In this document: positions 1 to 64,000 of the stretch, piece after piece
Layout of the letters: each line of letters begins with the position of its first letter
How positions within the stretch are numbered: position 1 is the stretch's first letter
Assembly (NCBI GenBank): GCA_963693365.1
Contig: CAVNZM010000009.1
Location: 9,735,743-9,799,742, forward strand
Source: Amoebidium appalachense
Lineage: Eukaryota; Protista; Ichthyosporea
DNA: 64,000 nt
Reading direction: 5' to 3'
Program-made: the position numbers and the translations under genes
Notes under the pieces: model-generated
Told to the model about the DNA's origin: nothing
The model's database searches: none
What the model saw: the letters and a program-made list of their open reading frames with translations, nothing else

Positions 1-394
1 ATATTAGTAGAAAAGAAATACGATTATACACATGAAGACAAGGAGAGAAAGAAAAGAAAATAAGGAAGGAGAAAGAGGAAGGAAAAGAGAGCACAGATCA
101 ACAAACAAGATAGTAATAGCATAATTATAACCAGAGATATTTATGTACACACGAACATGTACACGTCTCTCCCTGAGTGGGTGGATCCGTGTACACACAT
201 ATAAATATTCTAATCGATATTACAACACACGATTAAAGCCGATACAACACGATTACAAGTATACAAGCATATCGGAGATCGATGCTACACTTTACATAAT
301 AGGAGTGTGGCATATACACTAAGCATATGAACTGAAACATAACACAAACTGAGAAGATCTTACCATATGTAAATACTACGTATTACAACACGAC

Positions 395-1009
395 GTGTGT
401 GAATGTTCCTGCCCCCATATTGGGCACCCCCCACCTCCCCCACAACCTATAACGTGCATTTTATGCTTGCCCCATATCCCCTTCACACCCATACCCAGTG
501 TTTTGGTACTGACATGATCCTCGCAAACAGTCCTTTTTTTCTCGTAAATATTGGTATATCTCGTGCCCGGTTTGTCCAAAACCAACGGGAACGGGTGCAA
601 AAGATGCCCCAGGGCATGGCCCTGCTTTTTGCAAAATGGTGTTGTCCCCCAATGAATCCCCACACATCTATTAACGGTCGGGTGGACCCCCCTTGCCCCC
701 ACTATATATATTTTACGCAAAAATCGACAATTTCGGCTATCTAAACAGGCTTACCCCGTTGTGTGTGAGTGTTCCTGCCCCAATATTCGGCACCCCACAC
801 ATCCCCTACAACCCTAAACGTGCATTTTATCCTTGTCCCACACCTCCTTCACACCCATACCCAGTGGTTTTGGTGCATACATGTGTAGCGCAAAAGCACC
901 CTTTTTCACGTAATTCTTGTTATATCACAGGCCCGGTGTGTCCAAAACCAACGGGAACGGGTGCAAAGGATGCCCCAGGGCATGGCCCTGCTTTGTGCAA
1001 AATGGTGTT
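395..1009. repeat. Tandem repeat of about 368 bp, about 1.7 diverged copies
   Basis: gtgtgtga(a/g)tgttcctgccc...tccaaaaccaacgggaacgggtgcaaa(a/g)gatgccccagggcatggccctgcttt(t/g)tgcaaaatggtgtt occurs at about 395-643 and about 763-1009, directly abutting the transposase exon donor at 1011. Confidence 0.85.
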
Positions 1010-1011
1010 AC

Positions 1012-4728
<3,717 letters not shown>

Positions 4729-5562
4729 TTTCCACTGCGTGGGTGCACATGTGTCCTGTGCAAGCAGTTAGTAACCCCTCGTCGACACGTCGGGTGGACG
4801 CTGGCAACTGGTGATGTCGCAAACAGATCATTGCCTGTGCCGATTGGCTCAAAATCATTGTTTTCGCGCCGTCGCACCCACGCCATGGCCATGGTAACAG
4901 TGGACTATGCATGGAGTATTGGCTATCATGAGGTATGTACCAATATTTATTATTTAATAAATGAAAGAATTTTTATAGTTAGGTATAATTTTTTTTTCAA
5001 TATAACATTATCTCCTGCTGAAGTTCATTGTTTGACCAATTATCACATATAGAGGTACGCCATGTGGGCGCCGTTTCATTGGCCGATGCAACCATTGTAC
5101 AGTGGTGTGCCTATTTTCATGCATAGTGATATAACAGTAGTGTTTACATCAGTATTTCCATAATTGAGTATAATAATTTTAATTTTACAGTTGCGCACAC
5201 GTTTTCTACTATTACTCCTTTGCAACTACGCCTATATAATATTTCAGTTATATTTTTGGGTCGCCTCAACGCGCGAAACGGATTGGTTGGGCATCACATG
5301 TTCGCGCGGGCGTTGTGTGCGGTACATGTGCTTCGCAATACACCATTTAACATGTGGTCACATTATTTACATGATTTTAATACTAATAATATTGTTTTTT
5401 ATTTACCCGAAACCTTTTTACTTTCTATGTTAATATTATTACATATTGTGTCATGTCACACACCCAAAGGCCTCTAAAACGAACCATATTCATTGGCGAT
5501 ACATCACGAAATGAAAATGGCCGGCGGAATTATGCGTGATAGTCGCGATCATTGGTTGGCGA

Positions 5563-5574
5563 GGACCAATGAAA
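5563..5574 (+). promoter_or_regulatory. Conserved CCAAT-box motif GGACCAATGAAA upstream of accessory/JmjC gene A
   Basis: An identical 12-mer lies at the same distance (120 nt) from the predicted ATG in both module copies. Confidence 0.6.
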
Positions 5575-5693
5575 CATTTTTACAGATTGGAATGCATCCA
5601 TCCATTTCATGCACGCTCTGATTGCCATCGAATACGCTCACGTTGCCCTTTCAAGAGGCCTGTAGAAGCACCGTAGTTTTTGAAGTGGGGAAG

Positions 5694-8600
5694 ATGACCA
5701 AGGGCGTGGGCAGTAAGGCTTCGAGCAAGTCAACCACAAACAACGGTAGCCGCAAAAGCCCCCGAAAGGCCAGTCAGGGCAGTAGCAACGCCGGCAGCAA
5801 AGAGGGCAGTAAAGTGGTTGTGCCCGGTAAGGGTACTGGGGGTACTGGCCTGAAGGCACCGAAGCCACAGGTGAAGGTACGCAGCAAGGCTGAGCAGAAT
5901 GCCCAGCGCATCATGCAGGGCATTGACACGACACCTGCATCCTACCGGCCGCGCAAAAAAGGTGAGGGGTGCTTACTGTTAGTGTTTGTGACGTACTTGG
6001 GTGCCCATATAAGTAGCAGTGTGAAAGCTTTTCCTGTTCAGTTTACCGTTGTTGCCATGTAGTCGGCATAACACGTTTCGCTGGTCACGTAGAAGATGCG
6101 GGTCTCCCAGCAGCAAGCATTCTCGTTTGTGGTTACAAAGTTTGGTTCGTGCATCCACCATGGCAATACCCACGCATCCTCGAACTTGCCCGCCAAGGCA
6201 TCCCTGGATTGGCATGCGAGAATCCTTTGCAGCACAAGTGTTTTCTTCCCCTCTCTGTTTCGTTTCTCATATCACAGGGACTAGCCCCTGAGGTTGTTGT
6301 TCAGGGCCCAGGAGACCTTATTCAAACAACACCGCTTGCACTGCACTATGGGTTTCAGTGCGGGCCAAACGTATCGTTTGCGGTGAACACTGCCACAAAG
6401 AAGTGGTTAAACCGCTTGGGAGAATACGAGGCGTGTAGCTGCTGGGAGCATTTCATGCCCGACGTCCCAAAGATGATTCGTGCGTTTCACTCAGTTCAAC
6501 AGCACAATTTGCCCGTTGCTTGTGGTGCATTCCCCCCCCCCCCCCCCCCCCCCCGTCCCGCCCGCACCAGCGCAACCACCTAGTGATAGGGTATTACGGC
6601 ATGAAAAGTTTACGTTTTGACCTATAGTGTACACGCTGTGCACCACCGCAACCACTTAGTCATACCGTATTACGACATGAAAAGTTTAGGGGTCGACCCA
6701 TAGTGTACACTGTGCTTCAAGTTATATTCAGTTTTTGTTTTGTACACTGTGCGTGTATATGTGTCCTTGCAGGTCATTTACAGTCCCGACTTATGCGATG
6801 ATGGTGTGTGATTGGTGAATCTTTGTCTGTTTTTGCGTGCAATGTTTCATAAGCAACCCCTCACCCTCACAACATAGATCCTCCTCCTGAGCCGGACTTC
6901 GGCAGCAACAGTTCGGAGAGCGACTATGCGCCCGGGGGAAGCGAGTCGGAGGAGTCGGAGGAGTCTGAGGAGACGACCCCCAAGGGCGACAACAAGAAGT
7001 CCCGCCCCAAGAAGCAGGGCCCGCCGGCGGACGATGCGGTCCTCAGCGACCCCCTGAGGATGACCTATTACAGGGTCATCCACTCCGAAAGGTATGTGTG
7101 TGTGTTTGTTATGTGAATCATGTTGTTGTTATGTATAATATGGTGTTGGTAATGTGTTTTGTGTTAACAATGTGTGTGCTTGTTATGTGAATCATGTTTG
7201 TGTTATGCCAATATGGTGTTGGTATTGTGTTTTGTGTTAACACTGTATTACTCTGCCGGCATTTGGTATGGTATGGTTTGGTGAGGTAGTGCCCCCCTGT
7301 ATTGTCAAGTTGGGCTGTCCTTTTTTTTTTTGGCCTCATACACATACACACAGCTCTTGTTACTCTTCTGTCAAGGGATTAGCATATGTCTAGTTTAGTT
7401 AGGTTGGGAGCTTCTTAGAAATCCGTATATTAGTTTGCTTGTTTTGACTTTTGTTTATGTTCGCTTGCTGCTCTTTTATACTCCTTTTCTTTCCCCCCTG
7501 CCCCCCCCCCCCCTCCCCCCCCCCAAAAAAAACAAAAAACAAAAAACAAAAACAAAAAAACACACACACACACACACACACACACCCACCCCACCACCTC
7601 TCACCACCAACATTCACCCACATCAAACCCCCTAATGCGAAATCTAATAACAATATACCGAACCAGCATACATACATGCACGTGTGGATGGACACACGAT
7701 CACAAAACATTTCTGGAAACAAAATGTAACCATTAAAACCATGAATTTACCACAGATTCGAGTTTCTGCCTGCCGACAAGCGGTTCTCAACCATGAAGGG
7801 TATCCCCGACGAGGAGATGCGCCTGGCCCTCAAGGCCCGCGGCATCGTCATCGACGAGGCCGGCAACCGCAAGACTGGTGCAAGCGGTGGGAAGGCCAGC
7901 ACCGGCTCGGCCAAGCGCGGGGGGGCAACGTCAGACGACGAAGCTCTCACCGGTCCAAACCGTCGACAAACTGGTATGTAAATTGTTGTAACACAAGAGT
8001 TTACTTACTGAGAATTTGTTGAAGCCTTGTGGTTCATAAAAGTCAACATACATCATGCCGACCTCTTAGGAATCCTCGTAATGTCCGTGCGGTCCCTGGC
8101 AATAGATCCTTATATGATATCATCTCGAGTATTTTCTGACATTCCATGAATGTCTTAATTGGGTTGACGACATCTTATGAATCCTCGTAATATCTGTACG
8201 ATCCCTCCAATAGATCCTTATATGACATCGTCTCGAGTATTTTTTGACATTCCAATAATATCTTAACTGGGTCAGCGACATTAAATTCATCATATACATT
8301 AATCGTATAATATCGAAGGTGCCTTGTCTTGTTTTGTGTTAACACACCATCACCCCATGCATCCAAGGGGAAATTGTGTGTACCCTGTGTTGGATAACGG
8401 CAGTAAGCACACAACATACGGTGTGCGACAAACTTACACCAATATGATTTGCCCTATGCAGTTCGAATTCACCGAGGGGCTGTCCAAGTCCCATCCCATC
8501 TTTCAAGTGATGGCGATGAAGTTCCCGTTCTCCAACGAGGGCCAGAGCAACATCCCCGTGTGCAACGCGTTCCTGGAGTGCATCAACCTGACGAACCGGA

Positions 8601-10486
8601 GCTTGTACGCCACCCTGTCGGGGGAGGGTATCGAAGACTGGGTTCAGCTGCTGAGCAGGTGCGCCAGGGGCTCCCGGGCCCAGAAAGTTGTCTCCATCAT
8701 CCGTGCAGGGCTCACCGCGTGCAAGTCAGAGGTGAACCGGGGCATGCACACCGCCATGCGCAGCTACATTGTGCCAGGGACAAACCAAGATGTATGTGAT
8801 GACTTTTTTCCCACACCGTCTGCATGTCGTGAATCTGCTTGGGTTTTGCTCATGGCTGAATCATCTTGCAATTCATGATCGATATGTTGGCAGCTTGATG
8901 ATTGTGTCTTCAAATGACAAAGGGTAACAATAAAGACAGGTTTTTTCATACGGGTTTGCATACAAACTGCAACAGGTGCCGTGAGACTCACAACTAATCC
9001 CCCCCCCCCCCCCCCCCTCCCCCCCCCCCACAAACACACAATACACATACACACACCTGCACACACAGGCACATTTACATGTAACACGCACACACACGCA
9101 CACACACACTCTCACACACGATGCACATGTTACACAGCACTATAGTGGTTTTAATTTGCACTTCCACAAACACATTAGGGTTTTATTTGTGGAAATTATT
9201 GACATAAATATTTTTCTGGGTAAACACGTAGGATGGGTGTCCGATATCAACAGGCTTCGTTTCATGTTTTAGCAGTTCGCGTTCGGCTGCCCGCATACGG
9301 GCACCTATTAGCCGATCAAAGCATCAGATTCCACAGATCACTAGACCGAGTTTGATTGGCTCAGGATAAGATTTCACATAACACTAGATCGGTTTTGATT
9401 GGCTCAGTTCGGCAGCCTTAGGTATATAAGCACGACAGTTTTTAGCAGATCAGCAAGCAACAACACATCCTCTGTGTTTAGCACCTACAGCTTTACAGCT
9501 ATATTTTCTTTTTCTTTTCTTCTCCCTATCTTTCCCTACGCCGGTCAGCATGCCGCCGAAAAAGCGCCAGGCCTCAGCCGCCGCCCCTACCGCGGCACCT
9601 AAGCGCCTAACCCGCAGCGACCTCCGCCACAGGCTGACCAACGCATCACTCGCCTCAGCACCCGATACCCGTGGACCCAGATCCACAACTATGACGTATA
9701 CGCCCGAACCGTTGCCCACCAACAGGGTCGGGCTCCGATCGAGTGTCCCAACCTGCTCGCCCAACTCCACCAGGATCTCCTCCTGCCACCCACTCTGCTC
9801 ATCCCGGACGCATGTCAGCGTTGCGGCTTCCCCGACCACCCCAGCGCGGCCTGCCCCATGTACCCCAAGCCCGGCTGTGGTCTTGATGGTTTCGAGCCCC
9901 CCCACAAGCCCGGCGGGGGACAAACCCCCAACCGACCCGGCCCGCAACCCGGCCCGGCACCACCGGCCCGACCCGTGGATCTACCCGCAACACACTGCAG
10001 GAATTTCCACAACGGTCGGTCCTGCGCTAAGCAGCCCTGCCCCTTCTCCCACGTGTGCCCGCTCTGCTCTGGCACACACCCCCGCAAAGACTGCAAGCAC
10101 AATGCCTAGTCTACGCGCACACCCACACCCACAGATAGAACATAGGGGCTAGGAGCTAGGTTACACGGGTCCAAGGACACGGAGCTCGGGAAAAACGGGG
10201 CACTAGGGCTGAGTAACATTTTTCGCAGGCCAACTACGGCGCCCGCGCGCGCCAAGAATAAATGTCCCTACACAAAGACGTTATTCTGGCCACTGCACAT
10301 AAATTTACTCCCCCCCATCCCACGAGCCTCCCCCCCTTACACTCACCTAGCGCTCCCTCCCTTCTTCTAACTCTGTGTACGCCCACACCCGCGCGTGCTC
10401 GGGCATCCCCTGCACAGGGCCCCGCTGCCCTCCCTGCAAACCCTCCCTCGGGCCCAGCTGCCCTACTCTAACCCCCCGGGGCCCTG

Positions 10487-10523
<37 letters not shown>

Positions 10524-10951
10524 ATGCCGGGATCTCCCCGAGGGTGCCCCACCCTTGCTAACCACCCCTTCCCCCGAGGCTCAGCCCCGGTGGCCCGCCC
10601 GCTGCCCCAGCACCACGTTGACACCTCCCGCCTCTGGGAGCTGCTGGCCCCCCTACCCAGCCCAATCATTCGCCGCGCAGCTCCTCCGTAACCAACTTCC
10701 CCGGACCCGACGACTCCGACCTTACCTGCAACCGGAGCCCTGCCCCTTCCCCTTCTGGGTCCACAAGTTCCTATCCCTTCCCCTGGGCTCACCCCCCCCC
10801 CCCCCCCCCCCCAGATCTCCCCTTCCGGAGCAACGCTGGCCGATTGGCCCCCCACTTTGCTCCGGCCGAGCTGCTTCGTGCCACCACTACCCTGCAGGAA
10901 TGCCAGGCCCTGAGTCTCAACCTCGACTCTCGGGCCTTTTACTCCAGGGTA

Positions 10952-10990
<39 letters not shown>

Positions 10991-13968
10991 GTTCATCGAT
11001 TTTTGTGTGGCATCTCGGCTGCAATCCTCCGCCGGGTCCTCCCTCCCGGCCTCCCCCCACACCGTGCAGCTTTTTTCTCGCCTGGTGTGCCCAACGAGGG
11101 GTACAGGCCTCTTCCTTGGCCGGCTACAATTCAGCCATCACCAGACTCCACCTCGACATGGGCCTCCCTGCTCCCTACCCCCACGACAAGTCTCTGGCCT
11201 GGTTCTTCCGAGGGGTGGGCAGATGGCAGCTTTCTCACAACATCCGACCCCGATCATCCACCAGGGAGCCCCTCCTGCCCTCCCACCTTAGCCTACTCCA
11301 TGACCAGTGCCCCACCAAGGCCTCCTCGGCTAATCTACGGCTATGGACGGCCCTCATCGTCGGTTTCTGTGGTCTCCTCCGTTCGGGGGAATTTACCTCC
11401 AAAACCCTGACTTCCTTTGACCCGTCCCGTCACGTTAAACGGAAAGACGTGACCTTCACCTACACCCCCACCGGTACTTTGTCCCATGCCACCCTCCACC
11501 TGCCAACCTCTAAGACGGATGTACAGGCCCGAGGTGTCAACGTCACTCTAGCTGCCCTGCCCCTCACCCACTTCTCCCCAGCCCATCTCCTCCGGCAGTT
11601 CCTGGATACAACGTCCGGTCAACCCAACGACCCCCTCTTCAGTCTCGGTGGCATCCCCTACACCAAGAGTGCTTTCTCTGCCGACAAGCATACTGCTCTC
11701 GTGCCGTGGTTTACAACCATTGCAGGTTCACTTTCGTCCAAGGGGATGTCCCCCTAGAGGCAACACACGTCCCGGAGTAGTTTTCATAGAGGTTTTATTT
11801 GTGGAAATTATTGACATAAATATTTTTCTGGGTAAACACGTAGGATGGGTGTCCGATATCAACAGGCTTCGTTTCATGTTTTAGCAGTTCGCGTTCGGCT
11901 GCCCGCATACGGGCACCTATTAGCCGATCAAAGCATCAGATTCCACAGATCACTAGACCGAGTTTGATTGGCTCAGGATAAGATTTCACATAACACTAGA
12001 TCGGTTTTGATTGGCTCAGTTCGGCAGCCTTAGGTATATAAGCACGACAGTTTTTAGCAGATCAGCAAGCAACAACACATCCTCTGTGTTTAGCACCTAC
12101 AGCTTTACAGCTATATTTTCTTTTTCACCCACCCACCTACACCCTACACTCAACCCCCATTGATCCCCACATACGTGCTGTTTTTTCACGGGGCGAAGAC
12201 TTCCCCCGTTTTTTTTGGGCACAAGGACCTCACGGATCAATAAATTGATGACTGGGGGCTTGCCGTGGTTTACAACCATTGCAGGTTCACTTTCGTCCAA
12301 GGGGATGTCCCCCTAGAGGCAACACACGTCCCGGAGTAGTTTTCATAGATGCATACATACACAGCTGTTCCAGGTTGCACCGGTCAACTCCGCAGACCTT
12401 GCCGAGTTGGCCGAGCAGATCAAGTTTCGCCGCACGACTTGGGAGGGCTACATGGCGGTGCACCAGACCAACGGCCTGCCCTGCGGCCGCAAGTACAGCG
12501 TGGACCCCGTAACCGGCAACCCGTGGGGCAACTCGTCGCTCTACCGCATCATGTGCCTGGCCCCCATCAACGGGTCATTGATCAAGGAGCGCCTCGGCAA
12601 GTTCAAGACCCTCAACGTGGGTCCCCCCCCCCCCCCCCCCCCCCCCCCTTGAGAAACTCATTCTCTTCGGAGGTGTAGGAGCACCCCTAGTGATGGGATC
12701 TGGCTAACTGTTCCTTGCTTTGCATATTCCTTGCCGAGAGATTTGTTTCTGTTTCTTTTTCCTTTTTTTTTCCCGTTAATTTTTTTTTTTTTTTCTTACC
12801 TTTTTTTTTTTTTGTGCAAGTGGGTCCCCCCCCCCCCCCCCCCCCCCCCCCTCCTCCCCCAAAGAATGTACGCATCAATATGCAGACATGATTTAGCCAC
12901 ACCCAAACCTGACCCTCTGAAGGTGGGCGGCCCAGCAACTTCTTTACCACATATTGTTATACAGTGTACCTTCAACCTTATGTTGGTGTAAATTCTCATC
13001 AACCATCCCCCCTCCCCCCCCCCCCCCCCCTCCTCCTTTCTCAACGTCTCGCACACCTCCCCTATTACACACACACCACTCCCCATTCACACACGCACAC
13101 ACACACACACACACACATACACTTGCACACACACACTCACACACAGAAATTCCAGAAGGAGTTGCCCGACTTGTTCAGCTTCATGCTGCACACGTTCGAG
13201 TGTGGGTTGCGTGACCCTGTCGCGCACAAGTCGGGCACCCACATCAAGTGGTCCGCTGTGGTGTACCACGCCGACCAGCCAGACTACGAGGGCGGGGCCC
13301 ACCCGGCAGAGATAGCAAGGGTAAGTTTTTTGTGCAACTATCCGAACGTGTTCGGATGATCTGATCAGCACTATGATGTACTCGAGTGTGTGTTTTTGTG
13401 TTCATTAGATGCTAATAACATGTCTTCATGGGTCATTGTTTCTAAACGATGCTCTTCAGGTGGTCTACTAGATGTTCCCACATACTTGTAATATGGGATT
13501 TATATGGACATAAGGACAGTCTTGTGTATATCAGTCTTTGAGTTTCCGAGGTATGCGTGTTAGAGCTGTGACCTTGACTATGTCAAATACATATAATAAT
13601 GTTCTCATAACTACACTTCATATTCCCCCACTAACCCCCCCCCCCCCCCCCCCTAGAACGTCAAAAACTGGGACAAGATCTCCAAGGCCCGTGCCGATGC
13701 GGTGAAAGATCTGGACCTGGCGGATGACTACAAGGCCAACAAGAACGCCAAGCAGCAGGACGCTGCAAAGGAGAGGGGCCCCAAGTCTGTCAAGCGGACT
13801 AGGGAAGACGTCGACGACAGCAGCGAGGCCCAGGGCGGTGGCCTAAGCAAGAAGGGCAAGAGTACGGTTGGGTCGCCGGTAGCCCCGGCCCCGGCTCCCA
13901 ACCAGCAAGGTGATGAAGAGGGTGGTGAGGAGGAAAATGGGGGGGTTGAGGGAGGGGGGATGGCGTGA
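5694..13968 (+). CDS. Transposon accessory gene A, unknown function (basic N-terminus, acidic linker, conserved helical C-terminal domain)
   Basis: Exons about 5694-5961, 6878-7091, 7756-7973, 8462-8791, 12365-12616, 13147-13320 and 13657-13968. Motifs YIVPGTNQD, PCGRKYSVDPVTGNPWG and YEGGAHP match copy B. One probable frameshift in the G-run near 7920. An intron contains Ngaro copy 1. Confidence 0.75.
6063..6583 (+). CDS. KDM4-like JmjC domain (C-terminal catalytic half only), nested in intron 1 of accessory gene A
   Basis: Frame reads FAGHVEDAG...YKVWFVHPP...CENPLQHK...VQGPGDLIQTTPLALHYGFQCGPNVSFAVN...ACSC, giving the HxE...H iron triad and the C-x5-H...CxC zinc site. A phase-1 acceptor catgtag| at 6062 fits the donor at 5962. 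The N-terminal JmjN/YGAD-type region present in copy B is missing. Confidence 0.85.
8070..8282. repeat. Two tandem units of about 110 bp in an intron
   Basis: gaatcctcgtaat...caatagatccttatatga(t/c)atc(a/g)tctcgagtatttt...gacattcca occurs twice. Confidence 0.85.
9179..12349 (+). mobile_element. Ngaro/DIRS-type YR retrotransposon copy 1, internally deleted (non-autonomous)
   Basis: A1 starts at 9179, B1 11702-11790, A2 11791-about 12126, B2 about 12261-12349. There are deletions in gag (about 9643), RT (about 10688) and the YR 3' end (about 11685), and a poly-A expansion at about 10953-10988. Confidence 0.95.
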
Positions 13969-15490
13969 AGGGCGATGAGAAGGTGGAGGAGGAATTGGAT
14001 GAAGAAAATGGGGAAGGGGGGCAAACTTTGAAGCGTGAGAGATCTGAGAGTGAGGAGGAGAGCGAGGATGAGGAAGGAGGGACATCAGCAAACTTCCCGG
14101 CGGTATTGCCAATATTGTGAGGCTATTATCTATTGCCAATATCGTAAAAATATCAGATTAATACTGAAGTAATATCAATTATCCATTGCCAATGTATTGC
14201 GAGTAGAGATTTTCTGTGGTAGAGACGCTATAGAAGTGTAATAGAACTGTAATATTGACGTAATATCGGCAACATATTTTGACATTATTGTCATACCATG
14301 CCGGGTCTACCACCAATAACTATATACCGTATGAGTAATGTACTGGCAATATCTCAAAACGCGTGTAGGTGTGCCTATTAACAATACAAGTTCGATATTG
14401 TCAATGTATTTATTCGGTATTATACTATTGCTTGCGGAGTATTGTCAATAAGTTATGAATATATAAAATGTAGGATAATTTTGTGTCAAATTATGGTATT
14501 GTCCAACGTGGCAAGACTATTGCCACTATATTATGAATGTATTATTCCTGACCATTTTGGGTTATTGGCAATATACCCAACACATATGTCCCATATGGCC
14601 GATACAAACATAACGTCGCTATTGGTTATAGGGTTGTGATATGCTTATAATAGGGTCTCAATACGGTCCAAATGTATTGCCAATGTATCCGTCACAATAT
14701 CAAGACTATTATGCACCTATTATCAATAGGTAAAAGCAACCGAAAATATGGGGCGTGTATTTTATTGCCAATATATTGGTACAATATTGGGGATGAAAGA
14801 ACAGGTCACTTTACCTATGTAGTTGCAATATTGTGAATGACTTGCCAACACATGTTCAACAAACATGTTCGGAGTGTAGTCCTTGTATGCACAGTACATT
14901 GCTAATACCGTGGTATTAGGGTGGACATATACTGACATTATGTAGATCATAACCTACCCATATCACATCCATATTAGTAGGACATAAACATGATATAGCA
15001 AGAAAACTTTTATCCTATTGCGAATATCTAAGGCACAAGTGGTATTGGCAATGTCACGAATACATCTATAATACTGTCACCAATACGGACACAGCTAAGG
15101 ACACCATATATTGGTTATAGTCTCAGTATATACTGCCAGTATGTTCGAATGCGAACAAATCATTACGTAGGAGGTACTATCAATATACTACCAGTACCTG
15201 TACGATATACACACGTCATATACAATACATTTGCAGTATAATATGGGTGCATTTCCGTACCAAGATTGAGAAGGGCAACGGCCATAACAAGTGGTCCTCA
15301 CGTTTTTAGCACCTCAAAATATAAAAGTTCTTTGTTTTGAATACTGTTCCTGGGGAGGATGTTCCCGTGGTCCGTGGTACAAACGTCACCGAACGTCCTA
15401 CCATTAAACTTTTCACCAGCCTACATCCTGTGTAAGCGGTAGGGTATAAAACTTGAAGTAGCATAAAGGATAATACAGGAAAGTAATGAC

Positions 15491-15537
<47 letters not shown>

Positions 15538-15813
15538 CCCAACCCAACCCTAAAAAAAATATAAAAAAAACCTGGAGGAATAGAGTAAAAATTCTGAAAT
15601 GCAAATCTAAGAGAACTCGCAGTCCCTACACACGTCCCCGAGACGCATCAAAGTTTACAGCATCCCCCCCCTCCTCCCCCTCCATTTTGTTTTAGTCCTA
15701 TGTCTTTATGCCCCCTTGTTACTTGCAATACTTTTCTTTCTTCGAAACATCCCTCACTCCCCTCACCCCCTTCCCCCCCAAACCCATCACCACGGACGCT
15801 GCCAGTGTAACCA

Positions 15814-18195
<2,382 letters not shown>

Positions 18196-18547
18196 TATAA
18201 CCCTCTCTTCTCTTATGTAGTATCGTAGGAACGCTGGACAAAGGTACTACACGGGTGTTGGTTGGATGATGACAGTACATGTACCAGTGGGATAGATGCT
18301 GTTTACTCCAGGCAATGTACCAGTGTGTCGATTGATTTAGCTAATATTAGATCTATGTTTAGCTGTGTGTTGTTTTTTCTCCTTTTTGTATTTAAGGCCT
18401 GGCCGGCCTCATAAAATGCTATCTAATCTTACTCGAGATCGAGCTTTTTTGGCCTTGAAGGCCGATCTTAATAAAGTACTGTGAATGTGTCCCCTGATGA
18501 GGGACTCTAGTCGATATATCTGCAAAACGACCCCCCCCCCCCCCCCT

Positions 18548-18590
<43 letters not shown>

Positions 18591-18824
18591 AAAACAAACA
18601 AAAAAGAAAGAAAAAAAGAGCGAGAGAATCCTTGTTTCTCGTATGTTACCAGCACGTAAGCAAGTATTTTATTCATTCACAATACATTGTTAGGTATGTG
18701 TAGTATATTATGGTGTTATTATTTTTTGGTTTACAATATGGTGTCCACATTCCCAATATATCGTTATTGTCGACCAACTACTATGGTAGTGTAATGCTAT
18801 GATGACAATTTGTGCATGCGTTAC

Positions 18825-19718
18825 TTATAAGCATCGGGTTTTTTCACTAACTACCCACAGAGTAGCTTCTAGCACGATAAATTCACCACAAATTATAAGG
18901 GGAGATGGTGAATGTGCCCTTGGAGTACGAGGGCCACACGAAAAAAACACAACGTTGTAGCTCGAATAGAACCCCCCTTGTAGCATAGTATATGTACATG
19001 TGTTACTTACACATTATTGGTTTTTTCAATAACTACCCACAGAACAGCTTCTAGCACGAGACATTTACCACACAGTTTATGGGGGGGATGGTGAATGTGC
19101 CCCTGGAGTACGAGGGTCACACGAAAAAAACACAACGTTGTAGCTCGAATAGAACCCCCCTTGTGGCATAATATATGTACATGTGTTACTTACACATTAT
19201 TGGTTATTTCAATAACTACCCACAGAACAGCCTCTCGCACGAGATATTTACCACAAAGTTTATGGGGGGGATAGTGAATGTGCCCCTGGAGTACGAGAGT
19301 CACACGAAAAAAACACAACGTTGTAGCTCGAATAGAACCCCCCTTGTAGCATAATATATGTATATGTGTTACCTAGACATTATTGGTTTTTTCAATAACT
19401 ACCCACAGAACAGCTTCTAGCACGAGACATTTACCACACAGTTTATGGGGGGGATGTTGAATGTGCCCCTGGAGTACGAGGGTCACACAAAAAAAACACA
19501 ACGTTGTAGCTCGAATAGAACCCCCCTTGTAGCTGATAATATATGTACATGTGTTACTTACACATTATTGGTTTTTTCGATAACTACCCACAGAACAGCT
19601 TCTAGCACGAGACATTTACCACACAGTTTATGGGGGGGATGGTGAATGTGCCCTTGGAGTACGAGGGTCACACGAAAAAAACACAACGTTGTAGCTCGTA
19701 TAGAACCCCCCTTGTAGC
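18825..19718. repeat. Second array of the 181-bp satellite, about 5 copies, ending at Ngaro copy 2
   Basis: Same unit and orientation as 2705-3715. The last unit ends ...cccccttgtagc directly at the Ngaro start ggttttattt. Confidence 0.95.
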
Positions 19719-20107
19719 GGTTTTATTTGTGGAAATTATTGACATAAATATTTTTCTGGGTAAACACGTAGGATGGGTGTTCGATACCAACATAACCATG
19801 TAGGCTTCATTTCGTGTTTTAGCAGTTAGCGGTTGGCTGCCCGCACACGGGCACCTATTAGCCAGTCAAAACATCAGATACCACAGATCACTAGACCGAG
19901 TTATGATTGGCTCGGATCAGATTTCACATATCACTAGATCGATTTTTGATTGGTTCAGATCGGTAGGCTTAGGTATATAAGCACGACAGTTTTTAGCAGA
20001 TCAGCAAGCTACAAACACATCTTCTGTGTTTAGCATCCACAGCCTTACAGCTATATATTCCTTTTCATTCCTTTTCATTCTCCCTATCTTTCCCTACGCC
20101 GGTCAGC

Positions 20108-21277
20108 ATGCCGCCGAAAAAGCGCCCGGCCTCAGCCGCCGCCCCTGCCGCGGCACCTAAGCGCCTGACCCGCAGCGACCTCCGCCACAGGCTGACCAAC
20201 GCTCCCGCGGACACTGACGCGCCTCCAGCGGCCCATACCACCACGGACCCGGACCCGCCGGCTACTCTCCCCTCCACCCCTGAAGTCCCCCCTCAGGCCC
20301 CGCCGTCCCCGCAGATGACTTCTCAAGACGCCGTCCTGGCCGCCCTCACCGCCATCAGCACCCAGATGGCTGGCGTCCTGGCTGCTCTCACCAACCGCGA
20401 CCCTCCCGCGCCCCCCGCCGCGCCCTCCACACCCGGGGAGGTTTCCCCGGGGCTGCATCTCGGCCCTGACCTTGACCTGCCTGCCCTGCCCGCGCCCCCC
20501 ATCACAGGTGAGAACACTGGCGACATTCAGCCGGGCACACTCCCGCTTCCCCCCGCGGATGTGCTGGCAGATTTGCGCGCCAATCGTTTCGTCGACCTGT
20601 ATAAGTTCACCCCCGCCGCCCTCCTGGCCCCATCCAAGAAAGGTCAGCATCTGCGCATGGCCGACGACGGCAGCATCGAGACTTTTCGCCAAGACAAACC
20701 CGTTCCCCTGCGTTCACTCGTCATTTGGATCCAAGCTTGGACCCATTACATGGCCGCCAAGCGCCACCTCGGCCTTCCCACGGACAAAGACGTACTTTGG
20801 ACTCAGCACATCACTCGCCTCAGCACCCGATACCCGTGGGCCCAGATCCACAACTATGACGTATACGCCCGCACCGTGGCCCACCAGCAGGGTCGGGCTC
20901 CGATCGAGTGCCCCAACCTGCTCGCCCAACTCCACCAGGATCTCCTCCTGCCACCCACCCTGCTCATCCAGGACGCATGTCAGCGCTGTGGCTTCCCCGA
21001 CCACCCCAGCGCGGCCTGCCCCATGTACCCCAAGCCCGGCTGTGGTCTTGACGGCTTTAAGCCGCCCCACAAACCCGGCGGGGGTCACACCCCTAACCGC
21101 CCTGGCCCGCAACCCGGCCCGGCCAAACCGGCCCGACCCGTAGATCTACCCGCGACGCACTGCAGGAATTTCCACATTAACGGTCGGTCCTGCGCTAAGC
21201 AGCCCTGCCCCTTCTCCCACGTGTGCCCGCTCTGCTCTGGCACACACCCCCGCAAAGACTGCAAGCACAATGCCTAG
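20108..21277 (+). CDS. Gag-like protein of Ngaro element (389 aa)
   Basis: ATG start. Contains the CQRCGFPDHPSAAC knuckle and the C-terminal CRNFH...C...CPFSHVCPLCSGTHPRKDC zinc fingers typical of YR-element gag. Confidence 0.9.
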   Translation: MPPKKRPASAAAPAAAPKRLTRSDLRHRLTNAPADTDAPPAAHTTTDPDPPATLPSTPEVPPQAPPSPQMTSQDAVLAALTAISTQMAGVLAALTNRDPPAPPAAPSTPGEVSPGLHLGPDLDLPALPAPPITGENTGDIQPGTLPLPPADVLADLRANRFVDLYKFTPAALLAPSKKGQHLRMADDGSIETFRQDKPVPLRSLVIWIQAWTHYMAAKRHLGLPTDKDVLWTQHITRLSTRYPWAQIHNYDVYARTVAHQQGRAPIECPNLLAQLHQDLLLPPTLLIQDACQRCGFPDHPSAACPMYPKPGCGLDGFKPPHKPGGGHTPNRPGPQPGPAKPARPVDLPATHCRNFHINGRSCAKQPCPFSHVCPLCSGTHPRKDCKHNA

Positions 21278-21557
21278 TCTACGCGCACACCCACACACAC
21301 AGCTAGAACATAGGGGTTCGGAGCTAGGACACACGAGTACAGGGAAACGGAGCTCGGGAGAACGGGCCAATAGGGCTGAGTACAAAATTTCGCAGGCCAA
21401 CTACGGCGCCCGCGCGCGTCAAGAATAAATGTCCCTATACAAAGACGTTTATTCTGGCCACTGCACATAATTTTACTCCCCCCCCCCCCCCATCCCACGA
21501 GCCTCCCCCCCTTACACTCACCTAGCACTCCCTCCCCCCCCCCCTTCTTCTACCGCT

Positions 21558-21672
21558 GTGTCCGCCCACACCCCCGCGTGCTCGGGCACATTCCCCTGCA
21601 CAGGGCCCCGCTGCCCTCCCTGCCAACCCTCACTTGGGCCAAGCTGCCCTACTCTAACCCCCCGGGGCCCTG

Positions 21673-21718
<46 letters not shown>

Positions 21719-23402
21719 CTGCCGGGATCTCCCCAAGGGTACACCACCCTTGCTAACCACCCCCTTCCCCCGAGGCTCAGACCCGGAGGCCCGCCCGCTG
21801 CCCCAGCACCACATTGACACCTCCCGCCTCCGGGAACTGCTGGCCTCCTACCCGGACCAACCATTCGCCGCACAACTCCTCCACGATGTCGAATTCGGCG
21901 TCGACATCGGCTATCGCGGCCCCTCCACCTCTCGGGTGGGCCCCAACCTACCCACCACCCCGGAGGCAGCTGCCGCTATCACGGTGGATATTGCCAAAGA
22001 AGTCGCCCTCGGCCACCTGCGCGGCCCCCTCTCCCCGGCCCAATTCTTTGACGAATTTCCCGTCCACCGTTCCTCCCCCATCGGCGCCGTTACCAAGAAA
22101 GGGAACCCCCCCAGGTACCGTCGAATCCACCACCTCTCCTGGCCCCGGGGTAGCAGTGTCAATGACAGCATCACCTACCCCGACGAACTTCAGTACATTC
22201 GCGCCCGGGATGTCACCCAACTCATTCTCGACGCAGGCCCCGGCTGCTACATGGCCGTGGCAGATGTGCAGGCTGCCTTCCGGCACATGCCCATCCGACC
22301 GGAAGACCACCACTTAATGGCATTCAAATGGCAAGGGCATTTTTACGTTGAAACCAGACTGCCCTTCGGCCTGAAATCTAGCCCAGCCATCTGGGAACGG
22401 ATCGCGGCCACCCTACAGTGGCTGGCACACCAGCACGGTATTACCCTCATCCGCCACTACGTAGACGACTGGATTATAGTCGCCCCCACACAACAGCAGT
22501 GCCAACGTCACCTATCCACCTTTCTGCAACTCTGCCGAGAGCTGCACATTGCCATCTCCGAAGACAAGATGCAGGGCCCGGCTACCCGTGTCGTCTTCAT
22601 CGGTATCGAATTCGACTCCATCGCCATGGAGGCACGAATCCCGGCTTCCAAGCTCTCGGACCTACTCGACCTCACTTCCCACCCAAAGCCCACCATCACC
22701 ATTCGGGACCTCCAGTCCCTCCTCGGCAAACTCACCTGGTGTGCCCAGCTGGTTCCCCCCGGGAGGGCCTTCTCCCAGCGCCTATGGGCCCTTCTCCGGA
22801 CCCACCCACACCTTGCCGGCCACCACCACATACGACTGACTGCTGCCGCCCGGGCCGACATAGCCGAATGGCACCAGTTCCTCACATCATGGAATGGGGT
22901 GCACCTCATCACACCCCCCACATACACCACCCTGGCCACTGATGCTGCCGGATCGGTGGGTCTAGGTGGCCACTGGCTCGACCAATGGTTCTTCATGCCC
23001 TGGTCCCCCTCCACCCAAGCCCTCTATGCTCATGAGGGTAAACTCGGTTCTTCCGTCATCGAACTCCTGGCCATCGCAGCCGCCGTGGCCCTCTGGGCCC
23101 CCTCCTGGTCCACCCTCCATGTCCGTATTTTATGCGACAACACGGGTGCTGTGTCTGACCTGCACTCCCGGTCTTCCCCCCACCCCGTGATGGCCAAACT
23201 TGTTCGGTTCATCACCCGCATGGAAATGCAATACCAATTTACGTTACAGGCATCCTACCTACCAGGACCCCTCAACCATCTGGCCGATGCCATTTCTCGT
23301 AACCAACTTCCCCGGGCCCGACGACTCCGACCTTCCCTGCAACCGGAGCCCTGCCCCTTCCCCTCCTGGGTCCACGAGTTCCTATCCCTTCCCTTGGGCT
23401 AA
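21558..23402 (+). CDS. Reverse transcriptase-RNase H of Ngaro element (no ATG at ORF start; predicted spliced entry at 21781)
   Basis: RT motifs RRIHHLS, DVQAAFRHMPI, LPFGLKSSP, YVDD and FIGIEFD. RNase H motifs TDAAG, ELLAI, CDN and NHLADAISR. Confidence 0.95.
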
Positions 23403-23432
23403 CACCCCCCCCCCCCCCCCCCCCCCCCCCAG

Positions 23433-24493
23433 ATCTCCCGTTCCGGAGCAACACTGGCAGATTGGCCCCCCACTTTGCTCCGGCCGAGCTGCTTCGAGCC
23501 ACCACTACCCTGCAGGAATGCCAGGCCCTGAGTCTCAACCTCGACTCTCGGGCCTTTTACTCCCGGGTGCAAAAAGTGTTCATCGATTTCTGTGTGGCAT
23601 CTCGGCTGCAATCCTCCTCCGGGTCCTCCCTCCCGGCCTCCCCACACACCGTGCAACTTTTTCTCGCCTGGTGTGCCCAACGAGGGGTACAGGCCTCTTC
23701 CTTAACCGGCTACAATTCGGCCATCACCAGGCTCCACCTCGACATGGGCCTCCCTGCTCCCTACCCCCACGACAAGTCTCTGGCCTGGTTCCTACGGGGG
23801 GTGGGCCGATGGCAGCTTTCTCACAACATCCGACCCCGCTCATCCACCAGGGAACCCCTCCTCCCCTCCCACCTCCACCTACTCCACGGCCAGTGCCCCA
23901 CCAAGGCCTCCTCGGCCAATCTCCGGCTATGGACGGCCCTCATCGTCGGTTTCTGTGGTCTCCTCCGTTCAGGGGAATTTACCTCCAAGACCCTGACTTC
24001 TTTCGACCCGTCCCGTCACGTTAAACGGAAGGACGTGACCTTCAGCTACACCCCCACCGGTACTTTGTCCCATGCCACCCTCCACCTGCCAACCTCTAAG
24101 ACGGATGTACAGGCCCGAGGTGTCAACGTCACCCTAGCTGCCCTGCCCCTCACCCACTTCTCCCCAGCCCATCTCCTCCGGCAGTTCCTGGATACAACGT
24201 CCGGTCAACCCGACGACCCCCTCTTCAGTCTCGGTGGCATCCCCTACACCAAGAGTGCTTTCTCTGCCGATTTCCGTGCCCTCCTCTCCCGGGCAGGCCT
24301 CTCACCCTCCCGGTTTGCCGGACACAGCCTCCGCATCGGGGGGGCCACAGCACTGGCTGAGGCCGGGGTCGACGACTCCCGGATCAAACAACTCGGCCGG
24401 TGGTCCTCCGACTGCTTCCTGATCTATACCCGACTTCGTCCGGCCTCCATTGCTGCCACCACCACACGTGTATTCGCCTCTATTCTTAAGTGA
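23433..24493 (+). CDS. Tyrosine recombinase of Ngaro element (no initiating ATG; predicted splice acceptor at 23432)
   Basis: Catalytic R-K-H-R-W-Y set: GLLRSGE, SKTD, GHSLRIGGAT and LGRWSSDCFLIY. Confidence 0.95.
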
Positions 24494-26413
24494 AACCTTT
24501 GGAGCAAGCATACTGCTCTCGTGCCGTGGTTTACAACCATTGCAGGTTCACTTTCGTCCAAGGGGATGTCCCCCTAGAGGCAACACACGTCCCGGAGTAG
24601 TTTTTTCATAGAGGTTTTATTTGTGGAAATTATTGACATAAATATTTTTCTGGGTAAACACGTAGGATGGGTGTTCGATACCAACATAACCATGTAGGCT
24701 TCATTTCGTGTTTTAGCAGTTAGCGGTTGGCTGCCCGCACACGGGCACCTATTAGCCAGTCAAAACATCAGATACCACAGATCACTAGACCGAGTTATGA
24801 TTGGCTCGGATCAGATTTCACATATCACTAGATCGATTTTTGATTGGCTCAGATCGGTAGGCTTAGGTATATAAGCACGACAGTTTTTAGCAGATCAGCA
24901 AGCTACAAACACATCTTCTGTGTTTAGCATCCACAGCCTTACAGCTATATATTCCTTTTCACCCACCCACCTACACCCACACACAACCCCCATTGATCCA
25001 CACATACGTGCTGTTTTTTCACGGGGCGAAGACTTCCCCCGTTTTTTGGGCACATGGACCTCACGGATCAATAAATTGATGACTGGGGGCTTGCCGTGGT
25101 TTACAACCATTGCAGGTTCACTTTCGTCCAAGGGGATGTCCCCCTAGAGGCAACACACGTCCCGGAATAGTTTTCATAGATTGTCATATTGTATGTGTCC
25201 TTACAGTGATTTTATGACGTTTGATGTATGATATCATTATCATACATGGAACATGCCATTATGCATGTAAGGATGGTTTTATGACGCACCAAAAAGCACA
25301 TTGTGCATGTGCATAGCACACCGTTACAACATATGCAAGTGCACATTACGACGTCAAATGTATTAATATGCGTCATCTACATTATATGTCGTAATGTCCT
25401 CCTATGCATCTGTTTACAACATCGTAATGTAATCTGTAGTAGGATGCAAATCACATCTTATGATAGGTCATGGGATAGCACAAACCCACCCATGGTATAT
25501 CCACTGGTTGTGTTTCGGATGTCGGAAAGGGCGCCGGAACGATTGGATTTCGATCTATTTTTATAATCAACTGGATGGGTTTGCAGTGCTCCATTGCATT
25601 GCTTTACAACATACAATAGACATACATGTGATAGTCATAGGTATTTGATCAAGAGAGTATTAATACCATACATTCGATACGTTTACAATGCTCCGTTATA
25701 TGGCTTTACATCAGACCATAGACATGCATAAGATCGTCCACAGGGTGGCGTTCTGATCCTCCCGTAGACGGTGTTACGACTGTCTGAATGCTCCCTGGCC
25801 GCCGTCATATACCCACCGACTAGACGTCGTATGTTGAATCTATTGCACGTCCATTGCACGTCGGTAAGATGGCTACATTGCACATGCATTGAACAAGCAC
25901 TCGCGGGGGTCTATGTACGTCCATTGGTGCATCGGGTGTCGGACCGAGCATATTACGACACATCCATTGGACATCGGGGAGCAATGATATGTATTTGGGG
26001 TTAGTTTTGGAGGGGTTGAGGGGTTTCCGATGTCGTCGGGTAGTTTAGGTTTTATTTGTGGAAATTATTGACATAAATATTTTTCTGGGTAAACACGTAG
26101 GATGGGTGTCCGATATCAACAGGCTTCGTTTCATGTTTTAGCAGTTCGCGTTCGGCTGCCCGCATACGGGCACCTATTAGCCGATCAAAACATCAGATTC
26201 CACAGATCACTAGACCGAGTTTGATTGGCTCAGGATAAGATTTCACATAACACTAGATCGGTTTTGATTGGCTCAGTTCGGCAGCCTTAGGTATATAAGC
26301 ACGACAGTTTTTAGCAGATCAGCAAGCAACAACACATTCTGTGTTTAGCACCTACAGCTTTACAGCTATATTTTCTTTTCATTCTCTCCCTATCTTTCCC
26401 TACGCCGGTCAGC

Positions 26414-27347
26414 ATGCCGCCGAAAAAGCGCCAGGCCTCAGCCGCCGCCCCTGCCGCGGCACCTAAGCGCCTGACCCGCAGAGACCTCCGCCGCGCCCTC
26501 CACACCCGGGGAGATTTCCCTGGGGCTGCATCTCGGCCCTGACCTGGATCTACCTGCCCTGCCCGTGCCCCCCATTACAGGTGAGAACACTGGCGACATT
26601 CAGCCGGGCACACTCCCGCTTCCCCCCGCGGATGTGCTGGCAGATTTGCGCGCCAATCGTTTCGTCGACCTGTATAAGTTCACCCCCGCCGCCCTCCTGG
26701 CCCCATCCAAGAAAGGTCAGCATCTGCGCATGGCCGAAGACGGCAGCATCGAGACTGTTCGCCAAGACAAACCTCTTCCCCTGCGTTCACTCGTCATTTG
26801 GATCCAAGCTTGGACCCATTACATGGCCGCCAAGCACCACCTCGGCCTCCCCACGGACAAAGAGGTACTTTGGACTCAGCACATCACTCGCCTCAGCACC
26901 CGATACCCGTGGGCCCAGATCCACAACTATGACGTATACGCCCGAACCGTTGCCCACCAGCAGGGTCGGGCTCCGATCGAGTGTCCCAACCTGCTCGCCC
27001 AACTCCACCAGGATCTCCTCCTGCCACCCACTCTGGTCATACCGGACGCCTGTCAGCGCTGCGGCTTCCCCGACCACCACAGCGCGGCCTGCCCCATGTA
27101 CCCCAAGCCCGGCTGTGGTCTTGATGGTTTCGAGCCGCCCCACAAGCCCGGCGGGGGCCAAACCCCCAACCGACCCGGCCCGCAACCCGGCCCGGCACCA
27201 CCGGCCCGACCCGTGGATCTACCCGCGACACACTGCAGGAATTTCCACAACGGTCGGTCCTGCGCTAAGCAGCCCTGCCCCTTCTCCCACGTGTGCCCGC
27301 TCTGCTCTGGCACACACCCCCGCAAAGACTGCAAGCACATTGCCTAG
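26414..27347 (+). pseudogene. Ngaro gag with frameshifting N-terminal deletion
   Basis: MPPKKRQ start, deletion at about 26490 through ccgcc microhomology; the remainder is near-identical to the C-terminal two thirds of 20108-21277. Confidence 0.85.
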
Positions 27348-27758
27348 TCTACGCGCACACCCACACCCACAGATAGAACATAGGGGCTAGGAGCTAGGTT
27401 ACACGGGTCCAAGGACACGGAGCTCGGGAAAAACGGGGCGCTAGGGCTGAGTAACAATTTTCGCAGGCCAACTACGGCGCCCGCGCGCGCCAAGAATAAA
27501 TGTCCCTACACAAAGACGTTATTCTGGCCACTGCACATAATTTTACTCCCCCCCCCCCATCCCACGAGCCTCCCCCCCTTACACTCACCTAGCACTCCCT
27601 CCCCCCCCCCTTCTTCTAACTCTGTGTACGCCCACACCCGCGCGTGCTCGGGCATCCCCTGCACAGGGCCCCGCTGCCCTCCCTGCAAACCCTCCCTCGG
27701 GCCCTGCTGCCCTACTCTAAACCCACCGGGGCCCTGCTGCCCCCCCCCCCCCCCCCCC

Positions 27759-28660
27759 TGTCATCTTCACTTGATTCTCAGCAAGACTTAAAAGACAAAA
27801 AATCTTAACATAATGACCTTGGTCATTTTCCGGGATTATGTTAGCGCTTTTAACAAGGGGGCCAATACATTTAGCATAATAGTTCATAAGGCAATCAGGA
27901 CCCTTATAAACCCCCATTATTTAGTACAGTATGTGAATGTGAAAGGGTTTAGTGTCATCTTCACTTGATTCTCAGCAAGACTTAGAAGTTGAGTTTTGTA
28001 TTTATTTATTAGTTGTTATAGTTTGTTTCCTTTTCCTTTCTTCATTTCTTTCTTTCTTTTCCGTTTCCGTGTACACGACATCTTAGATCTGTGTACGTAT
28101 CGACATACTTAGCTCGCGCACACGTATTGTCGTTTGCGTCAAAATCTATATATGTCATCCAATCATATCTCGTTTGTATTTTCCCAAATATAGTAACTTA
28201 CATTCCTTTCTCATTCCTTTCCCACGACGTAGCATTGTGCTATGTTCTTCAACTATTAGGAATAATTATATTTAGACGTGTTATGATAAGAACATGTATA
28301 AATATATGTTATGAATTAATAGTTACATAAGTGGTTTCATTTTATTAAATGTTTCCGTGCTTTTATTAGAAGTTTCTTTCATTAGAGGATTGAGTTTTAT
28401 ATTCTAAATGTCGACAGACATTTTATTCGATATATTTTACACTCATAGTTTTCGTCCTTTTGATTGGTTTATCGTTTCACATTCCCAAGTATAAAAGGGA
28501 CCTCATCTTGAAATAAATCATAAGCAGTCGTATTCATTTCCTATGGTTCCAGAAATCGTTCCTCCTCTCCGGTTGTGTTTTTCCCGTGTGTCTTTGTGTT
28601 GTGTATATCATAACACCCATCTGTGCTCTCTGCTTCTCCGTTTACCCACACAAAATAACA
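27759..28660. mobile_element. Solo LTR-like insertion (about 902 bp) in a poly-C tract
   Basis: AT-rich segment TGTCAT...ATAACA interrupts the Ngaro poly-C, with C-runs on both sides. Its first about 31 bp are repeated internally at about 27953. Confidence 0.75.
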
Positions 28661-29025
28661 CCCCCCCCCCCGATGCCGGGATCTCCCCGAGGGTGCCCCA
28701 CCCTTGCTAACCACCCCCTTCCCCCCGAGGCTCAGCCCCCGGAGGCCCGCCCGCTGCCCCGGAGGCCCGCCCGCTGCCCCAACACCACGGTGACACCTCC
28801 CGCCTCCGGGAGCTGCTGGCCCCCCTACCCAGCCCAATCATTCGCCGCGCAGCTCCTACGTAACCAACTTCTCCGGACCCAACGACTCCGACCTTACCTG
28901 CAACCGGAGCCCTGCCCCTTCCCTTCTGGGTCCACAAATTCTTATCCCTTCCCCTGGGCTCACCCCCCCCCCCCCCGGCCCCCCCCCCCCCCCCAGATCT
29001 CCCCTTCCGGAGCAACGCTGGCCGA

Positions 29026-30057
29026 TTGGCCCCCCACTTTGCTCCGGCCGAGCTGCTTCGTGCCACCACTACCCTGCAGGAATGCCAGGCCCTGAGTCTC
29101 AACCTCGACTCTCGGGCCTTTTACTCCCGGGTGCAAAAAATATTCATCGATTTTTGTGTGGCATCTCGGCTGCAATCCTCCGCCGGGTCCTCCCTCCCGG
29201 CCTCCCCCCACACCGTGCAGCTTTTTCTCGCCTGTTGTGCCCAACGAGGGGTACAGGCCTCTTCCTTGGCCGGCTACAATTCGGCCATCACCAGACTCCA
29301 CCTCGACATGGGCCTCCCTGCTCCCTACCCCCACGACAAGTCTCTGGCCTGGTTCCTCCGAGGGGTGGGCAGATGGCAGCTTTCTCACAACATCCGACCC
29401 CGATCATCCACCAGGGAGCCCCTCCTGCCCTCCCACCTCAGCCTACTCCATGGCCAGTGCCCTACCAAGGCCTCCTCGGCCAATCTACGGCTATGGACGG
29501 CCCTCATCGTCGGTTTCTATGGTCTCCTCCGTTCAGGGGGATTTACCTCCAAGACCCTGACTTCTTTCGACCCGTCCCGTCATGTTAAACGGAAAGACGT
29601 GACCTTCACCTACACCCCCACCGGTATTTTGTCCCATGCCACCCTCCACCTGCCAACCTCTAAGACGGATGTACAGGCCCGAGGTGTCAACGTCACTCTA
29701 GCTGCCCTGCCCCTCACCCACTTCTCCCCAGCCCATCTCCTCCGTCAGTTCCTGGATACAACGTCCGGTCAACCCGACGACCCCCTCTTCAGTCTCGGTG
29801 GCATCCCCTACACCAAGAGTGCTTTCTCTGCCGACTTCCGTGCCCTCCTCTCCCGGGCAGGCCTCTCACCCTCCCGGTTTGCCGGACACAGCCTCCGCAT
29901 CGGGGGGGCCACAGCACTGGCTGAGGCCGGGGTCGACGACTCCCGGATCAAACAACTCGGCAGGTGGTCCTCCGACTGTTTCCTGATCTATACCCGACTT
30001 CGTCCGGCCTCCATTGCTGCCACTACCACACGTGTATTCGCCTCTATTCTTAAGTGA
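29026..30057 (+). CDS. Tyrosine recombinase, uninterrupted ORF in RT-less Ngaro copy 3
   Basis: 343-aa ORF near-identical to 23462-24493. RHRY residues are retained; LRSGE is changed to LRSGG. Confidence 0.9.
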   Translation: MAPHFAPAELLRATTTLQECQALSLNLDSRAFYSRVQKIFIDFCVASRLQSSAGSSLPASPHTVQLFLACCAQRGVQASSLAGYNSAITRLHLDMGLPAPYPHDKSLAWFLRGVGRWQLSHNIRPRSSTREPLLPSHLSLLHGQCPTKASSANLRLWTALIVGFYGLLRSGGFTSKTLTSFDPSRHVKRKDVTFTYTPTGILSHATLHLPTSKTDVQARGVNVTLAALPLTHFSPAHLLRQFLDTTSGQPDDPLFSLGGIPYTKSAFSADFRALLSRAGLSPSRFAGHSLRIGGATALAEAGVDDSRIKQLGRWSSDCFLIYTRLRPASIAATTTRVFASILK

Positions 30058-30730
30058 AACCTTTGGAGCAAGCATACTGCTCTCGTGCCGTGGTTTACAA
30101 CCATTGCAGGTTCACTTTCGTCCAAGGGGATGTCCCCCTAGAGGCAACACACGTCCCGGAGTAGTTTTCATAGAGGTTTTATTTGTGGAAATTATTGACA
30201 TAAATATTTTTCTGGGTAAACACGTAGGATGGGTGTCCGATATCAACAGGCTTCGTTTCATGTTTTAGCAGTTCGCGTTCGGCTGCCCGCATACGGGCAC
30301 CTATTAGCCGATCAAAACATCAGATTCCACAGATCACTAGACCGAGTTTGATTGGCTCAGGATAAGATTTCACATAACACTAGATCGGTTTTGATTGGCT
30401 CAGTTCGGCAGCCTTAGGTATATAAGCACGACAGTTTTTAGCAGATCAGCAAGCAACAACACATCTTCTGTGTTTAGCACCTACAGCTTTACAGCTATAT
30501 TTTCTTTTCACCCACCCACCTACACCCTACACTCAACCCCCATTGATCCCCACATACGTGCTGTTTTTTCACGGGGCGAAGACTTCCCCCGTTTTTTGGG
30601 CACAAGGACCTCACGGATCAATAAATTGATGACTGGGGGCTTGCCGTGGTTTACAACCATTGCAGGTTCACTTTCGTCCAAGGGGATGTCCCCCTAGAGG
30701 CAACACACGTCCCGGAGTAGTTTTCATAGA

Positions 30731-31681
30731 CGACAGCTTTTGGATGCCGCAACAAGATTGCTGATGGTGTGGTACGATAAGCATGCACCACAAAAGGAAG
30801 TACACTATCCCAGTCAGCGTGCTCCATATCCACATATTTTGCTAAACACGATTGAAACACTGCATGTGCACGTTCAGCAACGCCATTAGCTTGAGGGTGG
30901 TAAGCAGACGTATGCAACAATGACACACCCAACAGTTTACACACCTCACTCATTATTTCAGACAAAAATGAGCTACCCCTATCACTTAACACAGAACGGG
31001 GGGGGCCAAAACGAAGACAAACATGATGCAAAAACACACGTGCCAACGTCACTGCATCACTTGAACGAATAGGGACAGTTTCAGTCCAACGTGTAGCTAA
31101 ATCAGTGAGAGTAACAATATAATGATTACCCTGCACTGTTTCGGGGGAAAGGCCCCATCACCTCCATAGCTACCCGTTCAAAAGCCTTAATAAAAGTACC
31201 ATGATACTGGGGGACCCGACTTCGCATGTGTGTGGATTGATTGTGAAATGCACATGCATGACATCCCAACACCTTTCTCTCCACATCCTTACTCATGCCA
31301 GGCCAATAATAATTCACTTGCACACGTTGATATGTACGGGACACACCTAAATGACCCGCCCACGGAGCATCATGCATGTGTTCAAGCACCATATCAACCA
31401 AACGATGGGGAACCTACAAACGTTGACCTTGTGGCCCACTTAAATGATAAAGAACACCATCTTGCAACACACATTGGAGAGCACACCTTTTTGTACGATT
31501 TTCCCATGTCCGACGTTGGCCTTTGGTGGGTTTATCCACCGAAAAAACCATATCCCCTGGACGTTGCTCCACTTGACATATCACGTCGTGCAAAAACCTG
31601 TCACTGCGTTGTGACGACACCACCTGTTCCTGAAAAACAGGTGTAGAAAACTGGGAAGGAGAGGTGAACGAATTCGGGGTC
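30731..31681 (-). pseudogene. Gypsy integrase (HHCC plus rve core), with stop and frameshift, truncated by Ngaro copy 3
   Basis: HDAPWAGHLGVSRTY...CHAC, TDLATRWTE, VLSDRGSSF and TSAYHPQANGVAER. Stop at about 31414 and frameshift at about 31136. Confidence 0.93.
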
Positions 31682-32434
31682 TGTTGTTTTGTACGGGTCT
31701 AAGGGAGCAGAGTGCACAGAGGTGTCATGTAAAACACGACTAACACATTAATGAGAGGGCAATCGGAGTTGTTCACGAGACATTGAAAGATTCAAACAAC
31801 AACTGATTCTTTATTGTGCTCTCGGTTCCTTTTGTACTTGCGACTTATCACCTTATCACAACTAAAGAGGGAGAACCAATCGGTTCTATCAGAAGATAGA
31901 AAACCACATTCTGACAGAGCATACGCATTCCAACTTCCGATTAAACTAAAGTTTAGAAACTCTTACTTAAATAAATTAAGTAATTATACATCTAGTCACT
32001 ATTAACTCACATATATATTTATGTTCGTCTCTTATAAAGAAACTTATTTAAATACATATATTTCCTAATAGTCGACACTCTCAAAGTGAAGACACTTTGC
32101 AATAAACCGAATTCCATATATATCTATTGTCCAATCACAACACACATATATTAACAGACAGGAATGCACAACACAATCTACAGATGTACTCGCTCGCGAC
32201 TATTGGCGAGCCATCCTTTTGAGAACAAAACTAAGCCATTTTGAAATAAAGGAAAGACAACGAGTGAGGCTAGCCAATCACGCTACCTCTCAGATAAACA
32301 GAGGAGAGCAAACAGAAATAAAATACAATAAGTTCTTATCAGGCAAGAGAGCCAGGTGTGCACAGATCTACAGATATCTGTGCCCACAGAAAGAAGGGAG
32401 AGAGAGATACGGGGGGGGGGGGGGGGGGGGGGGG

Positions 32435-32500
<66 letters not shown>

Positions 32501-32592
32501 ACAAAGAAGGAAAGCAGACACGAATAAAAACAAGCTAAGACACATACATACTTCAAGGCTCTTGCTGTCATACATGGTGACGTATTCCAACA
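31682..32592 (-). mobile_element. Solo LTR (911 bp, TGTTG...CAACA) with 5-bp TSD
   Basis: Flanked by gggtc at 31677-31681 and 32593-32597. Removing it rejoins pol in frame (HSGTPNSFTSPSQFSTPVFQEQVV). Confidence 0.9.
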
Positions 32593-34528
32593 GGGTCCCA
32601 CTGTGTACCGGGGCCCCTACCTTCACCATACTATCCTTAAGAGAGGAGATGTCTACTTCAGCAGCCCACACATGCTGATTTGACACGTTGATTGAATCTA
32701 CTTCAACATTTACTCCATCAAAAGGGTGTGTTTGGGTGAATTTATCATACTCGATGTATGCATTTCTACTGAGTGCATCACAATCTTTCATACTTTCACC
32801 TTTTGCATAAAAAGCCTTGTAATCAAACGAAGCTAACTCTGCAGCCCACCGTTGCATGCGTTCGTTGGTTAGCTTAGTAAGACCTTTCATGGCTAAAGTA
32901 GGTTTGTGATCAGAATACACCTCAAACGTCCTACCTACCAAAATATGTCTCCACTCTTTGGTAATGAAATGATAGATAGCATGACTTTCCCGTTCTGGAT
33001 TACTGTAACGTCGTTCCGTGGGGGAAAATACTCGACTGCCATATGCAACTACTCTATCTACTTTATCCTGTTCTTGATACAGTATGCCACCCTCACTGAC
33101 TAAACTGGCATCTACCCGAACTCGGAAAATACCTTGTGTGGGGGAGAAATCGGGGTGAACGAGAACATTATCACTTACCAATACTTCTTTTAACCGTTCA
33201 AAAGCTTCTAAAGCTTCAGAATCCCACAACACGGGGGCTTTTCTGTCACCACCTGTCTGCTTAGTAAGAGGGTGACCAATTTCGGCATACCTCCGTATAA
33301 AACGACGGAGGTAATTGGTTAGTCCTAGAAACTGCCTGAGCTGAGTGACCGTTTTAGGGTGAGGCCATTCTGTAATAGCCTTGATTTTACTAGGATCAGG
33401 AATAACACCATCCTTCGTGATCCTATGACCCACTGGCAGGAATTTAACATCTTGCACCCCCACTATGGTCTTTTTACCACTCACTTTCACACCAGCAGCT
33501 TCCAACACAGAGAACACTTTTTCACAATTAGAACTTACTAATTCTTCAAACGTTCTCCCTTTGACACATGCGTCATCCATATAACACGCCGTATATGATA
33601 AACACGGGCGCAAGATATCGCGCATAATACGACACAAATTTGCAGGTGCATGCACAAGACCTTGGGGCATCACAGTAAACTGCCACAACTCACCATCGAA
33701 TGCAAAAGCAGTCTTCTCCTTATCCTCTTCCCTAAGCCGACACTGAAAAAATGCATTTTTCAAATCGAGGACACAGAACCACTTATAGCCATGAAAACTA
33801 TCAAGTAATTCATCAATACGGGGAAGGGGAAAGAGATCCTTTTTAGTGACAGAGTTAAGGCCGCGTAGGTCTGTGCACATCCTGTAGGACCCGTTTGGTT
33901 TTTTAATTAAAAGTACCGGTGACCGCCACTGACTTTTACTAGGCTCTAAAATCTGCATTTCTCGAAATTCACTAATCATTTGCCTACCTGACTCTAATTT
34001 CGATTGCTCCATTCGATACTGAGGCATCACCACAGGACTGGCATCACCTGTATCAATTGCCACTGTATATCCCTTCACAAAACCGTGATCTTTTGGATGC
34101 CTAAGAAATACATTTTTGACTCGATTTAACATGGGAAGAATTAATGCACGTTGCTGATCCGTCCAACCTGGATCTACCATACCCCAGGGGAGACTCACTT
34201 CACCGGAATCACCCTCCCTGTTACAGTTACTACTTGCACCTTCACCTGCACACACTCCGTCTGCTTTACCAATATCATCACTAGAAGGGCCCTTTTCTGT
34301 GGATGAGGGATTGACACCTACTGCATCGGACTGAGGACCAGACACCGTGGTAACCGCAGACACTGAAACACCATCAACCGTAGGCGAGCGACTTCCTGTT
34401 GGTGTTGATGTCTCGGGCTGGCCACATGCTTCCGGATTACTAGGTTTATCTGAAGGTAGCTCGGGGGTGGGGATAACTATTTCTGCAACAACTGTATCGA
34501 AAGGCAGCTGCCCTTCGATATATCCCAA
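32593..34528 (-). CDS. Gypsy reverse transcriptase-RNase H
   Basis: YRMCTDLRGLN, FPLPRIDELL, LDLKNAFFQ, MPQGL, YMDD, RQFLGLTNY, VDAS, YSDHKP and DALSR. Confidence 0.95.
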
Positions 34529-36283
34529 TCTATGAAAACTACTCCGGGACGTGTGTTGCCTCTAGGGGGACATCCCCTTGGACGAAAGTGAACCTGCAAT
34601 GGTTGTAAACCACGGCAAGCCCCCAGTCATCAATTTATTGATCCGTGAGGTCCATGTGCCCAAAAAACGGGGGAAGTCTTCGCCCCGTGAAAAAACAGCA
34701 CGTATGTGTGGATCAATGGGGGTTGTGTGTGGGTGTAGGTGGGTGGGTGAAAAGGAATATATAGCTGTAAGGCTGTGGATGCTAAACACAGAAGATGTGT
34801 TTGTAGCTTGCTGATCTGCTAAAAACTGTCGTGCTTATATACCTAAGCCTACCGATCTGAGCCAATCAAAAATCGATCTAGTGATATGTGAAATCTGATC
34901 CGAGCCAATCATAACTCGGTCTAGTGATCTGTGGTATCTGATGTTTTGACTGGCTAATAGGTGCCCGTGTGCGGGCAGCCAACCGCTAACTGCTAAAACA
35001 TGAAACGAAGCCTGTTGATATCGGACACCCATCCTACGTGTTTACCCAGAAAAATATTTATGTCAATAATTTCCACAAATAAAACCTCTATGAAAACTAC
35101 TCCGGGACGTGTGTTGCCTCTAGGGGGACATCCCCTTGGACGAAAGTGAACCTGCAATGGTTGTAAACCACGGCACGAGAGCAGTATGCTTGCTCCAAAG
35201 GTTTCACTTAAGAATAGAGGCGAATACACGTGTGGTGGTGGCAGCAATGGAGGCCGGACGAAGTCGGGTAAAGATCAGGAAGCAGTCGGAGGACCACCGG
35301 CCGAGTTGTTTGATCCGGGAGTCGTCGACCCCGGCCTCAGCCAGTGCTGTGGCCCCCCCGATGCGGAGGCTGTGTCCGGCAAACCGGGAGGGTGAGAGGC
35401 CTGCCCGGGAGAGGAGGGCACGGAAATCGGCAGAGAAAGCACTCTTGGTGTAGGGGATGCCACCGAGACTGAAGAGGGGGTCGTCGGGTTGACCGGACGT
35501 TGTATCCAGGAACTGCCGGAGGAGATGGGCTGGGGAGAAGTGGGTGAGGGGCAGGGCAGCTAGGGTGACGTTGACACCTCGGGCCTGTACATCCGTCTTA
35601 GAGGTTGACAGGTGGAGGGTGGCATGGGACAAAGTACCGGTGGGGGTGTAGCTGAAGGTCACGTCCTTCCGTTTAACGTGACGGGACGGGTCGAAAGAAG
35701 TCAGGGTCTTGGAGGTAAATTCCCCTGAACGGAGGAGACCACAGAAACCAACGATGAGGGCCGTCCAGCCGGGAGGGAGGACCCGGAGGAGGATTGCAGC
35801 CGAGATGCCACACAGAAATCGATGAACACTTTTTGCACCCGGGAGTAAAAGGCCCGAGAGTCGAGGTTGAGACTCAGGGCCTGGCATTCCTGCAGGGTAG
35901 TGGTGGCTCGAAGCAGCTCGGCCGGAGCAAAGTGGGGGGCCAATCTGCCAGTGTTGCTCCGGAACGGGAGATCTGGGGGGGGGGGGGGGGGGGGTTAGCC
36001 CAAGGGAAGGGATAGGAACTCGTGGACCCAGGAGGGGAAGGGGCAGGGCTCCGGTTGCAGGGAAGGTCGGAGTCGTCGGGCCCGGGGAAGTTGGTTACGA
36101 GAAATGGCATCGGCCAGATGGTTGAGGGGTCCGGGTAGGTAGGATGCCTGTAACGTAAATTGGTATTGCATTTCCATGCGGGTGATGAACCGAATAAGTT
36201 TGGCCATCACGGGGTGGGGGGAAGACCGGGAGTGCAGGTCAGACACAGCACCCGTGTTGTCGCATAAAATACGGACATGGTGG

Positions 36284-37049
36284 TGTTGGACATTGTGTTC
36301 ATAGAAGCTAGTTCTAGTGCACGTTGTTCCTTCTGTAAGTCAGAAATGATTGCATCTTGTGAGGCCAACCTCTGCTCCAGTAGTTGGACTAGTTGCTGCA
36401 ACTGTAAGTTGTCAGACATAGTGTCGTGTATGATGGGTAACTAGTCTATGTGTTTTGTGCACTGGAAACGACAGTAGAAAAGTGTAAATCAAACGTTCTG
36501 CTTCCCATGTTTGTGACATGGGAGGCACTGCTTTATATAGTCGTTGGCCACCTCATGGTGGCCTCGTGTGCACCCTGGTGGTGGGCCATGTACAGCATGG
36601 CCGAAAAGAGAGCACAATGAAAACAAGTCGTTAAAGATATAAAAGTTAACTGTGCACGTTGAGTGGCTAGTTAACTTGCACTAAAGCACACAAATAAACG
36701 TGTTTAACACACCAATTGCAGTTAAACGTAAATCTTGCTTCACACAACTAAAAATATTCTGAGAATATCCGGGAATAAAGCACACTACCACTCTAAGAAT
36801 AGAATCCTGTGGCAAATATAGACATGACATCATCTGAACCGGGAATAGCCGAAAAGAGAGCACAATTAGCACGTTGCTAGTGAAGCTCGTCATTGGTACA
36901 GTTTTGGCTCAAACATATAACTACCATATATGAATATGACCGTAAACAAAAGCTCTATGCACTCGAGTGAGTGTTGAAACAGTTATTCAATTGCTCAGAA
37001 ACTTTCTCTAACAGACATTGCTAGCCGGGAGTACCAGTGTACTCCAACA
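36284..37049 (-). repeat. Copia 3' LTR (766 bp)
   Basis: Perfect 7-bp inverted ends TGTTGGA...TCCAACA, preceded by a polypurine tract. Internal TATA ctatataaag at 36540-36531. Confidence 0.85.
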
Positions 37050-37235
37050 CCCCTACTCAATTGGATAATTGTGGTATGAATTAATGCAACTGAGCTCGAG
37101 TGCTTCAGGTGCACAAAATACAGACAATAAAGATTCCCCTACTCAATTTTAGTATGGTACACGTAGTTGCACAGTCGGATGCAACTCTCTCCCCCCCCCT
37201 GAAGTATGAGGGCGCAGTTGGTTGATGACGGGTGC

Positions 37236-39430
37236 TCAGCACATGTTGAGCATCCCCACGGCCTTGGTGAAGAAAGAGGCAGACAGGGCCTTGGTGAACA
37301 TGTCGGCCTTGTTGTCAGCAGAAGCCACCGGGACCACAGTGATGTTGCCCAGCAGGTGATGTTCCTTGACGGAGCAGTAGCGGACGTCGATGTGCTTGGT
37401 CTTGGGCTTAACCCCCAGGGTGTCCAGCAGGGCCCGGGCAGACTCATTGTCCCCATGGATGGGCACCGGGGTGGGCTCATTGATAGGATTAAGGCCCAGG
37501 TCGTCCATCACATAGTTGAGCCATAGGGCCTCGTTCGTAGCAGCAGACATGGCCACAAATTCAGCCTCAGTGGAGCTGTGGGTGGTGATGGACTGGAGCC
37601 GAGACACCCAGGACACAGGGGAGGAGTTGATGAAGAAGACATAGCCCGTGGTGGAGCGCCGGGTGTCGCGGTCCTCGGCGTAGTCGGAGTCGGAGTAGCC
37701 AACAAGGTTGGGGGGGCCGGGACGGTAGACAATACCCAGGTCGATGGTGGCCAGCAGGTAGCTTACAACTCTGGTAGCCATAGTCCAGTGGGTGACGGTG
37801 GGCGCATGAATGTGTCGAGTAAGGACTCCCAGAGCCTGGGAAATGTCGGGGCGGGTGGTACGCGCAATCCACAGCAGGGCACCGACCAGGCTGGCATAGT
37901 CCTCCTTCTTGCTGTAGGCTGGGGTCTTGTTGCTTTCACTGGCCTGGCCCGGGACGATGGGGGTCTTGGTGCCGGACATGTGGGTGAGACGAAAACGGGC
38001 AGCCAAGTCGATGATGTGTTGACGATGGCCCAGACGCAGAGACCCGTCCTCCAGCCAGGTAAGAGTGTGCCCGATGAGCAGGGTAGGACGACCCAGGTCC
38101 TTGGCAGAGAAACGAGCATCCAGCTTGGTGAAAAAATCGTCGATGAGCGCATCAGTGGCGGCCGTCACGGTGAAGTCATCCACGTAGGCAGCAAGGGCAA
38201 TAAACGTTGGGGTCCCGGCATTCTTGATGAACAGGCACGGGTCAGCAGCACTCACAATGAAGCCTTGGTCGAGGAGATGGTCACGGAGGGCCTCATACCA
38301 CTGGCGCGGTGCCTGTTTTAGGCCGTAGAGCGCCTTGTGGAGCAAGCCGACAGCATGGGGGGCCGAGGGGTTGACGAAGCCAGGGGGCTGCTCAATGTAG
38401 ATGGTCTCGTTGACGGTGCCGTTGAGGAATGCTGTGTTGACGTCGATGTGGCGCAGAGGCAGACCTTGGGCCACGGAGGTAGCCAAAAACAGCCGGATGG
38501 TAGCCAGCGCAGCCACAGGTGACTCGGTGACGAAATAGTCCTGGCCAGGCTGCTGGTAGTTGCCCCGGGCCACAAGCCGGGCCTTGAAAGCAGTGACGTT
38601 GCCGACGTTGTCCTGCTTGACCGTAAAGACCCAGCCGACCGGAATGACAGTGGAGCCATCCTCTGGACGGGGCACAAGGGTGAAGGTGCCGTTGTCTTCC
38701 AGGGCCTTGAGCTCACGGTGTGCAGCCTCCTCCCATTTCAGACGCTGGGGACTCTTGAGTGCAGCCCGGACAGTCTTGGGGACAACAATGGTGGAAGCCT
38801 TGATGGGTGTTGATGCAGGAGCCGTAGCCTGGGGGGCAAGGGGGGCCGTAGCAGCAGCCACGTTGGCAGTCGGGCCTCGACGTTGGTCGTTGTACACAGC
38901 GCCACTACGGGTCGTCCGGGGGAGCCGATGTGCAGGCTCGGGCAGGATCGGAATGTCCAATTGATCACTCGGCGCTGTCCCATTGGCTGACAGACGAGAC
39001 AAATCAGATTGCTGATCATTCCGGACGATGTGATTGGCTGGCTGATTTGACGAATCAGATGACTCCAAAAAATGATGAATTGCCGGTGCGGTCGACCAAT
39101 CAGATGGGACATCACGGAGGGGGTGCAGAATAGCAGCCTCGTCGAACTGCACGTCACGGCTGACGGTCATCTTGTGTGCTGCTGGAATCCAGACCTTGTA
39201 GCCCTTGATGTTAGGAGGGTAGCCCACGAAGATGCCCTTGACGGCACGAGGCGCCAGTTTCGGTGTATCCTGTTGATGGACGTAGCAGGGAGAGCCCCAG
39301 ACACGGAGCCGGCTGTAGTCGGGAGGAATGCCGGTCCACAGCAGGGCGGGAGACGATTGGCTGCCGGTGGCTCGCGACGGGAGCATGTTGCGTATAAAAG
39401 CCGCGGTCACAGCTGCCTCGGCCCAGAAGT
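37236..39430 (-). CDS. Copia pol fragment (integrase C-terminus, RT, RNase H), uninterrupted
   Basis: FWAEAAVTA, LRVWGSPCY, KGIFVGY, KARLVARG, DVNTAFLNG, KALYGLKQAPRQW, YVDD, YSDSDYA, STEAEF and KHIDVRY. Confidence 0.96.
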
Positions 39431-40827
39431 GGGTGGACCAGGAGGGGGCCCAGAGGGCCACGGCGGCTGCGATGGCCAGGAGTTCGATGACGGAAGAACC
39501 GAGTTTACCCTCATGAGCATAGAGGGCTTGGGTGGAGGGGGACCAGGGCATGAAGAACCATTGGTCGAGCCAGTGGCCACCTAGACCCACCGATCCGGCA
39601 GCATCAGTGGCCAGGGTGGTGTATGTGGGGGGTGTGATGAGGTGCACCCCATTCCATGATGTGAGGAACTGGTGCCATTCGGCTATGTCGGCCCGGGCGG
39701 CAGCAGTCAGTCGTATGTGGTGGTGGCCGGCAAGGTGTGGGTGGGTCCGGAGAAGGGCCCATAGGCGCTGGGAGAAGGCCCTCCCGGGGGGGAACCAGCT
39801 GGGCACACCAGGTGAGTTTGCCGAGGAGGGACTGGAGGTCCCGAATGGTGATGGTGGGCTTTGGGTGGGAAGTGAGGTCGAGTAGGTCCGAGAGCTTGGA
39901 AGCCGGGATTCGTGCCTCCATGGCGATGGAGTCGAATTCGATACCGATGAAGACGACACGGGTAGCCGGGCCCTGCATCTTGTCTTCGGAGATGGCAATG
40001 TGCAGCTCTCGGCAGAGTTGCAGGAAGGTGGATAGGTGACGTTGGCACTGCTCTTGTGTGGGGGCGACTATAATCCAGTCGTCTACGTAGTGGCGGATGA
40101 GGGTAATACCGTGCTGGTGTGCCAGCCACTGTAGGGTGGCCGCGATCCGTTCCCAGATGGCTGGGCTAGATTTCAGGCCGAAGGGCAGTCTGGTTTCAAC
40201 GTAAAAATGCCCTTGCCATTTGAATGCCATTAAGTGGTGGTCTTCCGGTCGGATGGGCATGTGCCGGAAGGCAGCCTGCACATCTGCCACGGCCATGTAG
40301 CAGCCGGGGCCTGCGTCGAGAATGAGTTGGGTGACATCCCGGGCGCGAATGTACTGAAGTTCGTCGGGGTAGGTGATGCTGTCATTGACACTGCTACCCC
40401 GGGGCCAGGAGAGGTGGTGGATTCGACGGTACTTGGGGGGGTTCCCTTTCTTGGTAACGGCGCCGATGGGGGAGGAACGGTGGACGGGAAATTCGTCAAA
40501 GAATTGGGCCGGGGAGAGGGGGCCGCGCAGGTGGCCGAGGGCGACTTCTTTGGCAATATCCACCGTGATAGCGGCAGCTGCCTCCGGGGTGGTGGGTAGG
40601 TTGGGGCCCACCCGAGAGGTGGAGGGGCCGCGATAGCCGATGTCGACGCCGAATTCGACATCGTGGAGGAGTTGTGCGGCGAATGGTTGGTCCGGGTAGG
40701 AGGCCAGCAGTTCCCGGAGGCGGGAGGTGTCAATGTGGTGCTGGGGCAGCGGGCGGGCCTCCGGGTCTGAGCCTCGGGGAAGGGGGTGGTTAGCAAGGGT
40801 GGTGTACCCTTGGGGAGATCCCGGCAG

Positions 40828-40875
<48 letters not shown>

Positions 40876-42819
40876 CAGGGCCCCGGGGGGTTAGAGTAGG
40901 GCAGCTGGGCCCAAGTGAGGGTTGGCAGGGAGGGCAGCGGGGCCCTGTGCAGGGGAATGTGCCCGAGCACGCGGGGGTGTGGGTGGACACAGCGGTAGAA
41001 GAAGGGGGGGGGGAGGGAGTGCTAGGTGAGTGTAAGGGGGGGGGGAGGCTCGTGGGATGGGGGGGGGGAGTAAAATTATGTGCAGTGGCCAGAATAAACG
41101 TCTTTGTGTAGGGACATTTATTCTTGACGCGCGCGGGCGCCGTAGTTGGCCTGCGAAATTTTGTACTCAGCCCTATTGGCCCGTTCTCCCGAGCTCCGTT
41201 TCCCTGTACTCGTGTGTCCTAGCTCCTAACCCCTATGTTCTAGCTGTGTGTGTGGGTGTGCGCGTAGACTAGGCATTGTGCTTGCAGTCTTTGCGGGGGT
41301 GTGTGCCAGAGCAGAGCGGGCACACGTGGGAGAAGGGGCAGGGCTGCTGAGCGCAGGACCGACCGTTAATGTGGAAATTCCTGCAGTGTGTCGCGGGTAG
41401 ATCCACGGGTCGGGCCGGTCTTGCCGGGCCGGGTTGCGGGCCAGGGCGGTTAGGGGTGTGACCCCCGCCGGGCTTGTGGGGCGGCTTAAAGCCGTCAAGA
41501 CCACGGCCAGGCTTGGGGTACATGGGGCAGGCCGCGCTGGGGTGGTCGGGGAAGCCACAGCGCTGACATGCGTCCGGGATGAGCAGAGTGGGTGGCAGGA
41601 GGAGATCCTGGTGGAGTTGGGCGAGCAGGTTGGGGCACTCGATCGGAGCCCGACCCTGCTGGTGGGCAACGGTGCGGGCGTATACGTCATAGTTGTGGAT
41701 CTGGGCCCACGGGTATCGGGTGCTGAGGCGAGTGATGTGCTGAGTCCAAAGTACGTCTTTGTCCGTGGGAAGGCCGAGGTGGTGCTTGGCGGCCATGTAA
41801 TGGGTCCAAGCTTGGATCCAAATGACGAGTGAACGCAGGGGAACGGGTTTGTCTTGGCGAAAAGTCTCGATGCTGCCGTCGTCGGCCATGCGCAGATGCT
41901 GACCTTTCTTGGATGGGGCCAGGAGGGCGGCGGGGGTGAACTTATACAGATCGACGAAACGATTGGCGCGCAAATCTGCCAGCACATCCGCGGGGGGAAG
42001 CGGGAGTGTGCCCGGCTGAATGTCGCCAGTGTTCTCACCTGTGATGGGGGGCGCGGGCAGGGCAGGTAGGTCTAGGTCAGGGCCGAGATGCAGCCCCGGG
42101 GAAACCTCCCCGGGTGTGGAGGGCGCGGCGGGGGGCGCGGGAGGGTCGCGGTTGGTGAGAGCAGCCAGGACGCCAGCCATCTGGGTGCTGGGATGGCGGT
42201 GAGGGCGGCCAGGACGGCGTCTTGAGAAGTCATCTGCGGGGACGGCGGGGCCTGAGGGGGGACTTCAGGAGTGGAGGGGAGAGTAGCCGGCGGGTCCGGG
42301 TCCGTGGTGGTATGGGCCGCTGGAGGCGCGTCAGTGTCCGCGGGAGCGTTGGTCAGCCTGTGGCGGAGGTCGCTGCGGGTCAGGCGCTTAGGTGCCGCGG
42401 CAGGGGCGGCGGCTGAGGCCTGGCGCTTTTTCGGCGGCATGCTGACCGGCGTAGGGAAAGATAGGGAGAATGAAAAGGAATATATAGCTGTAAGGCTGTG
42501 GATGCTAAACATAGAAGATGTGTTTGTAGCTTGCTGATCTGCTAAAAACTGTCGTGCTTATATACCTAAGCCTACCGATCTGAGCCAATCAAAAATCGAT
42601 CTAGTGATATGTGAAATCTGATCCGAGCCAATCATAACTCGGTCTAGTGATCTGTGGTATCTGATGTTTTGACTGGCTAATAGGTGCCCGTGTGCGGGCA
42701 GCCAACCGCTAACTGCTAAAACACGAAATGAAGCCTACATGGTTATGTTGGTATCGAACACCCATCCTACGTGTTTACCCAGAAAAATATTTATGTCAAT
42801 AATTTCCACAAATAAAACC

Positions 42820-43530
42820 TCGCGTGCCAGCAGGTATTACTAATTCTGAATCAAGATTTCGATTTTCTACTTCGATCATGATTGTTTTATCAGCCGCCAC
42901 TTTACTATATGAAGGACTCACAAATGGAAGTAACCTAGCTGCCGGAACAAAGACACCTATATCTGCCACGACAGCAAATTGGTCTAAGTTGACACGGACG
43001 AATGCACGACTGTGGGGAGGTACACAAATTTCGCTGACAGTGTGTGCAGTACTTTGATACCCCTCCGTACCCGTGTGCAAACGTACACTACCACCCTTCT
43101 TCAAATGCAACTTATTAGATTCTTCATCTAACAATTTAACATGTGCCTTTGAAAATGGACGGCCTAAAATCATACTCTGACCCATGTTTGCACAAACAGC
43201 AAACGTGACAAATAATGTGTGGGAACCAATGGTACATGGGAGAGTGACCCGGCCCACCACATTCAACGATGCATCAGGATTGGCAGTCTTCACACCACTC
43301 ACTAAGTTATTTGAAAACATTGTAACACGTGCACCCATCTTCATTAAATTACAAATAACTTTTTCATGCACACAATTAATGTTTGCACCACCATCTAAAA
43401 GAATTTGAACATCACCCAATACCACAGGAACATATAACCGTGCTTCTGGCTGAATTAAAGATGCAAACACTTCCTGTAACACAGAAATTTCCACTTCACT
43501 ACTTTCCACACTAGTCTCTATCACCGACAC
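42820..43530 (-). CDS. Gypsy aspartic protease and downstream beta-rich domain
   Basis: ILLDGGANINCV active-site motif and ILGRPF. It joins ...IPAGTR|LGYIEG at 34528 once Ngaro copy 4 is removed. Confidence 0.88.
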
Positions 43531-43876
43531 AGAAATATTTGAAGGGGGGGAGGGGGGGAGGGGGGGGTGGGAGGGGGCGGGGGAAGGGGAAAAGGGGGGG
43601 GACGGGAGGAAGGGGGGGGTGGGGGGTGTGGGGAAAGGGGGGAAAGGGGGGAACGGGGGGAAGACTTAGCTTCATGCTGATTCTCAACGAGAGAGGGGGT
43701 AAATTGCACCACAGCAGTTTTAACTGACTGTTTTACGGCACCAGGCCGTGAGTGATTTATTGTCTTATTTACTTTACAACAGTATCTGTATAACAAGACA
43801 CGTTGATTTCAGACATTTCACTATCACTGCACATAGCCTCAACTGCAATATACTCTACCCCACTCTCAGCGCCCCG

Positions 43877-45322
43877 TCAACGCCGACGCTCGGCCATAAG
43901 TTTAGCCGACGCCTGCTGAGCATGATCTTTCCACCTAATACCTTCGGGGGCTGAGGGAAAGGTCTTAGGCAATTTTCGGTTGGGACAATCCCGTTTCTGA
44001 TGCCCTATCCCAGTACAATGGAAACAAACTCGTTCTGAAATAGGCACGACTGGTCTCTCACTACCCTGTTGGCCACCGTGCTTGCCGTTTTTCTGATAGG
44101 GAGCCGGGCGACGGGGTTGACGGTCATTTTTGGCCTTACCACCGGCAGCCTGGAAGGCAGCCACCTGAGCCGATAAGCTAGCTATCTGAGCCTGCAGGGC
44201 AGCAATCTCCGGAGCACCAATACCACTACAGTTGTTACCTGGGGTGGAAACACTATTGACCTGCGCTTTCTTGGCCGCCTGCCGACTAGCGAAACGACCC
44301 TCCAGCTTGTTAATAATTTTCGACTGAGCCTCATCAAGCTTGCTATTTGCCTGAGCTATTTCCCACAACTGCGCATCGGCCTCAAACGTATTCCTGTATA
44401 AACTACGTTGCATTTGACCGCTGACGTCGGTGTTCAAACCAGCTAACTCCAGCAGACGGCGAAACGTGTTGGTGTGTGCCGTCACTTGGCCACCAATACT
44501 GGCAGCCGTGGCATCCGACGTGGGAGTGAAACGGAGGGCCCGGATATGTGTCTCATATGATTCACGCCGAATGTTGGTCAGCCAGTAGTTCTCGATGAAA
44601 CGCAGCAGCCACTCAGGCGCCGTCAATTCGACTTCGACCTGCAGAATCTCACCCTTGCCCTTGTGCATAGGGCGAGTCGTCTTCAGTGGTGTCCGAGAGG
44701 CCAGGTGAAGAAGAGAATCCTCCGAGCGCACCTCGCCGTCAATGCCGAGGGCACGAACCGGCACCGTCTTGTTGTCGTTTTCAGGATCCATGTAGTCGTC
44801 AAGGAGGGTAGCCATCTCCAACACATGAGGATCACCACTTGCCCGGTTCACACTCTGCAGAATCATAACTTGCCACTGGGCCAGGGGAGTGTCGGGGGAC
44901 AGCTTGGCGATGCGATCGATGAGACGGTACCATTCAAACACGTTATCAGCCTTGGAGAGCTGAGGAATCTTAAGCTTCTCCATCATAGCCGCAGCCGCAG
45001 CACACACTTCAGGAACCTGAAAAGCCTTGGCCGCAGGGGCGTCGTAGAACACTTCATCCATCACAATGGGATCTTGCCACTCCATCAAACTGGGGGGCAG
45101 AGCGTCGAGAAACTCCGGGTCTATTTCATCCTGCGGGTCCATAACTTGGCCGCGCCACTGGGTGAACTTGCCGACGGTGACATCCTTGAGCTTGCCGAGG
45201 GGGCCAAAAACAAGAGCTTGGGCGAAGGTTGCACTCAGCCCCGCGACCGGCGAAAAGGGGGGTTCCGGCTCCATGTTGGGGGCGAAAGCAACAGCCGAGA
45301 CGGAAGTTTTGCAATATAGCAA
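43877..45322 (-). CDS. Gypsy gag
   Basis: 481-aa ORF with the C-terminal zinc knuckle CFHCTGIGHQKRDC, upstream of the protease. First ATG at about 45274. Confidence 0.88.
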   Translation of the reverse strand: MLYCKTSVSAVAFAPNMEPEPPFSPVAGLSATFAQALVFGPLGKLKDVTVGKFTQWRGQVMDPQDEIDPEFLDALPPSLMEWQDPIVMDEVFYDAPAAKAFQVPEVCAAAAAMMEKLKIPQLSKADNVFEWYRLIDRIAKLSPDTPLAQWQVMILQSVNRASGDPHVLEMATLLDDYMDPENDNKTVPVRALGIDGEVRSEDSLLHLASRTPLKTTRPMHKGKGEILQVEVELTAPEWLLRFIENYWLTNIRRESYETHIRALRFTPTSDATAASIGGQVTAHTNTFRRLLELAGLNTDVSGQMQRSLYRNTFEADAQLWEIAQANSKLDEAQSKIINKLEGRFASRQAAKKAQVNSVSTPGNNCSGIGAPEIAALQAQIASLSAQVAAFQAAGGKAKNDRQPRRPAPYQKNGKHGGQQGSERPVVPISERVCFHCTGIGHQKRDCPNRKLPKTFPSAPEGIRWKDHAQQASAKLMAERRR

Positions 45323-47099
45323 TTGGATTGGTGTAGCTTGTAAAGTATCCTCACGGACACTTCAGTGTAAAATGTATGTGTATGAGTGTAAACGGGGTTC
45401 ACTCTGAACTGGATTTCAGAGGATCGATGCGTGCGTTTATATACGGATGGTCGACCCGGACAAGATTACTTGACCAATCACACAACTCCCTAGCCGACCA
45501 ATCATATTACAGATTAGTACAGGGCTAGTAATTACTGTGTGTGACTACTTGGTCTCTTGCCGGTTCTAACACTCATATATAATTTTTACTGCTGCATGAC
45601 TTATGACTTACACAGCCCCGAAATATACTCCAAATAAACAGATACCAGTACTTTTCCTGTTTGTGACTTTGGTTACCAGTTACCTTTCGGAGTGCTGTCT
45701 CTCTCACATGTGTAACTGCAGGTTTACAACGACCACTCATTGCAGCTGGACTTTACCGGGATGCCCTCGACATGACTGGTCGAATATGAGACTCCCCAAT
45801 CACTCACAACCTGCTTGTTAGTTATTCGTTCTCTATGGCCGCAGCATTTAATGTTCCAATCAACACAGAAGAGGCCATAAGTGTCCACTCACGCGAGTCT
45901 CACCGTAGTTCTTTTCCAAGTAACCGAACATATGTAATTGTATTCGATCATCCGATTGGAAAAGCAGATATCACATTTATGATTGGCTCATTCGTCAGCA
46001 AACGCCGACATCTGACTGGATGAGCCGGCACCGACGAAATGTAAACAAAGCAAATAGATCTGAATAGATCTGAATCGATTGATTGACACGAATGCTCGCC
46101 GCGGAGACATAACACCAACCTCCTTGGCAGCCATCTTATGTTTGATGGGCACCGTATAAGTTGCATTGGTTTCGTATTTTTCCAGCGCTTTTGCAAGACG
46201 TTTCCCCGTAAAGTAGAATCTTGTGGGAAAAGAACACACGTGTGGGTGTCAAAACAACGTTTTGAAAATGAGTGTGTGGTGTGCCTTGCGTGTGTGCATA
46301 TACATCGATTGTGAGTGTTTCTTGAGGTGTTGAAATGGTTAAATATACAACAGAAAGGTAAGAACATGTGCATGCCTAGATTGTGAGCACATTTGACAGT
46401 TGTCCTTTTTTCTTGAAGCAAACACTGATACAGTTACTATTTATCAAGAATCCATAATATAGACGGAATGAAATGACACCAGATGCACCCTTTCTCCAAA
46501 CTGCTTCTTGTCTCTCGCCTACTTGCCCTTCTCTTTTTGCCTTTCTCTCTCTCTCTCTCTCGTGCCTCCCCCCCCCCCCCCCCCCCCTTCCCCACCTCAT
46601 CCCTCCTTTCCCTACCTTTCTCGTTCTCATTCTCTCTCTCTCTTCCCTATTCCCCTGTCCCTATCCGACCTCATCTCTCCCATATACCCCCCCCCCCCCC
46701 TCCCCTCCCCCCTCTCCCTCATTTCCCCTCACCCCCCCCCCCCTCCCCCACACCTGCTCCCCTCTCCCCCCCCCCCCCCCCCCCCACGCTGCCTTCACCC
46801 TGTCCACACCTTTGCGAGAGGGCCCCTGCACACATTCACACAGGGACACGCACAGGCAAACTTGTATAAGCACACACATGCACATGCGCATGTGCACAAC
46901 ACATGTGCACGTTCCTTGCATAATTGGAACACAGACCCCAAGACATAACACATGCGCGCAAACATCCATCAATGCACATATACAAACACAAATATTCCGA
47001 ACGTGTGGCAAAACACACACACACACAGGTAAGAGGTCATCTGCCCCCCAAGCATTTAGGGTCTCCCCTTCCCCTCTGCCCTCCCCCCTCCCCCCGCCT

Positions 47100-47133
<34 letters not shown>

Positions 47134-48906
47134 CTCTGTCCTGCCACCACCATCACCACTGCCAATCCACGGGTAGGCACCAACATCACCCAAACTTGAT
47201 TTTCTTCTCATTCTGTGTTCTAATCAAGAGTCCCCCGCGCAGTCCACCACTTCATCACCCCCTTCCCCCCCCCCCCCCCACCCTCTCCTCCCCCCACCGA
47301 ATACAAGCATATCCACTGTTAAGGTTTATAAAACTGTATCCAGCCCCACAAGCGTGCTAGTATCTTGACCAGTTACACATTCACGTTTACTCCATCTCAC
47401 AAGCAAGAAAGTGTATCCGATACCAGCATATCCAGCCCACATGTCGTACGTGTACAACGTAAAAAAAAAAAAAAAAAACATGCCGTACATGTACAACTAA
47501 AAAAAACATATCGCACATACCTCTTGCTGTTGTCGAGAATCAACCTAAGCAGTGGTAATAGGTGTGAATGGGCTTCAACCAGTTACCTTTTTTGGACAGG
47601 TGAACGTGTGTCCCTCATCCTTTGCACAAACTCACAGACCCTGCCACCGGGGAGCCCTATAGCTAGCTAGCTAGCTAGCTAGCTAGCTTAATTAATTAAA
47701 TTCAACTTCTTACGTTTGAATACATGGGCGGGTCCGGACATACGTTTGATTGGCTGGTAGGCCAGGCATCAATCGCCAGAGGAGGGGTAAAATCAATTTG
47801 AGCCAAATGATTACATATGGGATTTCCATCGTTTTGTACCGTGTGTGCCTCAAGCTGCAAGGCACACACTGAACCACAGGCAGCTGAAGAAGCTTATTTA
47901 TATACATCAGCAAACATCTCCCGGCATCTTTTTCCCGTCTCAAACCACTCTGGGACATCCTAAACCCGTAACCCATCCTGAACCATACCCTTTTTAACCG
48001 TTATTAGTTAGAGATGACTCCAAGCTATCCCTAACCCGTCCGGCTTTAGCAGGCGATATTAAAGACATCTCTGTAACTACGTCCTTAGTATATCTGTAAC
48101 CCGGCGAAACCCTATCCCGTGTTCCATCTGTTTCCTCCCCCAAGCATATCTTAGAGCCGTCTTTGTTATGTCTTAAACGAATCTATAAAAAGACAATATT
48201 TATGAACTTTTACTAAAAAGATATCCCTAGCATATCTGTAAGCTATCGATAAGCCGTCTACAAGAGCGCTTTGCGATCACCAATATCCATCTTTAATACT
48301 ACTTTATGTAGTTCAGACGAACATATATGGCATACTTAACACCTCTTGAAGAATTTGCAGAGATATATTAGAGATATGTTGTGGTTAACCTAAATGTATC
48401 CTTACGATGTAGTTATGTAATATGTTATTTCAGTCTAACACGAGTTGTCGACTTTAGGACCTACTAAAAGCAACTCACCGATGTGATAGGCTAGGGATAT
48501 TTTTATTGGTACATAGTGACACAAACAAAGATATGCGTGAGACGTATTTACGTCATAATATAGATTCATCATCAATTGAGGAAAAGACACAATTAATATA
48601 CACTTTAGACGGCTTTAGGACGGCCTAACGTTATATATGGTCGCTCCCATAGATAGAATAATTATATATTCATAGTTCTGGTAAGAGCACCGGAAGATTT
48701 CTTGATGCAATTTTAAAGCCATCTTTCAGGATGTTCTAAAAGTCACACTAAAAAGACCGTCGTCATCCTTAAAGTCATCTGTTGGATGGCTGGAGGTCGT
48801 CGTGATGATATCTTAAACCCCCACCTCCCACCTCCCCCCCCCCCCCTTTTCCTGGGGACCACCACCCACCCCACATGAACCTTTGACGATCGATGACGAC
48901 GACGGC

Positions 48907-49132
48907 CAGACCCACAGGGTCTTGCCTCCATACTTTATTTACCTTAACAGGACAAAGAGCCGGTACCCACCTATGGGTGCTAAACATGCACATGATGGTT
49001 CGTGTGCTATAAAAGCAACACAGAAACGAAACACGGAAACAACAGCAGCCATAGGACAAAGAGCCCCAGACCCACAGGGTCTTGCCTCCATACTTTATTT
49101 ACCATAACAGGACAAAGAGCCGGTACCCACCT
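48907..49132. repeat. 66-bp direct repeat, two copies
   Basis: ccagacccacagggtcttgcctccatactttatttacc(t/a)taacaggacaaagagccggtacccacct at about 48907 and about 49067. Confidence 0.85.
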
Positions 49133-50352
49133 CATCAGCAAAGGCCACCCACCCATCCATTCGGTATCATTCGGGCATCATGGATATTAGAATGATAGTA
49201 CCCATCCACGAACCCACCCTTCATCCAACAATATATCAGTCTGATACTCTTTTTGTTAAATCCTAATATCCGGTTATTTTAAGATATTAGAATGATATCC
49301 ATGTCTAGATATCATTCTGATATTGGAATAGCCCCCGAAAAAGCCCGAAAAGCCCCCGAAAAAAGGCATTGTTCTACTTGTTGCTCTATCCTTTGGCCAT
49401 CCCGCTATGTATCATTCTGATAACATAATAGATATTGGAATGATACATACCCTCAAATGCTCTACGTTTTCAGATAGGGGTAAACATATCTGAATGAGAC
49501 TTGAATAGTACATTACAAAGTACAAAAAGTGCCCTCGTTGGTCATGCACGGTTATCCAAATGATATCATAATGATATCATTGCAAGAACGGGAGGTGTAT
49601 TATAATATCTTTGTATGCCCTATTATGGTATTGGTATGATAGAAGAAAATGAAATTATCTTCCTTTCCTAATATCAGAATGGTCTCATTCTAATACCGTG
49701 AATGATATCCAAATGATATCTATTGTAGAAAAGGGGGTGTATTATAATATCTTTGAATGCCCTATTATGGTATTGGTATGATAGAGGAAAATGCAACGAA
49801 ATTCCTTTCCTAATATCATATTGGTGTCATTCTAATATCGTGAATTCCAAAACCTCATATCATAATAGCACTATTCCAATATCTTAAAATCGTGGAACAT
49901 TTAAATCTGTACCCTATTATAGTATCATAATTGAGAGACATGTATATCATTATGGTCACCTTTGAGTGTCGTTGTGGGCATCATAATGGTCACTTAAAAT
50001 ATATCATTCGTGTACCATAATGGTACCATTTTATTGATTCGTTCCGTCGTCGACGTCCCCCCCCCCCTCCCCCCCCCCCCCCCCCCCCCCGGTCGATCTG
50101 CTATTAGCACTAAACTGTATTCAGACTTAGAAAACAAAAAAAGAAATTCTAAGTAAATCTCAAAAAAAACAAAAAAAAATTTTTTTCTAAGTAAATCTCA
50201 AAAAAATTTCTAAGTCTCGCTCAAAGAGAACTACGTATCATGATGTTTTTCAAAAGTTCTAAGACATACGCCCAGCATGTGTTAATACCGTCACATTTTA
50301 ACCTTCCAAACAACCATAATAAAACATAACAATATACTAACATTTTTGTTAG

Positions 50353-50897
50353 TTAGTATACTAAATTATTATTTCTTTTTCTTGTGTTCAAATTCTTGGG
50401 GGGGGTCTTTATGGGTGATTGTGCGGGCCGCTTATTGGCGACGCGCGACGCCTCGTCGCTGCTGCTGCCGCCGCTCTCACGCTCCTTGTCCCCCGCACCG
50501 CCATCCACCGACATGTTGCCGTCCAACAGCTTGGGGTCCACCACCTTCTCGACGATGACGTTGGTGTCGGGGATGGGGTCGGCCTCCTCATGACGATGTC
50601 TCCGTCGTTCTTGTCCTTGTTGCCGGCAGCGTCATCGTTGATCTCCTCGGCCTCCTGGACCTTAGCCTCGGCCTCCTTGGCCTTTGCCTCGGCCTCCTTT
50701 AAGTTAGCCTCGGCCTCCTTTAAGTTAGCCTCGGCCTCCTTGGCCTTAGCCTTACGGACGCGCTCGTACTGCTTGATGTACTGTTGGGGCAACAGAATGA
50801 CGTGTTAGTCTTACTTGTGTGCTGGTGAACAATATTGCCAAAATACAGGCAGAATATTCCGTGCTGGTTCATAAGGGCTTCACTTAACATTGATTTG

Positions 50898-50942
<45 letters not shown>

Positions 50943-53900
50943 TGGTGGTGGTGGTGGTGTGTGTGTGTGAGTGTGTGTTGTGGGGGCGGGGGGGGGGGGG
51001 GGGGGGGGGAGGGCATGGGTGTGCTACATGGCATTAGAGTGAGTGGGAAAAACTGTGTCGGTCGAGGCACTTTCACAAGAAATAAAATGGGGTTTTTTGG
51101 GGTGCTGGTAGGGTGTCTGTGTATCTGTGTGTGACTTGTGTATGCAGCAGAGGGTTGGATATACGGAAATGAAGACTTCAGAACACAAGCCAGAAACCCA
51201 AAAAAAGGGGCAGGAATTAAACGTGGGTGTGCATGTGTGTGTGGAGGGGGTGAGGGGGGGGGGGGGGGGGGAAAGACAAAACATACCGCCTTGATGGTTT
51301 TAGGGTGTGCCCCACCAGCGTAGTTCGGTTCATTGACCCTGTACACAGCTTGGGGCCAGTTGGTGTTGTCCTTGCACTGGTGCATCTGGATGCACTTCAA
51401 ACACTCCTCGAGAAGGTTCACGCAGACACTGAAAAATTGCGTCCAGCCCTTGGCAATGTCCTGAAGGGGGAACCAAGGATACGCGGGTTAGAGTACGTGT
51501 GGTGCTCTGTGGTAGACAGGCGTCTGTAATGGTGGGCAGCTCTAGGAGTGGGTACAGGACAAAACTCAAATTATATTTAAAAGTACGCACATAGTTTGCA
51601 TAACAAGGGGGAGGGTGGGGGGGGGGGGGGGGAGGGTGGGGGGGGGGGGGGGGGGGGGGGGACCTGAAGGGGAGGTGACAGTGCTCATCTGTTATATAAA
51701 TCAGATGGCTAAACCTAACAAGTTTCCTGTTTTATAAATGCTCATCCAAAATATCGGTTGATGGCCCCCTATATCGTTGAAACACTGGCAAAGCATATGC
51801 TCATCCATGACCCATCTGGATGGCTCCCTAGATACTCGTAGCAAGGATAGAGAAGGCCTTACAATCAAAAACATCATTGTACATTCGAATTCGAATCTCG
51901 GAGGACTACCTACACTCATCATGGATGCATGTATGATATCTATAAGGATATCTATATTAGATAACAAAATATATTTAGATATCTGAATGATATCTCCAAA
52001 TATATACACAAAAGGACCTGTTGGATATACAAATTCTGCTATGTTTGTTTCGAGACCGTGCAAAACGGTGAAGGGATGAACGGGGTCTGAGGAGATGAAC
52101 GGGGGGAGGGGGGGGGGGGGGGGGGGGGGATAAAGAGAAAGTTGTGGAGGGAGGTGGCTCGTGCACTTCCATAGAAAGGCTTGATGTTGAACCAGGTAGG
52201 GGTGGTGGTGGGGATGGGTGTTGTGTTGGAAGGTTGGCGCGGGGGGGGGGGGGGGGGGGGGGGGAGGTACATACACGTGAACTTTTGCCGCCAATCACTG
52301 CCCTGATGCCCTTCATGCTCAGGGAGCTGAACATGCGGTGGAATGAGGCATACCCATATGGGTCGCCAGTCACTGGATCGGCGCTGTACTTGCGGCCACA
52401 GGGAGCGCCATCCAAGAGAACCTCATCGAGCAGCGAATTCCACAGACGGCCACGCACATCGGCCGTGGGTACCCACGTCATCAACTGCAAGGGACAGGAA
52501 AAGAATGTGGGCGGGGAGTGAAAAGGTTAATGATCAACCAAACACCTGGTATTTGTGCTAAATGGGAAGGGGTACACTATCGGCAGAAATGACCTCGAGA
52601 GATTGATCACTGAGCAAGTAGAGAGTAGTGCATGGGAGAAGAGGGTTGGTTGGGAGTGAGGGGGGGAGGGGGAAGGGGGGGGGGGGGGGGGGGGGGACAC
52701 CAAAGCACAAATAATACAAAACCGAAAATACACTAGTCCTTTATCCAAAAGTTGAGTGTAATAGGGTAGGGTAAACGATGAAGGGATGAATGGGGTGTGA
52801 GATGGGATGACCGGGGGGGGGGGGGGGGGGGGGGGGTTAGAATGCGTTACAGAGTACGAAGTACTACACATACACGATGGAAAACGCAATGCGATGAATG
52901 GGGGGGGGGGGGGGGGGGGGTTCCAGAGAAAGTTGTGCAGGGAGGTGTCGCGTGCACTTGCATAGAAACAGCTTGTGTGCCTGTGTGTGTGTGTTTTTGG
53001 GGGGGGGGGGGGGGGAGACTTGCATCCAAGTTGTCAGTGCCTGGGACCACATAGTACTTGCTCAAGAAGGTGCGAATGTGCCCATGCAGCGTGGACCTGA
53101 CCGTGGTGAGGCCAGTGCGGATCTGGGTGACCTGCTTCTTCTGGTCAGACTTGCGAGCTGCGTTGTGCAGAGCATTGCACCATGCCTCCTTGGCCGCCGC
53201 GGGGATGCGGTCGAAGTTGACGGGGTCGATCAGCTGGGTGGTGGAAAGGACAGCGGCGGCCAAATCGCGGTCGTTCTCGTCGTTGATGTGCGGCGTCTCG
53301 AGCAGCATGCGCTGCCATAAAACGTCGGTCTTGGTTCTGGACATGACGTTGTTGGCCTGAAGGAAACAACAACATGTGAACAAAGGCCGTTGCGTTCCAA
53401 AATACCAAGCAATCAAAACGGATGAGCTATTGTGTTTTTAGCGCTTGCGTTGATTGATTGGAGAAAAACTAGCATCTAAATAGCACTGTACCCTGGTCCA
53501 TTTATTCAATTGAACATACCATCATGATGCGCGGCAAACATTATATCTTTTGTGGCAATTAATTACTTCCTCAAGTGTGTATACAAATAATGAGCTTCAG
53601 ATCAAGAAAAAAAATTCTAAAACATAGAAAATGGTTACAAACGAGTGTACAGGAGGTAATGGATAGGGTGTGCGTGTGCGTCTGTGTGCTTTCGTGTGTT
53701 GGTGTGTGTATGCTGTTTGAGGTTGGGCCTTTTTGTTTGTTTTCTCCTTTTGTTTCCGATAGGGGAAAGGGAGATACGGGGGAAGGGAGGGGGGGGGGGG
53801 GGGGAGACATACACACCACTCTAAGCCCTGCTTGAAGGACATGGGGCTGTTCTCCTGGCTGTTGCTGCCATCTTCTTGGGGGTCCTCCTCGTCGATGGAG

Positions 53901-56019
53901 TCCGGGCTGGCAGAACCAACGGTGCGGGGAGCCGGCGGTGTTTTCTGCTTCACACTGGGAGTCGCCGCTTGCTCTGCCCGGTCGGCATCGGTGAGCGGGA
54001 AATCCATATGCAAAGGATTAAGCGCAAACCGCATCTCGGCGCGGCTGACGGTCTTCAGGAACTGAATCTGGCGGCGGAGGCTGGCGCGGGGAAGTCTTTG
54101 AGGGACCACGGTAACAAGGTAGGACAGTTCGACTGGGTCCCGCGGCAGGGCGTCCTGTATTTTCTTGTCGTTCAGGTCCGCGTCGAGGTCCATGTTTCCG
54201 AGCTGTTCCTCCACGGCCTCTTCCTCTTGACCGTCAGCCCACTCGTCGTCTGGATCTTGAATTTGTACTGCACACAAGGGTGAGTGATCATTTCGGGCAT
54301 AAATTTGGATGTTGGCAAGACAGGGACGGGGGCTAATTGGGAAGATGTTTCATTGCATGATATGCAAGTGCACATTATGATAACCTTTTTGTATAAATAT
54401 ACATATAAAGAACCATTAGAATGATATCTAAAATATCACTAAAGATATCATTATGTGCAACCAAAAGTTCAACCATACCATACAACTCTCGTGCAACTAA
54501 AGATATCCACACCTATAACATACATCTCTCAAACACCAACTGTGCAGCGTAATACCGAACACCAACAAGAAACAGTTGAAAGGAAACACCCTCACACAAG
54601 CACCAAATAGACCATCTTTGTTAGAGGGGGGTGGGGGTAACAACCAGCAACCGGAATATTTAACTGTCCCACTGAGCCGAAAGCAGCAACCATCTTTTCG
54701 ACGCTGGGTACAAAATGCGGGCGACAGTCACACACAGGATACAGTGAAAGCTGGTCTATCCATCTAAACGTGGCTGTGTTCACTGCCAAAGCGATGTTGG
54801 GACCCATCTGAAAACCATAGTGCAGTGAACCGGGCGTGGTCTGTACCAAGTCACCAGCCCGCTGCACAATAATAACTGGAGCCATTCCAATTGAAGCCAG
54901 AAAGAGAGGTGAACGAGGAATGTAATTCTTGTGTTGCAAAGGGTTGGAACACGATTGCGGAATCTCCTTCACTGCAAGCGCGAGCAGACGTTTGTACTGC
55001 GACGGAGGATGAATAAACCATATCTTCAGTCCCCACAAAAGTAGGCTGGCAGAGGCTAGAGCAGCATCCTCGATGTGTGCACCAAATAAAGTCAACCCCA
55101 TAAGTGTCAACTGCATATACAACATGGCTTCGTTTATGCCAGGCATTGCGTCTCCGTAATGATTTGCCCCCAGCGGTGTGAAGTCAGCAATGGTGGTCAC
55201 GTAAAAAAAACGACTGTCGTTGATCTTTGTGGTGTCTACCTCAACGTCTGAGGCATACACCCCTCCCTTGCCCACTAGGTTTTCTTGGTAAAAGTGTGCT
55301 ATCTCATCACCACTCATGTCTGCTAGACCACCCCTTTCCTTAGGAACGGCGGGGATATCGGACAGCTTCACGCTTACATGCTTCCTATCAATTTCACACC
55401 AACTGTCTGAAACACTTGCAACTGTCTGCCTAACTGCCTGTTTCCTGATTTCCCTCGCACAAAATAGTTTGATTGCTTCCCCAAAAGGGATAGGGGACCC
55501 GAAACCGCTGAGTAAACAGCCCCCGTCACCACGCGCCTCGGCCTTGTGCAAGGCACTTAGTGCTTGCAAAGCTCTACGTTTATCCATGTGTGTGCTCGCC
55601 TAATACCAAACATAAACCATTAAACGACAGAGTGGAAATGACGTTGGGTTTAGGATTTTAAGAGCTTATATACCATGCAGAGCACAACGGTCAGAACAAC
55701 ACAAAGGTGAAGGTGAACACGTAAGACACCCACCTTTCTTGCGACCGTTAAGGATGCTGATGGCGAAAGGGGCGGTGTTCTTGGTGATGCTCGAGAGCAT
55801 CACAGTAGCAGCGCCAGCAGGGTCCGTGCGGCTACGTCCCGTCCTCGACCCCGCAGGGTTAGGGGCCGGCTGCGTCCCCCCGTTCTTGCCGCTGCCGGCC
55901 CCTTTTGGGTTGGGCTTCGAGGGGAGATTATACGTATCATCGTTGCTATCGTCGCTGGCTACTGGTTGTTCCTTCTGACGATGCTTGAGGCCCTGACTGC
56001 GTGGTTTCCGTTGCAGCAT
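50353..56019 (-). CDS. Transposon accessory gene B, unknown function, homologous to 5694-13968
   Basis: Exons about 56019-55734, 54255-53813, 53356-53024 (GC donor), 52484-52275, 51460-51287 and 50780-50353 (frameshift about 50590). Motifs YVVPGTDNLD, PCGRKYSADPVTGDPYG and YAGGAHP; the C-terminus has KEAEA coiled-coil heptads. Confidence 0.75.
54592..55587 (-). CDS. KDM4-like JmjC histone lysine demethylase, intronless 331-aa ORF nested in intron 1 of accessory gene B
   Basis: GVYASDV, PGINEAMLY, FGAHIED (HxE), LKIWF, CSNPLQHK, VQRAGDLVQTTPGSLHYGF, PNIALAVNTATFRW and VCDC align in order with KDM4 motifs YGADV, GVNTPYLY, WHTED, PKSWY, C..FLRHK, QEAGEF...YHAGF, NCAESTNFA..RW and CSC. Confidence 0.92.
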   Translation of the reverse strand: MDKRRALQALSALHKAEARGDGGCLLSGFGSPIPFGEAIKLFCAREIRKQAVRQTVASVSDSWCEIDRKHVSVKLSDIPAVPKERGGLADMSGDEIAHFYQENLVGKGGVYASDVEVDTTKINDSRFFYVTTIADFTPLGANHYGDAMPGINEAMLYMQLTLMGLTLFGAHIEDAALASASLLLWGLKIWFIHPPSQYKRLLALAVKEIPQSCSNPLQHKNYIPRSPLFLASIGMAPVIIVQRAGDLVQTTPGSLHYGFQMGPNIALAVNTATFRWIDQLSLYPVCDCRPHFVPSVEKMVAAFGSVGQLNIPVAGCYPHPPLTKMVYLVLV

Positions 56020-56138
56020 AATGTCGGCGGGTTTGTGCAAGAAAAACACCTTACAGGCATCAGACTGATACTTTTCTGCGGGTGTTTGAGTGGTTTTGGG
56101 TGCGAAAAATTGATGCATACCGATGTCGTACAATGATT

Positions 56139-56150
56139 TTTCATTGGTCC
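56139..56150 (-). promoter_or_regulatory. Conserved CCAAT-box motif GGACCAATGAAA upstream of accessory/JmjC gene B
   Basis: Identical to 5563-5574, with the same 120-nt spacing to the ATG (56019). Confidence 0.6.
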
Positions 56151-57170
56151 ATCGGCCGATCAGATTAATATTCTGAAGCCAATCAGACATGCTACATTTT
56201 GTTTCTGCTGAGGCAGTGCAAACCAAGTCAAATGGTGGCCCACGGTTGCATCAAGTTTTATAATTAATCGGTACCTATACGACAATTACCCTTTTGAAAG
56301 CATTTTATATTTAAGTATTTTTATCGATGAAAATAAAAAATACCTAAGTATACAGTATGTGCTCTATTTCGAGAACAGCATCCCTAAAAAACGCGCCAGT
56401 GCCTTGTTCCCTTATTGTCGTGATCCCCCGCAATTTCCGTTCATTAGGCTTGTGCGTAAAAAGCTAATATTGAATTTCCAGTGTGGGGAATACGACTATG
56501 AAACCGTAACAGCCATACTTCAAAGAATGAAATTTGTTTGTCACTGTAAAAATACACAATCTCGCACTCCAGATAATTTCTCATGCCTGCCTATGCCTCA
56601 TTCTCAAAGGAAAAATGTTGCACATGATAAAAACATCCGAAATATGGGGCTGAAATTGTCGAAAGTGATTTCGTGCACATTCATCTATTAAGGTGTTGGG
56701 GGATCCGGTGTTTTAGTGATCACCAATGGGGAAGGGTTGTCCTACGGCGAAATTGCCATGTGCAAAGAACCGAGCACCCCAATGCTCAATAAACGATGGG
56801 TGAGGCAAAACTTTACCGTCCACACTAGAACCGAATTTGGGTTGAAGCTGCTACTACTAACGTTTAAAAAAATTATTGATGCACGGACCGTTCTTTGTAT
56901 AATTTTAAGGCGGGTTAAAGCTCAGGCAGTGTTTGCTTTTTCTGATAGTTAGCATGATATTCACCCAATCAGAAAGACGTAATTCGGAGCTGCTCATCGA
57001 GATATATCATTGAAGCCTTATTGATAGCATCTTGATGGATTGGATGGGTTTCAAAGCCTCATTATACTATCAGACTGATATTTGTTCTTGGTTTGCGACG
57101 GTTCGCGCTGTAAACAAAAGAAATTATACAAATGTGATAAACTATATATATAGAAAAGAAACACAACATT

Positions 57171-57214
<44 letters not shown>

Positions 57215-57369
57215 AATATATATATATATATTTATATTTATATATGTATATAAATATATATGTACCGTACTAATACAATCAGTGTACACCCTATTTACAC
57301 GGCGCTGAGATATGGTTCACCCTGTGTTTGGTTGTGCTATGTACCTGTTCTTTTGCAAGCACCCAGAAA

Positions 57370-60300
57370 ATGCCGCAAATTCCGTGTCCAGAATGCATTT
57401 TTTCTTTCAAAAACAGAGCTGGTATGGAGAGCCACCGTGTATTTACACATAAAAGGACAAGAGAAGAGCTTGAGCGGGAAAACCAGATCCGAACACGTGG
57501 TGATGCACGCACCCAGCAGCATGAGCATGAGCCAGAGGGTGATGATCATGATGGTGGGTGGGAGGACCTACCAGAGCTACCCGCGGACCCTGAGGACCCT
57601 CCCGTCGTAGAATCAATACCCCCAGAATGCACACACCATCTCATGTTCCTCAGGGACGGGGATCAGTATCATGCTCTGAAGGACAAGTTAATCCAAAAGC
57701 AAAAGCAACAGTATGTAGTGCCAACCAGGGACATGATTCATTCTTGGGGCAAGTGAACGTCCCAGAGGGACAAAAAGCATACATTAAAGATGTCAGTGAG
57801 TTCATCGAACATCTACGGGAGGACCCCGACTACCCGTTCGCCAACAAGGCCGAGGTAGGGATTTGCTTTGGTGCAATAATGATAGAAGAATGAGCCTTTA
57901 TATACAACTACAACTGTAAAGTACCTTTCTAGTACTCTGGTGGATATCGTTCTGATATACATATGGATATGCAACAGTGCACCGTCCTATTACCATTTTT
58001 TGTCATGCATATGGTGCTGATTATAAATGACGCCTCTGATCCCTGCAGGCAGATATGGCCCACTACTTCCATGAAAACAAGACGTCCATTGCGGCCGCAG
58101 ACCGCCTTCTGGGACTCATGAGGGAGCATGCCCATGGTGATCTTGCCCAAGACACGTTTCCCAAGAAGGTCGAACACCTGCACAAGAAGATGGACACCAT
58201 CCCCAGTCTGGTAAGCGTGTAGATCTGGAAGGGGAAAAAAAAAATGCCCGAAACCCTAGATCCAAAGATTGCTGGTTACCGTTGGTTGGTTTGTTCGCGC
58301 CCGCGCCCACATCTAGATCTGGATCCGATTCAACAAATTCAATTGGAGATACGATTGGCTGTATGGTTGGAATCTGCATACCTGCATAGATGCAGGCAAA
58401 CACAGCTAACAAATTTCGCTTGCCCGAAATCATGCCACCTACACGCACCACAAGTGCGTACACGGTTGCACATATCTATCCCCTATCCTCACGCAAATAC
58501 ACTACCCACACATGACAACCACACCGAAACATTACAGGCGTTTTCTCGCATGGAGGTGGACCTGCACCGCCCTGGCATCAACAAGGCAGTTGTCATGTAC
58601 AGAGATATTGGCGACTGCATCCAGCGTGTGCTCCTTCACCCCACGCTTGAAAAGGATGGCTCCATTACCTATAAGACAGAGTTTCCGGTTGATGATTTGG
58701 GCCGTAGGGTATACACAGACCACATGGATGGTGACTGGGCAATAAGGGAGGAGCTGAAGATACCAGTTGGGGGCACCCTCTGGTCGATTATTGTGTACTC
58801 TGACCAGACCCAGCTCACGTCGTTTGCAGGGAAGAAAGCGTATCCTGTCTACATCTGTGGTGGTAACATTAACAAGAACGTCAGATCAGGCGACTGGAGC
58901 AAGTCAGTAGTCGGTCAAGTAACAATATTATTTCAATGATTATTTTTTCCCCATAATTTTCTGTTTTTTGGCCGGGGCAAATGCACACATGCATGGATCT
59001 AGAGACGGGCATGGACTAGTTTAGGGCGCCGCGTTTGCGTCTGTGGCTTGTGTAAGATAATAACCCGGGCTTTGCAGGCTTCCAATTGCGTACATCCCCG
59101 AGCTGGATATCTCGAATGGAAAGAAGGTTTCAGAGGCAGTCAAGTCCAAAGCGCGACTGCAACTGTTTCATGAGATCATCGACCGAGTCATCGGCGAACC
59201 CCTGCGTGCAATGAACGCGAAAGGGCGGTGGTTTTACTGCGGGAGCGACAGGATGTGGCGGCTTATGTTCCCACGTGTATCGTACTACGTTACGGACTGG
59301 CCTGAGGGGCGCAAGGTGACATGTACCAGGCAAGTATTTAAATATATCATTATGGTATTAGTCGTATATACATGTTTTAGGTTTTGGATATCATTCATGT
59401 ACCTTGAAACCCAAGCAACAGTATCATAATGATATCATTCACGTACATTGAAATCCACTTTTTTTTGCCATTGACACACACGTATACATACTAACCTGTT
59501 TTTGTTCCTTGACAGGTCCGGGGTTGCCACTGCCAGCCCATGTCATAAATGCTGGGAATCATGCGAGACACTGTGCGAGGTGTGGAACCCAAAACCACTG
59601 AAGACAGAGGAGGCAGTCAGTGCCATCTATTCTAAGGTGGCTGACCTGCGTTCAGACGGGCAATCTGCTCTCGCGAGCGAGTTGCTGAAACAAGCCTCGC
59701 TTCAGGACTTCACAGCGAATGCCGGCCCGGAACTACCCGGTTTCTGGTGGCTGTGGGGCGTTCCCATTGAACGCATGCACCAGGCAGAGAGTGGTGTGTT
59801 TAAGCAAATGATCATCGAATACAAACAGTATGTTAAACACATCTGTGAAGTCGTTGGTGATGGGCCCGGGTCTGCTGCTGACAACCAAGCCAAGGAAATC
59901 ATTCGGGAGTTTGATCGCCGGTTCAATGAATTGCCACGGTTCCACGGGCTTAGGCACTTCACCGGCACCGTGTCTGATCTGACGTTCCTTCGTGCTAACG
60001 AGCACAGAGATCTAATGAAGGTACTAGTAGCCCTCACCCCCCCCCTCCCCCTCCCCCCCCCCCCATCTACCTCCCCTCCCCCCCCCCTCTCTCAGTCCTC
60101 TCTCAGTCCCCCCCCCCCATCTACCTCCCCCCCCCCCCATCTACCTCCCCCCCCCCCCCCTCTCTCAGTCCCCCCCCCCCCATCTACCTCCCCCCCCCCC
60201 TCTCTCAGTCCCCCCCCCCTCCCCCCAACCCACCCGAGGCTCCTCCTTGCTTACTGCTTGCTCTACAAAAAACCTAAATGAAAAAACATTTCAGCACATG

Positions 60301-61213
60301 AACATTGTCTTCGTTTGACCATTGAACCACACACACAGGGCATCCCTTTCGTCGTCCGTGGCCTGCTTCCCGATGAGGCTGCCAACAGGAAAGCAGAGAA
60401 GGTGTTTGTGGGATGGAATGATTGGTACACCACTGTGACGAAGGACACGTTTACTGAGGAGGATCTGGAAGAGATGACTGCTAAATATCGGAGGTACAAT
60501 ATACCCCCACTGAACCATACACCCCCACCCATGTAACGGTATACTAGTACACCCCCACACCCACTCATTTCTGTATCATCACTTACTAAGAGGGTCACGA
60601 AAATTGGAATGTGCTTTATGATATGTCACAGTGTGTACACAGTCTCATCAGCGTGGGACAGGTTTGCTCAGGACGCGTACGATTGCTTCAAGGAATCTAC
60701 CAAGAACAACCTTCGCACAGCCAAGCTTCATGCTGGTGACCACTACGCCGATGACTACCGTCTATTTGGTCCCCTTGAGACGGCTGAGAGCTGGGAAAGG
60801 GCCCACAAGTACTACTGCAAACTCCCGTACCGTATGACCAACAAGAACTCCACATTCATCGTTCAGGTCAGTGTGAAGGGGGGTTTCACTGGCGGTTGGG
60901 GGGGGGGGGGAGGGGGGAAGGGGGGGGGGAAGGGGGGGGGGGGTTCTTTCTCGATTTCTTTCCCTTTCCTAATGTGGTAACTTGGTAGGTGGCAACAAAG
61001 GTTCGTCGATGGGATGCCATGGACCTGCGTCGGGCATTGCTGCAAGGTCTGCATGCAGAGATGGACAACCCACCACTTGACGTTCATGATGTACCACCTG
61101 ACGTGAATGAGGCTGTTCTCGAGGAGGTGCTGGCAGGACTCGAGAGGAGGAGGACGTGGCAGTACCCGAAGTACCTGATGATGCTGGACTGGAAGCGGCA
61201 GACGAGGAGGTGA
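57370..61213 (+). CDS. Plavaka-family transposase copy B, 8 exons, about 780 aa, one frameshift in exon 1
   Basis: Exons 57370-57854, 58049-58210, 58538-58902, 59078-59329 (GC donor), 59516-60020, 60339-60493, 60662-60866 and 60989-61213. N-terminal CPEC...H..FTH finger. Plavaka motifs IIVYSDQTQLTSFAGKKAYPVYICGGNI, QLFHEII, YVTDWPE...CHKC, ERMHQAESGVFK, FDRRFNELPRFHGLRHF and KLH...HYADDYRLFG...ESWERAHKYYCKLPYRMTNK. 1-nt deletion near 57725-57735. Confidence 0.9.
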
Positions 61214-61341
61214 CAGTTCTCATGTCAGGTAAGGGGGGGGGGGGGGGGGGGGGGGGTGTCACTGTGGAGGGGGAGAATGGGGGGCAGGGGCAGTTAGGAA
61301 GTTAACGGGGGGGGGGGGGGGGGGGGGGGTCATATCACCCG

Positions 61342-62275
61342 TCGATAAAAAAACACACACAAATGTGCATAAAATCACCCTGGGTGCACGGGTTCGACCC
61401 AGTTTTTTTGCCCTGCAAACAGGGGGCACGTGGGGGGTGTGTGTGTGAAGTTTGGTGCATGTACGGGCACTGGTCGGACGGGAGGGGGGTCCATCGGCCC
61501 AATTTTACAGTGATTTGTACATGAAAGCGCAGAATCAGTTATACACGAATGCAAATACACCTAACTCCTTCCAGAAACACAAGTAGCAAGAGTTAGGGGG
61601 CTCCCAAGTAACGTTTGGGGGTGGGGATGATGGTGCAGGGGTTTTTGGGGGGATAGGGCCATATGCCTGCCCATAAAATGAAGTCCCAGGGGGGGGTCTG
61701 AGTGTTTTAATAGGGGATATCGATAAAAACACACACAAATGTGCATAAAATCACTCTGGGTGCACGGTTTTCGACCCAGTTTTTTTGCCCTGCAAACAGG
61801 GGGCACGTGGGGGGGGGGGGTGTGAAGTTTGGTGCATGTACGGGCACTGGTCGGACGGGAGGGGGGTCCATCGGCCCGATTTTACAGTGATTTGTACATG
61901 ATAGCGCAGAATCAGATATACACGAATGCAAATACACCTAACTCCTTCCAGAAACACAAGTAGCAAGAGTTAGGGGGCTCCTAAGTAACGTTTGGGGGTG
62001 GGGATGATGGTGCAGGGGTGTTTGGCGGGATAGGGCCATATGCCTGCCCATAAAATGAAGTCCCAGGGGGGTCTGAGTGTTTTAATAGGGGATATCGATA
62101 AAAAAACACACAAATGTGCATAAAATTACTCTGGATGCACGGATTTCGACCCAGTTTTTTTTTTTTGCCCTGCAAACAGGGGGCACGTGGGGGGTGTGTG
62201 TGAGAAGTTTGGTGCATGTACGGGCACTGGTTGGACGGGAGGGGGGTCCATCGGCCGGATTTTATTGTAATTTCT
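61342..62275. repeat. Tandem repeat of about 377 bp, about 2.5 copies, just downstream of the transposase
   Basis: tcgataaaaa...acacacaaatgtgcataaaat starts at about 61342, 61720 and 62096, with near-identical units. Confidence 0.93.
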
Positions 62276-62317
62276 TCATGTGTGGTTGTGTGTGCGTGTG
62301 TGTGTGTGTGTGTGTGT

Positions 62318-62407
<90 letters not shown>

Positions 62408-63762
62408 AGGAAGGGGGGGGAGGGGGGGGGGTGCTTCATCATACCGGTAGAAAAAACCCCCTTTTCCCCTAAACCCCCCGGTCTTTAAATTTTTAACTTT
62501 TGCATTCCCAGGTAAACAACACCAAAGGGGTTTGAGGCTCTCGACACTGGATTCCTTCTTTGACCAGGAACGGGAAGCGGTCCCCAGCCCCCTTCTAACA
62601 GATAATGGGAGAAATTGTAAAGTTTACATTTTGTGACGTCACGGTGGTGCCACAACGGGGTATTTTATTAGCATACGAATAGTAAATGCTGAGCTGGGGA
62701 CCCGGCAGGAAAGATATCGACCAACGGGGACGGCCCGTCATGAGCGGTGTTCGGATACAAAAACACAGCAAAATATTGACATGAAAACATCCGAACGGGG
62801 CCTGCACGTTCGTGTCAAATTATTCATATCATATCCAATTCGGATTCTGAGAGTCCACCAAGAAGACAAAACGAACAAAAAACGTGCCCATCACAGATTT
62901 GTGGTGAAACACGTCTTCGGGGAAACACGTATTCCGGAATATATATTAGAATCAAAATAAGCATGTTCCAGGAGCCATAAGACGTGTCTGCAAGTCCATG
63001 AGCAAGACGTTATAGAAGTTAGACAGTATTGATACAAACATATTCCGGAATACGATATTATGGGACAAGTGGTTTTGCTGTGGTTTGGGTAAAGATCTCA
63101 TAGCTGAGCAGTCCCCAACGTGCAGAAAAACACATATTCCGGAATATGTTAATCGGCCTATTGCAAACCCAGTTTTGTGCATTCTCAACCATACATGCCC
63201 GTGCTATGGACCAGAAAAACTGATACACTTATTGGTGTCAAGAGAACCAACCCAACCCCACCCCAATCCCAACCACCATCTACTCGAGCTAGTAGAGACA
63301 AAAGCCCTAAAACATAACATAACACAACATAACACAAAAAAGAAAACACAAGCCCGTTCGTTCGTTTGTTCGTTCCATGAGCATGTAAAAATATGTCAAG
63401 ATAAAATGTGGCTGAAGGACAGGAAAGCGTTTATTCATTCAATCATTCATTCATTCTTTACTTTCACTGAACGACGAGTGAATTCTCTAGAACATGTGTT
63501 TCAATACAAATATTGATGCAAATGAATACAAATTTATATATACCCACAGGGTATAACGTGATGGTCATTCGAGCAAACATCATGGCCATTGCAGCTGTTG
63601 TTGTCGTCATTTGGGGCGCAAGCGCTTTGCAATCGGCTAGAAAAACATACTAAGCGGCAAAGGTGGGAGTGGGCTGTCGGCATCATACTCAGCGTCTACA
63701 CGGTGGGTTGCATGGTGTTGAGTGCTTTCCTGAATGATATCAGGTTCTCGGACACCATGTTC

Positions 63763-64000
63763 TCTATGAAAACTACTCCGGGACGTGTGTTGCCTCTAGG
63801 GGGACATCCCCTTGGACGAAAGTGAACCTGCAATGGTTGTAAACCACGGCAAGCCCCCAGTCATCAATTTATTGATCCGTGAGGTCCATGTGCCCAAAAA
63901 ACGGGGGAAGTCTTCGCCCCGTGAAAAAACAGCACGTATGTGGGGATCAATGGGGGTTGTGTGTGGGTGTAGGTGGGTGGGTGAAAAGGAATATATAGCT
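63763..64000 (-). mobile_element. 3' end (A2 tail, spacer, B2) of Ngaro copy 5, running out of the window
   Basis: Near-identical to 34529-34766. Confidence 0.93.

Follow-up and report, generated by a model that had tools for sequence, protein, structure and literature searches.

Element Organization

The window, a 64,000-nucleotide stretch of the Amoebidium appalachense genome, contains a complete Ngaro-type retrotransposon at 19715-25180, which was delineated by repeat self-comparison, open reading frames (ORFs), Pfam matches, and sequence motifs. Its main features, all on the forward strand, are listed below.

19715..20067, split direct repeat A1, 99.4% identical to 24609-24961
20108..21277, gag ORF, 389 aa, with C-terminal Cys/His knuckles
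20108..20507, predicted shared coding leader Gag(1-133), of putative role
20505..20513, predicted 5' splice donor CAG/GTGAGA, phase 1, 22 codons ahead of the Gag core motif
21424..21429, AATAAA past the gag stop, present in all four copies that retain that stretch
21753..21780, predicted phase-1 acceptor CAG for RT, with branch point CTAAC and pyrimidine tract
21781..23402, coding region for RT/RNase H, lacking an initiating ATG (PF00078, motifs)
23283..23306, RNase H A-D-x-x-S-R-x-Q codons, the family-wide site of the YR acceptor, not usable in the window
23399..23432, predicted phase-1 acceptor CAG for YR, with branch point CTAAC and poly-C tract
23433..24493, tyrosine recombinase (YR) coding region without an initiating ATG (PF00589, motifs)
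24522..24612, split direct repeat B1 (self-comparison)
24609..24961, split direct repeat A2 (self-comparison)
25070..25075, AATAAA ahead of B2, a putative end signal
25092..25180, split direct repeat B2 (self-comparison)

The split direct repeats follow the Ngaro order A1...B1-A2-B2, with A spanning 353 bp (99.4% identity) and B about 90 bp (96.7% identity), and gag, RT/RNase H, and YR follow one another on one strand. Pfam returned no methyltransferase after RNase H, where the last motif lies 33 residues from the RT stop, and the scan of the three ORFs returned neither a protease nor a DDE integrase. PAT-like elements share the repeats but differ in the methyltransferase, which is absent here, and self-comparison found direct repeats only, as opposed to the inverted terminal repeats and internal complementary region of DIRS1-like elements. 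In an RT tree built by a quick method and without named Ngaro reference elements, the window RT falls in a long-branch clade with P0121 and P0122. The R, HxxR, and Y motifs of the recombinase are all intact. A TATA-like box (TATATAA) is located at 19974 inside A1, and the AATAAA at 25070 is likely the end signal of the full-length RNA.

Predicted Splice Sites

Gag is the sole ORF of the element with a usable ATG (20108). A preliminary description of this DNA had noted that the RT and YR ORFs lack an initiating ATG, and their first in-frame Met codons are indeed residues 261 and 148, both inside the conserved domains. It had further proposed that RT and YR are expressed by alternative splicing from one donor in gag (CAG/GTGAGA, cut at 20507/20508) to a CAG at 21780 behind a branch-like GCTAAC and to a CAG at 23432 behind a poly-C tract, all in phase 1; these coordinates and phases are correct. 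Both joined frames are open, giving Gag(1-133)-RT of 673 aa and Gag(1-133)-YR of 486 aa, and translation reproduces the junction peptides PPITDPEAR and PPITDLPFR.

The donor cut lies 400 nt after the gag ATG, at the only GTRAG within 19700-21300. On the splice-site matrices used, which are generic, it scores 6.6 bits (P=0.043 versus synonymous shuffles). The leader upstream of it has a basic N-terminus, is rich in Pro, Ser, Thr, and Ala, and contains one hydrophobic, helix-like stretch near residues 71-97; a complex prediction with three copies of residues 64-103 gave a score of 0.18. A gag search of 1.84 billion representatives returned distant matches only and no gag of a close relative, with 40 distant homologues aligned mostly from about residue 115-160 onward.

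Between gag and RT lies a closed gap of 500 nt, with stops in all three frames between the gag stop and the RT acceptor and no slippery heptamer between the two genes in the window. The single ATG upstream of RT is ACG in three of four copies, and a conserved stop comes after it. Because frameshifting or readthrough cannot bridge gag and RT, a Gag(N)-RT splice is the preferred reading of the window element. The CTAAC at 21753 places the predicted branch A 24 nt upstream of the acceptor, and RT homology begins about 7-10 residues past it. The RT acceptor is weak (1.6 bits versus 7.1 for the YR acceptor), a second phase-1 AG (GAG) lies 6 nt upstream, and 1-nt indels occur between branch and AG among copies and just upstream of the acceptor in run X7. 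The AATAAA at 21424, which was absent from the preliminary description, is possibly the poly(A) signal of a gag-only mRNA; among nine families with a gag-RT gap, three have a poly(A) signal within it.

The YR branch motif CTAAC at 23399 contains the RT stop and places the branch A 30 nt upstream of the acceptor. Homology to the YR of P0001 begins at the codon right after this acceptor, and homology to relatives of 53-54% identity begins at or just past both window acceptors. The sequence Y-T-R-A-C at the RT stop is forced by the overlap in P0121 and P0001, both encoded on a 4326-nt contig, and is the same in the window. The window acceptor differs from the family-wide one, which is written in the RNase H motif codons: here those codons read CCGAT and CAA in place of CTGAY and CAG, and the predicted acceptor sits just past the RT stop. 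Since it is not the conserved site, the family statistics given below support the window site only by analogy.

Further copies of the element lie in the same window:

39431..42821, reverse strand, second copy (98.5% identical), 5' part, interrupted by a copia insertion; donor at 42039 and RT acceptor at 40767
34520..36283, reverse strand, second copy, 3' part, with a deletion in YR; YR acceptor 35973
26047..30730, forward strand, RT-deleted derivative copy; donor 26580, RT acceptor 28735, YR branch GCTCAC
9179..12350, forward strand, RT-deleted derivative copy that has also lost the donor region (self-comparison)

The sites are retained in other copies, as had been claimed, with two coordinates revised to 40767 and 35973 and a fourth RT acceptor added at 10584; the YR branch GCTAAC holds in the window element but is GCTCAC in the two RT-deleted copies. 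The copies are 89-99% identical across long matches, so retention among them says little. The RT-deleted copies were considered as processed copies of spliced RNA, an origin ruled out by breakpoints with short microhomology and no GT-AG. In none of 1000 dinucleotide shuffles did both phase-1 sites occur ahead of their domains, for search windows picked after the sites had been seen, and two or more such sites occurred anywhere in 13% of shuffles.

Conservation in Distant Relatives

The comparison families are relatives at 30-38% identity. A phase-1 YR acceptor lies inside the RNase H A-D-x-L-S-R-x-Q codons in all 32 scorable families. YAG occurs at +20/+26 of the motif in 32/32 families versus 16.1±2.6 expected (maximum 25 in 2000 synonymous shuffles), the acceptor is CAG in 24 of 26 versus 12.1 expected, GCT is used at the site in 22 of 30 versus 9.9, and a score of at least 4 bits is reached in 29 of 32 versus 6.5. 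Four pre-junction columns are among the eight with the strongest codon bias out of 178; because the families share ancestry and z values of 4.3-4.7 also occur at unrelated columns, the shuffle P values are too small. No excess was found 60 to 9 nt ahead of the YR start, where 2 of 22 families have an acceptor of at least 3 bits versus a control of 8%. The RT stop TAG was tried as an acceptor in one clade and dropped, as a stronger site lies further upstream.

In 13 of 22 families a phase-1 donor of at least 4 bits lies upstream of the Gag core, versus 1.9 in shuffles; phase 0 and the region downstream of the core each give one family. Four of the other nine families have a phase-1 donor inside the G-E-F motif of the core; GGT is used there in 4/10 versus 3.0 expected, which would fit protein constraint, yet one gene model (P0226) is joined at this position.

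The RT acceptor behaves differently from the YR acceptor. It is in phase 1 in L019, L038, L039, L043, L055, and six of eight members of the L050 family, and the top RT acceptor over 30 scored families falls in phase 1 in 14, phase 2 in 11, and phase 0 in five. In the sequences compared, the signal is not family-wide: it belongs to one clade with a gag-RT gap and is missing in overlap-type families. The phase conservation sought in related families thus holds for the YR acceptor and the donor but, for the RT acceptor, in that clade only. A scan of viral_contigs yielded no relatives among 78 candidates.

Gene Models with Leader Fusions, and RNA Contigs

Five RefSeq proteins join a leader to YR (P0221, P0226, P0235, P0236, and P0238); these are gene models rather than reads. 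The RefSeq accessions of the set are XP_068743127.1, XP_078354436.1, XP_062604210.1, XP_061187281.1, and XP_069130780.1. Their junctions lie 38-41 residues ahead of the APST motif, predicted acceptors lie at 37-43, and three of the leaders match gag N-termini of examined loci. P0257 has the same leader-YR junction on a 1488-nt Logan contig, and P0234 (ENA), which also has it, was left out of the count because its source layout is unclear. Leaders in relatives are about 80-230 residues long. Most of the 29 long YR matches are joined otherwise, mainly RT-YR, with two Gag core-YR. No leader-RT fusion was found among 99 RT homologues.

Contigs from runs X1, X8, X9, and X7 on 19900-24600 show no splice joint; in the RNA-containing run X1, they leave 21627-22254 and 23197-23510 uncovered and thus neither acceptor covered. 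None of the sequencing runs listed as carrying the sequence is catalogued as RNA. One X1 contig crosses the donor unspliced, which gag or full-length RNA would be expected to do. The host splices GT-AG introns, as seen in an X1 host contig, in which a second skipped stretch resolves to no GT-AG within 3 nt.

Proposed Expression Strategy and Alternatives

The reading we favor, at a probability of roughly 0.7, is that one promoter serves three proteins, with RT and YR made by splicing onto Gag(1-133) from a single donor. Unspliced RNA would encode Gag and may also serve as template in reverse transcription, and the AATAAA at 21424 may terminate the gag-only mRNA. Joining the donor after gag codon 133 to the RT acceptor would give Gag(1-133)-RT/RNase H, and joining it to the YR acceptor would give Gag(1-133)-recombinase. 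The YR acceptor may have shifted in this lineage from the RNase H motif interior to just past the RT stop. In an element without protease or polyprotein, the shared leader, with its basic N-terminus and hydrophobic helix, could act as a nuclear or particle-loading tag. We infer that 20507^21781 and 20507^23433 are spliced in the host.

Sequence comparison gives the predicted Gag(N)-YR splice strong support, through an acceptor conserved at synonymous sites, phase-1 donors, and gene models joined at the corresponding position. The Gag(N)-RT splice is more tentative; it is favored for the window element by the closed frames between gag and RT, and a distant clade has the same layout. The three-isoform scheme first proposed thus gains from comparison for YR and stands less firmly for RT, where no leader-RT fusion was found and the signal is confined to one clade. 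YR might be spliced to the Gag leader while RT is made from a different leader or from a near-cognate start, through reinitiation or an internal entry site or promoter in the gap. The weak RT acceptor, the missing family-wide site and leader-RT fusion, and in-frame near-cognate codons ahead of RT homology (TTG 21750, CTG 21798, and ATT 21813) fit this alternative. It is nevertheless unlikely, since these codons lie in pyrimidine-rich, poor start contexts, GCTAAC stands 24 nt ahead of a CAG in phase 1 that borders the RT homology, and clean phase-1 acceptors occupy the corresponding place in gap-type relatives.

Expression of both enzymes without splicing, by non-AUG or coupled stop-start initiation, is improbable. 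The RNase H Trp creates an NTG in the -1 frame (CTG 23366 in the window) at which YR could start; P0001 has a called Met at this position, and its called start lies upstream of its branch motif. An ATG stands at or ahead of the YR start in five of 22 families, with AUGA overlaps with the RT stop in L041 and L078, and the junction is not seen in RNA contigs. Such initiation would leave unexplained the phase-1 donors, the fusion models, and why branch, pyrimidines, and CAG are conserved at synonymous sites in 32/32 families, including L041 and L078; it would also give YR an N-terminal poly-Pro tract that varies in length. Even less probable is an RT-RNase H-YR polyprotein produced by -1 ribosomal frameshifting in the 100-nt overlap. 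YR does overlap the RT end in the -1 frame, both in the window and across 22 of 23 families, and PMC3783388, in its accessible part, calls the YR ORF frameshifted or overlapping. An XXXYYYZ heptamer is nevertheless absent from the window overlap and present in 1/32 families, RT itself would still have no start, and the downstream poly-C differs among copies by non-multiples of three, although homopolymer differences may be assembly errors.

Known Systems and Significance

Retroviral and errantiviral env is expressed by joining one 5' donor to an acceptor further downstream, and in some cases the product carries a few fused Gag codons. That splicing concerns env, whereas in the window it would concern polymerase and integrase functions and a long leader. 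In the portions of the following reports that were available, foamy virus Pol is translated from a subgenomic RNA, which is spliced using a suboptimal site, and not as Gag-Pol (PMC7828637), and in the plant Ty1/copia element EVD, the balance between structural and catalytic proteins is governed by splicing together with premature termination of gag RNA (PMC5580714). Foamy Pol is a separate, Gag-independent protein, whereas the two window enzymes would carry 133 Gag residues and share one donor. Copia uses spliced RNA for Gag and unspliced RNA for the polyprotein; the proposed arrangement is the reverse, with unspliced RNA for Gag and spliced RNAs for enzymes.

Ngaro elements (order DIRS) have the same A1-gag-RT/RH-YR-B1-A2-B2 layout, with methyltransferase absent and YR overlapping the RT end; the window element differs in its 500-nt closed gag-RT gap and in a YR acceptor past the RT stop. 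The accessible text of PMC3783388, PMC4157794, and PMC13465315 gives this layout and describes the ORFs as overlapping or frameshifted, with splicing unmentioned. No paper describing spliced Gag-leader fusions in Ngaro was found. How the ATG-less ORFs of Ngaro and other YR retrotransposons are translated is left open in the literature seen in part.

That splicing is the ancestral, family-wide Ngaro route to the integrase, with YR always a Gag-leader fusion and gap lineages adding RT to the donor, is somewhat favored. If true, the codons of the final RNase H motif contain a branch point and acceptor, and gap lineages can move the YR acceptor without phase change. The leader would take the place of the polyprotein and protease on which LTR elements rely, and it may serve in nuclear import, particle loading, and target choice. 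Such a role would fit the Ngaros of Cafeteria, whose integration preference tracks ORF1 according to the available part of PMC8547959.

The conserved donor and acceptor define exact junctions to seek in existing coral, mollusc, and protist RNA-seq. Leader-YR fusions would account for a group of RefSeq proteins labelled 'uncharacterized', and the junction would define the real N-terminus of the recombinase, which biochemical work and any application as an integration tool would require. Host splicing would be a control point for these elements.

Structure of the element and its copies

Self-comparison of the window defines a 5.5-kb unit at 19715-25180 that is bounded by split direct repeats and contains gag, RT/RNase H and tyrosine recombinase (YR) reading frames:

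19715-20067, A1 split direct repeat
20108-21277, gag, from its ATG
21471-23402, RT/RNase H ORF (PF00078)
23303-24493, tyrosine recombinase ORF (PF00589)
24522-24612, B1 split direct repeat
24609-24961, A2 split direct repeat
25092-25180, B2 split direct repeat

The RT/RNase H and YR catalytic motifs are all intact, and no methyltransferase was found in the element's ORFs. The unit fits Ngaro by the structural definition in PMC3783388, PMC4157794 and PMC13465315, a class assigned here from layout.

The window also holds one further near-identical Ngaro copy and two RT-deleted derivatives. The near-identical copy is split into two halves by a minus-strand copia element within its RNase H region (36283-39431), and both sit between the gag/protease and RT/integrase parts of a Gypsy-type LTR element (pieces at 30651-34561 and 42796-45361). 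The derivatives (9179-12350 and 26047-30730) have an RT deletion in common, corresponding to 21882 to 23298 and flanked by short microhomology, and form a non-autonomous subfamily. The 3' end of another copy, a spacer plus B repeat, lies on the minus strand at the window edge (63762-64000). A 183-bp tandem repeat array (18837-19718; 4.8 copies, 93%) stands immediately left of the element, and the same unit forms another array close to where the window begins (about 2056-3614). A JmjC-domain gene (54592-55599) adjoins an apparently intron-rich Plavaka transposase gene (57274-61260), and a related JmjC/Plavaka gene set occupies about 900-6600. The presence of Plavaka and JmjC genes close to the element is reminiscent of Amoebidium (PMC11244446).

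Predicted splice sites and reading frames

The preliminary description proposed that one donor in gag (CAG/GTGAGA, 20507/20508) is spliced to acceptors at 21780 and 23432, joining the first 133 residues of Gag to RT and to YR. Sequence checks place all three sites at these positions, every one in phase 1, and joining the donor to either acceptor gives an open frame. RT and YR were also said to lack a start codon; indeed, no in-frame Met comes before residue 261 in RT, just ahead of the first catalytic motif, or before residue 148 in YR. The stretch from the gag stop to the RT acceptor has stops in all three frames, so frameshifting or readthrough from gag into RT is impossible. The sole ATG in this gap, at 21429, runs into a stop and reads ACG in the other three copies. 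The element's RT/YR overlap contains no slippery heptamer.

Phase-1 branch-acceptor sites ahead of both domains arose in 0 of 1000 dinucleotide shuffles, in test windows picked afterwards, and two such sites somewhere in the sequence arose in 13% of 1000. Splice-site scores are from generic matrices, by which the element's RT acceptor is weak (1.6 bits). The two derivatives keep both the RT and the YR acceptor, with a YR branch that reads GCTCAC and not GCTAAC; the copies are too alike for retention of the sites to count as support.

Two close relatives are P0121 (RT, 53%) and P0001 (YR, 54%), each on a 4326-nt Logan contig, probably one and the same. YR similarity to P0001 starts at the codon following acceptor 23432, and RT similarity to relatives starts 7-10 residues past 21780. 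In protein-level comparison, the P0121 RT end and the P0001 YR-frame start fit in a single register, so that the residues spanning the RT stop must read Y-T-R-A-C, at the position of the window's CTAAC.

Conservation in distant families

A search from the RT alignment confirmed 285 stretches on metagenome contigs; the best 80 of these, from which all family counts here derive, fall into 38 families spread across deep branches of a quick tree. Of the 23 families having a YR start, 22 place YR in the -1 frame, and 17 of those 22 lack an ATG at that start or ahead of it. The sequences of 32 of the 38 families extend as far as the last RNase H motif and were scored for the YR acceptor. All 32 carry CAG or TAG, in YR phase 1, 20 or 26 nt past the Asp codon, against 16.1±2.6 expected from synonymous shuffles (maximum 25 in 2000). 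The RNase H Gln is encoded by CAG in 24/26 families (12.1 expected). The Ala that precedes Asp uses GCT in 22/30 (9.9 expected), which creates a CTGAY branch. Two families that use CAA for the first Gln carry a CAG two codons further on. Dual coding does not explain this conservation, because in most families the stretch ahead of the AG opens with a YR-frame stop. A control by alignment column puts Ala, Gln, Arg and Ser at ranks 2, 3, 7 and 8 of 178; unrelated columns reach similar z, so the P values are inflated by relatedness of the families.

At the conserved RNase H site the window element reads CCGAT and CAA, and that acceptor is missing. Its phase-matched acceptor lies 126 nt beyond, which suggests relocation in this lineage. 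In L041 and L078, two of the relatives, a YR-frame ATG overlaps the RT stop (ATGA; L041:1728-1731, L078:4598-4601) and the upstream acceptor is also retained; two YR routes may coexist there.

Donors were scored in 22 families, with 3 skipped and 13 lacking a usable gag. A phase-1 donor of at least 4 bits lies 10-120 codons ahead of the Gag core motif in 13 of the 22, compared with one in phase 0, none in phase 2, one downstream, and 1.9 expected from synonymous shuffles (maximum 6 in 400). Four of the remaining nine have a phase-1 donor within the motif. The window donor is 22 codons ahead of it.

The top RT acceptor falls in phase 1, 2 and 0 in 14, 11 and 5 of 30 families from the same best 80 of 285 stretches, so this signal is not family-wide. 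Within the gap clade, whose gag and RT are separated as in the window element, five families have clean phase-1 acceptors right ahead of the RT start and a sixth has one in 6/8 members; the gap families L037 and L057 have none. Phase conservation among relatives extends to the YR acceptor and the donor, and for the RT acceptor to the gap clade only. Families with a +1 gag/RT overlap may use frameshifting. In L011, L012, L053, L002, L016 and L027, a pyrimidine-CAG recurs at a distance of 11-17 nt upstream of the RT TP motif; in this overlap-type clade it is in RT phase 2, mismatched with the phase-1 donor.

Fusion proteins and RNA

Of 29 YR-containing proteins surveyed, each at least 439 residues long, five RefSeq models (two corals, two oysters, a scallop) have an N-terminal leader fused to YR. 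The junction lies 38-41 residues ahead of the APST motif, in agreement with the predicted acceptors at 37-43. For three of these models, P0221, P0226 and P0235, the leader matches gag N-termini in the retrieved loci (E 9e-9, 3e-12 and 9e-6). The oyster models carry the isoform labels X2 and X3, with a four-residue difference on the donor side; from pipeline practice, we take these labels to reflect transcript data. P0257, from a 1488-nt Logan contig of a DNA or RNA run, has an MPPSKRRK leader at the same junction as P0238. Other long YR proteins are mostly RT-YR models bridging the frame, with two Gag core-YR and one containing a copia piece. Among 99 RT homologues, none was recognised as a leader-RT fusion.

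The host is eukaryotic and has introns of the GT-AG type. Nine sequencing runs, none recorded as RNA, were considered, all as contigs. Run X1 contains RNA, since it carries a spliced contig of a neighbouring minus-strand gene (52278-53917; GT-AG intron 53357-53812), which is set among Plavaka-type genes otherwise without coverage. Run X7 covers this intron and behaves as DNA. X1 contigs on the element cover gag, the 3' portion of RT, and YR, and one runs across the donor unspliced. No splice joint on the element appeared in the contigs of the four runs compared, X1 having no contig over either acceptor.

Proposed expression of the element

A single promoter in A1 would produce a full-length RNA, likely ending past AATAAA 25070, whose unspliced form would supply Gag and the genome. 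The AATAAA at 21424 may terminate a gag-only mRNA; such a signal occurs in the gag-RT gap of 3/9 gap families. Splicing to 21781 or 23433 would yield enzymes carrying the 133-residue leader. This leader opens with a basic patch and includes a single hydrophobic, helix-like stretch, features shared by most fusion leaders; it might serve in import into the nucleus, in loading of particles or in the choice of target.

The arrangement of predicted splice sites is a real feature of the element. The probability that YR is made by splicing is about 0.87, and use of both the RT and YR splices is likely, at a somewhat lower level. The literature consulted yielded no description of spliced RT or YR mRNAs of Ngaro/DIRS; the Goodwin/Poulter founding papers, Poulter and Butler 2015 and Repbase notes lie outside that scope and may mention them. 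As predicted from sequence, the candidate spliced expression would be a new mode within a known family.

Follow-up and report, generated by a model that had tools for sequence, protein, structure and literature searches.

Within the window (the whole 64-kb stretch of Amoebidium appalachense DNA that was analysed), two copies of a three-part module lie about 37 kb apart, copy B at 50353-61213 and copy A at 1012-13968. Each comprises a gene of a Plavaka transposase, an accessory gene (gene 2) that diverges head-to-head from it from a common upstream region, and a JmjC frame at the position of the first intron of gene 2. The copies share this layout as well as intron positions, and every part of B pairs with a part of A in mirror order in tblastn comparisons (for JmjC, 54% identity over 160 aa, E 4e-49); no A-B match of at least 100 bases was found in the coding parts by blastn. 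An earlier, sequence-only reading of this DNA had noticed the transposase-JmjC arrangement and its recurrence in a diverged copy, and both are matched by our Pfam and tblastn results. Its statement that the unit is present twice holds for the layout but not for the whole JmjC gene, half of which is missing in copy A; the linked copies seen in the window are two only, one of them with half a JmjC. The upstream region between the start codons measures 1350 bases in copy B (56020..57369) and 965 bases in copy A, with a single weak match of 42 bases, including a CCAAT box, between them (E 0.007). Directly 3' of the transposase stop of copy B there is a tandem array of 2.4 copies of a 377-base repeat (61349..62264), possibly a subterminal part of the putative element.

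Genes of the module

The transposase gene of copy B (57370..61213, plus strand) encodes a DDE transposase of Plavaka (CMCT/EnSpm-like) type in eight predicted exons (57370-57854, 58049-58210, 58538-58902, 59078-59329, 59516-60020, 60339-60493, 60662-60866, and 60989-61213), whose splice sites are predictions without read support. In the Pfam profile search that the sequence-only reading had proposed as a check, both the Plavaka family PF18759 (58223-58936, 71.7 bits, and 59064-59426, 35.8 bits; cut-off 26.3) and the JmjC family PF02373 (54595-55599, 53.2 bits, and 6017-6580, 41.4 bits; cut-off 24) scored above their cut-offs. The predicted spliced transposase contains the motifs YSD, TDWPE, CHKC, HAGDH, and ESWERAH, and its catalytic acids were assigned by motif, which makes them likely rather than certain. 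The C(2)C (CHKC) and H(3)H (HAGDH) pairs are placed between TDWPE and ESWERAH, and such pairs between the catalytic acids are the CMCT signature according to the available part of PMC12730594. Exon 1 is interrupted near 57740 by a one-base frame break, which may be real or an assembly error, while exons 2-8 are open over 622 codons; in the present assembly the gene does not have the unbroken frame of an autonomous element. Three open exons of the copy A transposase (4728-4201, 1933-1778, and 1233-1012; 1012..4728, minus strand) share two identical intron positions with copy B and score 22.2 bits, below the Pfam cut-off. As position 1012 resembles an intron donor, this gene probably runs beyond the window edge, and its truncation at 1012 is unproven. 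Two metagenome loci with transposase matches were set aside: the matches span 27 residues, and one of the loci (L001) falls in an unrelated 398-aa frame.

Gene 2 of copy B (50409..56019, minus strand) is an open model of six exons (56019-55734, 54267-53813, 53356-53024, 52484-52275, 51460-51287, and 50780-50409) and 609 codons. Its predicted product has a low-complexity front rich in basic and acidic residues, a conserved middle part, and a tail of charged repeats, for which a one-base shift near 50600 may provide an alternative stop at 50353. Searches of Pfam/NCBIfam, PDB sequences, and a word-index protein database disclosed no family or relative of gene 2, and an Atlas search with two of its exons gave no usable match; assignments as Tropomyosin, FRB, or Dmc1 were rejected, their Pfam/NCBIfam scores being far below the cut-offs. 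Gene 2 of copy A (5694..13968, plus strand) has seven predicted exons, three of which outscore all 500 shuffles in the comparison with copy B. Its exons 3 and 4 are mismatched in phase, and none of six candidates for a small missing exon could be singled out. Intron 4 of this copy contains a piece of a tyrosine-recombinase retroelement (9179..12350, plus strand), which is not part of the module and matches, at 91-99%, other copies in the window that carry recombinase and RT domains.

The nested JmjC gene and its predicted product

Intron 1 of gene 2 in copy B (54268..55733, minus strand; 1466 bases, GT..AG) contains a single-exon KDM4-like JmjC gene of 331 codons on the same strand (54592..55587). 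At the same intron position copy A retains an open JmjC remnant (6017..6583, plus strand), which is 54% identical to its counterpart in B but is devoid of a start codon and of any counterpart to B residues 1-155. Contigs of runs X9 (depth 74.5) and X11 (96.7) join 55734 directly to 54267, skipping JmjC, which indicates that the JmjC frame is not an exon of gene 2 but is nested in its intron 1; this joint is absent in X2 and X10, the contigs of which cover intron 1 unspliced. X9 and X11, which come from one study, were treated as RNA-like because of the GT..AG joint, although both are guessed to be DNA and none of the listed runs that contain this stretch is recorded as RNA. In the same two sets, unspliced contigs extend beyond both would-be JmjC splice sites, reaching 54542 on one side and 55617/55654 on the other; X9 and X11 lack cover at 54274-54495 and 56161-57150, which by itself is no evidence. 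Splice phases would permit a fused JmjC exon of gene 2, but the X9/X11 joint led us to reject it for copy B, and it may yet occur in copy A, or in a minor share of transcripts. The earlier description of a locus containing a JmjC ORF is thus correct as to the presence of the ORF and needs amendment as to its place, an intron that the spliced form skips. A TATA-like box (55666..55672, minus strand), which lies 62 bases inside intron 1 and about 80 bases upstream of the start codon of JmjC, may be a promoter; copy A has a similar box 45 bases inside its own intron 1. The result of a bacterial promoter scan was discounted as unsuited to DNA of such origin.

The JmjC frame of copy B contains the motifs HIED..H (171/173/256), SASL (179-182), LKIW (188), C-x5-H-K (213/219/220), and CxC (286/288). 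In KDM4A numbering, the Fe ligands His188, Glu190, and His276, whose roles are described in PMC6010108, correspond to H171, E173, and H256, and the zinc site Cys234, His240, Cys306, and Cys308 to C213, H219, C286, and C288, all of them kept in copy A. The 2OG contacts Tyr132 and Lys206 are kept; Asn198, which helps to bind 2-oxoglutarate (PMC6010108, PMC8162366), is replaced by Ser in both copies. This replacement had been raised as a caveat in the sequence-only reading, and the change is real, but the worry is eased by the occurrence of Ser in 18 of the 153 KDM4-like relatives aligned. In the methyl-lysine pocket Tyr177, Glu190, Asn290, and Lys241 are kept, and Ser288-Thr289 are changed to Ala-Val. 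Alanine is the commonest residue at position 288 (103/153 relatives), and Ala-Ile at 288-289 was reported to change the me2/me3 preference of KDM4A (PMC8162366). Asp135 and Arg309 are also kept, Tyr175 is Met, and Glu169 is replaced.

The assignment of the JmjC gene as encoding a predicted KDM4-type enzyme is supported by its iron, zinc, and lysine motifs, all named in the earlier reading and all found, and by the agreement of fold and search scores. The structural model of the copy B protein (pLDDT 84.2) shares the fold of the human KDM4A-D core (PDB 2q8e, 7jm5, 4hon) over KDM4A residues 22-340, with Z 27.4, rmsd 3.7, and 295 aligned residues for KDM4A at about 24% identity; being built on an alignment of KDM4-like proteins, the model leans to KDM4, and a single-sequence prediction (pLDDT 32) was unusable. 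The protein differs from human KDM4A-D in the absence of PHD/Tudor reader domains and in its JmjN part, which was not found by sequence (residues 1-150 have no Pfam or PDB sequence match), although in the model the initial helix and strand match KDM4A starting at its residue 22. Of 2052 profile matches, the best 150 are of KDM4 type, and Cys234 is present in 152 of the 153 aligned rows. PDB sequence searches ranked KDM4 (best E 5e-18) over KDM5-type proteins (3e-7), and a second search gave 1.5e-17 vs. 5e-13. In a tree of 152 rows and 140 columns, from which repeat proteins P0001 and P0003 and cluster duplicates P0153-P0156 were excluded, A and B group together and then with P0002 among JmjN-poor, divergent KDM4-like proteins; the tree, which contains no KDM5 rows, is weak because of its long branches and absent outgroup. 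Word-index protein searches with JmjC and a transposase exon gave no match, and locus scans found no relatives in viral contigs and none of JmjC in metagenomes either.

Age, relatives and element status

Copies A and B are equally diverged in their two recognizable enzymes (54% identity in both JmjC and transposase). The values of pS and pN are 0.75 and 0.32 for JmjC, and 0.81 and 0.31 for the transposase, while four-fold sites agree in 30 of 100 cases over all aligned exons and in 6 of 32 in JmjC, which means that silent sites are saturated. The shared layout and introns, the saturation of silent sites, and the equal identity indicate that the unit is old and has been under selection, and they bear out the earlier view of a conserved linkage rather than a chance neighbourhood. 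The selection on JmjC that the same reading proposed to check is apparent from a pN well under pS, as in the transposase. Two further JmjC relatives of about 82% DNA identity occur in X2, X9, and X11 contigs, one of them 4758 bases long, and 6 of 8 and 7 of 11 of their listed codon changes are silent. Their depths in X2 contigs (638 and 197.5, vs. 30.9 for the JmjC of copy B) hint at repeated families, although depth is no copy number and concerns the matches listed only. In X10, 6 of 9 listed codon changes of JmjC alter the residue, which fits a copy past selection, but at a depth below 5 these changes may be errors. Two other DNA sets contain copy B as well, preserved at 99.8% in one and at about 98% in the other.

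No convincing terminal inverted repeats were found between 42830-50400 and 61220-63780, where only low-complexity or chance pairs occurred, in a search that included the termini TGT..ACA (PlavakaA) and CATCA..TGATG (PlavakaB) and target site duplications of 2-3 bases; the duplication pairs were at chance level (679 and 10960 candidates, zero with a real inverted repeat). The ends may be lost, interrupted, or located beyond the window. The designation of the unit as a DNA transposon, made already in the sequence-only reading, is therefore carried by the Plavaka transposase and the repeated layout and not by terminal repeats or target duplications. Copy A has probably decayed, and copy B may have lost the ability to transpose autonomously.

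Proposed role, alternatives and known systems

We lean towards the view that the module belongs to a family of Plavaka cut-and-paste transposons carrying a KDM4-like enzyme predicted to erase H3K9 (perhaps K36) methylation and so to loosen silent chromatin. An ancestral element would have captured an intronless, host-type KDM4 catalytic core devoid of PHD/Tudor readers. Its JmjC gene would be read from its own promoter within intron 1, and the enzyme could then be made separately from the gene 2 protein. Using Fe(II) and 2-oxoglutarate, it would demethylate H3K9me3 and, in view of the Ala-Val pair at 288-289, perhaps H3K9me2 as well. Without a reader domain it may act broadly, or a partner, for which gene 2 is a candidate, may lead it to the element. 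Families retaining JmjC would have spread better, which would explain the selection seen between families. The anti-silencing role of the JmjC cargo is inferred; carriage alone is no proof of benefit, since the available text of PMC12730594 calls the transfer of TET/JBP genes between transposons passive. If the enzyme is active, the element would directly undo the H3K9 mark by which it is silenced, and an enzyme of 331 residues encoded by one exon is readily testable.

Of the other explanations, the nearest retains the Plavaka transposon but gives JmjC a different task, on another substrate or mark or at a step such as opening of the target site. The replacement of Asn198 by Ser, of Tyr175 by Met, and of Glu169, the absence of reader domains, and a function predicted from a fold match of about 24% identity would fit it, but Tyr177, Lys241, and Asn290, which orient methyl-lysine (PMC8162366), and Asp135 are kept and the selection equals that on the transposase, so we regard this explanation as unlikely. 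The module might also be the remnant of a giant-virus insertion, in which the transposase, gene 2, and the KDM4-like gene arrived as part of viral DNA and the virus was the one to benefit from the enzyme. As far as the accessible part of PMC11244446 goes, JmjC genes, KDM4-like and with JmjC only, are present in 39% (52) of Amoebidium insertions, some of which have shed most viral genes, and no relative of gene 2 is known. Against this, Pfam found no viral family or marker among the 52 + 19 + 17 reading frames of the window, in which it differs from those insertions; the other window frames scanned belong to retrotransposon families only and form no gene-dense, intron-poor region. Both flanking genes are rich in conserved spliceosomal introns, whereas insertion genes are described there as intron-poor, and even the closest viral folds show distant similarity only (best E 2.5e-6, TM 0.44). 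A viral origin therefore appears improbable.

To much the same degree, if not slightly more, we doubt an anciently duplicated, domesticated host locus, where the former transposase, gene 2, and the nested KDM4 copy serve the host. It would account for the ends not found, the splicing of gene 2 in RNA-like contigs, and the high preservation of copy B in the two other DNA sets, and a couple of genes of the KDM4-like kind are placed among host genes in the accessible part of PMC11244446. However, the copies, saturated at silent sites, are located amid young nested retrotransposons (91-100% identical copies), copy A is broken and the frame of copy B is interrupted, there are JmjC families of greater divergence, and the catalytic motifs of the transposase are kept.

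A close known likeness to the transposon that we favour is PlavakaB of Agaricus bisporus and Gymnopus confluens (PMC12730594, available in part), which likewise combines a C(2)C and H(3-4)H transposase with a 2OG-Fe(II) eraser and for which escape from silencing was put forward as a proposal. Its cargo is a TET/JBP DNA dioxygenase, whereas the module described here carries a KDM4-like histone enzyme nested in an intron; PlavakaB also has defined ends and target duplications, not found here. The word JmjC is absent from the main text of that paper, and JmjC, KDM4, and Plavaka are absent from the text of PMC12344493. The giant Plavaka elements of Bostrychia and other red algae, with PAG1-3 (bioRxiv 10.1101/2025.02.11.637652), are similarly multi-gene, with accessory genes, chromatin enzymes, and adjacent tandem arrays, but their cargo is an adenine-methylase/SET protein and ParB with a 2OG oxygenase, and the available part of the preprint mentions no JmjC or demethylase. 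VANC of the Arabidopsis VANDAL (MuDR) transposons, as cited in these two sources in the parts available, is another accessory gene countering silencing; it is a sequence-specific factor of demonstrated effect, unlike the agent here, which is a predicted enzyme only. What appears new is a KDM4-type histone lysine demethylase on Plavaka, DNA-demethylating or SET cargo on transposons being known; a literature search, from which subscription papers were mostly missing, found no Plavaka-borne KDM4 in print.

In Amoebidium itself, the sequence-only reading mentioned reports of both Plavaka giant repeats and KDM4-like JmjC genes, and the available text of PMC11244446 contains both, as separate classes. 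The giant repeats are tandem clusters in which the genes are intron-poor and tyrosine recombinases numerous, flanked by a Plavaka transposase; in our window no tandem gene cluster adjoins the transposase, and the recombinases belong to RT-bearing retroelements. The KDM4-like genes of giant-virus insertions resemble the JmjC gene described here in having a divergent core without PHD/Tudor domains on parasitic DNA and in their proposed role against H3K9me3 silencing, but they are described as multi-exon and virus-borne, while the present gene is single-exon, nested, and tied to an intron-rich transposase. The same source assigns most Amoebidium JmjC-only KDM4-like genes to giant-virus insertions, which speaks against a transposon reading. 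It is conceivable, though doubtful, that these genes, read as host enzymes co-opted by viruses, are partly or wholly Plavaka cargo with an active, intron-hidden H3K9 demethylase that jumped into silenced regions, including viral insertions. The published multi-exon structure would then come from annotation of an accessory gene and its nested frame as one, and their carrier would be a transposon that brings along an eraser of histone marks. The module would, in addition, be a further means of carriage for the expansion of KDM4-like genes that has been described in Amoebidium.

A Plavaka transposase and a JmjC gene in two diverged copies

A Pfam scan of reading frames located two matches to the Plavaka transposase family (PF18759, 71.7 and 35.8 bits) within 50353-61213 (copy B) and, on the opposite strand, a match to the JmjC domain (PF02373, 53.2 bits); the divergent pairing described in the sequence-only reading is thus real. 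The transposase (57370-61213, + strand) lies head-to-head with an accessory gene, gene 2 (56019-50409, - strand), and the JmjC frame occupies 54592-55587 (- strand). All these parts recur in mirrored order at 1012-13968 (copy A), with protein identities of ~26-76% and no DNA-level match in the coding parts. Silent sites are saturated between the copies, and the silent (pS) and replacement (pN) differences are 0.75 and 0.32 for JmjC and 0.81 and 0.31 for the transposase, which agrees with the earlier view of an old linkage between copies diverged at the protein level. The divergence of JmjC does not exceed that of the transposase, and gene 2 has changed faster than both (pN 0.47). The claim that the arrangement is present twice holds as far as both copies contain a JmjC frame; that of copy A (6017-6583) lacks the part equivalent to residues 1-155 of copy B, and its first methionine does not come before residue 147 of the frame. 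Two further JmjC relatives, of ~82% DNA identity, are found in contigs of sequencing runs X2, X9, and X11, and 6 of 8 and 7 of 11 codon changes listed for them are silent, in line with selection. In the low-depth run X10, 6 of the 9 listed changed codons of copy B JmjC alter the residue, which would count against selection on this copy.

The exon models of the transposase and gene 2 were built from coordinates and are predicted. The copy B transposase would comprise eight exons, of which exons 2-8 form 622 open codons and contain the motifs YSD, TDWPE, CHKC, HAGDH, and ESWERAH, which fit the CMCT transposase signature defined in PMC12730594. The frame of exon 1 is broken by one base near 57740, whereas the corresponding copy A sequence is open, and both transposase introns present in copy A are at the same positions as in copy B. 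The PF18759 matches and these motifs place the transposase itself, as distinct from the element ends, in Plavaka; around copy B, the window yielded neither terminal inverted repeats nor a target duplication. The transposon label therefore relies on the catalytic-looking transposase, the three-part layout shared by two copies that separated long ago, and the young mobile elements around them. The window is eukaryotic DNA with many simple repeats, and its remainder consists of nested retrotransposons, whose class names were assigned from domains: tyrosine-recombinase elements (9179-12350, 19719-30730, 34510-42821, and 63763-64000; several copies and pieces, 91-100% identical, inserted into one another and into the Gypsy-type element), one Gypsy-type element (gag-like 43877-45361, reverse transcriptase 32339-34561, integrase 30651-31413), and one Copia-type element (reverse transcriptase 37236-40067).

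Several minor features were also recorded. A GC-AG intron (donor GCAAGT) is predicted at 59330 in the copy B transposase. A 183-base tandem array in intron 1 of the copy A transposase (2706-3713, 5.5 copies) recurs at 18837-19718 (4.8 copies; 91-93% matches), 4.9 kb past copy A gene 2, and stops exactly at a retroelement start; a partial unit is present at 2056-2169. Mutually unrelated long-unit repeats adjoin the transposases, at 395-1009 in copy A (two 250-base matches, 366 apart) and at 61349-62264 in copy B (377-base unit, 2.4 copies). A 161-codon frame at 45948-46433 has a weak, below cut-off PH-domain match (E 0.0027).

The JmjC frame within gene 2

Gene 2 of copy B is modeled with six exons and 609 codons, and Pfam/NCBIfam, PDB sequence, and protein searches found no known family for it. 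Introns 1, 3, 4, and 5 are in the same places in both copies. When the exons of the copies were compared, three outscored all 500 shuffles and one was borderline (5/500), while the first and last exons failed the test (147/500 and 17/500). A GC-AG intron (donor GCAAGT) is predicted at 53023, its copy A counterpart being GT-AG. A short CCAAT-bearing motif is conserved between the copies, ~90-130 bases upstream of where gene 2 starts (5563-5601 and 56109-56150; E 0.007). In X2 and X9 each, a second contig matches only the end of exon 2 (53830-53917) and continues into other sequence, which can be read as a rearranged allele or a partial copy.

Splice phases would permit the JmjC frame to serve as an exon of gene 2, but in contigs of X9 and X11, two runs of a single study, 55734 is followed directly by 54267; these contigs show zero differences and skip JmjC together with the GT..AG intron around it. 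The contigs of X2 and X10 retain this intron, as DNA. The JmjC ORF, described in the sequence-only reading as contained in the locus paired with the transposase, is thus nested in intron 1. Since JmjC is also covered in X9 and X11 by separate unspliced contigs extending beyond both would-be splice sites, and a TATA-like box is present near the start of intron 1 in both copies, JmjC is most simply read as a single-exon gene transcribed from a putative promoter of its own; strand, start, and level are beyond what contigs can reveal.

The predicted KDM4-like enzyme

In a PDB sequence search, the best solved relatives of copy B JmjC are KDM4B/A/C/D (E 5e-18 to 2e-15), followed by yeast Rph1 and then by KDM5-type entries (E 3e-7 and weaker); a two-copy profile ranks them identically. 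The iron and zinc features noticed earlier are confirmed: in KDM4A numbering, copy B keeps Tyr132, Asp135, Gly170 (which we take to be a functional position), Tyr177, His188, Glu190, Lys206, Cys234, His240, Lys241, His276, Asn290, Cys306, Cys308, and Arg309. The roles of KDM4 active-site residues are described in PMC6010108 and PMC8162366. The JmjC profile matched 2052 of 1.84 billion proteins, and an alignment of 153 rows was made from the best 150 matches and cluster members. The zinc-site Cys234 is present in 152 of these rows. The SIN-motif Asn198 is indeed replaced by Ser, as it is in 18 of the 153 rows. Positions 288-289 are Ala-Val, close to the Ala-Ile that shifts the me2/me3 preference (PMC8162366).

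The AlphaFold model of copy B JmjC (71 sequences, pLDDT 84.2) superimposes on KDM4A residues 22-340 with Z 27.4 and rmsd 3.7 over 295 aligned residues, although, being built from a KDM4 alignment, it leans toward KDM4. Residues and predicted fold together point to KDM4 membership; the choice of KDM4 over KDM5 is favored by the sequence search scores. A sequence search of copy B JmjC gave no JmjN match. Outside copies A and B, the closest relative among the best 150 of the 2052 matches is protein P0002 (37% over 269 residues). Read by eye, P0002 has a basic low-complexity front, an intron-like stretch, and a JmjC part, as though its gene model had been drawn across a first exon and an intron resembling those of copies A and B.

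Origin and possible role

Chromatin cargo on Plavaka is of an already known kind, since fungal elements carry TET/JBP genes (PMC12730594) and red-algal ones SET/methylase and 2OG-oxygenase genes (bioRxiv 10.1101/2025.02.11.637652). The module of copy B may work like a TET-bearing element, its cargo being KDM4-like. We lean toward the explanation that a Plavaka ancestor took up an intronless KDM4 core and that the captured enzyme would clear H3K9 methylation from the element's own chromatin. Cargo with a job other than anti-silencing is unlikely. Plavaka giant repeats and KDM4-like genes are indeed published for Amoebidium, in the text of PMC11244446 as separate classes. There, KDM4-like genes that have JmjC only, and for which the same role is proposed, occur in 52 giant-virus insertions (39%) and are called multi-exon; the JmjC gene studied here is most simply read as single-exon and is nested in intron 1 of gene 2. 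That the locus is a remnant of such an insertion is improbable, because no viral family was found among the reading frames scanned in the window and viral folds are remote from the JmjC model; a domesticated host locus is no more probable. Literature on Plavaka/Kyakuja, Amoebidium KDM4, and transposon-encoded demethylases yielded no published Plavaka element joined to a KDM4 gene. That the expansion of KDM4-like genes attributed to giant viruses in fact rides on these transposons is conceivable but, in our judgment, doubtful.

The profile search also returned divergent KDM4-like proteins, whose genes could be mobile too, from whitefly, thrips, and a springtail (P0001, P0005, P0011, P0018, P0060, and P0140), the first four without a JmjN match. 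Small zinc fingers occur in some of the six, and the whitefly set includes one protein with 15 JmjC repeats.

Follow-up and report, generated by a model that had tools for sequence, protein, structure and literature searches.

Published work already covers transposon-encoded factors that erase DNA methylation (TET/JBP) and anti-silencers that bind DNA (VANC, TnpA). Among Plavaka (CMCT/EnSpm-like) transposons, fungal PlavakaB bears TET/JBP cargo (Kojima 2025, PMC12730594), and giant red-algal (Bostrychia) Plavaka elements carry PAG1-3 (10.1101/2025.02.11.637652); in the portions of these two sources considered here, the cargo comprises TET/JBP, SET/methylase and 2OG-oxygenase. For En/Spm (TnpA/TnpD) and VANDAL (VANC), an excerpt of a third source describes fused, alternatively spliced and separate-gene architectures, with TnpA and VANC acting as sequence-specific regulators and TnpA recruiting host DNA demethylases (10.64898/2026.08.24.746577). 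In Amoebidium, endogenized giant viruses hold multi-exon, KDM4-like genes with JmjC only, which were proposed to counter H3K9me3 silencing; the same source, in the portion considered, treats giant repeats flanked by Plavaka separately and does not assign JmjC to Plavaka (Sarre et al. 2024, PMC11244446).

The Plavaka element of Amoebidium appalachense described here has in common with the published elements, as excerpted, a PF18759 transposase with C(2)C and H(3-4)H motifs, as well as a 2-oxoglutarate oxygenase and a gene without assigned function as accessory genes, for which an anti-silencing role was proposed. It differs from them in that the enzyme is a KDM4-like JmjC protein encoded within an intron of the other accessory gene. 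Like the viral JmjC proteins of Amoebidium, this JmjC is a divergent, KDM4-like protein without PHD or Tudor on a mobile element; by the published description, the viral genes have several exons and sit within viral insertions, whereas the one studied here is intronless and lies in Plavaka. As in En/Spm and VANDAL, to the extent that these are described in the excerpt, a DNA transposon encodes an anti-silencing factor (here putative) beside its transposase. In contrast to those systems, the factor is the element's own putative histone demethylase and is nested in the accessory gene, not in the transposase. The term JmjC occurs 0 times in the main text of Kojima 2025 (PMC12730594), and no JmjC-bearing DNA transposon was found in the titles and abstract openings of a limited library. 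If a cut-and-paste transposon encodes a KDM4-like histone demethylase, the silencing arms race would reach H3K9 marks as well.

Two diverged Plavaka copies carry a JmjC region in a cargo intron

The window, i.e., the whole stretch of 64,000 nucleotides analyzed here, is eukaryotic and repeat-rich and holds two diverged copies (A and B) of one element. Each copy consists of a Plavaka transposase gene and a multi-exon cargo gene pointing away from the transposase. The cargo gene lies on the plus strand in copy A (5694-13969) and on the minus strand in copy B (56019 to about 50330), and the copies are linked by tblastx across the transposase, JmjC and three cargo exons.

194..4767, minus strand: pieces of the Plavaka transposase of copy A, with 61% identity to copy B in one exon
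57274..61230, plus strand: Plavaka transposase gene of copy B, in divergent orientation to the cargo, with CHKC and HAGDH motifs
56112..56150, minus strand: GGACCAATGA...ATGCATC motif upstream of cargo exon 1 in copy B, from alignment with copy A

In the copy B transposase, six exons between 58049 and 60866 are open, and the protein matches PF18759 at 71.7 and 35.8 bits (cut-off, 26.3); CHKC and HAGDH provide the C(2)C and H(3-4)H motifs that characterize Plavaka. The copy A piece scores 21.4 bits, below the same cut-off, yet it is 61% identical to its copy B counterpart. Plavaka termini (TGT..ACA or CATCA..TGATG with a 2- to 3-bp target duplication) were sought; no convincing terminal repeats surround copy B, and the left end of copy A may fall outside the window. 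The GGACCAATGA...ATGCATC motif aligns with a counterpart at 5563-5598 in copy A and is likely the main cargo promoter element.

In both diverged Plavaka copies, a KDM4-like JmjC region lies in intron 1 of the cargo gene, on the same strand. The sequence-only reading of this DNA had correctly placed JmjC as an intronless cassette between exons 1 and 2 in either copy.

Cargo transcripts join exon 1 to exon 2 across the JmjC region

5694..5961, plus strand: copy A cargo exon 1; RNA junction 5961|6878
6878..7091, plus strand: copy A exon 2; both flanking junctions in RNA contigs, with loose ends behind 7091 matching the exon 3 start
7756-7973, 8462-8791, 12365-12616, 13147-13320 and 13657-13969, plus strand: copy A exons 3-7; the phase of exons 3/4 does not close

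Sequence runs X1-X4 were used, of which X2-X4 stem from one sample of one study and were guessed to be RNA; X2 and X3 are taken as RNA because their contigs cross three GT-AG introns exactly. The contigs placed on copy A number 36 for X2, nine for X3, none for X4 and one for X1. They connect exon 1 to exon 2 at 5961|6878 (5959 to 6876, cut at +2), skipping 916 nt with GT..AG ends. The short side of this joint spans 195 letters in X2, with 1 other letter in 397, and 28 letters in X3. RNA contigs of a paralog that is approximately 93% alike likewise join exon 1 to exon 2 and skip JmjC. The earlier proposal that exon 1 can splice over the whole JmjC is thus borne out by an RNA junction in two paralogs. 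The exon 1 ends on which it was built (RKK G|gt, phase 1, at 5961 and 55734) check out, and the RNA contigs use exactly the copy A exon 2 start at 6878 noted there. Given the exon 1-exon 2 joint in RNA, a single constitutive exon 1-JmjC-exon 2 fusion is ruled out. Positions 4790-5689 and 6590-6859 of copy A have no cover by RNA contigs, and absence there was not counted as evidence.

Further downstream in copy A, exon 3 ends in phase 1 and exon 4 opens in phase 0 (intron 7974-8461); a 17-nt micro-exon candidate at 8404-8420 would restore the frame. Within intron 2, 7247-7460 is matched (roughly 90-95%) by high-depth RNA contigs, whose loose end agrees with a motif that recurs downstream of the copy B cargo gene (about 48950-49130, minus strand). 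These matches likely represent a small, highly transcribed repeat.

55734..56019, minus strand: copy B cargo exon 1; ATG at 56019, ends RKK G in phase 1, donor AAG|GTGGGT
54268..55733, minus strand: copy B intron 1 (1466 nt), containing JmjC; junction inferred from copy A RNA
53813..54267, minus strand: copy B exon 2, with 54268 rather than 54256 as the probable acceptor (splice-site score)
53024..53356, minus strand: copy B exon 3; core of the cargo domain, predicted helical; GC donor
52275..52484, minus strand: copy B exon 4; homology to copy A, open spliced frame
51287..51460, minus strand: copy B exon 5; homology to copy A, open spliced frame
50330..50780, minus strand: copy B last exon; frame appears shifted near 50590 (three-frame translation)

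For copy B, exon 2 had been proposed to start at 54255 with DP, as in copy A. The phase (1) held, and the exact acceptor did not: AAG ending at 54256 scores -5.9, whereas CAG ending at 54268, also in phase 1, scores +1.1, and the reference acceptors end in YAG in 18 of 18 cases. The scoring matrix comprises 19 donors and 18 acceptors, three of each RNA-supported and the others predicted, with one transposase donor (58919) probably misplaced. Exon 2 of copy B probably opens with VQIQDP, so that DP at the start in both copies is an incidental match and not a conserved junction. Since both acceptors are in phase 1, skipping from exon 1 to exon 2 is in frame in copy B either way, and the spliced cargo model without JmjC is open over 609 codons. 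Donor 53812 is joined to exon 3 by the loose end of an X2 RNA contig. RNA contigs provide no cover of copy B exon 1 or JmjC, and no RNA run was listed as containing copy B 53850-56100; neither absence was counted as evidence.

The X2 contig joining exons 2 and 3 of copy B (1724 nt) departs from exon 2 at 53917, and its 5' 478 letters have no match in the window; they may stem from a paralog, a chimeric transcript or another promoter. Two predicted GC-AG introns with GCAAGT donors occur at 53023 and 59330, and at one of these positions copy A has a GT donor instead.

Pfam returned no match to the cargo protein for eight of eight exons tested, and the AlphaFold model of the protein is unusable (mean pLDDT of 47.8). 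An atlas match to DUF6532 (0.93) has low recognition (1325) and covers 14% of members, and serves as a lead only.

The intronic frame encodes a divergent KDM4-like protein

54592..55587, minus strand: copy B KDM4-like JmjC ORF, 331 aa, own ATG at 55587; triad H171-E173-H256; Y111, K188, N270
6059..6583, plus strand: copy A JmjC remnant, which retains the metal triad and agrees with copy B at 85 of 153 aligned residues

The JmjC Pfam domain (PF02373) is recognized at 53.2 bits in copy B and 41.5 bits in copy A (cut-off, 24). As previously noted for copy B, the frame is a single ORF of 331 codons with its own ATG at 55587. The iron triad H-x-E/D...H is formed by H171, E173 and H256 in copy B and is present as HVED and LHYG in copy A. 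The best matches of solved structure are the catalytic domains of human KDM4B/A/C/D (E values of 6e-18 to 1e-14), with KDM4B matching residues 94-293 of the copy B protein at 6e-18. The H-x-E...H triad, a Tyr, a Lys and an Asn are common to this JmjC and human KDM4A-D. Residues Y132, N198 and K206 of KDM4A are 2-oxoglutarate ligands. In the alignment of the copy B protein with KDM4, the Tyr and Lys are kept, whereas the Asn equivalent to N198 is Ser, which counts against the explanation preferred below. In addition, JmjN, PHD and Tudor gave no Pfam match, JmjC being the only domain at an E value of ≤0.1, unlike in human KDM4A-D. The protein is therefore considered KDM4-like and not a KDM4 orthologue. 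It is predicted to remove H3K9/H3K36 methyl marks. Between copies A and B, pN and pS of JmjC equal 0.30 and 0.72, respectively. GC3 amounts to 0.47-0.48 for JmjC, 0.73-0.79 for the cargo exons and 0.47-0.67 for the transposase, placing JmjC at the low end of the transposase range.

A HMMER scan with JmjC yielded 1399 matches at an E value of ≤0.001, the best single-domain match being P0002 (520 aa, 38% identity, E value of 4e-39). In a tree of 62 of the 153 collected rows (the two window proteins, the first 45 matches and 15 more with the canonical motif), P0002 is sister to A+B with modest support (80/81). The A/B proteins form a long branch outside the rows that bear the canonical KDM4 motif; P0008 was dropped as a repeat artefact, and the long branches leave the placement unsure. 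In word-index protein searches, the copy B JmjC had no match among 7998 candidates, and P0002 was the sole match of the JmjC alignment among 7992. Pattern scans of IMG/VR, which are of low sensitivity, confirmed no viral relative in 54 and 3 stretches, nor did metagenome pattern scans confirm a relative in 96 and 85 stretches. With no confirmed relative in these low-sensitivity IMG/VR scans and the nearest solved structures being eukaryotic KDM4, the suggestion of a virus-derived JmjC finds no support. Pieces of run X1 are approximately 85% alike to JmjC of copy A (6187-6411) and copy B (54748-54884); further subfamilies thus exist.

Copy A lacks the N-terminal half of JmjC, and the nearest copy B acceptor is out of phase

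6058..6059, plus strand: site at which an RNA contig (X3 record 10) has 566 nt, the N-terminal half of JmjC, that the window is without

The 1057-nt X3 record 10 matches 5932-6058, continues with 566 letters absent from the window and resumes at 6059-6422. In X2, the loose end before 6059 reads Q-V-S ahead of V-V-G-I-T-R-F, the copy B equivalent being Q-L-T-L-M-G-L-T-L-F. When the 566 nt are restored, the distance from the donor to this codon is 663 nt in copy A versus 629 nt in copy B. In copy A of the window, 566 nt comprising the first half of JmjC have been deleted. Due to this deletion, the AG ending at 6062 is coding sequence (GTA GTC) brought beside intron sequence. The phase-1 acceptor at 6062, which had been thought to let exon 1 join JmjC in copy A, is a by-product of this event, and no joint from 5961 to 6063 is among those listed. 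In copy A with the 566 nt restored, the visible phase-1 AGs (6013, 6016 and 6019) run into TGA at 6022, and those at 6027 and 6041 are in other phases. The 566 missing letters could hold an in-frame acceptor. One JmjC RNA contig carries a 1-nt gap at 6238.

In copy B, the AG ending at 55600 is in phase 0, in agreement with the earlier remark that it is out of phase, and scores -7.4 as an acceptor. Run X1 contains a 97-99% version of copy B in which the stretch from 55600 to the ATG has no listed indel, and the phase mismatch is thus probably not an assembly error. Exon 1 spliced to 55600 would end GEHTHG-stop; this stop would overlap the start of JmjC (ATG-GA-TAA, 55579-55600), a spacing that resembles viral stop-restart sites. 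Direct read-through from exon 1 into JmjC was rejected in both copies: with the 566 nt restored the frame is offset in copy A, and copy B has stops at 55668 and 55602 and a 1-nt insertion in X1 at 55649.

JmjC is most likely a nested gene with a predicted internal promoter

RNA from JmjC was recovered only unspliced, in contigs that run unbroken through the 5' part of the intron and the JmjC start (X2 record 4, 478 nt; X3 record 10, 1057 nt). Upstream, these JmjC contigs take in the donor (5962) and 30 letters of exon 1, a single letter too few to count as bridging; this extent fits precursor or retained-intron RNA. None of the four joints listed for 45 RNA contigs enters or leaves JmjC, for one sample and a reference that is missing 566 nt of the target, and the proposed exon 1-JmjC product is therefore not supported for copies A and B. 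The C-run at 6524-6568 was skipped in contig matching, and a junction just past the JmjC stop could be missed. In X2, the contig depth is 83-126 for JmjC, 1939 for spliced contigs and 47.7 for an intron 2 piece; the corresponding X3 values are 8.3, 93 and 6.4. Relative to the spliced contigs, JmjC reaches 4-9% and intron 2 pieces reach 2.5-7%; contig depth is a poor measure of expression, and contigs cannot reveal transcript starts. As the depth of JmjC RNA is close to that of the ordinary intron 2, a JmjC-specific mRNA remains putative. X2 record 4 starts exactly at the first base of intron 1 (5962), where the spliced contig is unbroken; this start could be due to graph pruning, merged paralogs or excised-intron RNA.

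55636..55670, minus strand: copy B TATAAG and initiator-like TCATTT; predicted +1 at 55639
6008..6043, plus strand: copy A TATAAG and initiator-like TCAGTT; predicted +1 at 6040

Both introns contain these promoter-like pairs, predicted from the TATA and initiator consensus and spacing, with 32 nt (A) and 31 nt (B) between TATAAG and the initiator-like YCAKTT. The pattern TATAAG-N22-25-YCAKTT, which was fitted after both sites had been seen, matches the window twice (0.11 expected), each time in intron 1 of a copy. A looser TATA-initiator pattern has 11 matches in the window against 1.9 expected and occurs in two of two JmjC introns, 46 and 61 nt past the donor, compared to 2 of 17 other intron stretches; it also matches just upstream of a Gypsy gag ORF (45407-45443). 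In the expressed copy, the promoter-like stretch of copy A is unchanged (0 other letters over 5962-6058). As a prediction, the presence of the pair in each of the two introns suggests that JmjC has a promoter of its own, at variance with the previous suggestion that one promoter serves both arms; separate promoters had been named there as a finding that would refute the switch.

Given the TATAAG-initiator in both introns and the ATG of the copy B frame, JmjC most likely constitutes a nested gene equipped with a predicted intronic TATA-initiator promoter and a separate ATG, while the cargo mRNA splices over it. We give this explanation about an even chance. As expected for a nested gene, copy B has a complete ORF with its own start, and the intron is removed from the host mRNA, as the junction in copy A shows. 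Two upstream ATGs (55620 and 55613) between the predicted start and ATG 55587 in copy B count against it. As regards the retro-derived origin suggested earlier, no A-tail is visible after either JmjC stop. Under the nested-gene explanation, the cargo mRNA would splice exon 1 to exon 2 across JmjC, JmjC transcription would start at the predicted promoter within intron 1, and the protein would be made from its own ATG, presumably at a low or conditional level. The putative enzyme would strip H3K9/H3K36 methylation and help the element escape silencing, and the abundant cargo protein would perform a separate job. Intronic nesting would permit free expression of the cargo while holding a potentially genome-destabilizing enzyme low or conditional.

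A splice switch in intact family members is an unlikely alternative, in which exon 1 would splice in phase 1 into JmjC as a cassette exon. JmjC would then end the protein or, as a symmetric 1-1 exon spliced on to exon 2, give a demethylase-cargo fusion, copies A and B being decayed or derived. This idea draws on P0002, which, by protein sequence alone, appears to carry in one frame an exon 1-like low-complexity N-terminus, an intron-like stretch of approximately 43 aa and JmjC. Of its four tripeptides that fit a phase-1 GTAAGT/GTATGT donor (1.6 expected across the whole protein), three fall at the exon 1 end (136) and the JmjC end (497 and 499). The copy B AG at 55600 lies about where the inferred acceptor of P0002 falls, with a CA repeat between AG and ATG. 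However, exon 1-JmjC or JmjC-exon 2 joints are absent from those listed for the 45 RNA contigs. At the corresponding end of JmjC, a phase-1 GT occurs in copy A as well as in copy B, but these donors score at background (-2.4, 1.9 and -1.0 against a median of -1.6). A word-index search of 1760 proteins of 196-2000 aa gave no match to the cargo core, which is weak evidence against a fusion. Based on P0002, a fusion may exist elsewhere in the family. The broader notion that an H3K9 demethylase module alternated in evolution between an in-frame symmetric exon joined with the cargo protein (P0002 type) and a free nested gene with an intronic promoter (A/B type) strikes us as improbable; if true, splicing or promoter choice would allow the element to set the dose or the target of the heterochromatin eraser that it encodes.

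Two further explanations dispense with an internal promoter, and we consider each a long shot. A minor transcript from a single promoter might retain the 5' part of intron 1, with JmjC translated from its own ATG through leaky scanning or re-initiation downstream of the exon 1 frame; splicing to exon 2 may then follow from a donor immediately past the JmjC stop, at 6591 in copy A and 54589 in copy B. Consistent with this, X3 record 10 starts at 5932 and continues unspliced across intron sequence to JmjC, the first letter of X2 record 4 coincides with the donor, and, were copy B spliced to 55600, the exon 1 frame would end at a stop that overlaps the JmjC ATG. The donor-like sites past both stops score 5.0 and 4.4, above the 90th percentile of the background (3.9), but they were chosen after the fact. 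A frame of 110-120 codons precedes the JmjC ATG in retained-intron RNA, and an upstream frame of this length normally blocks re-initiation; the similar depth of JmjC and the ordinary intron 2 also argues against this explanation. That same depth favors the other one, in which these copies carry JmjC as a silent passenger, all of its RNA is unspliced precursor from the highly transcribed cargo and the promoter-like motif is unused. The 566-nt deletion in the window's copy A, the 1-nt gap in one paralog contig and the near-neutral changes listed between copy B and X1 JmjC (six nonsynonymous and three synonymous, with 11 further differences beyond those listed) point the same way. Against it stand the intact 331-codon ORF of copy B, the triad kept in A and B, pN far below pS and the equal placement of the motif in both copies, which indicate that selection acted on JmjC in the active lineages, although the present insertions may be dead.

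Other repeats of the window

Tandem arrays of a 183-nt repeat lie in a copy A transposase intron (2056-3713) and past the copy A cargo gene (18808-19718), and a tandem repeat of approximately 376 nt follows the copy B transposase (61342-62280). At least four near-identical DIRS-like retroelements (9179-12350, 19715-25189, 26047-30730 and 34520-42821) were assigned by reverse transcriptase and tyrosine recombinase, as judged from ORF translations. One of them sits in intron 4 of the copy A cargo gene, and a Copia-like element (about 36300-39400) interrupts another. A Gypsy-like element, present in pieces at 30651-34561 and 42796-45443, is split by a nested insertion.
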